DNA of 64,000 bases, from the NCBI GenBank assembly GCA_965222615.1, contig CBDCUI010000007.1:1-64000 (forward strand). The letters run 5' to 3'. This DNA comes from Gammaproteobacteria bacterium (lineage in GTDB: Bacteria > Pseudomonadota > Gammaproteobacteria > UBA4575). The notes under the pieces were generated by a model. It was not told the DNA's origin. It worked only from the letters and a program-made list of their open reading frames with translations, and did no database searches. Made by a program: the position numbers and the translations under genes. Below, piece by piece: positions 1 to 64,000 of the stretch. How positions within the stretch are numbered: the first letter of the stretch is position 1; each line of letters begins with the position of its first letter.

Positions 1-503
1 CGTGTTTCAGTAAACGGTATCGTATCAATCCATACATCTGCAGGTAATTCATCCTCTTCAGGCAACCATGCTTTTACACGATGAGGACCTGCATTATAAG
101 CCGCAGAAGCGAGTGCACGATGGCCATTGAATTTTTTTAACATCTCACTGATATATGTGCTACCGAGGTTGATATTAAAACTTGGCATATATAAATCTTT
201 CCGCGATGGTGTTTTTAACTTGAGTCGTCTAGAAACCTGCTTTGCTGTTGCTGGCATTAATTGCATTAAGCCTCGGGCTCCTACAGGAGATTTCGCTTGT
301 GGATTAAATGCACTTTCACGACGAATGATCCCATATATAAAGGCAGGCTCTAAGTTCCTCCTGGAAGAATATCTATCTACAAGACTATCAAACGGTGTTG
401 GAAATCGAATTGACAAATCACTAAAGTATTTAGCTTTAGCAATAGTACGTATCGCATAATCGTGCCACTGCCATTGATGCGCCAGTGCAGCTGCAATTTG
501 TAA
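1..503 (-). pseudogene. slt: Slt70-type lytic transglycosylase, C-terminal catalytic domain; in frame with the upstream ORF past a TAG at 504-506; runs off the window edge
   Basis: Manual translation after the TAG gives LQIAAALAHQWQWHDYAI...IYGIIRRESAFNPQAKSPVGARGLMQLMPATA...AAYNAGPHRV...IDTIPFTET, with all SLT motifs (ES, GLMQ, AYNAG, ET) and no further stops. Confidence 0.9.
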
Positions 504-1964
504 CTATCGTTCTGTAAAGCTCTTGGTTACAAAATTCCACTCGCGGCGTGCATCTGCAAATTGATCTACTAATAATAGTTCTCTTGTACGTATGATTGCG
601 GGTAATTTAGCAATTTCTTCAAATTCTTCAAAACTATATTGAACTGGAATATCGTCGATATTATATGGAGTAGCAATTTTATCGGCTGCTAAAAAACCAT
701 AATAACTACGTTCAGCCGCAATACTTTGATATATTTCACTAGCATCAGATTGCATGCCTTGCTCTTCAAGTGCACGTGCTTTCCAATATTGCCATTGTTC
801 CTGGGCTTTTTCTTCTTCACTCAACATGGCAATACCACGTAACACTAGATCCCAGTCTTGGCTGCGTATTGCAGAACGTGCACGCCACATCCCTGTTGAG
901 GCATCAACTACTTCTTTGGGCAACTCATACATCCATGTCGTCGCTCTTTTATCGTGGCGATAGGCAGCACGAAGAGCAAGGTTACGCTCAATCTCATCAT
1001 GTAGATCAGAACCAAAGGCATAGTTTTCACGAATCGTAGCCCAGGCCTCATGTGCTGCAGTCAGGTCCTTTCGTGCATAGCGTTTGAGTCCATGGCGTAC
1101 AATTTGTCTATTTAAATGGCTGTCTTTCTGTAAAGCACGAGATAAGAGATGTCTTTTAGGGTTGCTGTGAGTTGTTAACCAAAGTTCGGCTTTAGCCTGT
1201 TCAGGCTCAGATAACTTCTTAGCGAGGTATTTTGCAAGCCTAGGCCGATTACTTTCCATGGCCAAAGCAAAGCGTTCCCAAATCAATTCATCATTTAAAT
1301 ACTCTTCATCTTCATACCACTTAAACAAAGGATCACATTGTTTTGGTTGAGACTTCCCAACCAGCCAAATATCACGTATTTGAGTAATGTGCTTTTGTAT
1401 ATCGCCCTGACGAATTTTTGCGCGTAAAAAATAACAACGCAGTGCCGTAGAATCGTCTTCTTTATAGTAATTTATAAACTTTTTCCATTTACCTTTCTTT
1501 TGCAAATGAACTAACCAAGTGAGTCGCAAGCGATTAGAGAGCGGAGTATCATTATAAATCGTAATAAACTCATTGACTTCAGCGTCGCTTACTCTGGAAA
1601 GTCTTGCGATTAAGTCGTCATAAACCAAATAAGGATATAGCGGGTAATTGGTCAGCTCAGCTTTATAAGCACTGAACTGATTGATTTTGTGTTTACTTAA
1701 GGCTAAGCGTGCTTGCAGATAATCAACACGTTCTTTCTCCCAAATATCGTGGGTATCTGCATAACTCTGATTCGAGTAGACGATGAACCAGGCAATAAAA
1801 ATCCAGTTTAGATAAAAAATTTGGAAGTGATTACTGCACAGCGTACACGAGCGCTGTGCAGCTTTTAAAAATAAATTGTTAGAAAGTGGTAGCCTCGTTG
1901 TATTTTTCAGAAGCAATACTCTCATTGTGTTGATCAGTTCCTTCATGTAGTCCATTACCATCAT
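504..1964 (-). CDS. slt: Soluble lytic murein transglycosylase (Slt70), N-terminal U and linker domains; true start probably downstream of 1964
   Basis: YPLYPYL, QPKQCDPLF, QWQYWKARA, RSYYGFLAA and ARREW motifs; signal-peptide-like segment ending SYA; ORF track ends at a premature TAG. Confidence 0.88.
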   Translation of the reverse strand: MMVMDYMKELINTMRVLLLKNTTRLPLSNNLFLKAAQRSCTLCSNHFQIFYLNWIFIAWFIVYSNQSYADTHDIWEKERVDYLQARLALSKHKINQFSAYKAELTNYPLYPYLVYDDLIARLSRVSDAEVNEFITIYNDTPLSNRLRLTWLVHLQKKGKWKKFINYYKEDDSTALRCYFLRAKIRQGDIQKHITQIRDIWLVGKSQPKQCDPLFKWYEDEEYLNDELIWERFALAMESNRPRLAKYLAKKLSEPEQAKAELWLTTHSNPKRHLLSRALQKDSHLNRQIVRHGLKRYARKDLTAAHEAWATIRENYAFGSDLHDEIERNLALRAAYRHDKRATTWMYELPKEVVDASTGMWRARSAIRSQDWDLVLRGIAMLSEEEKAQEQWQYWKARALEEQGMQSDASEIYQSIAAERSYYGFLAADKIATPYNIDDIPVQYSFEEFEEIAKLPAIIRTRELLLVDQFADARREWNFVTKSFTER

Positions 1965-2316
1965 GTACTTTCATGGTGCCATCTATCATCGCACCTTGTG
2001 CGACAGAAACACTGGTCCCGCTCACATTTCCGAATATTCTAGCACTTCCTCGAATTTCAAGGTTACCTCTTGCAAATACATCGCCCTTAACCGTACCACC
2101 AATTATGACGTCATCCGTCCGTATATTGCCTTCCCAAACCGCGGTTGAGGTCAATTCCACTAGGCCTTCTATGTCACTATCGCCATTAACTTGGCCACTT
2201 ATCACGATTGGACCAGACCCTTTAATGTCGCCGGATATTGTAAATTCCTTACCTAGTATGGCAGCAGGCGCAGAAACTTTGTCTTTTAATTTGCGCATAC
2301 CCATATTTGTCTCCAA
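1879..2316 (-). CDS. Bactofilin (polymer-forming cytoskeletal protein)
   Basis: Repeated I/V-x-G-D/N-I/V beta-helix pattern (ISGDIKG, VNGDSD, WEGNIR, VKGDVFA, IFGNVS, GAMIDGTM). Confidence 0.9.
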   Translation of the reverse strand: METNMGMRKLKDKVSAPAAILGKEFTISGDIKGSGPIVISGQVNGDSDIEGLVELTSTAVWEGNIRTDDVIIGGTVKGDVFARGNLEIRGSARIFGNVSGTSVSVAQGAMIDGTMKVHDGNGLHEGTDQHNESIASEKYNEATTF

Positions 2317-2484
2317 GCATTTTCAATTGAATGTAAAGTATACCTCCAAGCTTCGTAGATCTGGTGTCTCATTAATCTAGTGCCCGACTGATGAGTGAAA
2401 AAATGCTATGAGCTGACAATTTACTTAAAATAAAGCTGTGTTTACCGGTAATTTATTAGCAACCCAGCGCGGTAACATCCCTAT

Positions 2485-2739
2485 ATGGACAAGATTATCG
2501 ACATTCTAAATTTGATTTATAACTCACCTCAATACTCGTTTGGTTGGTTAGTCGTTGCATGCTTAGCTACGCTGCCCGCCATAGTAAGTGGTAATCTAGT
2601 GCAACATTATTTAGTGAAATTTACTAAAAACGATACGGCCAGAAATTCATTTTATAAACCTCTATTGCTTAATTTAGCAATACTAACCTTATGCGTATGT
2701 ATCATGGCATATGCTTTTTATTTATATGTATGGACTTAA
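2485..2739 (+). CDS. Small two-TM membrane hypothetical protein
   Basis: 84-aa ORF with two hydrophobic segments that fills the gap between neighbours. Confidence 0.6.
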   Translation: MDKIIDILNLIYNSPQYSFGWLVVACLATLPAIVSGNLVQHYLVKFTKNDTARNSFYKPLLLNLAILTLCVCIMAYAFYLYVWT

Positions 2740-2743
2740 GTAC

Positions 2744-3946
2744 TTACTTTTTATGAACTACTCTAAAGATTTTAGTCTCCTCACGCTTTTCTTCCACTAG
2801 CTTTGATTCTTGAATAGTAGAATAGTGACTGATATCAATATCGTCTTGAATTTTAGAAGCCACAATGGTCGAGTATTTTTCTACGACACCAAACTGTTCT
2901 AGCGCATCATTTAATTCTGTCGCACTTAATGCTGAATTAGCTACGAGGTCTTCATATACGATGAGAATACCCATTGGGTTTACCTGGTCCCAAACTTTCT
3001 TTAAAAAAGCTTTTCTTGTCGTTGCATCCATCCCAGCTAAACGATTAGATATACAAATAACATCTGACGGCTGCTGAATATCCAACTCAGTGGAGCTTGA
3101 TGATTGGATTTGATGTCTACTTTCTACATGAGGTGAAAAATAGGCTTTAAAATTATTTTCGCTGACCTCTTGTCCTAGAGTAGTATAGTGTGTAGTGATA
3201 CCACTCGTAACTGAAATATACGGGCTTAACAGTAGATCCGTTATTAATAATCCGCAATCGTTACTAAAATTGTGTATTGCCACAGAGTTCATGGCGCCAT
3301 AGTGTTCTAAAATAATACGCTCTACCACTGCACTGTAGGCGTAATTATCCCAAACCTTTTTTACCAAATCTGTATAAATTGCTTTGACTTCATTTTGACT
3401 AGTTGACTCAAATAAATTCTGCAACACTAGATTTGCACGTTGTTGATAAAACCATTCGATCGTACTCGGCATGGGTTCAGGCCACTTGCGCCCCACTTTT
3501 AAAGACATCACACCATCATTTTCGGCTCTAACATTGCTAAACCCGGTCCAACGTTGACGACTTAAAAAAATATTTTCTAAAAAACTTCTCGACCAATAGC
3601 CTTTCTCTTGGGCCTGCCCTTCAGGGTACACTGGCAAAATGATCGATCCATCTGGTTTTAATATTTTTAAGAGCTGCAACAAAAAAGATGCGCCCCAATT
3701 ATTAGAGAATAACGGTACACTTATGCCGATGTAAATTCGATCTACAAGATTTGGTAGTAGTGGGTAGAAAAAATTCGTTACTCGGCCATCTCCTAATGTA
3801 TGGCCCAAGCGAGAAGAGCTAGGTGTCATACTATGTATATTTTCATCCGGAAGAATTTGATTATTCTTATCGCGCTCTCCAGAAAAATAGTAATCTAAAT
3901 CCTCCACAATAAATTCTTCTGATAAATGGAAAGCCACATGCGCCAT
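2744..3946 (-). CDS. Hypothetical protein with two degenerate class I SAM-methyltransferase-like segments
   Basis: 400-aa ORF; LLKILKPDGSIIL and FLKKVWDQVNPMGILIVYE resemble the L-x-P-G-G methyltransferase motif; no clear GxGxG. Confidence 0.55.
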   Translation of the reverse strand: MAHVAFHLSEEFIVEDLDYYFSGERDKNNQILPDENIHSMTPSSSRLGHTLGDGRVTNFFYPLLPNLVDRIYIGISVPLFSNNWGASFLLQLLKILKPDGSIILPVYPEGQAQEKGYWSRSFLENIFLSRQRWTGFSNVRAENDGVMSLKVGRKWPEPMPSTIEWFYQQRANLVLQNLFESTSQNEVKAIYTDLVKKVWDNYAYSAVVERIILEHYGAMNSVAIHNFSNDCGLLITDLLLSPYISVTSGITTHYTTLGQEVSENNFKAYFSPHVESRHQIQSSSSTELDIQQPSDVICISNRLAGMDATTRKAFLKKVWDQVNPMGILIVYEDLVANSALSATELNDALEQFGVVEKYSTIVASKIQDDIDISHYSTIQESKLVEEKREETKIFRVVHKK

Positions 3947-4061
3947 AATATTTTTTCTTGTGTAGATAATCGTGACGGGATTCTGCTAAAGCTGCTTGCA
4001 TCTTTCAAGATGCTCAAGTTTTGAGCATGAAACTTTAGCGCGAGTTAACTAGACTATGCTG

Positions 4062-4610
4062 CTAGTGAATTCTAAGTGTCAAACCGCTCGTATTTCGATT
4101 GCTTCGCAGCCCACGAAACCGTCTGGCATTAAAATCAGTAGCAGGACAAAATTCTCGGCGACGAAACGAAGGCCGGTCACCATATTCCTTATTAGATCTA
4201 TGCAGCCTTCGATGCCTATTAAATTTATTATGTACAAAAAATGGATATGCAACAGTATATCGCTCTTTATTAGGCTCATTTACATAAACCACTTGCGGTG
4301 TAGACGGTTGTAGTGCAGCTTTTTGTTTGGCTTTTTCTAACTTAATTTTTTCACGCTCAAGGCGTTCTTGATGCAAACGCATCCATTGATTAGTAATCGA
4401 GTAATAATCTTGCTGTGTAGAAGTCGCAGTAGAATAAGTTGATGAAACCTCTATCACCGCAACTTGACCAACCTTTGCATCAGGCGCCTTATCAGAGTAA
4501 TGCGTGACACCATGCTCATCTACCCATTTATGAATTCCTGTAGCTAATGCAGGCATACAAAAAGCATAAAAAAGAGTCACTAATACGACCGTTATTTTTA
4601 AATTCACCAT
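4062..4610 (-). CDS. DUF4124-type exported protein
   Basis: Signal peptide then IHKWVDEHGVTHYSDKAP; start re-assigned to ATG 4610. Confidence 0.8.
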   Translation of the reverse strand: MVNLKITVVLVTLFYAFCMPALATGIHKWVDEHGVTHYSDKAPDAKVGQVAVIEVSSTYSTATSTQQDYYSITNQWMRLHQERLEREKIKLEKAKQKAALQPSTPQVVYVNEPNKERYTVAYPFFVHNKFNRHRRLHRSNKEYGDRPSFRRREFCPATDFNARRFRGLRSNRNTSGLTLRIH

Positions 4611-4669
4611 AAGTCTTTGAGTCAAAAAATATCCTGAATGTTCCCTGAACATTTTATAAAATTCACGAA

Positions 4670-4891
4670 TCATTCTATCTTCTGCCAGCCTTGCAAATCG
4701 GCTGGTGCTAAGTGCTTTTCCAACAAATCCCACACTGTATAACCGGATTTTTGCTCATACACGGCCTCAGCTGCTTCCTCAGGTGTTGGAAAAGTTCGGG
4801 TAGGCATTCCATCCACCCACAGATCCCATAAGCCTAAAGGCTCTTGCTGAATCATGAATGTTGAAACCTCAGTTTCTAATTTATACTTCAT
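4670..4891 (-). CDS. Small hypothetical protein
   Basis: 73-aa ORF with globular-looking composition (GLWDLWVDG...AAEAVYEQKSGYTVWD). Confidence 0.6.
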   Translation of the reverse strand: MKYKLETEVSTFMIQQEPLGLWDLWVDGMPTRTFPTPEEAAEAVYEQKSGYTVWDLLEKHLAPADLQGWQKIE

Positions 4892-4922
4892 GCTAATGAT
4901 TATAACTTAATATGCTCAAAAC

Positions 4923-5297
4923 ATGTCCTCAGCTAACTTTTTTTTCCACGGGTTGTTCCCAGATTATCTTGAAACTAGTGGAGGAACACCTCGACAAATT
5001 AGCAAAGTATTATTTGATGTAACTTTTGATAAGGAGTTTCACTCACATTTACTTGCAGATATTTGGCTTGTAGAAAATGATGAAAAAAATGATATTCCGA
5101 CTTTTGAAGTGCACTATGACTTACCTTTTGAATGCGATGAATTTCCAAAAGCAGTCGTAAACTATTACCAACAAGTAATTGGCCCACAGTCTACGACTAT
5201 AAGCCATAGTGGCCCAAAAGGTCCCATACCTAATAAAGGTGTTTATCGTGTACAGTGGGAAGTCACGTTAGATGCCGAAAGAAAAGCTAGCTCTTAG
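4923..5297 (+). CDS. Hypothetical protein
   Basis: 124-aa ORF upstream of ptrB, no recognisable motif. Confidence 0.55.
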   Translation: MSSANFFFHGLFPDYLETSGGTPRQISKVLFDVTFDKEFHSHLLADIWLVENDEKNDIPTFEVHYDLPFECDEFPKAVVNYYQQVIGPQSTTISHSGPKGPIPNKGVYRVQWEVTLDAERKASS

Positions 5298-7506
5298 CAA
5301 AGTGTTAAAACTAAATGCAAAACTTTTTCATTTAAACAAAATTTTTTTGCTCAGACTTGCGTTAGCCTTACTTATTACAATATTAATCGTTATGACTACC
5401 TTGTCAGCTACTTCTTCGATAAATCCACCTATTGCGGAGAAAAAACCATATAGTGTGACCCTACATGGTCATCAGCGTATCGATAACTACGCTTGGCTGA
5501 AAGATTCCAATTGGCAAAAAGTAATAAAAGACCCCACTCAATTATCAAACGACATTCGCAATTATTTGGAAGCGGAAAATCGCTACCTTGAAACTGTACT
5601 AAATGACACCAGCCAGCTACAAAAAGATCTATTCACAGAAATGCGCACCCGCATTAAAGAAGATGATAGCTCAGTACCTCAAAGAGATGGCAACTATTAT
5701 TATTACGTGCGCTATGAAAAAAATCAGCAATATCCTATCTATTGCCGTTACCGTCATGATAGATCTAATCACGAAGAAATTTTACTCGACACCAATGAAG
5801 TAGCAAAAGAATTTAGTTATTTTGATATAGGAGATACAGGACATAGTCCGGATCATCGATATTTTGCCTATAGCGCGGATACAAAAGGCTCTGAGTTTTA
5901 TTCGCTTTACATTATCGATTTAAAAAATAACAAATACCTACCTGACCAAATTGACAACATACAAAGTGAATTTGTGTGGGCTCAAGATAATCGTACGATT
6001 TTTTACACTACGCTCGATGAAAACCATCGTCCAGATAAAGTCTTGCGTCATAAACTAGATTCGGCCGTAGCTCAAGACAGCATTGTTTATCAAGAATCTG
6101 ACTCCGGATTTTTTGTCTCACTGGATGTAACTGAATCAAACAACTATATCTTAATCTCTGCTCATGATCATGAGACTACTGAAATTCATGTCATAGATGC
6201 ATTTAATCCTGAACATGATGCAAAACTATTCACTAAAAGAGAAACGGGCGTTGAATACGAAGTTTCTGACCATAAAGAGTTTTTTTACATTGTCACAAAT
6301 TTAGATGATGCAGAAGACTACAAAATCATGCAGACATCAGTACGCAACACTGCACGCGACAATTGGAAGGATGTATATAGGCCGAAAGCCGGCACCTTAT
6401 TAAGAGGTATTTATATTTTCAAAAACTATCTGATTCGCTCAGAACGTATCAATGGCTTACCCAAAATTGTCATTGTTGAGATAGACGAACAAACATTAAA
6501 CAATGAACATAGCATTGAATTCAAAGAAGAAGCATATGAGCTAAATGTTATACCTGGCTATGAGTTTGATACGCAACAATTACGCTTCTCATATACATCT
6601 ATGACAACTCCCGAACAAATTTACGATTACAATATGCAAACTCGTGAACGAACCTTAAAAAAACAACAAGATGTTCCTAGTGGTCATGATGAAAATAAAT
6701 ATATAACACGCAGACTATTTGCTAAATCGCCTGATGATGAAGAAATTCCTATTTCTTTACTCTATAAAAAAGACACTCCAATCGATGGTAGTGCGCCATT
6801 GTTATTATATGCTTATGGTTCTTACGGAAACTCAATCCCAGCGAGCTTCTCAACAAACCGTCTTTCTCTAGTTAATCGTGGATTCATCTTTGCAATCGCA
6901 CATGTTCGTGGTGGAATGGAAAAAGGCTATGCATGGTATCGCAATGGAAAACGCAAATTCAAAACGAATACTTTTGCAGACTACATTGCCTGTGCCGAAT
7001 ATTTAATTCGTCAAAAATTTTCTGCGCGTGGCAACATTGCGGTGCATGGTGGGTCTGCAGGCGGAATGCTAGTAGGTGCGGTACTTAATATGCAGCCAGA
7101 AATATTTAAAGCGGTCATTGCAGATGTACCTTTTGTAGATGTACTCAACACCATGAGCGATGACAGCTTGCCCTTAACTCCACCTGAGTGGCCCGAATGG
7201 GGAAACCCACTACTTAATGAGGAAGATTATTTAACCATCCTGAAATACTCACCTTACGATAATGTCACGCCACAGCATTATCCCAACATCCTAGTTACGG
7301 CTGGACTTACTGACCCAAGAGTGACCTACTGGGAAGCAGCGAAATGGGTGGCAAAATTACGTGATCAAAAATTAGACAATAATTTATTATTGTTAAAAAC
7401 AAATATGCAAGCAGGCCATGCCGGTGCCTCAGGACGCTATGATTACTTGAAAGAAATTGCGCTGATGTATGCTTTTTTGTTAAAAGTTTTTAAAATAGCG
7501 ACTTAA
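5272..7506 (+). CDS. ptrB: Oligopeptidase B (S9A family); likely start near ATG 5392
   Basis: DNYAWL, YAYGSYG, HVRGG, GGSAGG nucleophile, VPFVDVLNTM, DPRV, AGHAG. Confidence 0.93.
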   Translation: MPKEKLALSKVLKLNAKLFHLNKIFLLRLALALLITILIVMTTLSATSSINPPIAEKKPYSVTLHGHQRIDNYAWLKDSNWQKVIKDPTQLSNDIRNYLEAENRYLETVLNDTSQLQKDLFTEMRTRIKEDDSSVPQRDGNYYYYVRYEKNQQYPIYCRYRHDRSNHEEILLDTNEVAKEFSYFDIGDTGHSPDHRYFAYSADTKGSEFYSLYIIDLKNNKYLPDQIDNIQSEFVWAQDNRTIFYTTLDENHRPDKVLRHKLDSAVAQDSIVYQESDSGFFVSLDVTESNNYILISAHDHETTEIHVIDAFNPEHDAKLFTKRETGVEYEVSDHKEFFYIVTNLDDAEDYKIMQTSVRNTARDNWKDVYRPKAGTLLRGIYIFKNYLIRSERINGLPKIVIVEIDEQTLNNEHSIEFKEEAYELNVIPGYEFDTQQLRFSYTSMTTPEQIYDYNMQTRERTLKKQQDVPSGHDENKYITRRLFAKSPDDEEIPISLLYKKDTPIDGSAPLLLYAYGSYGNSIPASFSTNRLSLVNRGFIFAIAHVRGGMEKGYAWYRNGKRKFKTNTFADYIACAEYLIRQKFSARGNIAVHGGSAGGMLVGAVLNMQPEIFKAVIADVPFVDVLNTMSDDSLPLTPPEWPEWGNPLLNEEDYLTILKYSPYDNVTPQHYPNILVTAGLTDPRVTYWEAAKWVAKLRDQKLDNNLLLLKTNMQAGHAGASGRYDYLKEIALMYAFLLKVFKIAT

Positions 7507-7602
7507 CATAAGATCTAGTATCGTATACATAATGATCTGCCAAGTTTTTGGCGCAAAATTTTGGGTTTGACTTACTATTACAAATAAATTACAGGAAGAG
7601 AG

Positions 7603-7818
7603 ATGGCTGTGGAAAATTTAGTTCGTCGCGATGCAGACGAAGGCTACATTATTGCCTGGAAAGCAAAATATGATTTTGAAACGGGCAAAATGAAAGATGA
7701 AACCATGACTTATGGTGAAGCACGAAAAAAATGCGAAGATTTAAATGCCAAAAACTCTGATAAAACCTATTGGCCAGAAAAAATTAAACCTAAGCCTGAA
7801 TGGCATATCATTTACTAA
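7603..7818 (+). CDS. Small hypothetical protein
   Basis: 71 aa, preceded by an AGGAAGAG RBS-like sequence. Confidence 0.65.
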   Translation: MAVENLVRRDADEGYIIAWKAKYDFETGKMKDETMTYGEARKKCEDLNAKNSDKTYWPEKIKPKPEWHIIY

Positions 7819-8162
7819 CGTATTAGTTGCAAAAGTTTAGATTCAAACAACCAGACACAGAAAGACACGAACCTAAGCAGGCCAAGAATCAAGGCTATAT
7901 ATCCTCATCCGCACATCCTCTATGCGCATTACATCACGCTGAGAAGCGCAAGAGCTTTAAGGAAAGCAACAACCTTGATGCGAACTTTCTCACACACATC
8001 CATATGCTGAAAAAAGGTAAAGTGTTTATGCCAATATTTAATAAACGTTAAGTTATGCAGTTTGATATTTTTTTAATATCACCTAACACTAATCGGTTGC
8101 ATCGTCCCTGATGGAACGCTTATTCGCACGTTCTTGTACTCGCCATTATTTGCTTGACGAGC

Positions 8163-8332
8163 ACACAGAAAAGACGGCTGGCAAATGAACAGGGAGGTTC
8201 ATTTGAGGCAGGCTGAGCAGGATGTGAATCCTGCCGTCCGCCATGTCTTTCTGTGTAGCGAGTGTACCCCGTAAGGGGCAAGGAAATTAGGCTGCATTTT
8301 CTTGGTGACTTCTTTGTTGCCACAAAGAAGTC
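8163..8332. repeat. Highly structured intergenic palindromic element
   Basis: Stems 8163-8178/8240-8256, 8182-8190/8197-8205, 8207-8212/8230-8235, CCCC-GTAA-GGGG 8267-8278, and 11-bp stem 8307-8317/8322-8332. Confidence 0.6.
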
Positions 8333-8440
8333 TCTCGCTCTCATTGCAGGAGATATAAAAAATAATCGAAGTATTGGGAGAGCGAAGTAGTTTCCTAGAG
8401 GTTGCTAACTGGTTTGCCACGCCACTTCGTGGCTCGCAAT

Positions 8441-9521
8441 TGTATGTGTTATCTAATTCGTTGATAGATTTTGTAGCATGGAAGCGGGAGTTTTGCCATC
8501 AATACCTTGATGGGCTCTCGCTTCATTGTAATAAATTAAGTAGGCACTCAGTTCATCTGCAAAGTGTTTTTCTGAGGTAAAGTAAGTACCATCAATCAAA
8601 TCTTCGTTCAAGGTTCTCCAAAAGCGTTCCACTTTGCCATTGGTTTGTGGACGATAAGGTCTTGTATAGCGATGTTTGATGCCCATCTCTAGTAACATGC
8701 GCTCAAAGGCATGTTTGGGTTTTTGTTTCGACTCTTTGACTCCGAACTCCGGTCCATTATCTGTCAGGACTTCTGCAAACTGAATCCCATATTGACTCGA
8801 TAAATAGTTGAAACAACGCAGCGTAGCAAACATCACCGTTAGACTTTGAATATCCTCGACCACTTGCGCCCAGGCAATACGACTGTAGGCATCCACCACA
8901 CACACTAAATAGCGACGCTTGGATTCATTGGCAATCATATCCTTACTCAAGTGATGACAGTCTATATGGGCGAGCTCGCCTGCCTTTTCTCGAATAATGC
9001 GGCGTTTTTCTTCTTGCATAGCAGGCCTTAATCGGTTCACTCCATGACGTTTGAAGATCTGATAGATACATGATGGCGAGGGCGTATTCTGACCTAATTT
9101 CGCTTGTAAGATAAGATGAATCTCATAGCGATTATTGCCTTGCGCACGCGCTTTGAGGACTTGCGCTTCGATCTGCGGACAAGTGCGTCGAGTACGCCAT
9201 TTCGGCCCACGTTTGGCGGGTAATAAAGAAACCACATTACCACTTTGACGATAGCGTGCGTAGTATTTTAAAAACGTTTGAGGACAAGTACCGTGGGCCG
9301 CATAGAAGTCTTTGACCCGGCGATACTGCGGGTGCTGCTTGGCTTTAACTTGTTCGTATTCAGCTATTAGATATTGATATTTCTGAATGTAGTTCTTCTT
9401 TAACGTGCTATCTCGACTGTTGATTCGCATGATGGCTTCTCCTCCTGTTCCGAGTTGCTTAGACACTTATCTAAGATTATCGGATGAGTGATTTTCATCA
9501 ACGATTTACGTAACCTATACA
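8441..9521 (-). mobile_element. Complete IS481-family insertion sequence (1081 bp)
   Basis: TGT...ACA ends; imperfect TIRs match 20/25 (tgtatgtgttatctaattcgttgat vs tgtataggttacgtaaatcgttgat); 5-bp direct repeat GCAAT at 8436-8440 and 9522-9526. Confidence 0.92.
8453..9430 (-). CDS. IS481-family DDE transposase (rve integrase core)
   Basis: HIDCH, VVDAYSR, TDNGPEF, RPYRPQTNGKVERF, YYNEARAHQG; ATG 9430 follows an AGGAGGAG RBS. Confidence 0.93.
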   Translation of the reverse strand: MRINSRDSTLKKNYIQKYQYLIAEYEQVKAKQHPQYRRVKDFYAAHGTCPQTFLKYYARYRQSGNVVSLLPAKRGPKWRTRRTCPQIEAQVLKARAQGNNRYEIHLILQAKLGQNTPSPSCIYQIFKRHGVNRLRPAMQEEKRRIIREKAGELAHIDCHHLSKDMIANESKRRYLVCVVDAYSRIAWAQVVEDIQSLTVMFATLRCFNYLSSQYGIQFAEVLTDNGPEFGVKESKQKPKHAFERMLLEMGIKHRYTRPYRPQTNGKVERFWRTLNEDLIDGTYFTSEKHFADELSAYLIYYNEARAHQGIDGKTPASMLQNLSTN

Positions 9522-9639
9522 GCAATGACTGAATCAGTTCGCGTCATCCATGACGCGTCTCTTATTCGCATATCCCTATGCTCACGCTATGACTTACGAG
9601 CACGGGAAGGCTTTACTTTAGTCAAAATGCAATAGTATT

Positions 9640-10293
9640 TTAAGGAGAAAGTCTCTCTATCTTCCACGTGCTAGTTGATCCTTTACTGTAAAGCAAACGA
9701 TCATGTAAACGATTGGGGCGTCCCTGCCAAAACTCAAATAAATAAGGTATAACGCGGTACCCACCCCAATGCTCGGGACATGGTACTTCCTGTTTTTTGT
9801 ATTGCTGTTCTAAATTTTGGTATGCATTTTCTAACACTGCATAACTTTCTATAACTTGACTTTGCTGTGAAGCAACAGCACCTATTTGACTACCCAATGG
9901 CCGACTATGAAAATATTCTTCAGATTCTTTTCGCGATATCTTTTCAACCCCACCGGTTATTCGCACTTGCCGATATAGTTTATCCCACCAAAAATTAAGT
10001 GCAGCTTTTTTTGTACTGTGCAAATCTTGCGCTTTTTGGCTATTGTAATTTGTAAAAAAAACAAACCCAGCTTCATCAAACGCCTTTAATAAAACCATAC
10101 GAGATGATATTTCGCCATTGTCATTAAAAGTAGCTAGATTCATAGCATTTGGCTCAATAAACTCTTCAGCAAGCACCTCATCAAACCATTGTTGAAATTG
10201 AACGAAAGGGCTTTTATCCACCGTTTGTTTTTTTAGAATTTTTTCTTGATAGTGTTTTCTAAGATTATTTATATCAATATCCTGACTCATCAC
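9640..10293 (-). CDS. pdxH: Pyridoxamine 5'-phosphate oxidase
   Basis: RMVLLK, FFTNYNSQK, YFHSRP, HWGGY, EFWQGRPNRLHDR, ERLSP. Confidence 0.96.
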   Translation of the reverse strand: MMSQDIDINNLRKHYQEKILKKQTVDKSPFVQFQQWFDEVLAEEFIEPNAMNLATFNDNGEISSRMVLLKAFDEAGFVFFTNYNSQKAQDLHSTKKAALNFWWDKLYRQVRITGGVEKISRKESEEYFHSRPLGSQIGAVASQQSQVIESYAVLENAYQNLEQQYKKQEVPCPEHWGGYRVIPYLFEFWQGRPNRLHDRLLYSKGSTSTWKIERLSP

Positions 10294-10323
10294 ATCCTCT
10301 ATTTAACACTTTTAAACTAGTTT

Positions 10324-10428
10324 CACTCTATTCTTGGGCGCTATAACCTTTTTCACTTTGTCTAAGTTAACTGCACTCTATTCTTGGACGCTATAATCTT
10401 TTTCACCTTGTCTATGTTAACTGCACTC
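10324..10428. repeat. 50-bp tandem duplication (two imperfect copies plus a partial one)
   Basis: cactctattcttgggcgctataacctttttcactttgtctaagttaactg at 10324 repeats at 10374 with 4 substitutions. Confidence 0.9.
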
Positions 10429-11044
10429 CGGTGCCGCCCAAGCCACAATAGCCACTTGGGTTTTTTGCCAAATATTGCTGGTGATAATCTTCTGCATAAT
10501 AAAATTCTGGTGCATCAATAATTTCAGTGGTTATTTCACCAAAACCTTTGTTTAATAATGCTTGCTGGTATTGCTCACGCGAAGTTTTCGCATCTTCACA
10601 TTGATCTTCATTGTATACATAAATACCCGATCGATATTGAGTTCCTATATCATTGCCTTGCCGCATACCTTGCGTAGGATTATGTGATTCCCAAAATAAT
10701 TTTAATAAGCTTTTAAAATTTACTATGGTTGAGTCAAACACAACCCGTACTACTTCGTTATGCCCCGTTTGACCTGTACATACTTCTTCATAAGTTGGAT
10801 TCGGCGTGTACCCCCCTGCATAACCTACTGCAGTTGAATAGACACCCTGCAATTGCCAAAATTTATTTTCAGCCCCCCAAAAACACCCCAAACCAAACAT
10901 TGCTAAGTGCATTTCATTCGGAAAAGGCGGCAATAAAGGATTACCATTTACAAAATGGGAATTTGGTACTGTCATGGCCTGATCACGACCTGCTAGCGCT
11001 TCTTCTGGTGAAGGCATGAGGGTTTTCTTGTTCGCGAATAACAT
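10412..11044 (-). CDS. msrA: Peptide-methionine (S)-S-oxide reductase
   Basis: [38 protein letters not shown]. Confidence 0.97.
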
Positions 11045-11138
11045 TATTGACCCTAATTATTGAGTTTTCACTCATCCTGTTATCTACATCTTAATACCTT
11101 ATCACATGAACACATCGTCCTTGATGTGACTTTCATTC

Positions 11139-11699
11139 CTAAATCCCCGCATTTATTAGTTGTTTATACAAGCTCGACTCGCGTTTAAAAAACCCCTCGG
11201 TATGAAATGAATCATCAAGTTTAAAAAGCTCATAATCAAAATGGTGACATAGCTCGTGCAAAAATGTGCGCATATAGGTTTTATATGCAACGACTTGCTT
11301 GCGCTTTGCAGTGCGCATCCACACAGATATTTCTGCCGTGTCAAGCCGCTTCGAAATTGGCTCATATAATCCATGCAATTCCCCATAATTATTATGTGGG
11401 CGGCATGCAAGCACGTTAATTCTCACAGGCGCTATATTCATTTGCCGAGTTATTTTTGTGGCCAGCTTTTGCGTAGCACTTTTTACATGTGATTTCTTAG
11501 CATGATCAAGCGCTATTTGTATTTCACCTACAAAAGGTGATAGCTCCGCAATGTTTTGCAATGTGACAACCGTAATTTTATCACTGTTACGATAGATCTT
11601 TTTATCACGTGCACGAAGCCTGTTGTAATAAGAATATGGCATACTTGTTGTAAATTTTACTCGCTTAAAGTACGTCTGCAAATCAATTATCAAGATCAC
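11139..11699 (-). CDS. Hypothetical protein with HExxH zinc-metallopeptidase-like motif
   Basis: RTFLHELCHH...FHTEGF; start may be internal (MPYSYY). Confidence 0.7.
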   Translation of the reverse strand: MILIIDLQTYFKRVKFTTSMPYSYYNRLRARDKKIYRNSDKITVVTLQNIAELSPFVGEIQIALDHAKKSHVKSATQKLATKITRQMNIAPVRINVLACRPHNNYGELHGLYEPISKRLDTAEISVWMRTAKRKQVVAYKTYMRTFLHELCHHFDYELFKLDDSFHTEGFFKRESSLYKQLINAGI

Positions 11700-11723
11700 T
11701 AATTACTATTTAGAATTATTTTT

Positions 11724-12572
11724 CTATTTAATAAATCTCAGAATTTTTTCTATAACAGTAGCTGCTCCTAGTATACGGCGATGTCCGAGCCCTTCCGTAG
11801 CAAACAACTCTGCATTCGTATTCGATGCAATTTCTTCGGCTTCTCTATACGCAACAACTCGGTCTTTGCGATCATGGACTACAAGGGTTGCACCCGAATA
11901 GTTTTCAAGAAAGTCAATAACATTCATCGCTGTAATTGGCCTCTGAACTATTCTTTCTATTTTTTCGTGAAAAATATTTACAACTGATTCTGATAGCTTC
12001 AGAGTTTGTGCAAATGATAGTACAACATCAGTCAATTTGTTTGGACCGGCGATTAGTATGAGCTTTTTAACTTGCGACAACACTCCTTGACGATAGGCCA
12101 AACTCAATGCATATGTACTTACCATAGTGCCAAATGAATGACTAATTAATACATCGATTGGCTCTGAATTTTCTGCAACTTTTAATAATGCTTCGGCATT
12201 TGCTTTTAATGTGGTACGACTGCCGGTTGAAGCTCCGTGCGCGGGCGAATCAACCGCGATAATCGTGTGCCCTTGCAAAAGCAATTGCTCAATCAGATTT
12301 GAGAAATCAAAGGATTCTCCAGCCCATCCATGCGTGAGTAAAATTGTCAAGCACTCTGATGATTGTTGAGCAGGCGACCATTTAAACGCTGCAATCTTAT
12401 AGGTGTCACAATCAATATGTGAATGCTGTGCTTGAGCCACAAGTTTGTTTTCATTTAGTGACGGGGATTTTCTTTTGGAAAGTGGTGTACAAAATAATGG
12501 CCAAGCAATTTTTACTGCTAGCCGTGGAGACACACATCCAAGAAACTTTAAAAGTAAAGCCAATAACTTCAT
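11724..12572 (-). CDS. Alpha/beta hydrolase
   Basis: HGWAG, DSPAHG, SHSFG nucleophile elbow, HDRKD, GLGH. Confidence 0.88.
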   Translation of the reverse strand: MKLLALLLKFLGCVSPRLAVKIAWPLFCTPLSKRKSPSLNENKLVAQAQHSHIDCDTYKIAAFKWSPAQQSSECLTILLTHGWAGESFDFSNLIEQLLLQGHTIIAVDSPAHGASTGSRTTLKANAEALLKVAENSEPIDVLISHSFGTMVSTYALSLAYRQGVLSQVKKLILIAGPNKLTDVVLSFAQTLKLSESVVNIFHEKIERIVQRPITAMNVIDFLENYSGATLVVHDRKDRVVAYREAEEIASNTNAELFATEGLGHRRILGAATVIEKILRFIK

Positions 12573-12647
12573 AGCTATTATTGGATGCCCACTTTAGCAG
12601 CAAACAAAAATTAAAGTTGAGCACATCGTGGATGATGCGCTCTTCAG

Positions 12648-13040
12648 TTACATACTCATACGTTCACGTTTAGGCATTAAGAACCACAAGACAATCGCTA
12701 CGGCAAATAATGCAGGCACATCTCCTAGTAAGTTGGCGCGCTCGGTTTCATCCACAATGGCTTGCACTAGCATGATTGCTCCATGAACAATACTCGACCA
12801 GATGGTGAACCAAATTAGACTTCGATGCTCTAGCGGGTTTTTAGCTGCTATGATCAAAAACACACCAAGTGTTGCATAGATACCCATGATCATTTGCTCA
12901 TACTCATATTGTCGTGGCGTCCACCCCCAACCATCAGGCCAAATAAACATCATCATGGCGTACACACCGAAAATAAAGAAGACCCCAAGCACGACGAGTA
13001 CTATTTTTAGATATTTTAGTTTTGCTTCTTCTGTCATCAT
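12648..13040 (-). CDS. Small four-TM membrane protein (DUF6632-like)
   Basis: Hydrophobic; MIMGIYATLGVFL...HRSLIWFTIWSS.VHG pattern. Confidence 0.7.
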   Translation of the reverse strand: MMTEEAKLKYLKIVLVVLGVFFIFGVYAMMMFIWPDGWGWTPRQYEYEQMIMGIYATLGVFLIIAAKNPLEHRSLIWFTIWSSIVHGAIMLVQAIVDETERANLLGDVPALFAVAIVLWFLMPKRERMSM

Positions 13041-13188
13041 ACCCTCTCTTTTTTATTGTTTTGGGAATATGATCATTATCTCCCACTAGCCTATTTGAAA
13101 GCCACAAAATAAACATACTGGCAAGTTGTTAATGCATAGGAATAATGCAATTACCGAATGATGGCAATGCAGTCACGAATTTTATTCG

Positions 13189-13845
13189 TTAGAGGTCGTT
13201 CTGACTAAGGTTTATGGCAAATTGAATATTTCTTGCTGCGACAGATATTGAATAATCATCAAGACGAACCAACCCTTTATCGGTGGCATAGGCCCCGTAG
13301 CCACGTAGCATTCCAGCCAAAACAAATTTTCCTTCTTCACAACTAAGCAACCCGCCTCCAGATGCGCCTGAATCAATTCCAGCACTGGTATGGACTGCTT
13401 CTGCTTTTTTAAAATTAAAAACGCCTGTAGTGGTATGTTGTTCTTGTGCGCCTGGGAATCCTACTGCCCAAACTTCTTGGCTTTCATGAAGATCTTTTTC
13501 ACTCAATGAAATAGGAGTTAGGCGATCAGTCCATACTGACAATAGCGCCAAATCCATTTCTTCATCAATTAATAACACGGAAGCAACATAGAGTTTGCCA
13601 TTCACTACGGCAACTGTATCTGAATAATCTTCTAGTGCGTGGGCCGCAGTAATGACTAAATTATCTGAGACGATCACACCACTTGCATGACTATTCGTTC
13701 CACTGACGATTGGTACAATAGAGGCTAAAGCTTGATGAGTAGGCCACTCACAGCTTTGCTCATTTGCAAAGCCTGTTGATGCAAAACAATATAATAACGT
13801 TGCTACGATAAGGCGCTTCATCCTGTGCTCCTTATATCCGCACAT
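13189..13845 (-). CDS. Exported trypsin-like serine protease
   Basis: Signal peptide; TAAH, DLALL and GASGG triad motifs. Confidence 0.85.
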   Translation of the reverse strand: MCGYKEHRMKRLIVATLLYCFASTGFANEQSCEWPTHQALASIVPIVSGTNSHASGVIVSDNLVITAAHALEDYSDTVAVVNGKLYVASVLLIDEEMDLALLSVWTDRLTPISLSEKDLHESQEVWAVGFPGAQEQHTTTGVFNFKKAEAVHTSAGIDSGASGGGLLSCEEGKFVLAGMLRGYGAYATDKGLVRLDDYSISVAARNIQFAINLSQNDL

Positions 13846-14068
13846 TTATCATTACTAATAAATATGCGTGTGAAAAACTAAGCTAATGATTATATAAAGG
13901 GGAGCAGTAGCTCTCGTTGCTCATCCTATGTAGTCGGAGCGAACCAACAGACCAAACGTAAGTAGAAGTTTTATGACCAGATAACCGGATAAATTAATCT
14001 GGTAAATGGAATTACAAAACGTGAATTAGATCTCAGAACAGTTTAATAAAGAATTAAAACAAAACTAA

Positions 14069-14983
14069 CTAATCTTTTACATCGGGTTCAATAAAACACC
14101 AACCAATACTAGGTAATTCTTGTTTTAATTTCTCTTCTAATGTGTTTATTTTTTCAATAGCAGCATTCATAGGCAAATCATTTTTCAATTTTATTTTTGC
14201 TGCAAGCATAACTTTAGATCCAAATTGAATTGTAATTACATTGAAAAGTTGTTGAATACTTTCTTCTTGGTCGATAATTTGATTTATCTTATTGCGTATA
14301 TCTGGTTCTGCAGACGTACCGATTAACAACGCTTTAATTCGCCAAGCAACAAATACCGAAACGATAATCAAAACAACACCGATACAAATTGAGCCTACTG
14401 CATCATAAAGGGGATTATCTGTTACGACACTTAGCGCAACAAACACGAAAGCTATGATCAGGCCTAGTATTGCAGCATTATCTTCACCGAGAACCACTAC
14501 CAATTCAGCATTACGTGTATCTTTTAACCATTTGGAAAAAGTTTTATCGCCACGCACGTCATTGATGGCGCTTAAACAGCCCAATAAACTGATTATTTCT
14601 ATTACGATCGCAGCACCCAACACCAATAATCCAACCCAGGCCTGATTTAGAGCCTCAGGATGTTGTAACTTATGCCAGCCCTCATATATTGAAAAAAGAC
14701 CGCCTACCGTAAACAATAACACTGCAACAACAAAACTCCAAAAATAACTATTCTTACCGTATCCTAATGGATGTTGTTCATCAGGAGTCTTTTGCGATTG
14801 CTTTAAGCCAAAAAATAAAAGTACTTGGTTGCCCGTATCGGCATAGGAGTGTATTGCCTCCGCCAACATACTTCCCGATGCGGTGTAAATAGCAGCTGCG
14901 GTCTTGGCGATTGCGATTGCAAGATTTGCCCCAAATGCAAAGAAGATTGCTTTTAATGAAGATGAATGTCCCGAAGCGCTCAT
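14069..14983 (-). CDS. Cation diffusion facilitator family transporter
   Basis: AEAIHSYADTGNQ, HPLGYG, VVLGED, FIEPD. Confidence 0.92.
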   Translation of the reverse strand: MSASGHSSSLKAIFFAFGANLAIAIAKTAAAIYTASGSMLAEAIHSYADTGNQVLLFFGLKQSQKTPDEQHPLGYGKNSYFWSFVVAVLLFTVGGLFSIYEGWHKLQHPEALNQAWVGLLVLGAAIVIEIISLLGCLSAINDVRGDKTFSKWLKDTRNAELVVVLGEDNAAILGLIIAFVFVALSVVTDNPLYDAVGSICIGVVLIIVSVFVAWRIKALLIGTSAEPDIRNKINQIIDQEESIQQLFNVITIQFGSKVMLAAKIKLKNDLPMNAAIEKINTLEEKLKQELPSIGWCFIEPDVKD

Positions 14984-14987
14984 AAAA

Positions 14988-15902
14988 CTAGTGGATGAAC
15001 TTCCAAGACTCAGCCTCTATAAACACACGTTTTACATGATTGAACTCATTTTTAATTTCTTTATCAATTTTAGCTACCACAGATTCCATTTCTTGCGTTT
15101 GAATGTCGTCGTTAAATTCCACACTCAGGTTTACTAATATGTATTCTGGCCCCATATGCATAGTTAATACTTCATTTACTCGTTCTACACCTGCAAATGA
15201 ACTTACTTTGCTCTGAATACCTTTGACAACCTTTTCATCTGCACTCTCACCGATTAATAAGCCTTTGGTTTCATAAGCAAGCAGTATAGCTATCACGGCG
15301 AGAATGATTCCAATACCAATAGAAGCGATACCATCATAAACATAGTTACCAGTAAGTTGACTGACCGCTATCCCCACCATTGCAACAATCAGACCCAAAG
15401 TGGCAGCCGCATCTTCTAATAAGACTACAAACAACCCTGGATCTTTACCTTTTTGTATTGCTTCCAGATATTTTTTATCGCCTTTGTATTTATTGAACTC
15501 TTTTATTGCTATCCAAAAAACAAACATTTCAATTATTAACGCAATACCTAATACTAAATAGTTAACAATTGGGTCAGTAATAACGTGTGGGTGCGTAATG
15601 TGCGCTACACCTTTGTAAATTGATAAACCGGAGCCTACAGCAAAAATTAAAATGGCAACGACAAAACACCAGAAATAAATTTCTTTGCCGTGACCAAACG
15701 GATATTTTTTGTCTGCAGGTTTTTTTGCCTGTTTTAATCCGAATAGCAATAATACTTGGTTTCCTGTATCCACCACTGAGTGAATACCCTCAGAAAACAT
15801 GGCAGAACTACCTGTAAATGCAGACGCAGCGAATTTCATAACTGCAATGGCCGCATTACCAATTAAAGCTGCAAAAATTACTTTTTTAGATGATCCCGCC
15901 AT
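14988..15902 (-). CDS. Cation diffusion facilitator family transporter (paralog)
   Basis: SEGIHSVVDTGNQ, YPFGHG, VLLED, LLIGES, VFIE. Confidence 0.92.
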   Translation of the reverse strand: MAGSSKKVIFAALIGNAAIAVMKFAASAFTGSSAMFSEGIHSVVDTGNQVLLLFGLKQAKKPADKKYPFGHGKEIYFWCFVVAILIFAVGSGLSIYKGVAHITHPHVITDPIVNYLVLGIALIIEMFVFWIAIKEFNKYKGDKKYLEAIQKGKDPGLFVVLLEDAAATLGLIVAMVGIAVSQLTGNYVYDGIASIGIGIILAVIAILLAYETKGLLIGESADEKVVKGIQSKVSSFAGVERVNEVLTMHMGPEYILVNLSVEFNDDIQTQEMESVVAKIDKEIKNEFNHVKRVFIEAESWKFIH

Positions 15903-15935
15903 TTCTTTTAGAAGATGATTAAACTTAATTTTTCG

Positions 15936-16074
15936 AGAGTATATCTAAAAATAGTAATTTTTTTGCGAGAGCAAGAAAGTACCGCGCGCAGAACCGGAGT
16001 GTACAGTTAATACATGAGGATTCGAGCACGGAACTGACGCAGCTATCGCAAAAAAGTGCATTTTTGGAGATGCT

Positions 16075-16076
<2 letters not shown>
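15936..16076. repeat. Palindromic MITE/RPE-like element, copy 1
   Basis: Imperfect terminal inverted repeats (ctaaaaat...ttttttgcga / tcgcaaaaaa...atttttgg); core ggagtgtacagttaatacatgagg. Confidence 0.75.
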
Positions 16077-17988
<1,912 letters not shown>

Positions 17989-18026
17989 TTAGCCGGCAAG
18001 AGCGCAACTGGGTAGGAAAAATCCTG

Positions 18027-18129
18027 CAGCTTCCCTCCGCCAGCATTATCTGGTTCAGGTTTTAAGGGTAATTCTCAGCCCGATGCATACCTAGTAACTA
18101 TTAATTATATGCTATGGACTCCCCTAGCT
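18027..18129 (-). ncRNA. TPP riboswitch upstream of thiC
   Basis: Minus strand GGGGAGTCC...GGCTGAGA..TACCCTT..AACCTGAACCAGATAATGCTGGCGGAGGGAAGC matches the THI-box consensus. Confidence 0.95.
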
Positions 18130-18194
18130 TCAGGTCTGTTATTCTAAAGCAATATAGTTGTTTTTAATACAATGAAATATAACCACTAGAATCT

Positions 18195-19181
18195 ATGACA
18201 TTAAACGTTGCTATTGTAGGTCCAGGACGCAGTAAACAAGGCACTGGACCATTTATTGCGCGCACCTTTAACGAGCTTGACACAAATATTTGTGGAGTCG
18301 TGAGTAGCTCGCTCACGTCTGCAGAAATGGCTGCTCAACAACTTTTTGCGGATTATAAAATTAAATGTAATGCCTATAGCACTCTACAAACACTACTAGA
18401 TAATAACAAAGTAGACATTGTTGCGATTAGCAGTCCCGCCAGCTCACATCTTGATTATTTAAAGCTTGCCATTGAAAGTAATTGCCACATTTTTTGTGAA
18501 AAGCCCCTTTGGTGGCCTAGCAATTACACTAGTGACAGTGATGGTGAATCGATAACAAACCAACACATAGAAAAAGAAACAAGCGACTTAGTACGCCAAT
18601 GTATGAACAAAAATTTAATTCTGCAACTTAATACACAATGGCCTTACACTTTACCAACTTATTATGAAATTTTTCCTCAACAAGAATCTAAGGCACAAAC
18701 CGTTAACAGTTTTTCAATGTGGTTAAGTCCACAAAGTACTGGCAGTGATATGATTATTGATGCAATGCCGCATGTGCTTAGTATGCTCTATTCAATTTTA
18801 AGTGCTGGAAAGATTGAAAATATTCAATCTAGCCATCAATTAGGAACGGCAAACGAGAATATATCTATCAATTTTGATTACTTGCACGCATTTAATAATA
18901 CACAAGTAGCAGTATATTTAAATTCCAACGACCAAATCCCAAAACCTGCAGCCTATGCAATTAATAATAATCGAGTCGATAGACATGTCGAACTTTCTAA
19001 TTACCTGATATCATTATGCACAGCTGATGTGCAAGCACCTGTTATGGACCCATTAGTGTGTTCCATTAAGAACTTTATAAGCTCTATTCACTCTAAGACC
19101 TCATCTGATGAGACCGTATTGATAGATGGCATGAAGCATCTCAGCCAAATTTACCAAGCTGTAACGCAAGAAACTGAATAA
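18195..19181 (+). CDS. Gfo/Idh/MocA-family oxidoreductase
   Basis: N-terminal VAIVGPG Rossmann motif, VDIVAISSP, HIFCEKP. Confidence 0.85.
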   Translation: MTLNVAIVGPGRSKQGTGPFIARTFNELDTNICGVVSSSLTSAEMAAQQLFADYKIKCNAYSTLQTLLDNNKVDIVAISSPASSHLDYLKLAIESNCHIFCEKPLWWPSNYTSDSDGESITNQHIEKETSDLVRQCMNKNLILQLNTQWPYTLPTYYEIFPQQESKAQTVNSFSMWLSPQSTGSDMIIDAMPHVLSMLYSILSAGKIENIQSSHQLGTANENISINFDYLHAFNNTQVAVYLNSNDQIPKPAAYAINNNRVDRHVELSNYLISLCTADVQAPVMDPLVCSIKNFISSIHSKTSSDETVLIDGMKHLSQIYQAVTQETE

Positions 19182-19186
19182 CTAAC

Positions 19187-20578
19187 ATGGAAAAAATACA
19201 TTCTGAAAAGGGTGAAGTGTTAATGACACTCTCACCATTAATTGATTTCACCAAGCTAGATTTTTCAGAAGCTTCTGAATCTGTGGTTACACCTTTACAT
19301 GTGAAATCAATATCACGCCAAGTGGAAAAACAAACTGAACTTTCTCCTATCCATGACTTTATGGGCAAACTGCGTCAGCCGGAAGTTTTACAAAATTTAA
19401 AGGATTATGTGCGTTGGCAAATTGAATGGCGTAATGGCTATGCAAACAACTCACTGACACTTGAAGAGGCGTTAAAGAAGGCTCCGCTTAAAGCCCCTAT
19501 TTCGATAAATTTAGACGTGACTACCGCGTGCAACTATCGCTGTGATCACTGCGTAGATATGGATATTCTAAATAAGAATATAAATTATGATCATGAATTA
19601 TTAAAAGACTCATTAACACAATTAGCTAAAAACGGTTTACGCTCTGTAATCATCATTGGTGGCGGTGAGCCTACGGCCTATAAAGGTTTTGAAGATGTCG
19701 TTCGCCATTTAAAGGCGTTGAACATTCAGATTGGCGTAGTGACCAACGGCAGCATGATGAAAAAAATCGAAGCTGTTGCCGATGTGCTGCAAGAACGAGA
19801 TTGGGTACGACTCTCATTAGATTCAGGCACCAATGAAACTTTTCGTGCCATGCATAAACCAGGCAGTAAAAAATGTACCCTAGAGTGGATCTGTGAACAT
19901 ATTCCTGATATTAAAAAAATAAATTCTAAATTTAAAATTGGGTTTAGTTACATCATTGTATGGAAAGACTGCGAAACAAACGACACCAAAATTATTGAAA
20001 ACATTGATGAAATTCTTACTGCAGCAAAACTAGCCAAACAATATCAGTTTGACTACATATCCTATAAACCTTTTCTAACCCGTGCAGAAACTAATAATGC
20101 CGAAATTATCGGCATCGATAAAGAACAAAGCTATGTTGAATCCGTGATGGAAAAAATCCGCAATGATATCAATCTTACAAAAAAACTTGAGAACGATACT
20201 TTTGCTGTAATAGAAAGCACAAACTTGCGTGTACTTGAAAACGGTACATACATGAACTACACCACGCAGCCACATAACTGCCATATGCAGTATTTTAGAC
20301 AGGTAGTAAGTCCACTAGGTATTTTTAACTGTCCGGTATATCGTCATGTTCCCCAAGCATTGCTGGGCGAAAAACATGCTTATGCTACACCAGAAGATTT
20401 TAAAGCCACACAAACCAACACTTTGCGACTTATTGAGGCTTTTGATGCCACATCGGAATGCAAAGATGTTACTTGTTTATACAACCATGCTAATTGGTTT
20501 ATTGAAGATTTAATCAATCATCCAGAGAAGTTGGAATCTTTAGACTCTAATTTTGACCGTAACGACTTTTTTCTTTGA
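19187..20578 (+). CDS. Radical SAM enzyme with Cys-containing C-terminal (Twitch/SPASM-like) region
   Basis: CNYRCDHC, GGGEPT, VTNG, RLSLD; C-terminal CHMQY...FNC...ECKDVTC. Confidence 0.88.
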   Translation: MEKIHSEKGEVLMTLSPLIDFTKLDFSEASESVVTPLHVKSISRQVEKQTELSPIHDFMGKLRQPEVLQNLKDYVRWQIEWRNGYANNSLTLEEALKKAPLKAPISINLDVTTACNYRCDHCVDMDILNKNINYDHELLKDSLTQLAKNGLRSVIIIGGGEPTAYKGFEDVVRHLKALNIQIGVVTNGSMMKKIEAVADVLQERDWVRLSLDSGTNETFRAMHKPGSKKCTLEWICEHIPDIKKINSKFKIGFSYIIVWKDCETNDTKIIENIDEILTAAKLAKQYQFDYISYKPFLTRAETNNAEIIGIDKEQSYVESVMEKIRNDINLTKKLENDTFAVIESTNLRVLENGTYMNYTTQPHNCHMQYFRQVVSPLGIFNCPVYRHVPQALLGEKHAYATPEDFKATQTNTLRLIEAFDATSECKDVTCLYNHANWFIEDLINHPEKLESLDSNFDRNDFFL

Positions 20579-20630
20579 GGAAACTCTGATTTATTTTGAT
20601 ACCTTGTTGAAAAATAAATCTGAACCTCCT
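20578..20630. repeat. Internally deleted mini-copy of the palindromic element family
   Basis: aggaaactctgatttatt...aataaatctgaacctcct matches the ends of the elements at 46211 and 48771. Confidence 0.65.
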
Positions 20631-20633
20631 TGG

Positions 20634-21662
20634 TTATTTGGGTGCGCGTTGCATTAAGTTCTTGGCGCTCATATAGACATCATTAACTTCTATATTACGT
20701 AAACAGTTGTAATGTCCGTAGCGACACTCTCTTGCCCAACATGGACTACAATCCAGATCCAAGTATTTAATTTCTGCAGCTTTCGTCAAGGGTGGAGTAT
20801 ATTTAGGTGTAATTGCCCCATATAAAGCGACCACGGGAACATTCACCGCTGCCGCAATATGCATTAAGCCAGAATCGTTGGTCACGGCCACTCTAACTAG
20901 TGACAATAAATCTATAACTTCTTCTAATGTGGTTTTGCCACATAGGTTCTTTGCCACGCCTTTGGAAACTTTAACGACCTTTTCACCACTTGCATGATCT
21001 TTTGTCGATCCGAATACATAAACTTGAAAGCCATCTTGATGGAACAACGTAGCAAGTTGCCCAAAGTATTCAGCCGGCCATTTCTTCGAGGGACCATATT
21101 CTGCTCCAGGCATAAATGCTACGCCAGGTTGAGATACATTGAGTTCAAATTTTGCTGCCGCTTGCTGTCGTTTAACTTTGTCTATGGATAATTCAGGAAA
21201 CCGTATTGTTGGTGTTTGCCTCGAGTCACTTTGTGACAATCCTAAGTTGACAAATTTTTCTACGGCTTTGTAAGTAACTTGTGTATCGAGAGGCCGCATG
21301 TCATTTACGAGACCATAGCGCATTTCACCACGGTACGCCGTGCGCACTGGCACCTTAGCGAAAAACGGGATCAATGCAGATTTAAAGGATCGCGGTAAGA
21401 TAATGGCTTGGTCATATTGACCACGTAACTGTCTTCCCACACGCATGCGTTCACCGAGTTGCAATTTACCATGCAAAAGATCAACTTCTACGATGTCGCG
21501 TACTTCTGGCATCCGTGCTAACACGGGAGCAGACCATGCTGGTGCTACTACATCGATACAATTGTCTTGATTGGTATGCTTCAAGGCCATACATAGGCTC
21601 TGAACCATGACCATGTCACCCACCCAAGCGGGGCCGATAATAAGTATTTTTTTAGCGTGCAA
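20634..21662 (-). CDS. waaF: LPS heptosyltransferase II
   Basis: KILIIGPAWVGDMVM, GEMRYGLVND, PGAEYGPSKKWP, NDSGLMH. Confidence 0.95.
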   Translation of the reverse strand: MHAKKILIIGPAWVGDMVMVQSLCMALKHTNQDNCIDVVAPAWSAPVLARMPEVRDIVEVDLLHGKLQLGERMRVGRQLRGQYDQAIILPRSFKSALIPFFAKVPVRTAYRGEMRYGLVNDMRPLDTQVTYKAVEKFVNLGLSQSDSRQTPTIRFPELSIDKVKRQQAAAKFELNVSQPGVAFMPGAEYGPSKKWPAEYFGQLATLFHQDGFQVYVFGSTKDHASGEKVVKVSKGVAKNLCGKTTLEEVIDLLSLVRVAVTNDSGLMHIAAAVNVPVVALYGAITPKYTPPLTKAAEIKYLDLDCSPCWARECRYGHYNCLRNIEVNDVYMSAKNLMQRAPK

Positions 21663-21819
21663 AAGTAATAAAATAGCTATTATAAATTAGAATATTAGCG
21701 ATATTTTGACTCAAATAACCATAAAGCTGCAGTTATATGGCCTCACCAAGCAAGATATTGCTATAGTTTGCTTCGCTGTGAGTAAATATCTTCAACTAAA
21801 CAAGCAATAAAACATAGAC

Positions 21820-22473
21820 ATGGATATCGAGCAAGCAAGATTCAACATGGTCGAACAACAAATACGTCCCTGGGATGTACTTGATACAAACGTCTTAAAG
21901 ATCATTGAAGAAACACCACGTGAATTATTTGTACCAAATGAATATCAGAAACTAGCATTTTCTGATTTGGAAATACCATTGCAACACGATCAGGTAATGA
22001 TGGCACCAAAAGTAGAGGCACGAATGCTGCAGGCTTTGCAAATAGATCAAACCGATGAAGTATTAGAAGTAGGAACTGGTTCCGGATTTGTTACGGCTTG
22101 CTTATCCAAACTTGGGCAACATGTAGATACAATCGAATATTACGCAGATTTGTTGGAGGGTGCACAGTCTATTTTACAACAATTAAATTTATCTAATATC
22201 AACTTTACACCTGGTGATGCATTAAAGGATCTAGATTATACGAAACAATATGATGTGATCGCTGTTACGGCATCCATGCCAATCTATATGGATGTCTTTG
22301 AAAAGCTGCTAGCGAATAATGGAAGAATGTTTGTAGTAATAGGTAAAGCGCCCGTGATGCAAGCACAGCTTATTACAAAGATTGATGAGTATGGTTTATA
22401 TAAAACCCAGTTGTTTGAAACCAATCTTATGCCGTTGATTGGATCAAAAGAACCACAAAATTTCCAGATATAA
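21820..22473 (+). CDS. pcm: Protein-L-isoaspartate O-methyltransferase family protein
   Basis: ARFNMVEQQIRPWDV, VLEVGTGSG. Confidence 0.9.
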   Translation: MDIEQARFNMVEQQIRPWDVLDTNVLKIIEETPRELFVPNEYQKLAFSDLEIPLQHDQVMMAPKVEARMLQALQIDQTDEVLEVGTGSGFVTACLSKLGQHVDTIEYYADLLEGAQSILQQLNLSNINFTPGDALKDLDYTKQYDVIAVTASMPIYMDVFEKLLANNGRMFVVIGKAPVMQAQLITKIDEYGLYKTQLFETNLMPLIGSKEPQNFQI

Positions 22474-22796
22474 TGTTCAAGGAGTATAACCCAAAGAATC
22501 TTAAAGATTACTTAGATCGAGCCGATACAAAGCCTGTACTATTAGATGTTAGAGAACCCTGGGAATTTGAGCGTTGTCATATTCCCGATTCGATATTGAT
22601 GCCGATAAGGCAAATACCTAATGTATTAAATGACTATGACACTGAACAAGAAATCGTAGTTATTTGCCATCATGGGATTCGAAGCCGTGCAGTCGCAGCT
22701 TATTTAGCGCAACATGATTTCACGAATGTGATAAACCTAAGCACAGGACTTGACGGCTGGGCTAAACAAGTTGATCCTGCAATGCCTACTTATTAA
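22473..22796 (+). CDS. Rhodanese-like sulfurtransferase
   Basis: LDVREPWE, CHHGIRS, VDPAMPTY. Confidence 0.92.
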   Translation: MFKEYNPKNLKDYLDRADTKPVLLDVREPWEFERCHIPDSILMPIRQIPNVLNDYDTEQEIVVICHHGIRSRAVAAYLAQHDFTNVINLSTGLDGWAKQVDPAMPTY

Positions 22797-22840
22797 TTCT
22801 TAAATATACTATTGCATTAAATAAAACAACTATTCAGACC

Positions 22841-24181
22841 ATGTACAAAGTCTTAATAAAAAGAACTCTACTCTTACATTTACTAAATAGTGTTCTTATA
22901 TTCTTCTGTGTAAGCCATGCCCAAGCAAATAGCTTAGTAGACGTATATTCTATGGCTAAACAAAGCGATGCAGATATTCAAATTGCCGAATCGAGATATC
23001 AAGCTGAGGTATTAGCACGCCCAATTGCACGAGCAAACATTCTCCCGCAAGCCAGTATTACCGCAAGCACCACTGATGTCCGTCAAGAATCTGAAGGGCA
23101 AACTTTTGGGGTAGCAGGAAGAGAAGTGAACTTTAATGATCATCGCTATACCTTGAATATTAGCCAGGCCCTTTATCATCATGATTTTTATGTGCAATTA
23201 CGCCAAGCAAAAAATTCTGTTGCAAGGGCAAAAGTAGACTTAGATGCGGCCCATCAAGAATTAATGGTGCGTACGGCCGATGCCTATTTTAATGTGCTTG
23301 CTGCTCAAGACACACTAACTTTTCGAAAATCCGAAAAGGAAGCTATAGAACGACAACTTGAACAGGCCAAAAAACGTTTTGAAGTGGGCCTGATTGCAAT
23401 TACCGATGTAAAAGAAGCGCAAGCTTCCTATGATCTAGTTACTGCAAGCGAAATTGAAGCGCAAAATGCACTAGAAATTTCCAGAGCTGCACTTGAGGTA
23501 ATCATTGCGCAGCGATTAGATTTATTACATCCCTTATCTGAGCGTATGGAATTAGTTTCTCCAGACCCAAATAATGCAGAAGATTGGATCAACAAGGCAC
23601 TGGAACAAAATTTAATCTTATTGTCTAGCGAATACACAACCGACATTGCTAAACAAGAAATTAAATTACAACAATCTCGTCACTATCCCACGCTGGACAT
23701 CGTCGCATCTCATACAGATACTGATACGGGCGGTTTAAGCGGTTCATTCGAAAGCGAAGATACACGTATCGGTTTACAACTAAATATCCCCCTAGTTGAA
23801 GGGGGTCGAACGTATTATCGAACCAAAGAGGCTCGTCATAACGCAGAACTTGCACAGGGCCAACACGAAAAAATTCGTCGCGAAACCATCCAAAATGCAC
23901 GTGATGCGTATCTAAATGTCATTGCCGGCATTAGTCGTGTTAAAGCTCTAGCCCAAGCACTTGAATCTACCCGGGCTGCCGCAGAAGCGGCTGAGGCTGG
24001 GTTCCAAGTAGGGACACGCACTTCCGTCGATGTGTTACTCGCATTACAAGAGACTTTTGCAGCGCAACGGGATTATTCACGCGCCCGTTATGACTATCTG
24101 TTAAATACCCTGCGACTTAAGCAAGCAGTAGGCACCTTATCAATTGATGATTTACTACAGATCGATGGTTGGCTAAATTAG
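22841..24181 (+). CDS. tolC: TolC-family outer membrane protein
   Basis: Signal peptide; AYFNVLAA, RFEVGLIAITDV, HYPTLD, VGTRTSVDVL, ARYDYL. Confidence 0.93.
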   Translation: MYKVLIKRTLLLHLLNSVLIFFCVSHAQANSLVDVYSMAKQSDADIQIAESRYQAEVLARPIARANILPQASITASTTDVRQESEGQTFGVAGREVNFNDHRYTLNISQALYHHDFYVQLRQAKNSVARAKVDLDAAHQELMVRTADAYFNVLAAQDTLTFRKSEKEAIERQLEQAKKRFEVGLIAITDVKEAQASYDLVTASEIEAQNALEISRAALEVIIAQRLDLLHPLSERMELVSPDPNNAEDWINKALEQNLILLSSEYTTDIAKQEIKLQQSRHYPTLDIVASHTDTDTGGLSGSFESEDTRIGLQLNIPLVEGGRTYYRTKEARHNAELAQGQHEKIRRETIQNARDAYLNVIAGISRVKALAQALESTRAAAEAAEAGFQVGTRTSVDVLLALQETFAAQRDYSRARYDYLLNTLRLKQAVGTLSIDDLLQIDGWLN

Positions 24182-25458
24182 CCAACGCCATGTCAACTAA
24201 ATCAAATTGCACGTCGTTGCGTTATAAATTACTTCTGTTCCTGCTTAGCCCGGTAGTTTTTGGTTATATTGTTTATCGCACTTTTAAAGATGGTGGACGT
24301 AACTATTTTTCACAACGCCTGGGCTTCAATTACCCCTCAATATTATCAGAGCCAATATTGATCCATTGTGCATCGGTGGGTGAATTTAACGCCGCCAAAC
24401 CATTAATACAGGAACTTAACAAACAATATCCAAATACTAGCTTAGTGATATCTACTAATACCCCTACCGCTGCTCAGCTAGTATCAAAACTTCAACTTAA
24501 CAACGTCTCACATGTCTATTTGCCATTGGACTATTCAGCTACTGTCAACGCCTTCTTAAAAAAAATCAATCCCAAATGCATATTAGTACTAGAAACAGAA
24601 ATTTGGCCAAATTTATTTTTGTCAGCCGCTCAAAATAAAATTCCGCTAACAATCATCAATGGAAGACTGACTAAAAAATCAATCAAGGCCAGCGCGATGA
24701 TAAAACAGGATTATGAAGCCGCATTAAAAATGCTTACCGCTGTTCTCGCCAGGTCTGACCTAGACCGCTCTAAGTTTATTGGTATCGGTGCTCACGAAAA
24801 GACCACTCACACCGCTGGCAATTTAAAATATGCAACTGCATTCATGAGCAGTACTAACTTAGCGTGCACTACTATTAAACGTCCTTTTGTGTTAGCGGTA
24901 TCGACACACGATGATGAAGAACAGCAGCTTGCACAACATATAACTGTTCTCAAAAAAAAGAATTACCTACTTGTAATTGCACCTCGTTATCCAGAACGTT
25001 GCAAGAAATTACAACAACAATTTCAACAAGAAAAAATCAATGTCGCGTTACGAAGCAATCAAAATGCGGCCGCGGATGACTCAGATATTTATATTATTGA
25101 CACTTTGGGAGAGTTAGAAATGTATCTCAATGAAGCTGCATTAGTATTTGTAGGCGGGTCACTGATCCCAAGAGGTGGACACAATATACTAGAACCAGCC
25201 ATTTTCGGTAAATGTACTATTGTAGGCCCACATACTGATAATTTTGCGCTTGAAACCAAAGAGCTATTAGAAGCTAAAGGCATAGTTCAAATAAAGGATA
25301 CTCATGATTTAGGCGTGAAGTTTGTGCAACTGCTAAATAATGATCGAGAGCGAATACAATACGGATTAAACGCGCGAAAACTTATCGAAAAAAAATCAGC
25401 CGTACTAAAAAACTATTTTAAATTTCTAGAACCAATTATTAAAAACACAACTTCTTAG
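24169..25458 (+). CDS. waaA: Kdo transferase; start likely ATG 24190
   Basis: HCASVGE, LPLD, ETEIWPN, NGRL, GNLKY, GGHNILEPA. Confidence 0.94.
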   Translation: MAKLANAMSTKSNCTSLRYKLLLFLLSPVVFGYIVYRTFKDGGRNYFSQRLGFNYPSILSEPILIHCASVGEFNAAKPLIQELNKQYPNTSLVISTNTPTAAQLVSKLQLNNVSHVYLPLDYSATVNAFLKKINPKCILVLETEIWPNLFLSAAQNKIPLTIINGRLTKKSIKASAMIKQDYEAALKMLTAVLARSDLDRSKFIGIGAHEKTTHTAGNLKYATAFMSSTNLACTTIKRPFVLAVSTHDDEEQQLAQHITVLKKKNYLLVIAPRYPERCKKLQQQFQQEKINVALRSNQNAAADDSDIYIIDTLGELEMYLNEAALVFVGGSLIPRGGHNILEPAIFGKCTIVGPHTDNFALETKELLEAKGIVQIKDTHDLGVKFVQLLNNDRERIQYGLNARKLIEKKSAVLKNYFKFLEPIIKNTTS

Positions 25459-25461
25459 TTA

Positions 25462-26202
25462 CTAATTGTTATATCCTTCTAGCAGTAGAGAATAATCCTT
25501 TTCCGAGTAGTTAAACGTTGAATTAGTATTTTTTAACTTTAAAAGTGATCGTTGAAACCTTTCAAGATTACGTTGCCGCCAATTACTAGTTGATTTATCC
25601 ACTTTAGATTTATCAAAGTCTATTAAAAATATATTATTCTTATCATCGATTAAAATATTATGTGCGTTTAAATCGGCATGATTGATACTGTGATTGTGGA
25701 ATTTCTGAATAACTAAACCAATTTTATGCCAATATTCCTTCTGTAAAGCATCTTGCTTTAGGAATGAGCTAATAGATTGTGTATTAGGAATGAGTTGGGT
25801 CACAATATCAGCTGTATAGGTTAACCCCATTTTTTTTATATGGGCGGCGATAGGAGTTGGTACTGGTAATTGTTTATTAAGCATTAACGATAATAAATCA
25901 AGCTCCTCAACGGCTCTGGTATTATGTAATCCTCTCCATACATAAGTATCTTTAGTAAATTTATGAATATGACCTCCTCGATAATAATGACGCAGTACTA
26001 GGTCGTACTGATTAAATTTAAATACATAAACAGCTCCCCTGCCATTAGAATCTCGAACGTTTAAATACTTTTGATGCAATAGTGAATTATCGACTAAATA
26101 CTTTGGATCAAATAAAGAAATAGGAAATGCGGAAAATAATGATTTGTTATGCGCAACAATATCGTTACCATAGTGTTTAAATTCAAAAGAATTCATATAC
26201 AC
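25462..26202 (-). CDS. kdkA: 3-deoxy-D-manno-octulosonic acid kinase
   Basis: GRG, VLRHYYRGG, HADLNAHNIL, IDFD, NLERFQRSL. Confidence 0.93.
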   Translation of the reverse strand: MYMNSFEFKHYGNDIVAHNKSLFSAFPISLFDPKYLVDNSLLHQKYLNVRDSNGRGAVYVFKFNQYDLVLRHYYRGGHIHKFTKDTYVWRGLHNTRAVEELDLLSLMLNKQLPVPTPIAAHIKKMGLTYTADIVTQLIPNTQSISSFLKQDALQKEYWHKIGLVIQKFHNHSINHADLNAHNILIDDKNNIFLIDFDKSKVDKSTSNWRQRNLERFQRSLLKLKNTNSTFNYSEKDYSLLLEGYNN

Positions 26203-26241
26203 TGATTTTGCTGTCTATCAATTAAAAGTAATTTATTCAAC

Positions 26242-27303
26242 ATGAATAGTCCACCAAAGTCTATTTGTATATTACGCTTATCCGCAATTGGAGATATAAC
26301 TCACATGGTGCCTGTGGTTCGCACCATACAAAAATATTGGCCTGATACAGAACTTACCTGGATTATTGGGAAAAATGAAGCACGGCTCATAAATGACATT
26401 CCTGAGATAGAATTTATAGAAGTTGATAAGTCTAATTTTATTCATAGTTGTAAAAATATAGTCAAAATAATGAAAAATAGAAAATTTGATGCATTGTTAT
26501 GCGCACAAGTTGCATTACGAGCCAATATCATTAGTGCCTTGATACCGGCCACCCAAAAAATAGGCTATGACAATACCAGATCCAAAGACTTTCATTCATT
26601 GTTCATAAAGCAGCACATCAAAACCACACCAAAGCAACATGTGCTCGATAGTTTCTTTAGTTTTATCGAATATATTGGCTTACTTGAACGTGAAATGGTA
26701 TGGCAATATCACATCCCGAATGAAGCACAAGAATTTGCTAAGCAACATCTATCCGGTGATCAATTTAAGGTAATCATCAGCCCATGTTCGAGCCACCCGT
26801 TACGCAACTGGGACACTGAGAGATATGCCGCGGTGGCAGACTATGCAATTGAAACATATGAAGCGCAAGTAATACTTTGTGGTGGACCCTCTGTAATCGA
26901 GAGACAAATCGGTACCGCGATAGAACACCAAATGCAAAATTCGGCTACAAATTTGATTGGAAGAGATACTCTAAAAAAATTTCTTGCACTGTTACAGCGG
27001 AGCCATGTCTTAATTTCACCTGATTCTGGCCCCGCACACATGGCCACAGGAATGGGTATCCCGGTGATTGGTTTATACGCAGCAAGCAATCCCAAACGTA
27101 GCGGCCCCTATTTAAGTCAAAAATGGTGTGTGGACAAGTACGACGATGCGTCACGTTTATTTAGAAACAAACCCGCAAGTGAATTAAAATGGGGAACGAA
27201 ATTAGAATTTGAAGGCGTGATGGATTTAATAAATGTCAAAGACGTAACCGAAAAATTAGATCAAGTTACACAACAATATTTAAATAAACCTAAAAGTTAC
27301 TAA
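26242..27303 (+). CDS. GT9 heptosyltransferase (OpsX-like)
   Basis: ICILRLSAIGD, QHVLDSF, PDSGPAH, SNPKRSGPY; divergent from kdkA. Confidence 0.88.
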   Translation: MNSPPKSICILRLSAIGDITHMVPVVRTIQKYWPDTELTWIIGKNEARLINDIPEIEFIEVDKSNFIHSCKNIVKIMKNRKFDALLCAQVALRANIISALIPATQKIGYDNTRSKDFHSLFIKQHIKTTPKQHVLDSFFSFIEYIGLLEREMVWQYHIPNEAQEFAKQHLSGDQFKVIISPCSSHPLRNWDTERYAAVADYAIETYEAQVILCGGPSVIERQIGTAIEHQMQNSATNLIGRDTLKKFLALLQRSHVLISPDSGPAHMATGMGIPVIGLYAASNPKRSGPYLSQKWCVDKYDDASRLFRNKPASELKWGTKLEFEGVMDLINVKDVTEKLDQVTQQYLNKPKSY

Positions 27304-27304
27304 T

Positions 27305-27694
27305 ATGGAAAATATCAAAGTACCTATTTCACCAGGTGAATTACTAGATAAAATTACTATCTTAGAAATAAAGACAGAAAAAATTCAAGATAAGGAAAAA
27401 CTACTAAATATTAAATCTGAGTTAGGTTTATTAAATAATGTTTGGGAAAATTCCATTTCGAATAACGAAACCATGCTTCAATTAAAAAAGGAACTCAAAT
27501 GTAATAACCAGAATTTATGGGATATCGAAGATAAAATCCGTATCAAAGAATCAAAACAAGAATTCGATCAAGAATTTATCGAGTTAGCTCGCTCAGTGTA
27601 TATTCAAAATGACAAACGCGCAGCAACAAAAAAAGAAATTAACCTTTTGCTTGGATCGCAAATAATCGAGGAAAAATCTTATGCAGATTATTGA
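27305..27694 (+). CDS. Conserved hypothetical protein (DUF6165-like)
   Basis: PISPGELLDKITILEIK, LWDIED, FIELARSVY, EEKSY. Confidence 0.85.
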   Translation: MENIKVPISPGELLDKITILEIKTEKIQDKEKLLNIKSELGLLNNVWENSISNNETMLQLKKELKCNNQNLWDIEDKIRIKESKQEFDQEFIELARSVYIQNDKRAATKKEINLLLGSQIIEEKSYADY

Positions 27695-28383
27695 TTCGTT
27701 TTTACTATTCGATTCCGATACCAAAGCGATAACACATACAACATTATAAATAACGCCAATAAACTTTCTTTAACTTCGCCAGCTCGTATATCTAATACGT
27801 TTGGAATTTCTATATTTAAGCCCTCATAAATTTTCTCATTCCAACTAACTAGCAAAGAAAACAATGCAGCGGGCAAACACACATAAGTCGGCCAAAGCCA
27901 ATATGCATTTGAGTTTTTGCTAGGATATTTCTTTGTCAACATCCGAAAAAGCGGCACTAACACACCACCAATCAATGCAGCAAGCGATAACAAAGTTCGA
28001 GGAATCTGATCAAAGATCGGACTGGTATTATGCAAATTGGTCTCATTTTGGTCATTAATATTCGACCAAGTTTCGGGCGTACTCCAACCGAAGAAATGTT
28101 GGCCCCAACTTATCTCTTCACCGGCAAAATATATACACCCTAATATCAATAGCACCATCCACCATTTAAACCAAGCATGTTTTGAAAAATCATGGGTTTT
28201 AATAAAAATCACACTGAAAATAATTGCTATGATTAAATAAATAACCGTTGTCACCTCTACCCATCCAGTTTCCAGATACATAAAGGTATATGCCTTGTCA
28301 CTAACCGCCCTAGAAATATAAGGTGTTAGTAACATTGCTATCGGAAAAAATAGCCAAATCAATTTATGCAAATCTTTATCCAT
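27688..28383 (-). CDS. Multi-pass membrane protein with EEISWGQ/NxHN motif
   Basis: Several TM segments; GEEISWGQH...NDQNETNLHN; start re-assigned to ATG 28383. Confidence 0.75.
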   Translation of the reverse strand: MDKDLHKLIWLFFPIAMLLTPYISRAVSDKAYTFMYLETGWVEVTTVIYLIIAIIFSVIFIKTHDFSKHAWFKWWMVLLILGCIYFAGEEISWGQHFFGWSTPETWSNINDQNETNLHNTSPIFDQIPRTLLSLAALIGGVLVPLFRMLTKKYPSKNSNAYWLWPTYVCLPAALFSLLVSWNEKIYEGLNIEIPNVLDIRAGEVKESLLALFIMLYVLSLWYRNRIVKTNQ

Positions 28384-28388
28384 ATAAG

Positions 28389-29048
28389 TTAATTTTTCCC
28401 AAGTCTGCGTTTTTGTTGACCTCGACGTTCCCAATTCTTCAAGCTTCGGTAATCTCTATGAGACTTGTTACGCAGGCCCAATTTAAACCCTAGAGCCATA
28501 AATGGGTTGGGCGGATTCATATGTTGTGGCAAAAGATTAAAATCATATAACTTTGGCATCCAATGATCCCCTTGTTTGTTTACTAGGATATTCCCGACAC
28601 TGATATCCAAATCATGCACATTTACTGACTCTGCAGCGCGAACAATTTCATAGCCAATCTTAAGGACTTCATTTGGAAGATAACCTAACGTGGAAATCAG
28701 ATTTTTAAGCGTAATTCCTTCCACATACTCCTGCACAAAAGAGTGTGTATAACCACAGCTCTTTGGAAATACTTTTAGCGGAGCTGCAATGTAATTTTGT
28801 ATAGATTCAATATTATACAAAATAGAATTACGTTTAAACTCAAATTCAGCAATATCAATATTGCATTTGTCACTATATTTTTCAATAAATTCCTTGCGAT
28901 ATATTTTAATGACGACTTCGTGATTTTTATATTTCCCTTTATAGGAAAACGATCGACGGCCTCTACCCAAAAAACTAACAACTTGTATTTCTGGTGGTAA
29001 GTTTACAGGCTGCTGTAATTCTTGTTCTAGATCTTTGGCTAGCTGCAT
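28389..29048 (-). CDS. Protein/LPS-kinase-like protein
   Basis: LGRGRRS, VVIKIY, QEYVEG, HDLDISVGN, LYDFN. Confidence 0.75.
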   Translation of the reverse strand: MQLAKDLEQELQQPVNLPPEIQVVSFLGRGRRSFSYKGKYKNHEVVIKIYRKEFIEKYSDKCNIDIAEFEFKRNSILYNIESIQNYIAAPLKVFPKSCGYTHSFVQEYVEGITLKNLISTLGYLPNEVLKIGYEIVRAAESVNVHDLDISVGNILVNKQGDHWMPKLYDFNLLPQHMNPPNPFMALGFKLGLRNKSHRDYRSLKNWERRGQQKRRLGKN

Positions 29049-29225
29049 TCTTCGATGTATCCGTTAAATGAAATTTAAAAGTGTTTTTTATAAGCAACGT
29101 ATGCAAAAATGTACCATTAAATCAACCAATGAGAATAATTTAATAAAATTAACATACTAAGCAACTTAATCTGCTTCGTGAAACTCATACCACATTGTAA
29201 CTGAGAAACCAAACTAGCTGTAACA

Positions 29226-30092
29226 GTGAACCTACAACAGTACAAACATGGAAAATATTCAGTAAATAAGAGTCTCTCATACCATAGTGCGATTGAGAAA
29301 TGGATACAAACAGGACAATTTTTAGAACGTGAGCAAGATGATCTACGGCTAAATAAAAAGACCAGAAAACGTAATAAGCTATATTGCTTTCATAGCGAAC
29401 TCACGAATACAAATCTTGTGATGAAAGTTTCACAAATAAGTAAAGATTACAAATTCTGGAGAAAAGTAGATCTATACATAACCAGTATATTTAAAGACTA
29501 TAATTACAATAGTTATCATAATAGCATGGAACTGCGTGAAGCAGACATCGATACAATTAAGCCCATAGCATATTGGACATATGAATTCTCTTGGCTGAAT
29601 CGCAAGAGTTATTTTCTATATGAAAAAATTGAAAGCGATTTAACGGTTACAGAACTTTGCAATAAAATCATTGCAACAAACATCCCTAATAAACGCGAAC
29701 TAACCGAAGCAATAATCAATCGATGTATTAATATTGTAAAAAAAATCCATGCTGCAAATATTCGACACGATGATCCACACGGCGGCAATATATTAACAAG
29801 TCTAGAATTATCGAAGACAAATAAAATTAATGTAGAAGATATAAATAACTCAAGATTCATTTTAATCGACAATGATCGATGCACCAAGGCTACTAGTTCA
29901 ATACCATTTATAAAACAATTCTTTGATCTTAAATGCTTAACCAGATTTAATGTTTGTGAAATCTCACACCAAGATTTATTACAACGTTATTTAGGTAAAG
30001 ATTACAAAAAATATTGGCAATATGTTTTAAATTTTTGGTTATCGGGAGGGTTTAATATCAAAAAACGCATCAATTATCTATTTGACCGTTAG
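29226..30092 (+). CDS. LPS kinase (Kdo/WaaP/InaA-like) family protein
   Basis: LVMK, KPIAY, IHAANIRHDDPHGGNIL, LIDND; located in the LPS locus. Confidence 0.75.
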   Translation: MNLQQYKHGKYSVNKSLSYHSAIEKWIQTGQFLEREQDDLRLNKKTRKRNKLYCFHSELTNTNLVMKVSQISKDYKFWRKVDLYITSIFKDYNYNSYHNSMELREADIDTIKPIAYWTYEFSWLNRKSYFLYEKIESDLTVTELCNKIIATNIPNKRELTEAIINRCINIVKKIHAANIRHDDPHGGNILTSLELSKTNKINVEDINNSRFILIDNDRCTKATSSIPFIKQFFDLKCLTRFNVCEISHQDLLQRYLGKDYKKYWQYVLNFWLSGGFNIKKRINYLFDR

Positions 30093-31333
30093 GATTTCGA
30101 TTGACTCATATCATGTGATAAAAACGCGGAATACAATAATGCACTAAGTACAGCAAAAAAAGTCCCCTGAGTATGGGTAGCTATTACTGAATTAACCAAA
30201 CCACCTACTAATATGGTCACAATCATGCCTTTTGCAATTTGGTTATAAAGTGTAGGCAGTTGATTGCTTATCCTCCACTGCTGGAAAAACAGCAAAAACA
30301 ATAGCATTAAACCCAATAAACCCAATTGCACCCCAATGTTTACATATTCATTATGAGGATTTTGCGTTAACAAGCTTTTTTTATTTTTAATATTCTGTTC
30401 TTGGATATATTCTTTAAACTCTTCTCCAAAACTACCTGTCCCAGTTCCAAAAACTGGGTTTTGTTTAAAACTATCCCAACCGCCTCGAGCCCAAATGATG
30501 CGCAATCCCAAGGAAGTTGCATAATTACCCTGTTGCATAAATGCCATATCGTCAAACAGCTCGATAATTCTTGTGCGGGTTATATCACTTGAAAATAAAA
30601 TGGCTATCACGAAAGCGGGAACGATAATAGATCCGAGAACTGTAATTTTCCAACCCAAGTATTGATAAATCATCAGTAACATTAAGGCGATCCATACCAT
30701 TTGGCCAGAACGTGACGCAATCATCACCAAGGCGTTGTAACTTGCCAGCAAGGCTAAAAAAATAAATACATAGCGAAAGCGTTTATTGTTGACTGCGTGA
30801 TGAATAAATAAATATGCTGCAAAAGCCACTAGCATTCCGTGAGCTATGCGACTGCGAAATACGATGTGCTCATCCCCTACAGTTGCATAAGCACCAGAAT
30901 AAATGCTTTCCGGCGACCAACCCGTTAAGGTTAAATAAGACATCAACATCATCAATGTCACTCCAGATAAAAAGGCCATATAGCCAATTTTTTTCCATTG
31001 TGATTGATGAAATGCAGCTAATAATATTGGAATATATAAAAGCTTGCCGTACTTCTCGAGTACCGCGAGAGCATCATCTATTGATGCCGAGGTGTACAAC
31101 AAGCCTATCACAAACATCATAAATAGACATAATGCAATCAGTGCAACCTTATTTTCAGCAATTAATTGATACTTGAATTTATAATTACCAGCAATAATTG
31201 AAAAAATTAAAAATAATGCGAGAAAGATATTTGGAACTGCTGTGGGTAAAACAATGGCAAACAATGCAGCGCAAGCCATTATCTTACTTGTTGATTCAGC
31301 AGCTTCAGCTAATTTAGTGTTATGCCATTTCAA
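30089..31333 (-). CDS. O-antigen ligase family protein
   Basis: Multi-TM; SRSG, SLGLR, PVFGTGTG, NPHNEY...QLGLLG. Confidence 0.88.
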   Translation of the reverse strand: MKWHNTKLAEAAESTSKIMACAALFAIVLPTAVPNIFLALFLIFSIIAGNYKFKYQLIAENKVALIALCLFMMFVIGLLYTSASIDDALAVLEKYGKLLYIPILLAAFHQSQWKKIGYMAFLSGVTLMMLMSYLTLTGWSPESIYSGAYATVGDEHIVFRSRIAHGMLVAFAAYLFIHHAVNNKRFRYVFIFLALLASYNALVMIASRSGQMVWIALMLLMIYQYLGWKITVLGSIIVPAFVIAILFSSDITRTRIIELFDDMAFMQQGNYATSLGLRIIWARGGWDSFKQNPVFGTGTGSFGEEFKEYIQEQNIKNKKSLLTQNPHNEYVNIGVQLGLLGLMLLFLLFFQQWRISNQLPTLYNQIAKGMIVTILVGGLVNSVIATHTQGTFFAVLSALLYSAFLSHDMSQSKS

Positions 31334-31379
31334 GATTATTTACTTAACAAATCGGTAAGCTGCTTTAATACAGATAGTG

Positions 31380-32798
31380 TTAAGAATTTAGTATCGAATC
31401 AATAATTGTAGTCGTTGAGCAACCTTTAATATAGGGAGTGATTACAACCTCACCTCCATATTTACTAACAAGTTCATATTCTGCTAGCTCTTCTTTCTTG
31501 TAATCTCCACCTTTAACATATACGTCCGGTTTTAATTCTTTAATTAACCGTAAAGGAGTATCCTCAGAAAACGGTATAATCCAGTCTATACAACTCAACT
31601 CTTCTAAAACCGCAATACGATTTTGCAAACTACATATCGGGCGACTATCTCCCTTTAACTTTTTAACTGACATGTCGTCATTGATTGCGACAACTAATCG
31701 ATCCCCTTTTGATTTTGCTTCTCGTAGACATGCGATGTGTCCCTGATGAATTAAATCAAAACAACCATTTGTAAAGACTATTTTTTCATTATTTTCTTTA
31801 GCATCTAACAATGACTGCTTTAATTCACTTAGATCTGCAATGCTCTTGCCTCTACTTGTGAGCATTCTCAAAGCCGCATCTAACTCATTTACTGTTACTG
31901 AAACCGTGCCTAACTTACCCACAGAGATACCAGCGCCAAGATTTGCGATTTTAACTGCATCGACAAGCCCATAACCCGCAGACATCGCGGCAGCCAACAA
32001 ACCAACAACCGTATCACCAGCACCGGTTACATCATAAACTTCTTTGGCTTGAGTAGAAAAATGTCTAGGTTGCTCACCTTGCAAAAAAAGTGACATACCC
32101 TTTTCGCTGCGTGTAATTAGCAAGGCATCAAGATTAAGAGCTTGACACATTTTTACGGCTTGCTCCTCTAGTTCATCTTCATTATCACATTCACCCGAAA
32201 CCTGTATAAATTCAGCATAATTTGGCGTGATAGCCGTTGCATTTTTATATTTTTTAAAATCATCGCCCTTGGGATCAACAATTACCATTTTGTCCTTATC
32301 GCGGGCAATTTTGATTATTTTCTCAACTTGATTTACTGCGCCTTTACCATAATCAGATATAACCACCACATCGTGACTCGATATTAGCTCTTTACATAGT
32401 TTTATCAACTCAGAAATATCGACCTCGAAATCACTGCTCTCATAATCGAGCCTGAGTAATTGTTGGTTTCGACTTAACACTCGCAACTTGGCAGAAGTTT
32501 TACAATTTTTATTCTGGATAATATTAGATTTGATATCGGTTTTACTAAGTAAACTTATTAACTTTGTCGCATATTCATCGTTTCCAACTGCTCCAATTAA
32601 TGTGGCTGATGCACCAAGAGCACAAATATTCATTGCCACATTTGCCGCACCACCCAAACGCTCTTCTCTATTTTGAATATTAACAATAGGAACAGGTGCT
32701 TCAGGTGAAATACGTGCAGTGTCGCCATGCCAATATTGATCTAACATGACATCGCCAATTATTAGAACCTTAGCACTACTGAGGTTACTTAAATTCAT
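31380..32798 (-). CDS. hldE: Bifunctional ADP-heptose synthase (kinase/adenylyltransferase)
   Basis: GDVMLD, RISPEAPVP, DVTGAGDT, FTNGCFD, KGGDY. Confidence 0.96.
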   Translation of the reverse strand: MNLSNLSSAKVLIIGDVMLDQYWHGDTARISPEAPVPIVNIQNREERLGGAANVAMNICALGASATLIGAVGNDEYATKLISLLSKTDIKSNIIQNKNCKTSAKLRVLSRNQQLLRLDYESSDFEVDISELIKLCKELISSHDVVVISDYGKGAVNQVEKIIKIARDKDKMVIVDPKGDDFKKYKNATAITPNYAEFIQVSGECDNEDELEEQAVKMCQALNLDALLITRSEKGMSLFLQGEQPRHFSTQAKEVYDVTGAGDTVVGLLAAAMSAGYGLVDAVKIANLGAGISVGKLGTVSVTVNELDAALRMLTSRGKSIADLSELKQSLLDAKENNEKIVFTNGCFDLIHQGHIACLREAKSKGDRLVVAINDDMSVKKLKGDSRPICSLQNRIAVLEELSCIDWIIPFSEDTPLRLIKELKPDVYVKGGDYKKEELAEYELVSKYGGEVVITPYIKGCSTTTIIDSILNS

Positions 32799-32845
32799 TT
32801 AACCAAAAAATTAGCAACAGCAAGAGACATGTCAAAATATAGTGT

Positions 32846-33778
32846 TTATGCAATCAATGTTGTGTAAGTGAGCCACTCATTATCGTAGGTGCGACGACCA
32901 TAGACAGCATCAAAATACATTTCTTGAAGTTTTGTTGTAATTGGCCCAGGTGTACCTTCGCCAATCATGCGATTGTCAAGTTCACGAATAGGTGTCACTT
33001 CGGCAGCCGTTCCAGTAAAAAATGCTTCGTCTGCCGTATATACTTCATCCCGTGTAATTCTCTTTTCTATAACTTCAACATTAACTAAATTTGCAAAAGT
33101 GACCAGCGTTTTACGCGTAATACCATCTAAGGCAGAAGTAAGTTCTGGAGTATAAATTTTTCCATCTTTAACAATAAATATGTTTTCCCCACTACCTTCA
33201 GCAACAAATCCATCCACATCTAACAATAAGGCTTCATCATATCCATCATGTAAGGCCTCATGTAAGGCAAGCATGGAATTTACGTAATTACCGTTAAGTT
33301 TTGCCTTACACATTGCAACATTTACATGGTGACGCGAAAAAGAAGAGGTCTTAACCCGAATTCCTTTCTTGATATTATCTTCGCCCAAATAGGAGCCCCA
33401 TTCCCAGGCAGCCACAATACAATGCACTTTTAAATTATCCGCTCTCAATCCCATTCCTTCCGAGCCATAAAAACACATTGGTCGCATGTAACCGTAGCTC
33501 AAATTATTTTTATTAATTACATCGACTTGCGCCTGATTAATCTCTGCTGGGCTATATGGGATCGACATACCAATAATTTTTGCCGAATTAAATAATCGAT
33601 TTGTATGATCATGTAGCCGAAATATTGCAGTACCTTGATCGGTTTTATATGCGCGCACACCTTCGAATACGCCTGCACCATAATGCAAAGTATGCGTGAG
33701 CACATGGGTATTGGCTTCGCGCCAAGGCACAAATTCACCATCGTACCAAATGAAGCCATCCTTATCCGACATTGACAT
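32846..33778 (-). CDS. ilvE: Branched-chain amino acid aminotransferase
   Basis: LHYGAGVFEG, EGSGEN, LDGITR, FFTGTAAEV. Confidence 0.96.
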   Translation of the reverse strand: MSMSDKDGFIWYDGEFVPWREANTHVLTHTLHYGAGVFEGVRAYKTDQGTAIFRLHDHTNRLFNSAKIIGMSIPYSPAEINQAQVDVINKNNLSYGYMRPMCFYGSEGMGLRADNLKVHCIVAAWEWGSYLGEDNIKKGIRVKTSSFSRHHVNVAMCKAKLNGNYVNSMLALHEALHDGYDEALLLDVDGFVAEGSGENIFIVKDGKIYTPELTSALDGITRKTLVTFANLVNVEVIEKRITRDEVYTADEAFFTGTAAEVTPIRELDNRMIGEGTPGPITTKLQEMYFDAVYGRRTYDNEWLTYTTLIA

Positions 33779-33838
33779 CTTTATTAATCTCCATTTAGTT
33801 GCAATTCAAAGTGCATGTAGACATATATAAGCAACAAC

Positions 33839-36715
33839 TCAGTGTAACAGACTTGTCCAATAATTTTGTACGGCCAGGCGTTCATTTGCAAATACACTCA
33901 TTTCTACTGTCTCTGTATGCATTTGTAAACTCATTTGATGTAAGTGCTTGCGATATTGGAGATAAATTTTCTTAAGCTCTTCAGCCGTTTTCGCCTCGAT
34001 GAGCTTGACCTGGCTACAAGCATCTAAAATTCTAACATTGTCGGTGTACGTACAAATTTCATTATATTTATTAGCGTAACTTAATACGTAAAATTGTACG
34101 ATAAATTCAATATCTACAATTCCACCTTTATCTTTTTTAATATCGAACTTGGTTTTGTCTTTACTGCCATGCTCTAACGATATTTTTTCACGCATTTCCA
34201 CAATGGAATCTCGCACTTTACTTATCTCCCTTGATTGACAAAGCACATTCTGACGAATACGTCCAAATTCATTCAAAAGCTTTGGGCTATTGGTGACAGG
34301 TCGTGCACGTATTAATGCTTGATGCTCCCATAACCAGGCATCGTTTTTTAAATATTTCTCGTAGGAACCAACGGCACTGACAATAGGACCAGATTCGCCA
34401 TAGGGGCGAAGCCTGACATCCACATCAAATACTTTCCCAGTAGAAGTAACCGTAGATAAAATATGTATTGTGCGTTGCACTAATCGCGTAAAAAATATTT
34501 CATTGCTTAATTTTTTTTCGCCATTTGTCTCACAGCTGCTACCCACACTATCATGTAAAAATACTAGATCTAAATCGGAGCCATAGCCCAACTCCAACCC
34601 ACCCAACTTTCCATATTCGATTATCAGTATTTCGGGCTTAAAAATTTCTCCATCTTTTTCACAAGCTGGTTCTCCATGCTTATCAACCAAATCTTGATAA
34701 GCTTGTTTAACTGCACTTTCTATGCATACCTCAGCTAACCAAGACAAATGATCACTAACTCTCATTATTGGGAAAGCTTCAACAATATCTGCTGCCGCTA
34801 TTTGCAAAACTTGAGCATGCTTAAATTCACGTAAACTCTCCATGTATTTTTCCAAATCGTTACATGAGTTCTGAATTGCAATTTTAAGTTGCTGTCGCAT
34901 TTCTTCTAAACTTGGAGGTTCATAAGAACTTTCCATGCGCAAAAGCTCATCTAATAACAAAGGATGTGTTGCTATGTATTCTGCAATCCAAGGACTGGCT
35001 TCGATCAAATTGAATAACTTTGACAGCTTGGATTGATTCTCCGTCAATAAAGAAACATATGTGGAACGCTGTACAATTTTATTAAGAATTTTTAAAAACC
35101 GTCCTAAAACTAAAGCCGGGCTTTCTAAAACAGTTGCTTGTTGAAGCATGATCGGAATGAATTGATCAAGTCTTTGTCTTGCAACTGGAACAAGTTGTTT
35201 TACTATTCCATTTAGGGAAAATGAATGTAGCAACTGATAAATTTCCTCAAAATCACCTGTGAACTTTTTCTTTAAAATTTCCATGCTGTACTCTTGATCT
35301 TGAATCCGCTGCCACAAGTTCACAAAATCTTCACCATCTAAACTATCGTTCTCAGAATTGTCTTCTTGCAGAAGTGTTTGAAACTCTTTATTTACATTTA
35401 ACGCATGACATTGGTACTCAGCATAAAAATCATCCCATGTAGCAAACCCCATTAAGTGTGCATAGAGATTTTTTTCTTCTTCATCTTTTGGTAAGGCATG
35501 AGTTTGTTGATCTTGTCGAATTTGTAGTCCATTCTCTGCTTTTCTTAAAAATAAATATGCTTTTGTCAAAAGAGTAATAGTTTCACCTGATAATAAATTT
35601 GACTCACCTAAAACCTTGAGGGACCTTAAAGTACTTTTATTTTGCAAACGCGCATCTCTGCCCCCATAAATAAGTTGAAACATTTGTACAATAAATTCTA
35701 TTTCACGTATTCCACCAAATCCAATTTTTAAATTTTCTTCAGATAGGTTTTGGCCCGCCTTTTGATCAACAAGTACTTTCATCTCCCGCAAAGACTGTGT
35801 AGCGCCATAATCAAAGTAACGACGATAAACAAATGGGGTTACCTCTTTTAAGAATTGCTCGCCAATTTTTTTATTACCTGCGACAGAACTTGCTTTGATC
35901 CAAGCATAACGTTCCCAGTCACGCCCATGAGTTTGAAAATATTGGTCTATAGCTGACAAACTTGGCAATAAAGTGCCTGAATTACCAAACGGCCTCAGTC
36001 TAGTATCGACACGAAAAACAAATCCATCTTCAGTTTGTTCAGCGAGTACTTTTATCAACAATTGTACTAGTTTTAAATAAATACCAACTGCTTTGGTATT
36101 TTGGTCTTGTGAATAATTAGGATCATCGTGATAAGCAAATACTAAATCAACATCTGAAGAAAAATTGAGCTCACAACCACCGAGTTTACCCAATGCAAAG
36201 ACAACTACATTTTGCGGTAGTGATTGCTCAAACTCACTTAAACGTGGTTGTGACTTTAATCTTGCAAAACACCAACCCAGTGTTCGATCTATAGCGATTT
36301 CGGCAAAATTACTAAGCTCTTTTAATGTTTGCTCAACTGTTGAGTAGCCCTTTATCGCTCGCCATGCAATTCGCGCAAACTCCGCAACCCTTAGTCTTCT
36401 CAATATGCGCTGACAATCTTCAATGTTGTGTGCCTTAGCAATTTCTGCATCGATTTTCTGGCTATAGATCTCCGCTTGATAATCAACATACAGATCGTTG
36501 TTGAGTAACAGATTTTGTAACCATGTGGGTTGTGATACACACACACGTTTAACAAATGGACTGGCATACCAAATCTCGAAAATTTCGTCCCGATGTGCAA
36601 TCAAGCCTTGATCCTGGTTTAGGCAAGCAAGGATTTCCTCAAATTCTTGCCTAAATAGAGGTAGTACCTGCTCGGGTAACGCCATTTGCATAGAGTCAAA
36701 ATGCCTTAAAACCAA
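33839..36715 (-). CDS. glnE: Glutamine synthetase adenylyltransferase/adenylyl-removing enzyme
   Basis: Two NT domains (GKLGGCELNFSSDVDL; GKLGGLELGYGSDLDL), RLRP twice, GGIREIEF, WEHQAL. Confidence 0.96.
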   Translation of the reverse strand: MVLRHFDSMQMALPEQVLPLFRQEFEEILACLNQDQGLIAHRDEIFEIWYASPFVKRVCVSQPTWLQNLLLNNDLYVDYQAEIYSQKIDAEIAKAHNIEDCQRILRRLRVAEFARIAWRAIKGYSTVEQTLKELSNFAEIAIDRTLGWCFARLKSQPRLSEFEQSLPQNVVVFALGKLGGCELNFSSDVDLVFAYHDDPNYSQDQNTKAVGIYLKLVQLLIKVLAEQTEDGFVFRVDTRLRPFGNSGTLLPSLSAIDQYFQTHGRDWERYAWIKASSVAGNKKIGEQFLKEVTPFVYRRYFDYGATQSLREMKVLVDQKAGQNLSEENLKIGFGGIREIEFIVQMFQLIYGGRDARLQNKSTLRSLKVLGESNLLSGETITLLTKAYLFLRKAENGLQIRQDQQTHALPKDEEEKNLYAHLMGFATWDDFYAEYQCHALNVNKEFQTLLQEDNSENDSLDGEDFVNLWQRIQDQEYSMEILKKKFTGDFEEIYQLLHSFSLNGIVKQLVPVARQRLDQFIPIMLQQATVLESPALVLGRFLKILNKIVQRSTYVSLLTENQSKLSKLFNLIEASPWIAEYIATHPLLLDELLRMESSYEPPSLEEMRQQLKIAIQNSCNDLEKYMESLREFKHAQVLQIAAADIVEAFPIMRVSDHLSWLAEVCIESAVKQAYQDLVDKHGEPACEKDGEIFKPEILIIEYGKLGGLELGYGSDLDLVFLHDSVGSSCETNGEKKLSNEIFFTRLVQRTIHILSTVTSTGKVFDVDVRLRPYGESGPIVSAVGSYEKYLKNDAWLWEHQALIRARPVTNSPKLLNEFGRIRQNVLCQSREISKVRDSIVEMREKISLEHGSKDKTKFDIKKDKGGIVDIEFIVQFYVLSYANKYNEICTYTDNVRILDACSQVKLIEAKTAEELKKIYLQYRKHLHQMSLQMHTETVEMSVFANERLAVQNYWTSLLH

Positions 36716-36768
36716 TTAGTTAATTCACCGATATTGTAACTGACCTAGGTCAACAAGATGCTATAAAT

Positions 36769-36787
36769 GCTAATGAGAATTGCTATC
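36769..36787 (+). promoter_or_regulatory. Fur box
   Basis: gctaatgagaattgctatc matches 14/19 of GATAATGATAATCATTATC, directly upstream of an iron ABC operon. Confidence 0.75.
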
Positions 36788-36838
36788 ATTTATATTATAA
36801 TCTAGCTTTATGATCTTTTAAGTCTGGAGGATAGACGT

Positions 36839-37867
36839 GTGAAACTTTACCCTAGTATTCCGTTACGCTGTGCATACATGGCCTTTTTATACTTGATATG
36901 TGCCATCGTCAGTGCCGCAGAAGTCAACGTCTACTCTGCTAGAAAAGAAGACTTAATAAAACCATTGTTGACGCAGTTTGAAACCAGCACAGGTATCAAA
37001 GTAAACCTAATTACTGGTAAAGCCGACGCCCTACTGCAACGCATTATCAGCGAAGGTAAAAATAGCCCTGCTGATATTTTAATCACTACGGATGCTGGCC
37101 GCTTGTATCGTGCCCAACAAGCAAATGTATTACAAGCCATTCAATCCGAAATTCTTGAAACTACAATTCCTAAACAATATCGTGAACCACAAGGCTATTG
37201 GTTTGGGTTGTCGCTCAGAGCACGCCCCATTGTGTATGCTATAGATCGAATTAAACCAGAGCAACTCTCAACCTATGAAGCACTCACCGATTCACAATGG
37301 AAAAATAAAATTTGTATTCGTTCCTCAGACAATATCTATAACCAATCTCTAGTTGCCTCATTACTTGCGCATCATGGCGAGGAAAAAGCTCTTAATTGGG
37401 CAACAACGTTCGTAACTAATTTTGCACGTCCTCCTCAAGGTGGAGACCGTGATCAAATTAAGGCCGTTGCGGCCGGTCAATGTGATATCGCAATTGTAAA
37501 CAATTACTATCTAGGAAAAATGCTCACATCAAGCGATGCGTCAGAACATGAAGCTGCTAAACAAGTAAAGCTCTTTTGGCCAAATCAAGATGATCGAGGA
37601 ACACATGTAAATATTAGCGGTGGTGCTGTTACAACTGCGGCAAAAAATAAAGATTCGGCAATTAAATTATTAGAATTTTTAGCCAGCGATTCTGCACAAC
37701 AGTGGTATGCAGATACTAATCTTGAATATCCAATTAAGCCTGGGATTCAACCCAGTGAAATTTTAAAATCATGGGGAGAATTTAAGGCCGATACCCTAAG
37801 CTTACATCGCTTAGGTGAACTCAATGCTGAAGCTGTGATGATAATGGATCATGCGGCATGGAAATGA
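36839..37867 (+). CDS. fbpA: Fe(3+) ABC transporter substrate-binding protein (FbpA/FutA type)
   Basis: VNVYSAR, EGKNSPAD, RSSDNIYNQS, GGDRDQ, NNYY, GTHVNISG. Confidence 0.92.
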   Translation: MKLYPSIPLRCAYMAFLYLICAIVSAAEVNVYSARKEDLIKPLLTQFETSTGIKVNLITGKADALLQRIISEGKNSPADILITTDAGRLYRAQQANVLQAIQSEILETTIPKQYREPQGYWFGLSLRARPIVYAIDRIKPEQLSTYEALTDSQWKNKICIRSSDNIYNQSLVASLLAHHGEEKALNWATTFVTNFARPPQGGDRDQIKAVAAGQCDIAIVNNYYLGKMLTSSDASEHEAAKQVKLFWPNQDDRGTHVNISGGAVTTAAKNKDSAIKLLEFLASDSAQQWYADTNLEYPIKPGIQPSEILKSWGEFKADTLSLHRLGELNAEAVMIMDHAAWK

Positions 37868-37885
37868 TATTGAGAACTGATAAAG

Positions 37886-39577
37886 ATGAGCAGCAAAAGC
37901 GCCACGCTTATTGAGTCGCCTAATAAATATTTTATTTGGTTACAAAAAACAGATACTGGTTGGCTAGTATGTACATTACTGCTAGCCCTTTTACTCAGTA
38001 TCCCCGTTATTTCAGTATTGTCTTCCATGTTGCTGCCGACTAGCGAGGTTTGGCAACATTTAAAATCAACGGTACTTTCAAATTATATTTTTAATTCACT
38101 ACTGTTAGTAGTTGGGGTAAGTATTGGTACACTGGTAATAGGAGTATCCACTGCATGGCTATGCAGTGTATTCGAGTTTACTGGACGTAAAATTTTAAGC
38201 TGGGCACTTTTGCTTCCATTAGCATTCCCACCTTACATCATTGCCTATACTTATACCGGCATGCTTGATTTTAGCGGACCGCTACAAACCTATCTTAGAA
38301 ATACATTTGCCTGGCAATATGGAGATTATTGGTTCCCCCAGGTACGTTCCTTAAGTGGCGCTATATTGATGTTATCTTTAGTGCTGTATCCCTATGTTTA
38401 CTTGCTGACACGTAACGCTTTTTCCGAACAATCTGCAAGTTTTCGCGAAGCTAGCCATTCACTTGGCGTAAGCCTAGGAAAAACTTTTTTATCCATTGCA
38501 ATTCCGTTGGCGCGCCCCACTATTGTTGCAGGACTAACACTTGTAACGATGGAAACCCTTGCGGACTACGGAACCGTACAATATTTTGGCATTCCTACAT
38601 TCACTACCGGTATATTTCGAACTTGGTTTGGGCTTGGCGATCGAATTGCAGCAACACAATTAGCTAGTATTTTATTATTATGCGTATTTGCAGTCATTCT
38701 GATTGAGCGTTATTCGCGTAAATCGGCCAAATACCAACATCTAAATCATTCAAATAAAACTTGGAGATATCCTTTATCTGGCACGAAATCATTGCTCGCT
38801 TTAGTATTTTGTAGCGCTCCAATCATATTTGGATTTATCATCCCTGCAATTCAGTTAAGTGTGTGGAGTATTCAAACAGCGCCAAATATCATTGATAGCT
38901 CTTTCTTCACACTAATTTTTAACACTATTCTATTGGCGATAATCGTTGCATTGATTGTAATTATGGCCGCTGCTTTTCTCGCATATGGGAAACGCGTAAG
39001 CACTCATTATTTAATACCTTATACTGTAAACATCAGCGCCATGGGTTATGCAGTACCTGGAATTATTATTGCAGTTGGCGTGTTACTACCCTTTGCTTGG
39101 TTAGATAATACAATCGATGCCTGGTTGCAAAATAATTTTGGGATTTCTAGTGGTTTACTTTTTACCGGAACATTAGCCGCATTAGTCTTTGCTCATGTAG
39201 TGCGTTTTTTGGCCATTGGACTTAACTCAGTAGAAGCTAGCCTGACTAAAATTCACCGCAACATTGATGATGCGGCCCAATTACTAGGCCAAGGGACGTT
39301 TGACCGATTTAGAAACATCCATTTGCCGCTAATTTATACTGGCATACTCACCGCTGGACTATTTGTTTTTGTTGAAGTGATAAAAGAATTACCTGCCACA
39401 CTTGTATTACGACCTTTTAATTTTAATACCCTCGCTGTGCGTACTTATGAACTCGCCTCTGATGAACGTTTAGCAGATTCTGCCTGTAGTGCGCTGTTTA
39501 TCGTAGCAGTAGGTATTCTTCCAATACTGATTTTAAATCGCTCTATCAGTAATCGTGGAGATCGATATGGCACTTAG
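37886..39577 (+). CDS. fbpB: Fe(3+) ABC transporter permease
   Basis: LYPYVYL, METLADYG, GYAVPG, KELPATL.LRPFN. Confidence 0.92.
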   Translation: MSSKSATLIESPNKYFIWLQKTDTGWLVCTLLLALLLSIPVISVLSSMLLPTSEVWQHLKSTVLSNYIFNSLLLVVGVSIGTLVIGVSTAWLCSVFEFTGRKILSWALLLPLAFPPYIIAYTYTGMLDFSGPLQTYLRNTFAWQYGDYWFPQVRSLSGAILMLSLVLYPYVYLLTRNAFSEQSASFREASHSLGVSLGKTFLSIAIPLARPTIVAGLTLVTMETLADYGTVQYFGIPTFTTGIFRTWFGLGDRIAATQLASILLLCVFAVILIERYSRKSAKYQHLNHSNKTWRYPLSGTKSLLALVFCSAPIIFGFIIPAIQLSVWSIQTAPNIIDSSFFTLIFNTILLAIIVALIVIMAAAFLAYGKRVSTHYLIPYTVNISAMGYAVPGIIIAVGVLLPFAWLDNTIDAWLQNNFGISSGLLFTGTLAALVFAHVVRFLAIGLNSVEASLTKIHRNIDDAAQLLGQGTFDRFRNIHLPLIYTGILTAGLFVFVEVIKELPATLVLRPFNFNTLAVRTYELASDERLADSACSALFIVAVGILPILILNRSISNRGDRYGT

Positions 39578-40616
39578 GTTGGATGTGAGAAATGTAAGTG
39601 TGGCGCTACAAAACAAAGAAATTGTAAAAAACGTCTCCTTGCAGTTAGAACCTGGTCAAATTACCTCAATTTTAGGCCCTAGCGGGTGCGGCAAAACCAC
39701 CCTATTACGTGCTCTAGCTGGCTTTCAGTCAATATCTAATGGCGAAATCTTTGTACATGAAAAATTATTAAATAACAGCACATATAAACTAGTACCAGAA
39801 AAACGCAATATAGGAATGATGTTTCAAGACCTTGCGCTGTTTCCTCACTTAACTGTAGAACAAAATATTCGTTTTGGTCTTAAGTCTTTAACCAAGCAAG
39901 AACAAATTGCAAGAATTCAACACGTTATTGAACTCACAGATCTAAACAAACAAGAACATAAATACCCACATCAACTATCAGGCGGCCAACAACAACGTGT
40001 GGCTTTAGCACGTGCATTAGCTCCCAAACCTGAAATTCTGCTGCTTGATGAACCATTTTCTAGCTTAGACCCTGATTTGCGTGAACAGGTCGCTACCGAA
40101 GTACGCAAAATTCTTAAACATGAAAATGTCACTGCAATACTGGTTACACACGACCAACATGAGGCCTTTGCTTTGGCAGATGATATTGGAGTCATGGTAG
40201 ATGGGAAAATCGCGCAATGGGATAGTGCTTACAATATTTACCATAAACCAAAAACGAGATTCGTTGCAGATTTCGTTGGACTCGGGACGATGATACCTGC
40301 CAAAGTTATCGATGCATCAACTGTAGAAACCGAATTTGGTCAAGTGAATGGAGTCATAAATTCAGATTTTAAGACTGGGGAAGAAGTGGATTTATTAGTA
40401 CGACCCGATGATATTCCACATGATGACAGTAGCCCCATTACCGCATTGGTGGAAGAGAAGCGTTTTCGAGGAGCTGAGTTTCTCTATAAGTTGCGCTTGC
40501 GAAGTGGCAACTTTGTACAGTGTTATGCACCGAGCCACCATAACCACCAGTTAGGGGAACCGATTGGCATAAAGCTCGATTTAGAGCATTTGGTCATATT
40601 TCCCAAAAACAGATAG
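39567..40616 (+). CDS. fbpC: Fe(3+) ABC transporter ATP-binding protein
   Basis: GPSGCGKT, LSGGQQQR, LLLDEPF, VTHD. Confidence 0.92.
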   Translation: MALRLDVRNVSVALQNKEIVKNVSLQLEPGQITSILGPSGCGKTTLLRALAGFQSISNGEIFVHEKLLNNSTYKLVPEKRNIGMMFQDLALFPHLTVEQNIRFGLKSLTKQEQIARIQHVIELTDLNKQEHKYPHQLSGGQQQRVALARALAPKPEILLLDEPFSSLDPDLREQVATEVRKILKHENVTAILVTHDQHEAFALADDIGVMVDGKIAQWDSAYNIYHKPKTRFVADFVGLGTMIPAKVIDASTVETEFGQVNGVINSDFKTGEEVDLLVRPDDIPHDDSSPITALVEEKRFRGAEFLYKLRLRSGNFVQCYAPSHHNHQLGEPIGIKLDLEHLVIFPKNR

Positions 40617-41001
40617 ATATCAAAGATTAAATTTAGACCACTTGGCCAATTCCCTAAAAGCCAATCGAAAAAGCTGAATTGAGAAACAGAAAATAGCTTA
40701 ATTCGGGATAAGATCGTGGGGTATACCCAAAATCCCGCTACAGGGCTGCATAGCATGAGCTCAAAGCGAGAATCCAAAATTAGACTTGACCTTCATGACA
40801 TAAACCCCAACAATATTAAGGTAGGATATCGACAATCTTTGGTGATTCCAGGGATTGTGGTGATACATGGATGCATCACCCACACATATGAGTAAGTTCA
40901 TATGTGTAGTGAGAAAAAAGAAAATTCAATTTTCTTTTTTTTGTCTTTGAAAAAGTCAGGACGGCTTTTTTCAGGGTATTTCTAAACTAGAGGAGCCAAG
41001 C

Positions 41002-41373
41002 ATGAGAATTAGTAAAGCCTTAGTCTATGTATTAATGCTGTCTTTTACATTTATGCAAACCGCACCCGCCATTGCGGGGATCGTAGGCACAGACAGATTT
41101 TTATCCGAACAATCCATTCAACAAGATCGTGAAAATCTTCGTTCTTTGATGACACGGGATGAAGTGCGTTCACTATTACAACAAAACGGTCTTACTGTTG
41201 AACAAGCGCAGCAACGTGTTGATTCGTTAACCGATTCAGAAGTGCGACAACTGGCTCAGAAATTTGAAGAACTACCTGCAGCTGGCGATGCGGCAGTGGT
41301 TATTTTAGTTATTGCTTTAGTCGTAATAATTCTAGAGCTGGCAGGAATCACAGATATCTTTACTGGTATTTAA
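41002..41373 (+). CDS. PA2779-family protein (signal peptide, helical domain, hydrophobic C-tail)
   Basis: A-GIVGT, RVDSLTDSEV, LPAAG followed by a hydrophobic tail ending GITDIF; AGGAG RBS. Confidence 0.85.
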   Translation: MRISKALVYVLMLSFTFMQTAPAIAGIVGTDRFLSEQSIQQDRENLRSLMTRDEVRSLLQQNGLTVEQAQQRVDSLTDSEVRQLAQKFEELPAAGDAAVVILVIALVVIILELAGITDIFTGI

Positions 41374-41374
41374 A

Positions 41375-41758
41375 GTGTCTTGTAAATTAATGCTGGGAAA
41401 ACATTTATTACTGTGTTTACTATCGGTTTCGCTTGCCTTTTTACAGATATCCCCTGCTTACGCGGGCATTGTCGGCACTGAAAAATCATTTGCCGAATAT
41501 TCAGCGCAACATGATCGTCAAGTTTTACGCGACCTTATGGCACGCGATGAGGCACGTGAATTACTAGCCACTAATGGCTTAACTGTCGAACAAGCTCAAC
41601 AAAGAGTAAATGCATTAACGGACAGTGAAGCACGTCAACTTGCAGAAAAATTCGATGAACAGCCAGCTGGTGGAATTTTGGTAGCCTTGCTGATTATTTT
41701 CCTCGTATTTATAATTCTAGAAATGGCAGGAGTAACCGACGTATTTACTGGAATTTGA
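41375..41758 (+). CDS. PA2779-family protein, second paralog
   Basis: A-GIVGT, RVNALTDSE, QPAGG then ILVALLIIFLVFIILEMAGVTDVF. Confidence 0.85.
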   Translation: MSCKLMLGKHLLLCLLSVSLAFLQISPAYAGIVGTEKSFAEYSAQHDRQVLRDLMARDEARELLATNGLTVEQAQQRVNALTDSEARQLAEKFDEQPAGGILVALLIIFLVFIILEMAGVTDVFTGI

Positions 41759-42768
41759 TTTTAACTAAGAAACTTACTTGTTTAGCAAATGCCCGCACTT
41801 GTGCGGGCATTTTTTTCTTTTGGCTTATACTTTTTGCCTGTGCAACCCCGCAAACCAAGCAATTAATGCTACAAAAACCACAAGATCTACCTGATCAAGC
41901 ATTAATTTCCGAGGTTCCTTTTTACCCACAAGAACAATTTCATTGTGGACCCGCCACTTTAGCGATGGCAATGAATTTTTATGGCGACACCTTATCTGCT
42001 GAAGAAATTGCTAAAGACGTGTTTACTCCTAACTTGAAAGGCAGCCTTCAAGTTGAAATGAAAGCAGCAGTTCGCAAACGCGGTATGTTGGCTTATGAAC
42101 TAACACCAGAACTAGTGTATCTGCTCGCCGAAGTATCTGTAGGACATCCAGTTATAGTTTTGCAGAATCTGTCTATAAAATGGTATCCAATTTGGCATTA
42201 CGCTCTTGTAATTGGCTACAATTTAAAGCGAAATACTTTAATTTTACACACCGGGAAAAATTCTAACTATGAAGTTGCGATAGGTACATTCGAACTGACC
42301 TGGCAACGAGCAAACAATTGGGCATTAGTCATACTACCCAGTGATACTTTACCTAACGATCGCAATCTTATAAATGTATTACAAGCCGCTGTTGATCTGG
42401 AAGAAGTGGGACAAATTGAACATGCGAATCGTGCCTATCAAGCAATAATTAAACGATGGCCAGAAAGTTTCGTCGCCTTAATGGGTGTAGCGAATACCCA
42501 CCTACTCTTAAAACAACCAGAACAAGCAACGAAAAGTTACCTACGTGCAGCGGAGCTGAAACCTAATGAATCCGATATCTACAATAACCTTGCTTACAGT
42601 CTACTTGCGCAATCCTGTTACAACGCGGCACTCAACTCAGTGCGCTGTGCCATTGCTCTACAGCCGAGCAATCTCGAATACCAAAGTTCACTCAAAGAGA
42701 TCACCGCTTTCGATGACAAGAATGATGAAAAAAATTGCCCCATCTTCAAATGTTCAAAACAAAAGTAA
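41755..42768 (+). CDS. PA2778-family C39-like cysteine peptidase lipoprotein with TPR domain
   Basis: Lipobox LFAC; VPFYPQ...CGPATLA, KGSLQ, VLQNL, WHYALVIGY; C-terminal TPR (YNNLA). Confidence 0.88.
   Translation: MILTKKLTCLANARTCAGIFFFWLILFACATPQTKQLMLQKPQDLPDQALISEVPFYPQEQFHCGPATLAMAMNFYGDTLSAEEIAKDVFTPNLKGSLQVEMKAAVRKRGMLAYELTPELVYLLAEVSVGHPVIVLQNLSIKWYPIWHYALVIGYNLKRNTLILHTGKNSNYEVAIGTFELTWQRANNWALVILPSDTLPNDRNLINVLQAAVDLEEVGQIEHANRAYQAIIKRWPESFVALMGVANTHLLLKQPEQATKSYLRAAELKPNESDIYNNLAYSLLAQSCYNAALNSVRCAIALQPSNLEYQSSLKEITAFDDKNDEKNCPIFKCSKQK
41787..41816 (+). terminator. Intrinsic terminator-like hairpin after the PA2779 genes
   Basis: aaatgcccgcac-tt-gtgcgggcattt followed by a T run. 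Confidence 0.75.
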
Positions 42769-42815
42769 TCACTTTAGGCTGACAGCATAATCAGAATCCA
42801 TCTAAACTAGGCAGT

Positions 42816-44522
42816 TTGGTAATAAGCAGTTATGGTGTAGACGTGGCTAAGCAAACAAGAAAATTCTCATCTATGGTTGTCGATGGTATCGAACGAGCAC
42901 CTAGTCGAGCCATGTTGCGTGCGGTTGGCTTTAAAGACGATGACTTCAGCAAACCCCAAATTGGCATCGCATCAACCTGGAGCATGGTCACGCCATGCAA
43001 TATGCATATTGATACACTAGCCGATGAAGCCGCACTAGGTGTAAATCAAGCAGGCGGTAAAGCGGTAGTCTTTAATACCATCACCATTTCCGATGGTATC
43101 TCGATGGGTACCGAAGGTATGAAATACTCATTGGTTTCACGTGAGGTAATTGCCGATTCGATAGAAACCGTTGTCGGCTGCGAAGGTTTTGACGGCATTG
43201 TTGCCATTGGTGGATGCGATAAAAATATGCCTGGCTGTTTGATTGCCCTAGCAAGGCTGAATCGACCCGCGGTGTTTGTATATGGCGGTACCATCCTGCC
43301 GGGAAGCTATAAAAATAAAAAAGTCGATGTCATCTCCGTATTTGAAGCCGTTGGTCAACACGCGCAACAGTTGTTATCAGACGATGATTTAAAACGAGTG
43401 GAATCTACTGCCATACCCGGTCCTGGCTCTTGTGGTGGTATGTATACTGCGAATACGATGGCATCTGCAATTGAAGCACTGGGGATGAGTTTGCCAAATA
43501 GTTCGGCCCAAAATGCAATTTCAAAAGATAAAAAACAAGATTGCCTAGCTGCAGGACAAGCAGTGATAAAACTAATCGAAAAAGATATATGCCCTAAAGA
43601 CATCATGACGAAAAAGGCGTTCCAAAATGCTATTACAGTCGTGACGGCCTTAGGTGGATCTACTAATGCGGTTTTACACTTACTCGCCATGGCACATGCC
43701 ATCGGAATAAAACTTAATATAGATGAATTTACTCGAATAGGAAAAAAAGTACCGGTGCTGGCTGATTTACGCCCAAGTGGCAAATATATGATGTCAGAAC
43801 TGATCGAAATCGGTGGCATACAACCCTTGATGCGTATGTTATTGGATAGAGGTTTATTACATGGCGATTGTCTAACCGTTACTGGTAAATCATTAAAACA
43901 AAATTTGCGTGGGATTAAGCACTATCCGAAAACACAAAATATCGTTCACGATTTCAATGACCCAATTAAAAAAGATGGACACTTAGTTGTGTTATATGGA
44001 AACCTCGCCCCTGAAGGAGCAGTGGCCAAAATCTCTGGCAAAGAAGGTTTGCGTTTTACTGGTAAAGCACGTGTGTTTGCATCGGAAGAAAAAGCTTTAG
44101 AAAAAATTTTGGATGGCGGAATAAAAAAAGGCGATGTCATCGTCATTCGTTATGAAGGACCGAAAGGGGGACCAGGCATGCGCGAAATGTTATCGCCTAC
44201 CTCGGCCATTATGGGTAAAGGTTTAGGTAAAGATGTAGCATTAATCACGGATGGTCGCTTTTCGGGTGGCAGCCATGGATTTGTGGTAGGACATATCACC
44301 CCTGAGGCGGCAATTGGAGGACCCTTAGGTTTAATAAAAAATGGTGATCAAATAACCATCGATGCCGAAAAACGTGAGATTAACGTTAAGCTCACTAAAC
44401 AAGAACTCAAGCAACGCAAAAAGAAGTGGCGTCCACCAAAACCACGTTATAAGCATGGTGTTTTGGCAAAGTATGCACAACAAGTATCCTCAGCTTCTTT
44501 GGGCGCAGTAACTGACTTATAA
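42816..44522 (+). CDS. ilvD: Dihydroxy-acid dehydratase; start likely GTG 42843
   Basis: TPCNMH, SDGISMG, GGCDKNMPG, CGGMYTANTM, GGSTN, GPGMREM, TDGRFSG. Confidence 0.97.
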   Translation: MVISSYGVDVAKQTRKFSSMVVDGIERAPSRAMLRAVGFKDDDFSKPQIGIASTWSMVTPCNMHIDTLADEAALGVNQAGGKAVVFNTITISDGISMGTEGMKYSLVSREVIADSIETVVGCEGFDGIVAIGGCDKNMPGCLIALARLNRPAVFVYGGTILPGSYKNKKVDVISVFEAVGQHAQQLLSDDDLKRVESTAIPGPGSCGGMYTANTMASAIEALGMSLPNSSAQNAISKDKKQDCLAAGQAVIKLIEKDICPKDIMTKKAFQNAITVVTALGGSTNAVLHLLAMAHAIGIKLNIDEFTRIGKKVPVLADLRPSGKYMMSELIEIGGIQPLMRMLLDRGLLHGDCLTVTGKSLKQNLRGIKHYPKTQNIVHDFNDPIKKDGHLVVLYGNLAPEGAVAKISGKEGLRFTGKARVFASEEKALEKILDGGIKKGDVIVIRYEGPKGGPGMREMLSPTSAIMGKGLGKDVALITDGRFSGGSHGFVVGHITPEAAIGGPLGLIKNGDQITIDAEKREINVKLTKQELKQRKKKWRPPKPRYKHGVLAKYAQQVSSASLGAVTDL

Positions 44523-44644
44523 ATAAACTATTAAAAGCATAAATTGTCGGCCTATCCTAAATAGTTTAGGATGGCCTCGCTTGATAATTACTACTTAAGT
44601 ATTACCACTAAAAACAACGAAAAATTTCCCTGAAGGAGTTGTCG

Positions 44645-45283
44645 ATGGCGACATTACTATCCCCTGAAGAACTAGAAGCCATAATGGAACGTAAAAACAA
44701 GATGCGTCGTGAGGCCTATGACCGTCGTAATGCACAAGAAGATAAAGATGAGCTCAGTGCACGTGCTTGCGAGAAGTTTATGGCACTACCTGAATATCAA
44801 AATGCCAACGTAGCAATGTGGTATATCGATTGCAGATCCGAAACACGTACTAAACCCCACCTATTAGAAGAAGTCGCTAAAGGCGAGAAAAAAATTATCG
44901 TTCCTTATTGCACCGAAGACGAAAATGGTGAAAACAAGCTAGGTCTTTGGTGGATGGAAAGCTTAGAGGAAATGGTAGTAGGTAAATGGAATATTCTGGA
45001 GCCGCCAAAAGAACTGTGGGGCAACCCTGAAAAAGAGGTCGAGGCCGAAGAGCTCGACATCATCATGGTTCCTGGTGTCGGCTTTGATCGAAAAGGCGGA
45101 CGTATGGGCAACGGACAGGGTTACTATGATCGTTTACTTGAAAAGGCACGACCGGATTGTCCTTTAATAGCATTATGCTATGAATCACAGTTGTTTGATG
45201 AGATTCTAGTCGCACCACATGATGTCTACATGGATAAAGTTATCACTGAAGATGCAGTCTATGATGGCATAGGCCGAGGATAA
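44645..45283 (+). CDS. 5-formyltetrahydrofolate cyclo-ligase family protein
   Basis: N-terminal K..MR, SE, ILEP, VPGVGFDRKGGRMGNGQGYYDRLL, HDVYMD. Confidence 0.92.
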   Translation: MATLLSPEELEAIMERKNKMRREAYDRRNAQEDKDELSARACEKFMALPEYQNANVAMWYIDCRSETRTKPHLLEEVAKGEKKIIVPYCTEDENGENKLGLWWMESLEEMVVGKWNILEPPKELWGNPEKEVEAEELDIIMVPGVGFDRKGGRMGNGQGYYDRLLEKARPDCPLIALCYESQLFDEILVAPHDVYMDKVITEDAVYDGIGRG

Positions 45284-45289
45284 TCGCTT

Positions 45290-46213
45290 ATGGCTGCAAA
45301 AATTGATGACACTTATGCAGAGGCGTTTAAAAGTTTATATACAGAATTTTTAATCACTGCACGCGATCGCAAATGGCTAGACCATGCTGTGAACGCAGCA
45401 ACTGGGAATGCCTCAAGTTCAATTTTATGTGACTGCGAAGCAGGCATGGATCGTTATGTAGGCCCTGGTGGAGATGAGAGTTTTACAACACCAGATGGTC
45501 GCCCTGGTGCAATTGTGCAGTTACATGTTCCTCGTTTTCGTAAAGATCGCGTAGAAGCCCTAGAACGTTCGGCATTAGTTCGTATTAGTCAAAATGTATT
45601 AACCTGCCCAACTGCTTCTTGCTTTAATTTGATCGATTCAGAAGAGTATTATCACATGGGCCGTAAAGTAGCTTACTTTGGCAACGGCTATCAAAAACGC
45701 ATTGAACGCTTTGGTCGCAAGATGTGGTGGATTCCGATTCTTGGTGGTGAATTTATTTTAGATCGTCGCTTGGGTTACGCAGACGGCCTCATGGGTGGCA
45801 ATTTATGGTTCTTTGGTGACAGTGTCGATTCCGCATTATTGGCTGCAGAAAAAGGGGTGGAAGCGATACTACCAATGCCGGGGGTCATAACCACCTTTCC
45901 AGGTGGCATTGCGGGCAGTGGTTCCAAGGCCGGCAGTAATTACGACTTCACGATTGCCAGCACTTACGAAAAATTTTGTCCTTTACTGCAAGATGATCCA
46001 ACGGTAGAAGCAGGACTGCCTGAAGGTGTTAACTGTGTAATGGAGATCATTATGAATGGTCAAGGTATGCAACCTATTGTCGATGCCACCCAAGCAGCAA
46101 TCAAAGCTTCTGTAGACACTCCGGGCTTAATTATGATCTCTGCGGGTAATTATGGTGGGCGTTTGGGGAAATCCTTTATCTACCTAGATCCCTCCAAACA
46201 ACCTACAGCTTAA
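45290..46213 (+). CDS. fhcD: Formylmethanofuran-tetrahydromethanopterin N-formyltransferase (Ftr/FhcD), stand-alone
   Basis: IDDTYAEAF, CDCEAG, TPDGRPG, QNVLTCPT, GGN, FPGG...GSK, ISAGNYGGRLG. Confidence 0.92.
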   Translation: MAAKIDDTYAEAFKSLYTEFLITARDRKWLDHAVNAATGNASSSILCDCEAGMDRYVGPGGDESFTTPDGRPGAIVQLHVPRFRKDRVEALERSALVRISQNVLTCPTASCFNLIDSEEYYHMGRKVAYFGNGYQKRIERFGRKMWWIPILGGEFILDRRLGYADGLMGGNLWFFGDSVDSALLAAEKGVEAILPMPGVITTFPGGIAGSGSKAGSNYDFTIASTYEKFCPLLQDDPTVEAGLPEGVNCVMEIIMNGQGMQPIVDATQAAIKASVDTPGLIMISAGNYGGRLGKSFIYLDPSKQPTA

Positions 46214-46362
46214 GAAGCTCTGAGTTTATTCTTCTACTTCGTTAAAAAAGTATTTCGAAATGCTCATGTACTTAGTATGTACACTGCGCTTTCGAAATAT
46301 TTTTTGCCTCGTATAAGACGCTCATGTTATTGAGTAACATGAGCTAATAAATCAGAACTCCC
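46211..46362. repeat. Palindromic MITE/RPE-like element, copy 2
   Basis: Ends gaagctctgagtttatt / aataaatcagaactcc; core ctcatgtac...tgtacactgcgc; collinear with the 48771 element in reverse orientation. Confidence 0.78.
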
Positions 46363-46373
46363 TTTAATTTGTT

Positions 46374-47252
46374 ATGACTTCGGAATTTGAAAAAACATCT
46401 GGTGGGGCCATCTTGATGGATGGAAAAGCTGTCGCTGAAGTACTGCAAACTAGAGTAGCCAACAAATTAGCACAGTCTCCCAACTCCAAAGTAACTCTTG
46501 CAACAGTATTAATTGGTAACGACCCTGCTAGTAATCTTTATGTAGAAATGAAGCAACGTCGTGCAACTGCGGTCGGTATACAGTCTAAGCATATACAACT
46601 ATCTAGCGATGTATCCATGCCTCAAGCATCTGAAGAAGTCTTAACACTGGTTGAAAATCCCCATGTACATGGAATTCTGATTCAGTTACCACTTCCTCCT
46701 CAACTCGATACTCACAAGATTATTGATTTGCTCCCAGCTGAAAAAGATGTGGATGGCTTAAGTAACAACAATCTTGGCAAGTTATTACGTGGAGAACCTG
46801 GACTAGTACCCTGTACACCCTTAGGGGTAATGTGTTTATTGGAGCACTATAATATTCCTACTGCTGGCCAACGAGCGGTGGTAATTGGCCGCTCCACATT
46901 AGTAGGACTACCACAAGTATTATTATTGGCACGCAAAGGAATCGATGCGACCGTTACGCTAGCGCATTCACGCAGTGGTGATTTAGTGGAAATTACAAAA
47001 TCAGCAGACATCATTATTGCTGCAGCTGGCATGGCTCGTTTAGTTACCAAGAAACATGTCAAGCCTGGCGCCACCGTAATTGATGTTGGGGTAACACGTA
47101 CCGATGACGGTATTCAAGGTGATGTAGATTTTGATCAAGTACAATCCACTGCAGGCGCCATCACTCCCATGCCGGGCGGTACAGGACCGATGACCGTAGC
47201 ATGTTTATTGGAAAACACATTGCATGCAGCCAAGTTGCAAAATGCGCTCTAA
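46374..47252 (+). CDS. folD: Bifunctional methylene-THF dehydrogenase/methenyl-THF cyclohydrolase
   Basis: MDGK, YVEMK, GILIQLPLP, KDVDG, PCTP, VIGRS, IDVG, TPMPGGTGPMT. Confidence 0.95.
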   Translation: MTSEFEKTSGGAILMDGKAVAEVLQTRVANKLAQSPNSKVTLATVLIGNDPASNLYVEMKQRRATAVGIQSKHIQLSSDVSMPQASEEVLTLVENPHVHGILIQLPLPPQLDTHKIIDLLPAEKDVDGLSNNNLGKLLRGEPGLVPCTPLGVMCLLEHYNIPTAGQRAVVIGRSTLVGLPQVLLLARKGIDATVTLAHSRSGDLVEITKSADIIIAAAGMARLVTKKHVKPGATVIDVGVTRTDDGIQGDVDFDQVQSTAGAITPMPGGTGPMTVACLLENTLHAAKLQNAL

Positions 47253-47483
47253 GATAAGTGCATTAACCCGGTTAAGTGCGATTTATTACCCTATAATATC
47301 CATCACGTAATATGCAAATTGCTTGAGCCGACTATAGGGCTTATGGCAAGATGCTGAACTTTTCGCGCAACTGTGTTGCTTGCGAATGTGGCAGCTCCGG
47401 CCGCTGATATAAAAACTGTGATAATAATCGGGGCTCATTCACTTTTTTAATTTTTAATAAAATTCAATAAAAGGGTTCACGTT

Positions 47484-48752
47484 ATGCCTGGAGAAAAATT
47501 ATCATTCCCTGGAAGAAATTATTTATTCGCGCCTGGTCCTACTCATATTCCTCAGGCAGTTCAAAACGCTATGATCTGCCCACAAGAAGATCACCGTGCT
47601 CCTGATTTTCCACAACTCGTTAAACCCTTACTCAAAGACGTTAAAAAAATATTTAAAACCACAAAAGGAACATGTTTTTTGTTCCCCGCAACGGGAACCG
47701 CTGGTTGGGAGGTTGCCTTAGCAAATACCATGTCTCCTGGCGACAAAATTCTGACTACACGTTTTGGACAATTTAGTCATTTATGGTACGACCTGTCTTG
47801 CCGCATCGGTTTAGATGTACAACTTGTGGAGACACCATGGGGCGAAGGTGTACCCATCGACAAATTTAAAAAGATTTTACAAGCCGACAAAAAACATCAA
47901 ATTAAAGCAGTAGTCGTTTGTCATAATGAAACGGCCACGGGTGTAACTAGCGATATCGCTGCATTAGGTAAAATGCTGAAACAAATTAAGCACCCTGCAC
48001 TACTCATGGTTGATGGCGTAAGCTCTATCGCTAGTATCGATTTTCGTATGGATCAGTGGGGAGTCGATGTGGCAGTGAGTGGTTCTCAAAAAGGATTCAT
48101 GCTTCCTGCGGGCATGGCCATACTTGCATTTAGCCCTCGCGCAATGAATGCTCGCAAAAAAGCGAAATGCGCGCGTTGTTTTCTCGATATTCAAGATCAT
48201 ATTAATGCCAATAAAGATGGCTACTTTCCTTACACACCTTCTGTACCCATGTTACGTGGACTGCGTGCAGCACTTGATTTGCTGATGGACGAAGGTCTGG
48301 AGAATGTATTTAAACGGCACCATCGCTTGGCCGAAGGTGTGCGTAAAGCAGTCAAGGCATGGGGTATGAAACCTTGTGCCAGAGCGCCTAAATGGTATTC
48401 CGATACGGTTACCGCAATTATGGTTCCATCTAGTGTCAATGCTGCGGAAGTTATCCATATTGCTTACCATCGCTACAATATTTCACTCGGCGCAGGTTTA
48501 TCCAAAGTTGCTGGCAAAGTGTTTCGCATTGGTCACTTAGGTGATAATAACGAAGCACGCATGATGGCAGTATTGGGCTCGGTTGAAATGGCGATGAACG
48601 ATGCCGGCATGAAAATTAAACCTGGTAGTGGAGTAGCAGCGGCAGAAGAATATTATCGTAAGACTGCCAAAAAGATTAAAAAGTTTGGAGCTACTCAAGC
48701 ACCGCGTGAAGCACGTACCGCTACTAAAAAGAAAAGAGCAAAAAGAAAATAA
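47484..48752 (+). CDS. sgaA: Serine-glyoxylate aminotransferase
   Basis: GRNYLFAPGPT, HNETATGV, VDGVSS, GSQKGFMLPAG, FRIGHLG; context of serine-cycle genes. Confidence 0.9.
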   Translation: MPGEKLSFPGRNYLFAPGPTHIPQAVQNAMICPQEDHRAPDFPQLVKPLLKDVKKIFKTTKGTCFLFPATGTAGWEVALANTMSPGDKILTTRFGQFSHLWYDLSCRIGLDVQLVETPWGEGVPIDKFKKILQADKKHQIKAVVVCHNETATGVTSDIAALGKMLKQIKHPALLMVDGVSSIASIDFRMDQWGVDVAVSGSQKGFMLPAGMAILAFSPRAMNARKKAKCARCFLDIQDHINANKDGYFPYTPSVPMLRGLRAALDLLMDEGLENVFKRHHRLAEGVRKAVKAWGMKPCARAPKWYSDTVTAIMVPSSVNAAEVIHIAYHRYNISLGAGLSKVAGKVFRIGHLGDNNEARMMAVLGSVEMAMNDAGMKIKPGSGVAAAEEYYRKTAKKIKKFGATQAPREARTATKKKRAKRK

Positions 48753-48770
48753 ATTGAATAACTAAAACAC

Positions 48771-48990
48771 GGGAGGCTATGATTTATTAGCCATGTAAAC
48801 ATGGCGACTTAGACGAGGCAAAAAATGTTGAGACAAATCTGCTGGGAGCAGATTTGGGAAGCTCTGCTAGCCGCAGGCCGAGTACCAGGAAGGTACGAGT
48901 CAAAGCGGAGTTTACACGCTAGTTTGCGGCTTTGCCGCCCCGCATTTTGAAACATTTTTTAACGAAGTATAAGAATAAATCAGAGCTTCC
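48771..48990. repeat. Palindromic MITE/RPE-like element, copy 3 (with inserted hairpin modules)
   Basis: ggaggctatgatttattagc...acgaggcaaaaaat...gcggagtttaca...ttttttaacgaagt...aataaatcagagcttcc. Confidence 0.78.
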
Positions 48991-49023
48991 ATATAACATT
49001 CACTAAAATTTAGGTAGAAGCTT

Positions 49024-49965
49024 ATGAGTTTTACTCAATACAAACCCGCACAACTCCGCGTACAACGTTGCGAATTGGCTGTTCCCGGATCGAATCCTAA
49101 AATGATGGAAAAAGCAGTCACATGTGCTGCGGATTATGTTTTTCTAGATTTGGAAGACGCCGTCGCACCGGACGATAAAGTCCAAGCACGAAAAAATGTA
49201 ATTGCTGCGCTAAAAGAACATGACTGGAAAGGTAACGGCAAAACTGTATCCGTGCGTATCAATGGATTAGATACCCATTATATGTACCGCGATGTGGTAG
49301 ACGTGGTCGAACAAGCCGGCGATAAACTAGATACCATCTTGATTCCAAAAGTAGGTACAACCGGGGATGTGTATATGGTAGATGCCATGGTGACCCAGAT
49401 TGAAGAAGCCATGGGACTCAACAATAAAATTGGCTTGGAGGCGTTGATTGAAACGGCATTAGGCATGGCTAATGTGGAAGCCATTGCCACTTCAAGTCCA
49501 CGTATGGAGGCCATGCATTTTGGTGTGGCGGATTATGCTGCAAGTAATCGTGCCCGTACGGTGAATATCGGTGGTCTAAATCCCGATTACCCAGGCGATC
49601 AATGGCATGCGGCGATTTCGCGCATGACTGTGGCTTGCCGTGCCTATGGATTACGCCCTATTGATGGCCCGTTTGGCGATTTCAATGACCCTGATGGTTA
49701 TTTACTAGCCGCTCGACGTGCTGCCGCCCTTGGCTGTGAAGGTAAATGGGCCATTCACCCAAAACAAATCGAACTGGCTAACGAGGTATTCTCACCTCCT
49801 GAAGCAGAAGTAACCAAGGCAAAAAGAATCCTTGAGGAGCTAGAAAAGGCAGCCAAAGAAGGTAAAGGTGCTGCCTCTTTAGATGGAAAAATGATCGATG
49901 CGGCTTCGGCCCGAATGGCTGAAAATGTGGTTCGAGCTGCCGATGCGATTGCCGCAAAATCTTAA
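49024..49965 (+). CDS. mcl: Malyl-CoA lyase (HpcH/HpaI-CitE family)
   Basis: ELAVPGS, FLDLEDAV, VRINGLDTHYMYRD, IETALG, HFGVADYAAS, DGPFGD, GKWAIHP. Confidence 0.92.
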   Translation: MSFTQYKPAQLRVQRCELAVPGSNPKMMEKAVTCAADYVFLDLEDAVAPDDKVQARKNVIAALKEHDWKGNGKTVSVRINGLDTHYMYRDVVDVVEQAGDKLDTILIPKVGTTGDVYMVDAMVTQIEEAMGLNNKIGLEALIETALGMANVEAIATSSPRMEAMHFGVADYAASNRARTVNIGGLNPDYPGDQWHAAISRMTVACRAYGLRPIDGPFGDFNDPDGYLLAARRAAALGCEGKWAIHPKQIELANEVFSPPEAEVTKAKRILEELEKAAKEGKGAASLDGKMIDAASARMAENVVRAADAIAAKS

Positions 49966-50147
49966 GTTATAGCGCTAATGCTGAGCTAGAACAGATAACG
50001 CAGTTAATATTGCTTATTTTTTAAGCAATTATCCAACAAGAGGGTTTGTCGAGAGGCGACCGAATAGGCTATAAAAGGCCCTCGGTCCGACACATAAACT
50101 TCGACCGACGCTGATAAGAATAAATCATTTTCTCGGGAGGGAATTAA

Positions 50148-51323
50148 GTGGATATCCATGAGTATCAAGCGAAAGAGCTATTGTCTGAATTTGGAGTGGG
50201 CATTGCGCCAGGGGGGCTAGCTTACAGCCCTGAACAAGCCGTTTACCGTGCTAAAGAAATTGGTGGCAATAAATGGGCAGTGAAGGCCCAAATTCATTCT
50301 GGTGCACGCGGCAAAGCCGGCGGTATTAAACTTTGCACCAATGATGAAGAAATTTGGCAAGCTGCAGATGAACTACTGGGCAAACGTCTGGTCACTCATC
50401 AGACCGGCCCTACAGGAAAAGTGGTTTATCGTCTATACGTTGAACAAGCAACCGATATAGAGAATGAAATTTATTTAGCACTTGTCCTTGACCGTAATAA
50501 ACAACGGGTTGTGATTGTTACATCTTCTGAAGGTGGCATGGATATTGAAGAAGTTGCCGCAACCAAGCCTGATTCCATTCACCGGCTAGAAGTTGAGCCA
50601 GCAGTGGGCTTACGCGATTTTCAAGCACGCGAACTCGCTTTCGCGCTTGGTATTAAACCTGAATTAATTAGCCAAGCCGTGCATTGTATTAAAGGTGCGT
50701 ATCGCGCATTTCGTGATTTAGACGCCACCATGGTTGAGATTAATCCTTTAGTCATTACTAAAGACAATCATGTCTTAGCTTTAGATGCAAAAATGGGTTT
50801 TGATGATAATGCCTTATTCCGTCGCCCTAATATCTCTGAATTACGTGATAAATCTCAAGAAGATCCGCGCGAAACGGCTGCATCCGATCGTGGCTTAAGT
50901 TACGTGGGCTTGGATGGCGACATCGGCTGCATGATTAATGGTGCCGGCTTGGCGATGGCTACCATGGATATGATCAAACACAAAGGTGGTGAGCCCGCAA
51001 ACTTTTTAGATATTGGTGGTGGTGCATCTCCAGATCGAGTTACCAAGGCATTTAAATTAGTGCTCGATGATGAAAACGTTAAAGCCATGCTAGTAAATAT
51101 CTTCGCAGGTATTAATCGTTGTGATTGGATTGCTGAAGGCGTAATACAAGCCTTCGGTAAACTAGATGTGAAGGTTCCGGTGGTAGTGCGCCTTTCTGGA
51201 ACCAATGTCGAAAAAGGCATGCAAATGCTAAAAGACAGTGGTTACCCCATTATTACGGCTGATACGTTAGCAGAAGCGGCAGAAAAAGTAGTCGGTGAAC
51301 GTAACCGCGTTGTCGGCTCATAA
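50148..51323 (+). CDS. mtkA: Malate-CoA ligase beta subunit
   Basis: [53 protein letters not shown]; follows mcl. Confidence 0.9.
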
Positions 51324-51396
51324 AGTTTAGAAGAACTGTCGCAGATAAAGTAAAAGTAAGAAAATTGCGCGCGTAAATTTCTAGGAGAATTCACAC

Positions 51397-52287
51397 ATGA
51401 CAATAATGATTGATGAAAATACTAAAGTTTTAGTACAAGGTTTTACAGGGAAAATCGGAACCTTCCATGCCGAAGAAATGCTTGAGTATGGTACTAAAGT
51501 TGTTGGTGGGGTAACGCCAGGCAAGGGTGGACAAACGCATATGGATTTACCTGTATTCAATACTATGAAAGAGGCCGTTGCGGAAACCGGAGCGGATGCC
51601 AGTATTGTATTTGTACCTGCGGCATTTGCTGCAGATGGTGTTATGGAAGCTGCGGATGCGGGAATTAAGACCTGTGTATGCATCACTGATGGTATCCCTG
51701 CACAAGACATGATGCGTGTGAAACGTTATATGTTCCGTTATAAAAGAGAAGATCGTATGCGCCTTACCGGACCCAACTGCGCCGGATCAATTAGTCCAGG
51801 AAAATGTTTACTCGGAATCATGCCCGGTCATATTTATATGCAAGGAAATGTGGGTGTCGTTGCCCGCTCCGGGACACTCGGTTATGAAGGGGCTTCGCAG
51901 ATGAAAGCCGCAGGAATTGGTATCACTACCAGCATTGGTATTGGTGGCGACCCGATTAATGGCTCGTCACATCGCGACATACTGGAGTTATTTGAAGCCG
52001 ATCCTGAAACTAAAGCCGTTTTAATGATTGGTGAAATCGGCGGCCCTCAAGAAGCGGAAGCTGCTGAATACTTTAAGCATCACATGAGCAAACCGTTAGT
52101 TGCTTACATTGCTGGCCTCACAGCACCGAAAGGTCGCCGTATGGGGCATGCGGGTGCAATTGTTTCTGGTAAAGGTGAAAGTGCAGCAGAAAAAGTGGAA
52201 ATGTTAAAAGAGGCCGGCGTGACCGTTGCCCCTAATCCATCTGAATTAGGCTCAACCATGGAACGAGTAATGAAAGAAGTTGCTTAG
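51397..52287 (+). CDS. mtkB: Malate-CoA ligase alpha subunit
   Basis: VQGFTG, GVTPGKGG, GPNC, RSGTL, IGEIGG, RRMGHAGAI. Confidence 0.88.
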   Translation: MTIMIDENTKVLVQGFTGKIGTFHAEEMLEYGTKVVGGVTPGKGGQTHMDLPVFNTMKEAVAETGADASIVFVPAAFAADGVMEAADAGIKTCVCITDGIPAQDMMRVKRYMFRYKREDRMRLTGPNCAGSISPGKCLLGIMPGHIYMQGNVGVVARSGTLGYEGASQMKAAGIGITTSIGIGGDPINGSSHRDILELFEADPETKAVLMIGEIGGPQEAEAAEYFKHHMSKPLVAYIAGLTAPKGRRMGHAGAIVSGKGESAAEKVEMLKEAGVTVAPNPSELGSTMERVMKEVA

Positions 52288-52316
52288 GCGATAATTAGAT
52301 CTAGGAGATAACAAAA

Positions 52317-53288
52317 ATGAGCAAGCTAAAAGTCATCGTCTCACGAGCCTGGCCTAAGGAGGTTGAAGCAACATTAAAAGAAAAGTATGACGTGCAACTT
52401 AATGAAAATGACGTTGCTATGACTAAAGATGAAATGAAAAATGCTTTAGGAAATTGTGATGCTTTTCTACCGACTGTAACTGATCCAGTGGATGCAGAAG
52501 TATTAAGTGCGGAACCCTTACGTGCAAAATTTATCGGTAATTTTGGAGTTGGTTTTAACCACATCGATTTAGATGCTGCGAAAGCACGAGGTCTTACTGT
52601 TACCAACACACCAGAAGTACTAACTGACTGCACTGCAGATATTGCAATGACCTTATTGCTAACTGCTGCACGCCGTACTAGCGAAGGTGAACGTCATTTA
52701 CGTTCAAATTCATGGACGGGTTGGCGACCTACCCATATGTTAGCAACTAAAGTCACCGGTAAGACATTAGGACTTATTGGAATGGGGCGTATTGCTCAGG
52801 CCATGGCGCAACGCGCGCATTTTGGATTTGGAATGAAAATAATTTTTTCGGATCCATACCCTCCTCCCGCCGAAGTAATTAAAAAGTTTAATGCGCAACA
52901 ATGTGATTCCATTGATGAAGTACTGGCTAACTCAGATTTTGTTTCCATTCATTGCCCTGGCGGCAAGGACACCTACCACTTATTAAGTGAAGAAAATCTT
53001 GCCAAAATGAAATCTACTGCTTTTTTAATAAATTCAGCTCGCGGCGATGTCGTTGACAACGAGGCCTTAATTGACGCACTTAAGAACGGGGTAATCGCCG
53101 GTGCAGGTTTAGATGTATTTGAAGGTGAGCCAAACTTGGATGAACGCTTTATTGAGCTTGAAAATGCTGTGTTACTGCCGCATCTTGGAAGTGCCTCAAC
53201 TGAAACTCGTGTGGCCATGGGAAATCGAGTGTTGGAGAACCTAGCAGCATTTGAAGCAGGCGAAACCCCAAGAGACAAACTCGTTTAA
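52317..53288 (+). CDS. hprA: D-glycerate dehydrogenase / hydroxypyruvate reductase
   Basis: GVGFNHID, TNTP, GLIGMGRI, INSARG, GLDVFE, LPHLGSA; role inferred from cluster. Confidence 0.8.
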   Translation: MSKLKVIVSRAWPKEVEATLKEKYDVQLNENDVAMTKDEMKNALGNCDAFLPTVTDPVDAEVLSAEPLRAKFIGNFGVGFNHIDLDAAKARGLTVTNTPEVLTDCTADIAMTLLLTAARRTSEGERHLRSNSWTGWRPTHMLATKVTGKTLGLIGMGRIAQAMAQRAHFGFGMKIIFSDPYPPPAEVIKKFNAQQCDSIDEVLANSDFVSIHCPGGKDTYHLLSEENLAKMKSTAFLINSARGDVVDNEALIDALKNGVIAGAGLDVFEGEPNLDERFIELENAVLLPHLGSASTETRVAMGNRVLENLAAFEAGETPRDKLV

Positions 53289-53417
53289 GCCCAGAAATGG
53301 GCTAAATATGCTCGTTTCGGGCATTCCAAAACTGCCTTACTCCCCCTATGATGGAAGGGGTCCAGTTATGGGCTCCTTCACACTACTCGACTAAAATTTA
53401 ATTAGACTATCGATAAT

Positions 53418-56192
53418 ATGAATGACTCTTCTCCACTTTCTTGGACACAACTGACTAGAGTTGCTACGGGTCGCACAATCATCGATCCGTCTGCTAGTTA
53501 TGAAGACGGCCTCGTAGAGCTTCTTTATCAGCAATTTTTAAGTGTTATCCGCACTCGTCAACCGGATATCGAGGCGTACTTGGAAGATGAGAAAGATATT
53601 CGTGACGTTACTGAATCACAAGCTTTATATGTACTTGAAGCTTATGGAATCTGGTATCAGCTTCTTAGCATTGCCGAACAAAACGCAATGGTGCAGCAAC
53701 GACGCCAAATTGAAAAAGAATACAGTCGCGATCGTGTACCAGGTACATTTGCTTATACTTTTTCTACGGCGGCACAACGTGGCACTCAAGCACAAGAAAT
53801 TCAAAAAATTCTGAACTATAGCTTCATTTGTCCAGTAATCACTGCACATCCAACCGAAGCCAAGCGTGTAACCGTTTTAGAAATTCACCGCCGCATTTAT
53901 GTTTTACTCAAACAACTAGAGCTTGAGCGTTGGACACCACGAGAACGTGACGACTTAGCACATGAATTGCGTAACGAAATCGACCTGCTTTGGTTAACCG
54001 GTGAAATCCGTCTGGAAAAACCCACGGTTGCACAAGAAGTAGCCTGGGGATTACATTTCTTTACCGAATCACTATTTGATGGCGTAATGCAACTCTATGC
54101 GAGATTTGACCGAGCCTTAGAACAAGCTTATCCACATTTCGACTTTGAAGTACCACCACTATTTCGCTTTGGCACATGGATTGGTGGTGACCGTGACGGG
54201 AACCCAAACGTCACAGCCAAAGTTACTGCCTCTGCTATCCATGCTAACGCGAAGGCTTGCATAAAACGCTATCGGCAAAATATTTATGAGCTTGGTGCAA
54301 AATTAAGCATTGCCAGTCACTCAGTTACTATTCCTGAAAATTTTATGCAGGCATTGCAAAAGAAATTAGAATTCCATAGCAAAGCAGAAACATTTTCAAA
54401 ACGTAATCCAGGAGAAGTGTTTCGCCAGTACTTACGGTGCATATTATTAAGTATTGATGCTACATTAAATAATCTAGATAACCCTAACAAATCCACTATT
54501 GCTTATAAGCGCGCAGCAGACCTAGTAGCAGACCTGAAAACACTTGAGCAAGGTTTAGTTGAAGCCAAATGTGAACACTTAGCAGCAAAGGATGTACGTC
54601 CTTTACGTCACATGGTGGATACCTTTGGTTTTCGTACAGCAAGCTTAGATCTACGTGAAAATACTACCGTTACAAATAGTGTACTTGCAGAAATTTGGCA
54701 AGTATTACATCAAAAAACTCACTTAGATCTTCCAGACTTTAAGTCCAACGAATGGAAAGAATGGATTTTACGCGAGCTAATGCAACCACTACGGGTAGTG
54801 CCACGAATTGACTATTTATCAGAACAAGCCCAATCCACATTAGCGATGCTTGAACAAGTTAAACATTATCAACGCAAGTTAGATCCAAAAACCTTCGGTG
54901 TTATTGTATTAAGCATGACCCAGACTTCGGCAGATGTGCTCGGTGTCTATTTGTTAGCAAAATATGTAGGTCTATTCACAGATGCAGATGGATTAGAAGC
55001 GTGTCGAATTTTAGTGGTGCCCTTATTAGAAACGATTGAAGATCTGGAGAATGGACCTAATATCTTGCAAGAATTACTAGATCACGCTTTTGTTCGACGT
55101 ACGATTCGAAAACATGGTGGCTGCCAGGAAATTATGGTCGGCTATTCTGATTCAAATAAAGACGGTGGGTTTCTTACTTCAAATTGGATCATTAGCAAAG
55201 CGCAATCTCAAATTCATGAAGCTGGCAAAAAATTAAATACACCTGTTTCTTTTTTCCATGGCCGTGGCGGTTCTGTTAGTCGTGGTGGTGCACCCAGCGG
55301 TCGTGCAATTGCTGCCCAACCTGTAGGTACCATCGATGGGCGTATGCGGGTCACAGAACAAGGTGAAGTGGTTTCTTATAAATACGCTAACCGTGGCTTT
55401 GCCGAAGAGCAAATGGAAATCATTGCCGCAAGCGTTTTGACTCATACACTGATGTCAGGGAATGATCCTGCTTATCAAGTGAATGCGGAATTAGATGAAG
55501 CAATGGAAGCGCTCTCTGGTACTGCCTATGTTACCTATAGAAAATTTATCGAATCTCCAGGCTTAGTCGAGTTCTATCAGCAAGCTAGTCCGGTAGAAGA
55601 ATTAGCGTTAATGAAAATTGGCTCCCGCCCGGCACGTAGATTTGGCGCAGCAACATTAGAAGATTTGCGAGCAATACCTTGGGTATTTGCATGGACACAG
55701 AATCGCATTTTAGTACCAGGTTGGTATGGTGTTGGCAGCAGCTTTGAACAGCTTATTAGTATACGTGGGGAATTTGGTAAAGATCTTTTACAACAGTTAT
55801 ATGAAAAACATTCACTGTTTAAATTAATTTTAGACGGTGTCGAAAAAACACTTTTGCTTGTTGATATGGAAGTTGCAGAAAAATACTCAGCGCTCGTTAC
55901 TAACACAGATTTTAGAGAAAACATTTTCTCTAGCATAAAAAATGAATACGAACTAACGACAAAAATGGTTTTGCAAATAACTGGAGAAGATCAGCTATGC
56001 GATCGATTTCCTAACTTTAAGCGACACTTTTACAGACGAAGTGATTCGTTAAACCAAGTAGGCATTGAGCAAGTTGAACTAATAAAAAAGTTTCGTGACG
56101 ATGAACCAAATGAAAAAAATATACAAGACGTATTGATTCCTCTGCTTTTATCCATCAACTGTGTAGCGGCAGGAATTGGAAGCACAGGTTAA
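53418..56192 (+). CDS. ppc: Phosphoenolpyruvate carboxylase
   Basis: TAHPTE, WIGGDRDGNP, MVGYSDSNKDGG, FHGRGGSVSRGG, LRAIPW. Confidence 0.96.
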   Translation: MNDSSPLSWTQLTRVATGRTIIDPSASYEDGLVELLYQQFLSVIRTRQPDIEAYLEDEKDIRDVTESQALYVLEAYGIWYQLLSIAEQNAMVQQRRQIEKEYSRDRVPGTFAYTFSTAAQRGTQAQEIQKILNYSFICPVITAHPTEAKRVTVLEIHRRIYVLLKQLELERWTPRERDDLAHELRNEIDLLWLTGEIRLEKPTVAQEVAWGLHFFTESLFDGVMQLYARFDRALEQAYPHFDFEVPPLFRFGTWIGGDRDGNPNVTAKVTASAIHANAKACIKRYRQNIYELGAKLSIASHSVTIPENFMQALQKKLEFHSKAETFSKRNPGEVFRQYLRCILLSIDATLNNLDNPNKSTIAYKRAADLVADLKTLEQGLVEAKCEHLAAKDVRPLRHMVDTFGFRTASLDLRENTTVTNSVLAEIWQVLHQKTHLDLPDFKSNEWKEWILRELMQPLRVVPRIDYLSEQAQSTLAMLEQVKHYQRKLDPKTFGVIVLSMTQTSADVLGVYLLAKYVGLFTDADGLEACRILVVPLLETIEDLENGPNILQELLDHAFVRRTIRKHGGCQEIMVGYSDSNKDGGFLTSNWIISKAQSQIHEAGKKLNTPVSFFHGRGGSVSRGGAPSGRAIAAQPVGTIDGRMRVTEQGEVVSYKYANRGFAEEQMEIIAASVLTHTLMSGNDPAYQVNAELDEAMEALSGTAYVTYRKFIESPGLVEFYQQASPVEELALMKIGSRPARRFGAATLEDLRAIPWVFAWTQNRILVPGWYGVGSSFEQLISIRGEFGKDLLQQLYEKHSLFKLILDGVEKTLLLVDMEVAEKYSALVTNTDFRENIFSSIKNEYELTTKMVLQITGEDQLCDRFPNFKRHFYRRSDSLNQVGIEQVELIKKFRDDEPNEKNIQDVLIPLLLSINCVAAGIGSTG

Positions 56193-56212
56193 ATTTTACA
56201 AAAAAAATATTT

Positions 56213-57070
56213 ATGAAAAAACTTTTATACCATTTTGATACGGATCCAATCCCAAGTGTATTTGACTCCGTGGTAGCTTACGATGGTGGCGCAGATCACG
56301 TCACTCAACTTAGTGGTGTAAATGCAGAAAATTGCAGCGGCTTAGTTGAAGGAGCAATTTATACACGCGCACCTAAAGACAAGAAAAACACTGCTATTTT
56401 CATCGGCGGCAGTGATTTAATCGCAGGACAAAACCTTTTTAAAGTAGTGCAAAGTCAGTTTTTTCAAAAATTCAGTGTATCGGTAATGCTAGATAGTAAT
56501 GGTTGTAATACCACTGCAGCTGCTGGTGTAGCACTGTTAAATAATGCATCATCATTAGCAGGAAAAATTGCCGTGGTCCTTGCTGGAACCGGACCCGTTG
56601 GTCAACGAGCAGCTGTTTTGCTTGCTAAAAGTGGCGCTGAAGTACGCTTGACTTCACGAAAACAATCTCGGTCCGTTGAGGCATGTGACGAAATGAAAGA
56701 TAGATTTGGAGTTGACATGATTCCAATGCATGCAAGCGATACAGACTCAACAAACCAAGCACTGGATGGGGCTCATGTTGTATTTGCTGCCGCTAAAGCA
56801 GGCATTCAGTTACTTAATGCAGAACAATGGCAAAAGCACTCATCGCTTGAACTCATGGCAGATGTTGGCACCGCACAAACATTAGGCTTTGAAGGCATTG
56901 ATATGATGGACAAGGATACGATTCGACACGGCAAGAGAATATTTGGCGGCATTGGCATTGGTGCCTTAAAACTTAAATTACATCGTGCATGTATTGCTAA
57001 GCTATTTGAATCCAATGACCAGGTTCTCGATGCCGAGACAATTTACAGTATTGCTCAAAAAATGGTGTAG
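56213..57070 (+). CDS. mtdA: NADP-dependent methylene-H4F/H4MPT dehydrogenase
   Basis: KKLLYHFDTDPIPSVFDSVVAYDGGAD, TAIFIGG, DSNGCNTTAAA, GTGPVG, GIGALKLKLH. Confidence 0.9.
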   Translation: MKKLLYHFDTDPIPSVFDSVVAYDGGADHVTQLSGVNAENCSGLVEGAIYTRAPKDKKNTAIFIGGSDLIAGQNLFKVVQSQFFQKFSVSVMLDSNGCNTTAAAGVALLNNASSLAGKIAVVLAGTGPVGQRAAVLLAKSGAEVRLTSRKQSRSVEACDEMKDRFGVDMIPMHASDTDSTNQALDGAHVVFAAAKAGIQLLNAEQWQKHSSLELMADVGTAQTLGFEGIDMMDKDTIRHGKRIFGGIGIGALKLKLHRACIAKLFESNDQVLDAETIYSIAQKMV

Positions 57071-57081
57071 TTAGTTTTTTA

Positions 57082-58239
57082 ATGAAAGCTTCACCAAAAC
57101 TGCTTGAAATGATTGAGCAGCTAATTTCAATTCCATCGGTAAGCAGCACTCAAGCAGAATTTGACACCAGCAATCAAGCAATAATCGATTGCCTAGCAAA
57201 CTGGTTAAATGACCTAGGCTTTCAAACCGAAATCATTCCAAGTTCTAAAGACAAAAGCAACTTAATTGCATGGATTGGCCCAGAAGATACTAAGGGAGAC
57301 GATGGGCTTGTACTATCAGGGCATACAGATACCGTTAACTATGACCAAATAGGCTGGCATAGCGATCCCTTTAAGGCCACTCATACCGATGACAAGTTAT
57401 ATGGGCTTGGCGCTGCCGATATGAAGTCATTTTTAGCAATAGCGATTGAAGCTGCGAAGGAATTTATCAATCAAGATCTCAAACAGCGCCTAACCATTGT
57501 TGCTACAGCTGACGAGGAATGCACCATGCAAGGTGCCCGCACCCTCTTTGAACGAGGCAAAAAACTCGGACGCTATTGCATCATTGGTGAACCTACTGAG
57601 CTAACTCCAGTAAATCAACACAAAGGCGTATTCATGGAATCCATTCATCTGCATGGACAAGCAGGACATTCGAGCAATCCAAGTCTAGGCGTTAATGCCT
57701 TAGATGGCATGCGCGCTGTGTTAAATGAGCTGGAACTATTTAAACAAGGGCTTGCAAATAAATACACCAATCATGATTTTATCGTGCCCGTTCCAACACT
57801 AAATCTTGGACATATACATGGTGGGGATAATCCAAATCGAATTTGTGCTGAATGTGAGCTACATATTGATGTACGTCCTTTACCCGGCATGCAAATCGCC
57901 ACCATTCGCAACGAGATCCATGAACGAGTAAGTAAGATTGCTAGTGAACTTGAATTGCGTTGCGAATTCACGTCTTTATTTGAAGGGGTCCCGTCTTTTA
58001 AAACACCGAGTAATTCAAAAATTGTAGAACTAGCTAAACAACTAACAGGAAAACCGGAACAAGCCGTAGCATTTGGAACTGAAGGCCCTTTTTTTAATGC
58101 CATGGGAATGGAAACCGTAATACTAGGACCTGGTTCGATTAATCAAGCTCATCAACCCAATGAATACCTGTCATTATCCATGCTCGATCCTACGATTAAA
58201 TTATTACGCAATGTGATTCGTTCAGTTTGCATAGAATAA
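57082..58239 (+). CDS. argE: Acetylornithine deacetylase
   Basis: SGHTDTV, DMKSF, ADEE, IGEPT, GHSS, GGDNPNRIC, FGTEG, AHQPNE. Confidence 0.94.
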   Translation: MKASPKLLEMIEQLISIPSVSSTQAEFDTSNQAIIDCLANWLNDLGFQTEIIPSSKDKSNLIAWIGPEDTKGDDGLVLSGHTDTVNYDQIGWHSDPFKATHTDDKLYGLGAADMKSFLAIAIEAAKEFINQDLKQRLTIVATADEECTMQGARTLFERGKKLGRYCIIGEPTELTPVNQHKGVFMESIHLHGQAGHSSNPSLGVNALDGMRAVLNELELFKQGLANKYTNHDFIVPVPTLNLGHIHGGDNPNRICAECELHIDVRPLPGMQIATIRNEIHERVSKIASELELRCEFTSLFEGVPSFKTPSNSKIVELAKQLTGKPEQAVAFGTEGPFFNAMGMETVILGPGSINQAHQPNEYLSLSMLDPTIKLLRNVIRSVCIE

Positions 58240-58295
58240 TTTTATACTAGAGCGTTTACCCGCTTATCTTCTTTGCATCTCTTTTAATCTAGTTT

Positions 58296-58347
58296 TTGAT
58301 ACCAATAAAGTATTACTTTTCATATATTTGGGCTTGATTGAACACAA
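58296..58347 (+). promoter_or_regulatory. Two FNR-like sites upstream of the hemerythrin gene
   Basis: TTGAT-acca-ATAAA (9/10) at 58296 and TTGAT-tgaa-CACAA (8/10) at 58334 vs TTGAT-N4-ATCAA; AT-rich background lowers significance. Confidence 0.35.
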
Positions 58348-58450
58348 TCTTTTTCACAAGGATAATGAACTAATAGCAAAGGAATTGGGCATTTCTGCTC
58401 ATTTAGAAAACGTGTCATTATTAACGGTTGAAAATAGTTGAGGAGGATTG

Positions 58451-59026
58451 ATGGAAAGCCTAATCGATGAACTTCATAACGACCATATCAAGTGTAATAA
58501 CGTCTTAGATTTGCTTGCTGAACAGCTCAATAAAATTCATAACGGAAAATCTGCAGATTATCGCTTAATGTTAGACGCGGTAAGTTATTTAGAAACCAAT
58601 CTAGAATACGCGCTTATTCCCAAAGAAGATGTGATTTTTAAAGAATCAACTGAAAATTATGATATCGAAGAATTAAATGACACTATCCAGCAATTTCGCT
58701 CAGAAAATCACGAAATCATGGTTTTAATTCATAATTTACGCAACTATATTGATGCCGCTTTAGAAGACAGTATTTTTGAAAAAAAACCTTTCGAACGACA
58801 ACTAGAAAAATGTATCCAACGACAGCGGGAACATATGAATACGGAGGAAAATATTATCTTTCCACTTTTGAGAAAAATAATGTCAGAGGAACAACTTAAA
58901 AAAATCAGTACAGATTTTGAATCCCAAACAAATATCATGAGTTCTGATAATACATCATACAAGTATACCGAATTTTATCATCGCATTACCGACAACTCAG
59001 ATCCAAACATACATAAGGCACATTGA
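58451..59026 (+). CDS. Hemerythrin-domain protein (one His site altered)
   Basis: LHNDH, PKEDVIF, ENH, HMNTEENIIFP; AGGAGG RBS. Confidence 0.82.
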   Translation: MESLIDELHNDHIKCNNVLDLLAEQLNKIHNGKSADYRLMLDAVSYLETNLEYALIPKEDVIFKESTENYDIEELNDTIQQFRSENHEIMVLIHNLRNYIDAALEDSIFEKKPFERQLEKCIQRQREHMNTEENIIFPLLRKIMSEEQLKKISTDFESQTNIMSSDNTSYKYTEFYHRITDNSDPNIHKAH

Positions 59027-59128
59027 TATTATACTTTTTGAAAACTGCTCAAGGATATGGGCTTATTGAGTAGATACAAAGCCTCATGCAAAAATTACTA
59101 AAGCCAGTTTGCACACCATAAACTGGAC

Positions 59129-59157
59129 AAAAAAAGCGGCATTAAATGCCGCTTTTT
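59129..59157. terminator. Bidirectional intrinsic terminator
   Basis: aaaaagcggcat-taa-atgccgcttttt between convergent genes. Confidence 0.85.
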
Positions 59158-59173
59158 ACTTAACAAAACATCT

Positions 59174-59569
59174 TTATTTTTTTTTCTTTTTAAATCGCTC
59201 AAAGCGCAATTTATAAATATTGCCTTGTGGCACCGCATCTTCTTCCACAATCAAGTCGTGTGACTTTTTCTTGTCTTCACGTGTAGATAATATGCGCGCT
59301 TCCTCCTCGTCTTGACATGCTATCGGGTCATAATCCTGGTTGCGATAGTCTTCAGGTTCACATTTTCTAAATCCAGGAAATACTTTCGACTCATAGATGG
59401 TAATAGTCTCCATTTCAGTAGCTTGCTGTTTACTGGTTTCCCTATTTGCAGCTGGTGCATCTAAAACAATTTCTGGAGGCTCTTGTACATCACTGACTTC
59501 TTCAGCAAATACACAGCCAGGCCAATATATAATAACTAACAGTACACTAACAAATCTCTTCATACCCAA
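59174..59569 (-). CDS. Exported hypothetical protein
   Basis: Signal peptide ending VFA, acidic body, two Cys, Lys-rich tail; AGGAG RBS. Confidence 0.65.
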   Translation of the reverse strand: MGMKRFVSVLLVIIYWPGCVFAEEVSDVQEPPEIVLDAPAANRETSKQQATEMETITIYESKVFPGFRKCEPEDYRNQDYDPIACQDEEEARILSTREDKKKSHDLIVEEDAVPQGNIYKLRFERFKKKKK

Positions 59570-59627
59570 CTCCTTTACTTTCTACAAGATTAAGCATATA
59601 TGTATAACCTTAATACAAGCTTAGTCT

Positions 59628-60323
59628 CTATAACTCTGCATGTTTTCGCTTAGAAATTTCTTTATCAATTAATGCAATGGCTTTTTCTAGCTCATCAGCC
59701 GAATAAATATTTTGTATCAGATATTTATCATGTTCGACTTTTGCATACGATTCATCTAATTCTTCACGATATCGGCCCATGACGGTATTTGGATCTTTCA
59801 AGTCAGCAAGTATACGCTTATGAAATTCAGGGTTTTCATTAAATTTAAACATCATAGACATATAGACCGCTGAAAATCGAAAATCATACGATTTATAGTC
59901 ATCTAATGAACTCACATTTTTACGTGCATTGCGTATATCTACATCAAATGTATTACTATAACCAAGTAACTGATCGCGAAATTCGCCTTGAATTTGATAA
60001 TTCTCAACTAATTTGGGAATTACATGCACAATATTCAATCGCTTATCATCGTGTGCAAGAATAGTTTCAAGAAGCTTTTGTTTGGCTACCTCAGGATCAT
60101 CATTTGCTTCTCGAATACGTTTCAAATCACGCTCGCGTTGTGCTTTCTCCACTTGTAATTGCTCCAAACTCAATGTATCCATATTTTCCGGAGGCTTATA
60201 AAGCACCTCAACACGGTCCAGAATTGGTGATTTGATGGTTTCACCACCAGCCCAACATAGTGAACCCACAGCGACCACCACAACGACTACTAAGCCCTTG
60301 AAAATAAGCTGATTTCTTCGCAT
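59628..60323 (-). CDS. Exported/membrane-anchored helical hypothetical protein
   Basis: N-terminal hydrophobic stretch, coiled-coil-like body; start re-assigned to ATG 60323. Confidence 0.65.
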   Translation of the reverse strand: MRRNQLIFKGLVVVVVVAVGSLCWAGGETIKSPILDRVEVLYKPPENMDTLSLEQLQVEKAQRERDLKRIREANDDPEVAKQKLLETILAHDDKRLNIVHVIPKLVENYQIQGEFRDQLLGYSNTFDVDIRNARKNVSSLDDYKSYDFRFSAVYMSMMFKFNENPEFHKRILADLKDPNTVMGRYREELDESYAKVEHDKYLIQNIYSADELEKAIALIDKEISKRKHAEL

Positions 60324-60503
60324 TCCTTGTTCCTTATGTATAAAATTCCACCAGTTCATTCATTGGTACTATCTAATGGTTTAAATCAAATTCATATTAT
60401 ATGGCTCTGATGACCACTAAGATAGCAAAGATTAAATAAAATAATTTATTAATTTTTCATTAACTTATCTCATAAAAACCGAACCAAACCAAATTTACCA
60501 CTA

Positions 60504-61829
60504 TTGAATCCGATCGCTGTGTCAGAAAATTATACATTTCAACTTGAGAGCTTTCGCCAAGCCACCCCCTATATATATGCGCATCGTGGCAAGACTTTTG
60601 TCGTGTATTTAAGTGATGCTGTACTCAACAGCAAAAACCTGCCTTCACTTATACATGATTTAGCTCTGGTTCATACACTTGGAGTAAAACTAGTTTTGGT
60701 TTTAGGCTTACGTAGACTTATCGATAAAAAACTAGGCAAAATCAAAAATACTTTCCACGGTGACTTACGCATCACAGATTTAAATTCTATACAACAAATA
60801 AAAGAAGTTGCTGGCAGCGTGCGCTCAAACATTGAAGCACTGTTTTCTATTGGCCTGATCAACACACCCATGTCTGGGATGAAATTAAGTGTTGTGTCTG
60901 GAAATTTTATTCGCGCCAAACCAGTAGGTGTGCGAGATGGTATCGATCATCAATTTACTGGTGAAATACGAAGTATTGCTTCTAAAGAAATACAGCAGCA
61001 GCTGGATGCAGATAATATTGTTCTACTAACACCGTTAGGATATTCAAAAACTGGAGATATTTTCAATTTACCAAGTGCGGATGTTGCTATGCATACTGCG
61101 TGTGCACTGCAAAGTGAAAAATTGATTTTTATGCTTGATAAATTTAAAGCACCAGAAAATAAAAAACAAAGCAGTAACCATTTCAATATTAGCGAGGCGC
61201 GCGAGCTGGTTAAGAAACTGACCAAAAATAAACAATATATTAAACGTTTTCTTAATTTAGCAATTCAAGCTTGCTTAGCAAATGTAAAACGCGTGCATTT
61301 GATCGACACCTCTAAGCCCGGAGCGCTATTAGAAGAGCTCTATACACTTGATGGTGTTGCCACTTTAATTACGGCCGAGACCTATGATGAAATACGCCCA
61401 GCAACCTTAGATGACGTAGGCGGCATTTTAGAACTCATCCAACCATTAATCGATAAGGGTGCACTTGTATCTCGTACAAAGGAACAATTAGAGCTACAAA
61501 TTGATAGCTTTAATGTAATCAAGCGTGATGGCATGGTATTAGCATGCGGCGCCTTACAAATTTTCTCAGACGAGAATGCCGCAGAAATAGCTTGCCTAGC
61601 CGTACACCCTGAGTATCAATCTAGTGGCCGCGGCAAAAAAATGCTGGAACATTTAGAAAAAGATGCATATGAAGCTGGTCTAAATAAGCTCTTTGTGTTG
61701 ACTACACAGACTGCCCACTGGTTTAGAGAACATGGGTTTAAACCAACTAAAATCGAGTCTCTACCTATGAAAAGGCAGGCTCTATATAACTACCAGCGCA
61801 ATTCAAAGGTTTACAGTAAAACTGTTTAA
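60504..61829 (+). CDS. argA: Amino-acid N-acetyltransferase (N-acetylglutamate synthase)
   Basis: PYIYAHRGKTFV, SGNFIRAKP, RVHLI, GNAT domain with LFVLTTQTAHWF, YNYQRNSKV. Confidence 0.96.
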   Translation: MNPIAVSENYTFQLESFRQATPYIYAHRGKTFVVYLSDAVLNSKNLPSLIHDLALVHTLGVKLVLVLGLRRLIDKKLGKIKNTFHGDLRITDLNSIQQIKEVAGSVRSNIEALFSIGLINTPMSGMKLSVVSGNFIRAKPVGVRDGIDHQFTGEIRSIASKEIQQQLDADNIVLLTPLGYSKTGDIFNLPSADVAMHTACALQSEKLIFMLDKFKAPENKKQSSNHFNISEARELVKKLTKNKQYIKRFLNLAIQACLANVKRVHLIDTSKPGALLEELYTLDGVATLITAETYDEIRPATLDDVGGILELIQPLIDKGALVSRTKEQLELQIDSFNVIKRDGMVLACGALQIFSDENAAEIACLAVHPEYQSSGRGKKMLEHLEKDAYEAGLNKLFVLTTQTAHWFREHGFKPTKIESLPMKRQALYNYQRNSKVYSKTV

Positions 61830-61925
61830 TATATAACCTGAACGGTAGATATTATTAGCCAACATTGTAGAACTATAATTAAAGGTAGATTTAAATATAT
61901 TACGATCAAGGAGAAAACAAGAGCT

Positions 61926-62327
61926 ATGAAGATCGATTCACCTGTACTAATCAGCTTGGGTATTTTAATTGGTGTAATTCTAGCCATGTACATCCAACCC
62001 GTTAACACGGCATTAATGATTGCTGCAGGCTTATTAATTGCAGCATTTCTGCTTAGTCTCATTAGAACCCTAGTTAGCAGGGCTTCTGGAAAAACCGGAC
62101 ACCGTAAAAAAGTCAGTTCCACAAAACAAACAAATGGTACGGTAAAATGGTTTAATAACAAAAAAGGGTTTGGCTTTATTGAACATGAAAATGGCGGAGA
62201 TGTATTCGTTCACCATCGATCTATTCTTGGTAGCGGGCGAAAATATCTTAGAGAAGGTCAAAAAGTAACCATGGATATTGTGCAGAGTGCAAAAGGCCCA
62301 CAAGCTGAAAATGTGAGCCCACATTAG
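61926..62327 (+). CDS. Cold-shock domain protein with N-terminal two-TM anchor
   Basis: [28 protein letters not shown] after two hydrophobic helices. Confidence 0.9.
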
Positions 62328-62331
62328 CCCT

Positions 62332-62481
62332 ACTAGAACCTATCTCAAAATTGAAGATTTTTATGTTTAGGCGAGGCCCGAGTTTTTCGAAAAGCACAGT
62401 GTACACGCCAGTACATGAGCATTTGAGAAAAACGAGAACAAAGCATAAGCGGAAAAGATTAATTTTGAGATAGGTTCTAGT
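62332..62481. repeat. Palindromic MITE/RPE-like element, copy 4
   Basis: Perfect 21-bp inverted ends actagaacctatctcaaaatt / aattttgagataggttctagt; core cagtgtacacgccagtacatgagcattt. Confidence 0.82.
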
Positions 62482-62569
62482 TAATATTAATCCAGGCTAA
62501 ATCATCTCGGTTCATAGTAAGAAAATATCGAAGATAAATATTATTTTCCTGCTTTGATTTATTTTAAAA

Positions 62570-63631
62570 TTGAAAATCTTAATTGTCGGCGCAGGACCAA
62601 CTGGTTTAACCGCTGCGGTTGAACTCGCACGGCATGGAATAATTGCGGAAGTTATCGACTGTAAAGACGAAGCTTCTACCCTATCTCGCGCAGTTGGAAT
62701 TATACCCAGAAGCTTAAACTTATTAGACCCATCGGGCGTAAGCAAAAGATTGTTGAATGAAGGGATCAAAATTCGTCAAGCAAAAGGTTATCTGGACAAT
62801 AAACTCACATTAACTTTACATATACAAGATGCCCATCCAGTCCATGATTACATACTCGCCTTGGCACAAGATCGCACAGAAGTAGCACTGCAAGATACAT
62901 TTATTAAATATGGTGGAACGGTACGATACAAAACAGCACTCAAAGAACTACAGCAAAATGATGCTTATGTTATTGCGCAAACAAAAGATGGCAACAAAGT
63001 AAAATACGATTATGTCATTGGTGCTGATGGAGTTCGCAGTACCACAAGAAAATCACTTGGTCTTGAATATTCAGGTTTTGAGTTACCTGAAACCTGGTCA
63101 ATTGCGGATGTAAATGCTAAGGACTGGCCCAATCCCGAGACTTTTACATTCTGTTTACTTTCAAATGGTCGTGTCGTTGTCGTTGTACCACTAGAACCTG
63201 ACCGCTATCGAATAATCTCAAATACCGAAAATGCCTTAGCCACTTTACCACTTGACCTTAATATAATTAACATTAAACGAGAGGGACAATTTAAGATTTC
63301 TATTCGCCAGGTTAACCAATATGGACTGGGGCATGTGTATTTAGCCGGTGATGCGGCCCATTGTCATTCTCCTGTTGGAGGTCGCGGTATGAATCTAGGC
63401 ATTGCAGATGCAGCAGAGCTTGCTCAGAGGATGGTAGATGGAACACTTTCTGGCTATAGTGAATCCAGACATGCTGAAGGCGCTAAAATAATTGCTGGGA
63501 GCGAACACGCCCGCAAATTTCTCACTTCAAAAAATTTTATTACACGGCTCATTACCAAATCAGGTTTTAGATTAATCAATGTATCGAGCACCTTACAAAG
63601 GCTTATCGCTAAAACATTACTTGGTAGTTAG
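62570..63631 (+). CDS. FAD-dependent monooxygenase (FAD_binding_3 type)
   Basis: GAGPTG, IGADGVRS, AGDAAHCHSPVGGRGMNLGIADA. Confidence 0.9.
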   Translation: MKILIVGAGPTGLTAAVELARHGIIAEVIDCKDEASTLSRAVGIIPRSLNLLDPSGVSKRLLNEGIKIRQAKGYLDNKLTLTLHIQDAHPVHDYILALAQDRTEVALQDTFIKYGGTVRYKTALKELQQNDAYVIAQTKDGNKVKYDYVIGADGVRSTTRKSLGLEYSGFELPETWSIADVNAKDWPNPETFTFCLLSNGRVVVVVPLEPDRYRIISNTENALATLPLDLNIINIKREGQFKISIRQVNQYGLGHVYLAGDAAHCHSPVGGRGMNLGIADAAELAQRMVDGTLSGYSESRHAEGAKIIAGSEHARKFLTSKNFITRLITKSGFRLINVSSTLQRLIAKTLLGS

Positions 63632-63711
63632 CTGTTTTTACTCCTAGCAAAGCAATAATGTAATAAATTTAAGATATAATTTTCGCTTAAATCTGCAACT
63701 GGAGAAAAAAT

Positions 63712-64000
63712 ATGTCTGATGTACGTGAAGCAAGCGGTACTTGCCTTTGTGGCAAAGTGCAAATATCTGTTAAATCCATGAGCACTCATGCTGGAGCATG
63801 TCACTGCGGCATGTGTAGAAAATGGACAGGTGGGCCATTAATGGCTGTTGAATGTGGCACTGATGTTACGTTTACCGGTGAAGAATACATAAAAGTTTAT
63901 AATTCTTCAGATTGGGCAGAACGTGGATTTTGTAGTGTTTGTGGAAGTCATCTTTTCTACAGACTAAAAGAAAATCATCTACATATTATGCCCGTTGGAA
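63712..64000 (+). CDS. GFA/CENP-V family Zn protein (partial, not in ORF track)
   Basis: Manual translation MSDVREASGTCLCGKV...ACHCGMCRKW...SSDWAERGFCSVCGSHLFYR; GGAG RBS. Confidence 0.9.
   Translation, partial: MSDVREASGTCLCGKVQISVKSMSTHAGACHCGMCRKWTGGPLMAVECGTDVTFTGEEYIKVYNSSDWAERGFCSVCGSHLFYRLKENHLHIMPVG

Follow-up and report, generated by a model that had tools for sequence, protein, structure and literature searches.

The locus examined here raises the question of how one-carbon (C1) units pass from the H4MPT branch into folate. It lies in a 64,000-nucleotide stretch of gammaproteobacterial DNA (the window), where a 5-formyl-THF cyclo-ligase gene, a stand-alone Ftr paralog and folD stand at the head of a group of serine-cycle genes. 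In the textbook serine-cycle methylotroph, the H4MPT branch reaches folate solely as free formate, and FtfL is required for C1 growth; in Methylorubrum extorquens, the route runs from Fhc to free formate and on through FtfL, Fch and MtdA. Our analysis points tentatively, at a little below an even chance, to a different connection, in which the cyclo-ligase (FCL) and the Ftr paralog (Ftr3) may form a functional unit, with Ftr3 formylating N5 of tetrahydrofolate (THF) and FCL making methenyl-THF.

FCL is a member of the 5-formyl-THF cyclo-ligase family (44645..45283, + strand). Its open reading frame (ORF) spans 44639-45283, and the ATG at 44645, the start given in an earlier note on this DNA, stands behind a GAAGGAG ribosome-binding site and yields a protein of 212 aa. 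A spacer of 6 nt separates the FCL stop codon (ending at 45283) from the ATG (45290) of Ftr3, a divergent stand-alone Ftr paralog of 307 aa (45290..46213, +), which is followed by FolD, the methylene-THF dehydrogenase/methenyl-THF cyclohydrolase (46374..47252, +; PF00763 and PF02882). Pfam and NCBIfam scans place the serine-cycle genes sga, hpr, mtkAB, mcl and ppc together at 47484-56192. These encode a serine-glyoxylate-type class-V aminotransferase (Sga-like; 47484..48752, +; PF00266), whose nearest NCBIfam model is BhcA at 598.5 bits, below the cut-off of 650; a malyl-CoA lyase-type HpcH/HpaI aldolase (49024..49965, +; PF03328, 141.9 bits); malate-CoA ligase (mtkA and mtkB; 50148..52287, +), with a beta-subunit ORF at 50148-51323 (MtkA; NF010647, 703.3 bits against a cut-off of 604) and an alpha-subunit ORF at 51397-52287 (NF004230, 437.8 bits); a hydroxypyruvate/glyoxylate reductase-type 2-hydroxyacid dehydrogenase (Hpr-like; 52317..53288, +; PF02826 and PF00389); and PEP carboxylase (53418..56192, +; PF00311, 792.7 bits). 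An MtdA-type NAD(P) methylene-pterin dehydrogenase gene comes next (56213..57070, +; PF09176 Mpt_N, 104.1 bits). ORF calls and family scans agree with the arrangement reported in the earlier note, in which the cyclo-ligase gene lies 6 bp before Ftr and is followed by folD and serine-cycle genes on one strand. A promoter and terminator scan of 44400-49100 returned fewer sites than were found in shuffled sequence.

The same note had reported that fhcA, fhcB, fhcC, mch, ftfL and fch are missing from the window, and none was found there by Pfam and NCBIfam scans or by family searches of the whole genome. Between 38 and 64 kb, 31 ORFs reach 100 aa; both Pfam and NCBIfam were run on 21 of these, the other ten being either short and overlapping longer ORFs or small and unassigned. 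Between 1 and 38 kb, Pfam was run on 29 ORFs with a length of 150 aa or more. Across the genome as a whole, the absence holds for Fch, which had no match anywhere, but not for ftfL, mch or Fhc, since another contig carries ftfL, mch and two fhcBADC clusters. The ftfL gene adjoins a second folD and sarcosine-oxidase-type soxA/soxB, away from the serine cycle. The classical FtfL and Fch link is incomplete in this genome, with FtfL present in the sox-type island and Fch absent. Ftr3 is not the sole Ftr, as the genome holds three Ftr/FhcD family copies, of which two lie within the fhcBADC clusters and the third is Ftr3.

In the proposed bridge, Ftr3 would take a formyl group from formyl-methanofuran (methylofuran), or effectively from N5-formyl-H4MPT with methanofuran as carrier, and place it on N5 of THF. 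FCL would then cyclize 5-formyl-THF to 5,10-methenyl-THF at the expense of one ATP, FolD or MtdA would reduce this with NADPH to methylene-THF, and serine hydroxymethyltransferase (SHMT) would deliver the carbon to the serine cycle encoded directly downstream. Such a bridge would stand in for the release of free formate by Fhc and the subsequent FtfL and Fch steps, at equal ATP cost and with neither a formate pool nor a cyclohydrolase. Ftr enzymes make or use N5-formyl tetrahydropterin, and cyclo-ligase is the known consumer of 5-formyl-THF. That these known chemistries meet at an N5-formyl pterin supports the bridge. Sequence tests favour the earlier proposal that Ftr formylates N5 of THF and the cyclo-ligase pulls the product forward, although we infer its central step, as we do the acceptor pterin of Ftr3, the in vivo substrate of FCL and the direction of flux. 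The donor may be limiting: according to a passage in PMC6926001, 97% of the methylofuran of M. extorquens is in the protein fraction, as a prosthetic group on Fhc, and a stand-alone Ftr3 may therefore find little free formyl donor. Open PMC papers and bioRxiv preprints yielded no report of a cyclo-ligase-linked Ftr paralog, nor of formyl-methanofuran to THF transfer. Ftr3 could have a new activity, as a formyl-methanofuran (or formyl-H4MPT via bound methanofuran):THF N5-formyltransferase that would constitute, with FCL, an ATP-driven and formate-free bridge; this assignment is a possible one to which we give slightly less than equal chances.

Ftr3 contains both Ftr lobes (PF01913, 142.6 bits; PF02741, 156.7 bits) and exceeds the cut-offs of TIGR03119 one_C_fhcD narrowly (295.8 against 292.6 bits) and of NF002554 (312.9 against 297 bits). 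It shares the two-lobe architecture of the solved Ftr/FhcD structures (PDB 1FTR, 1M5H, 1M5S and 6S6Y chain D), aligns with solved Ftr structures over its full length (E 1e-66 to 1e-68) and has higher scores with archaeal stand-alone Ftr (226-233 bits) than with M. extorquens FhcD (170 bits). Its identity to both FhcD copies of its own genome is ~40%. In an Ftr/FhcD tree, the Ftr3 sequences form a clade of their own, apart from ordinary FhcD; SH-aLRT supports it at 100%, and it has a long stem but only short branches within. E252 of Ftr3 aligns with the catalytic Glu245 of M. kandleri Ftr in PDB alignments, and this Glu is invariant in the Ftr3 and canonical sets alike; a passage in PMC6926001 gives the catalytic residue of FhcD as Glu252. 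When 92 Ftr3 sequences were compared with 33 canonical ones, Ftr3 departed from near-fixed canonical residues at E19 (R in 94%), Y226 (N in 82%) and D158 (E in 76%), and carried three insertions (60-62, 81-83 and 240), every change being at least 95% fixed in Ftr3. Compared with known Ftr/FhcD, Ftr3 is distinguished as a third copy that lies outside any fhcBADC, between the cyclo-ligase gene and folD, that forms its own clade with these residue changes, and that is paired with a cyclo-ligase. Fast divergence was considered as the sole source of this distinctness and rejected, as Ftr3 has diverged less than the FhcD orthologs in each of the 11 relatives compared (for example, 97% versus 88% and 91% versus 80%).

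FCL matches PF01812 at 129.8 bits and TIGR02727 MTHFS_bact at 130.4 bits (cut-off 84.9). It shares both families with MTHFS (YgfA, YqgN; PDB 1YDM, 1SOU, 2JCB and 3HXT), together with GNGQGYYDR, which we take to be the GxGxGYYDR-type nucleotide/substrate motif of cyclo-ligases. This motif is invariant among 21 relatives from different lineages, which form a subfamily with 65-93% identity. A family search gave one match in the window's genome, so that FCL is its sole cyclo-ligase family gene; a match occurs in 52 of the 56 genomes of the order, in single copy in all but one. Because it is the only cyclo-ligase per genome, FCL must serve ordinary 5-formyl-THF recycling too, and from its position as sole family member in folate-using bacteria we infer that it acts on 5-formyl-THF. 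The established role of MTHFS is in repair and recycling. FCL differs in belonging to a conserved subfamily encoded beside Ftr3, and under the proposed bridge it would be a main-line anabolic enzyme. When FCL was taken as the starting point, 78 metagenome loci offered at least 300 nt of downstream DNA; Ftr3 adjoined FCL in 73 of them and was not seen within the available DNA in the other five.

These features could also belong to two ordinary enzymes that are co-regulated only, with Ftr3 acting as a formyl-methanofuran:H4MPT formyltransferase, FCL acting in 5-formyl-THF repair, and no intermediate shared between them; the common operon would then reflect their separate roles in C1 metabolism. 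We regard this alternative as unlikely, though more probable than the others considered below. Both proteins pass curated cut-offs for the ordinary families, and sequence alone says plain Ftr and plain MTHFS, which counts against the bridge; the catalytic Glu of Ftr is retained; and the presence of the single FCL and, in most relatives, the sole true FolD implies that the cluster gathers housekeeping folate genes anyway. Moreover, 5-formyl-THF is a side product of SHMT and inhibits this entry enzyme of the serine cycle, and a serine-cycle cell with high SHMT flux needs 5-formyl-THF recycling in any case. Co-regulation fits less well with the one or two FhcD copies already present in these genomes and with the alteration of Ftr3 at near-fixed canonical Ftr/FhcD positions.

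The spacing of the two genes also bears on this alternative. The neighbourhood survey shows that the cyclo-ligase pairing is kept well beyond this genome. Among the best 80 of 393 relatives in species-representative genomes (L040-L119), FCL ends within 60 nt of Ftr3 in all 77 loci having at least 700 nt upstream, and in 60 of these 77 a FolD gene follows Ftr3 at a distance of no more than 1.2 kb. The pair is likewise present in all 30 order-level loci, which carry serine-cycle genes, and in 6 of 6 Ftr3 genomes taken from a class sample, two of which were already within L040-L119. The proteins of the pair rank with the best conserved in the cluster, at median identities of 87% and 84%, and most relatives have no true FolD besides the one encoded in the cluster. 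Across 20 diverse loci, the distance from FCL stop to Ftr3 start is -1 to +5 nt, and the genes stay this close even at planctomycete locus L113, where other C1 genes are not nearby, which argues against simple co-regulation.

The distribution of FtfL provides further insight into the need for a bridge. FtfL exceeded its cut-off in 7 of the 56 genomes of the order (absent from 49). It was found in 2 of 32 Ftr3 genomes outside the order (36 were searched, of which four are duplicates of order genomes), and the class sample contributed 4 further Ftr3 genomes, 2 of them with FtfL. The total is 11 of 91 Ftr3 genomes, the window's genome among the 11. In the comparison group from the same class sample, 29 of 37 FhcD-only Gammaproteobacteria have FtfL, or 32 of 40 (8 of 40 lacking it) when three unpublished genomes are included, this control taking in FhcD-only Gammaproteobacteria of whatever assimilation pathway. 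The complementarity of Ftr3 and FtfL is a tendency, and the relatives are not independent. Fch was found in 0 of 56 order genomes and PurU in 0 of 5 genomes searched. The genome searches for ftfL and fch therefore bear out a missing formate link for Fch throughout the order and for FtfL in most genomes, but not for ftfL in the window's own genome. Mch is present in 56 of 56 order genomes, and in 5 of 5 in a separate search, and FhcA in 35 of 36 Ftr3 genomes searched; formyl-H4MPT and formyl-methanofuran are therefore made, without an annotated way into folate. If the two proteins were merely co-regulated, serine-cycle genomes without FtfL, Fch and PurU would be left with no route from H4MPT to folate.

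In genome G060, which consists of one contig of 2.6 Mb, FCL-Ftr3-FolD adjoins mch, an MtdB-like gene and H4MPT biosynthesis genes, and MfnB, for methanofuran synthesis, is present. Neither FhcA nor a canonical FhcD was found in this single-contig genome, where fhcD is a 26-codon remnant before an fhcC-like gene. Formyl-H4MPT therefore has no visible outlet in G060 other than Ftr3, and under co-regulation formyl-methanofuran would be a dead end there.

Flow in the opposite direction is an improbable alternative, in which Ftr3 would move the formyl group of 5-formyl-THF to methanofuran for hydrolysis by Fhc to formate. ATP-free Ftr3 and ATP-dependent FCL would then be alternative disposals of one inhibitor, 5-formyl-THF. 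This scheme follows the same shared-intermediate logic and draws equally on the conserved pairing; Fhc occurs in 35 of the 36 holders searched, and formyl transfer between methanofuran and N5-pterin is near equilibrium. However, it does not explain how the serine cycle is fed in FtfL-less genomes, it is impossible in G060, which lacks FhcA, and two enzymes so highly conserved (87% and 84% median identity) seem excessive for a minor by-product.

Still less probable is a supply of methylene-THF from elsewhere, by spontaneous condensation of formaldehyde with THF or by THF-dependent demethylation of methylated amines, with no bridge needed and a different role for Ftr3. The soxA/soxB genes of sarcosine-oxidase type beside ftfL and the second folD in the window's genome are consistent with such a source. 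This alternative leaves the conserved FCL-Ftr3 unit unexplained, and in M. extorquens the spontaneous reaction is considered a minor contributor in vivo. The least probable scheme confines the pair to H4MPT, with Ftr3 making N5-formyl-H4MPT from formyl-methanofuran and the cyclo-ligase using ATP to form methenyl-H4MPT in an irreversible reductive route that would start from formate-level carbon: a passage in PMC3087415 suggests 5-formyl-H4MPT as substrate for a cyclo-ligase homolog in methanogens reported to be folate-free, but Mch performs the same interconversion without ATP (56/56 and 5/5 genomes), which would create a futile cycle, FolD, a folate enzyme, comes next in 60/77 loci, and these folate-using bacteria have no family member besides FCL.

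The preferred formyl bridge would resemble the formate route of M. extorquens in starting from formyl-H4MPT/formyl-methylofuran, ending at methylene-THF and costing one ATP; unlike that route, it would involve no free formate, no 10-formyl-THF step and no cyclohydrolase. MtdA, which accepts both H4MPT and THF, provides a precedent for a member of an H4MPT-enzyme family turned to folate in serine-cycle methylotrophs, and an MtdA-type gene is part of the cluster. MtdA belongs to a different family and catalyzes a different reaction, and its dual specificity is proven by assay, whereas that of Ftr3 is a candidate. Braakman and Smith (2012; PMC3334880) have previously proposed that cyclo-ligase provides another ATP-coupled way, reaction 2A, into reductive folate pathways. 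In the numbered reaction list of that paper, reaction 2A stands beside Aquificales without formyl-THF synthase, and the text alongside it names no 5-formyl-THF-making enzyme, Ftr or methanofuran link.

Approximately 90 species-level genomes combine an H4MPT branch with the conserved FCL-Ftr3 unit, mostly without FtfL, and may thus contain an undescribed means of supplying folate with C1 units during growth on methanol-like compounds. If the bridge operates, the Ftr family would gain a new substrate specificity, cyclo-ligase would have an anabolic role, and 5-formyl-THF, which has until now been viewed as a storage compound or by-product, would become a main-line intermediate of carbon assimilation. 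The prediction of C1 assimilation from marine and sponge-associated metagenomes would change accordingly. The two small soluble proteins could also provide a compact, formate-independent module for synthetic methylotrophy.

The pair occurs in a large and uncultured gammaproteobacterial group from marine settings, which includes sponge-associated lineages, and in some Planctomycetes. Outside the order, 32 Ftr3 genomes were searched for MtkA, a marker of the serine cycle. It exceeds its cut-off in 27, none of them planctomycete, and scores just below it in the remaining two of the 29 non-planctomycetes. Serine-cycle MtkA is absent in the three planctomycete holders, and the FCL-Ftr3 pair is therefore not tied to the serine cycle. 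A 67%-identical cluster also bears Planctomycetota names. Binning errors were considered as the origin of the planctomycete-labelled loci; against this, the pair at L113 lies in a 7.9-Mb genome among unrelated genes that include a DUF1559 gene, with no other C1 gene near.

In the window, the gene for a 5-formyl-THF cyclo-ligase family protein (FCL; forward strand, ATG at 44645, preceded by a GAAGGAG site, stop ending at 45283) lies downstream of ilvD (42816-44522, forward). Six bases past it begins a stand-alone Ftr/FhcD homolog (45290-46213, forward), the third Ftr-family gene of this genome and termed Ftr3 here, followed by folD (46374-47252, forward). A complete-looking serine-cycle set occupies 47484-57070 of the same strand, with genes for an Sga-type aminotransferase, malyl-CoA lyase, malate-CoA ligase beta and alpha, an Hpr-type dehydrogenase, PEP carboxylase and an MtdA-type dehydrogenase. 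Gene calls and family scans confirmed this single-strand arrangement and the 6-nt spacing between FCL and Ftr3, both described in the earlier note. No C1 genes were found in the first 38 kb of the window, which carry LPS-core, thiC, glnE and transport genes instead. An integrase-core (rve) transposase gene (8453-9466, reverse) is located amid otherwise housekeeping genes, and a tandem pair of PA2779-family (DUF6627) genes, followed by a PA2778-family C39 cysteine peptidase with TPR repeats, sits just upstream of ilvD (41002-42768).

The window's order was sampled with 56 species-level genomes from 11 genera. Ftr3 is present in 55 of them at 84-97% identity, the genome without it being 87% complete. 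The pairing on which the earlier note built its reading is kept in other genomes: FCL lies upstream of Ftr3 in all 30 order loci fetched. Species-representative genomes were also scanned and gave 393 relatives; among the best 80, all 77 loci whose upstream DNA extends for 700 nt or more have the end of FCL no further than 60 nt from Ftr3, and the remaining three are truncated by contig borders. The distance from FCL stop to Ftr3 start is -1 to +5 nt in 20 diverse loci. The pair is also found in six Ftr3 genomes fetched from an evenly drawn gammaproteobacterial sample, two of them already among the 80 loci. In the reverse direction, metagenome contigs scanned with an FCL alignment yielded 78 loci whose downstream DNA is 300 nt or longer; Ftr3 follows FCL within 100 nt in 67, lies 8-138 nt after it or is frameshift-split in five more, and is divergent and upstream in one. 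Ftr3 was not seen near FCL in five of the 78, two of which have 3 kb on both sides. One FCL-clade gene without an adjacent Ftr3 (locus L199, 1682-3609) follows a glycerate-kinase-type gene (DUF4147 and MOFRL), with an sga fragment upstream, and remains in a serine-cycle setting.

These genomes have no cyclo-ligase family gene other than FCL, which is matched in 52 of the 56 order genomes and single-copy in all but one; in the rows compared by eye, the match is the gene next to Ftr3. In three of the four order genomes without a match, a contig end at the Ftr3 locus accounts for the absence; the fourth also lacks Ftr3. Further downstream, folD occurs within 1.2 kb of Ftr3 in 60/77 loci, and sga follows Ftr3 in 49 of the 62 loci with at least 9 kb downstream. 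At a planctomycete locus (L113), FCL and Ftr3 stand alone among unrelated genes. In genus g11 of the order (L028-L035, L037-L039) and in another family (G247 and G526; L211, L212), sga comes directly after Ftr3; the single FolD of g11 genomes is encoded elsewhere, about 10 kb from an FhcD-type gene in the two genomes whose coordinates were compared.

The assembly holding the window (3.10 Mb, 39% G+C, estimated completeness 99.8%) contains three Ftr-family genes. Against the fhcD model, two of these reach 415-426 bits, and both lie within fhcBADC clusters on another contig; Ftr3 scores 295 bits, barely above the cut-off, and is approximately 40% identical to both. A search of 1.84 billion cluster representatives (50% identity clustering) gave a single full-length relative of Ftr3 above 50% identity, a 67%-identical cluster with Planctomycetota as its named members; the remaining full-length matches are at most 48% identical. 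A 50-row maximum-likelihood tree was built from 39 of the 41 representatives measuring 270-340 aa, after exclusion of two partial matches (P0125, P0133), together with the three copies from the window's genome and eight Ftr3-type proteins. Ftr3 and its kin form a single clade (SH-aLRT 100%) with a long stem and short inner branches, while the two FhcD copies of the same genome are placed among other bacterial sequences. Ftr3 does not group with ordinary FhcD and is not the only copy, both outcomes favouring the reading in the earlier note.

Compared with solved structures, Ftr3 matches archaeal stand-alone Ftr (226-233 bits) better than Methylorubrum extorquens FhcD (170 bits). Structure alignments and clade comparison show that the oxyanion-stabilising glutamate is retained as E252; it corresponds to Glu245 in M. 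kandleri numbering, and the available part of PMC6926001 gives the catalytic residue of FhcD as Glu252. Across 92 Ftr3-clade and 33 canonical rows, the substitutions R to E19, N to Y226 and E to D158 are fixed in Ftr3 at near-invariant canonical positions, and the clade carries insertions at 60-62, 81-83 and 240. Median identity across the 80 loci is 87% for Ftr3, among the highest of the cluster, 88% for MtkA and 57% for FolD. The possibility that Ftr3 is a decaying copy was rejected, as it is better conserved than the FhcD ortholog in 11/11 relatives compared.

Several genes that the earlier note gave as absent from the window were located by whole-genome family searches: both fhcBADC clusters, mch and ftfL reside on another contig, and neither Fch nor PurU was found in the genome. 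Also present are fae, a PQQ methanol-dehydrogenase-family gene and the methanofuran biosynthesis gene mfnB. With two fhcBADC clusters, mch, fae, the methanol-dehydrogenase-family gene and ftfL, the organism is a methylotroph with an ordinary H4MPT branch, to which Ftr3 is an extra. Its ftfL adjoins a second folD and sarcosine-oxidase-type soxB/soxA genes (contig 9, 205305-213443; locus L009). These genes resemble an island for folate-dependent demethylation, set apart from the serine-cycle cluster.

Across the 56 order genomes, Mch occurs in all, Fch in none and FtfL above cut-off in seven, one of the seven copies being split by a stop codon. This copy, on contig 26 of G019 (76529-78237), gives two separate partial matches, contains an in-frame TGA and may be a decaying gene. 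Of 36 further Ftr3 genomes, four of which were counted as duplicates of order genomes because their contig coordinates are identical, 35 have FhcA and two have FtfL. As a control, 400 Gammaproteobacteria, each at least 90% complete, were drawn; 51 have an Ftr-family gene, and FtfL is found in 4/11 Ftr3-type versus 32/40 FhcD-only genomes, the latter taken whatever their assimilation pathway (3/10 versus 29/37 without four unpublished genomes, G403 with Ftr3 and G181, G259 and G413 without). When distinct published genomes are pooled, 11 of 91 Ftr3 carriers have FtfL, a scarcity that is a tendency rather than a statistic because relatives are not independent. The serine-cycle marker MtkA is above cut-off in 27 of 32 carriers outside the order, all 27 being among the 29 that are not planctomycetes; the other two of these score just under the cut-off, and the three planctomycete carriers give SucC-level scores only.

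Ftr moves a formyl group between methanofuran and N5 of a tetrahydropterin, and cyclo-ligase converts 5-formyl-THF to methenyl-THF with use of ATP. N5-formyl pterins are far more stable than 10-formyl-THF, so that formyl-methanofuran plausibly formylates N5, rather than N10, without energy input. We tentatively favor, at somewhat below even chances, a reading of these gene arrangements in which FCL and Ftr3 would form a formyl bridge to folate. Ftr3 would formylate THF at N5, FCL would pull 5-formyl-THF to methenyl-THF, and FolD or MtdA would convert this to methylene-THF, which would enter the serine cycle. Such a route would use one ATP, the same as FtfL, and require neither a formate pool nor a cyclohydrolase, the latter fitting the absence of Fch. 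All components come from known families, and the chemistry proposed departs only slightly from known reactions. This putative bridge, put forward in the earlier note, passed all sequence-level tests.

G060, a single 2.6-Mb contig labelled chromosome, carries FCL, Ftr3 and FolD back to back with hpr, beta-RFAP synthase (H4MPT biosynthesis), an MtdB-like gene, mch and an MptN-like ligase, with mfnB 6 kb from this island. Neither FhcA nor canonical FhcD was found in this genome. Elsewhere in G060 (locus L217, 6793-8133; 8566-12996), only 26 codons from the fhcD 3' end remain, immediately ahead of an fhcC-like GXGXG gene, which suggests that the fhc cluster was lost secondarily. The fhcC-like gene lies after amt-glnK and before NAD-formate-dehydrogenase-type genes. 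By gene content, G060 is a putative natural knock-out in which no consumer of formyl-H4MPT other than Ftr3 is visible; since formyl-methanofuran has no hydrolase there, the formyl group would need another acceptor. G060 suggests that Ftr3 may perform both half-reactions, from formyl-H4MPT to methanofuran and then from methanofuran to THF. This would answer the objection that methylofuran in M. extorquens is bound to Fhc as a prosthetic group, 97% being in the protein fraction (PMC6926001). Ftr genes are rare in the order of G060 (5/54 genomes), its island may have been acquired, and the argument rests on one genome.

These data also bear on other explanations. An unlikely one is that two ordinary enzymes are merely co-regulated, FCL being needed as SHMT makes inhibitory 5-formyl-THF; the family scores and single-copy FCL fit this account, which leaves the isolated two-gene unit, the extra Ftr3 clade and G060 unexplained and gives no account of folate loading in FtfL-less genomes. 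That Ftr3 runs in reverse for ATP-free disposal of 5-formyl-THF is improbable: it is possible where Fhc exists, but not in G060. Still more improbable is a supply of methylene-THF from demethylations or spontaneous condensation. Least probable is action of the pair on H4MPT only, raised by Thauer and colleagues for a methanogen homolog (PMC3087415), which would be a futile cycle because Mch is present everywhere.

A full-text literature search, with subscription papers outside its scope, found no description of the FCL-Ftr3 pair or of methanofuran-to-folate formyl transfer; an earlier description in subscription literature cannot be excluded. The available text of an opinion article on the spread of H4MPT/methanofuran genes (PMC5020050) does not mention the bridge. 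The nearest idea found comes from the accessible part of PMC3334880, where cyclo-ligase is listed for reductive folate pathways as an alternative step (reaction 2A), with no formyl-donating enzyme given alongside it.

The two fhcBADC clusters of the window's genome lie on contig 9 at 485897-490550 (forward; L006) and 585074-590068 (reverse; L007). One has a weak FhcB (235 bits, under the 328 cut-off). The FhcB of the other is full-scoring (513 bits) and also matches formate-dehydrogenase alpha models, so this cluster may encode a true formyl-methanofuran dehydrogenase. Each relative has either one type or the other, the second (513-bit FhcB) being kept in genera g2, g3 and g11 and the first in g9 and g10. 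A YgfZ-type folate-binding protein gene lies directly 5' of the first cluster (contig 9, 484742-485788; 6743-7789 in L006).
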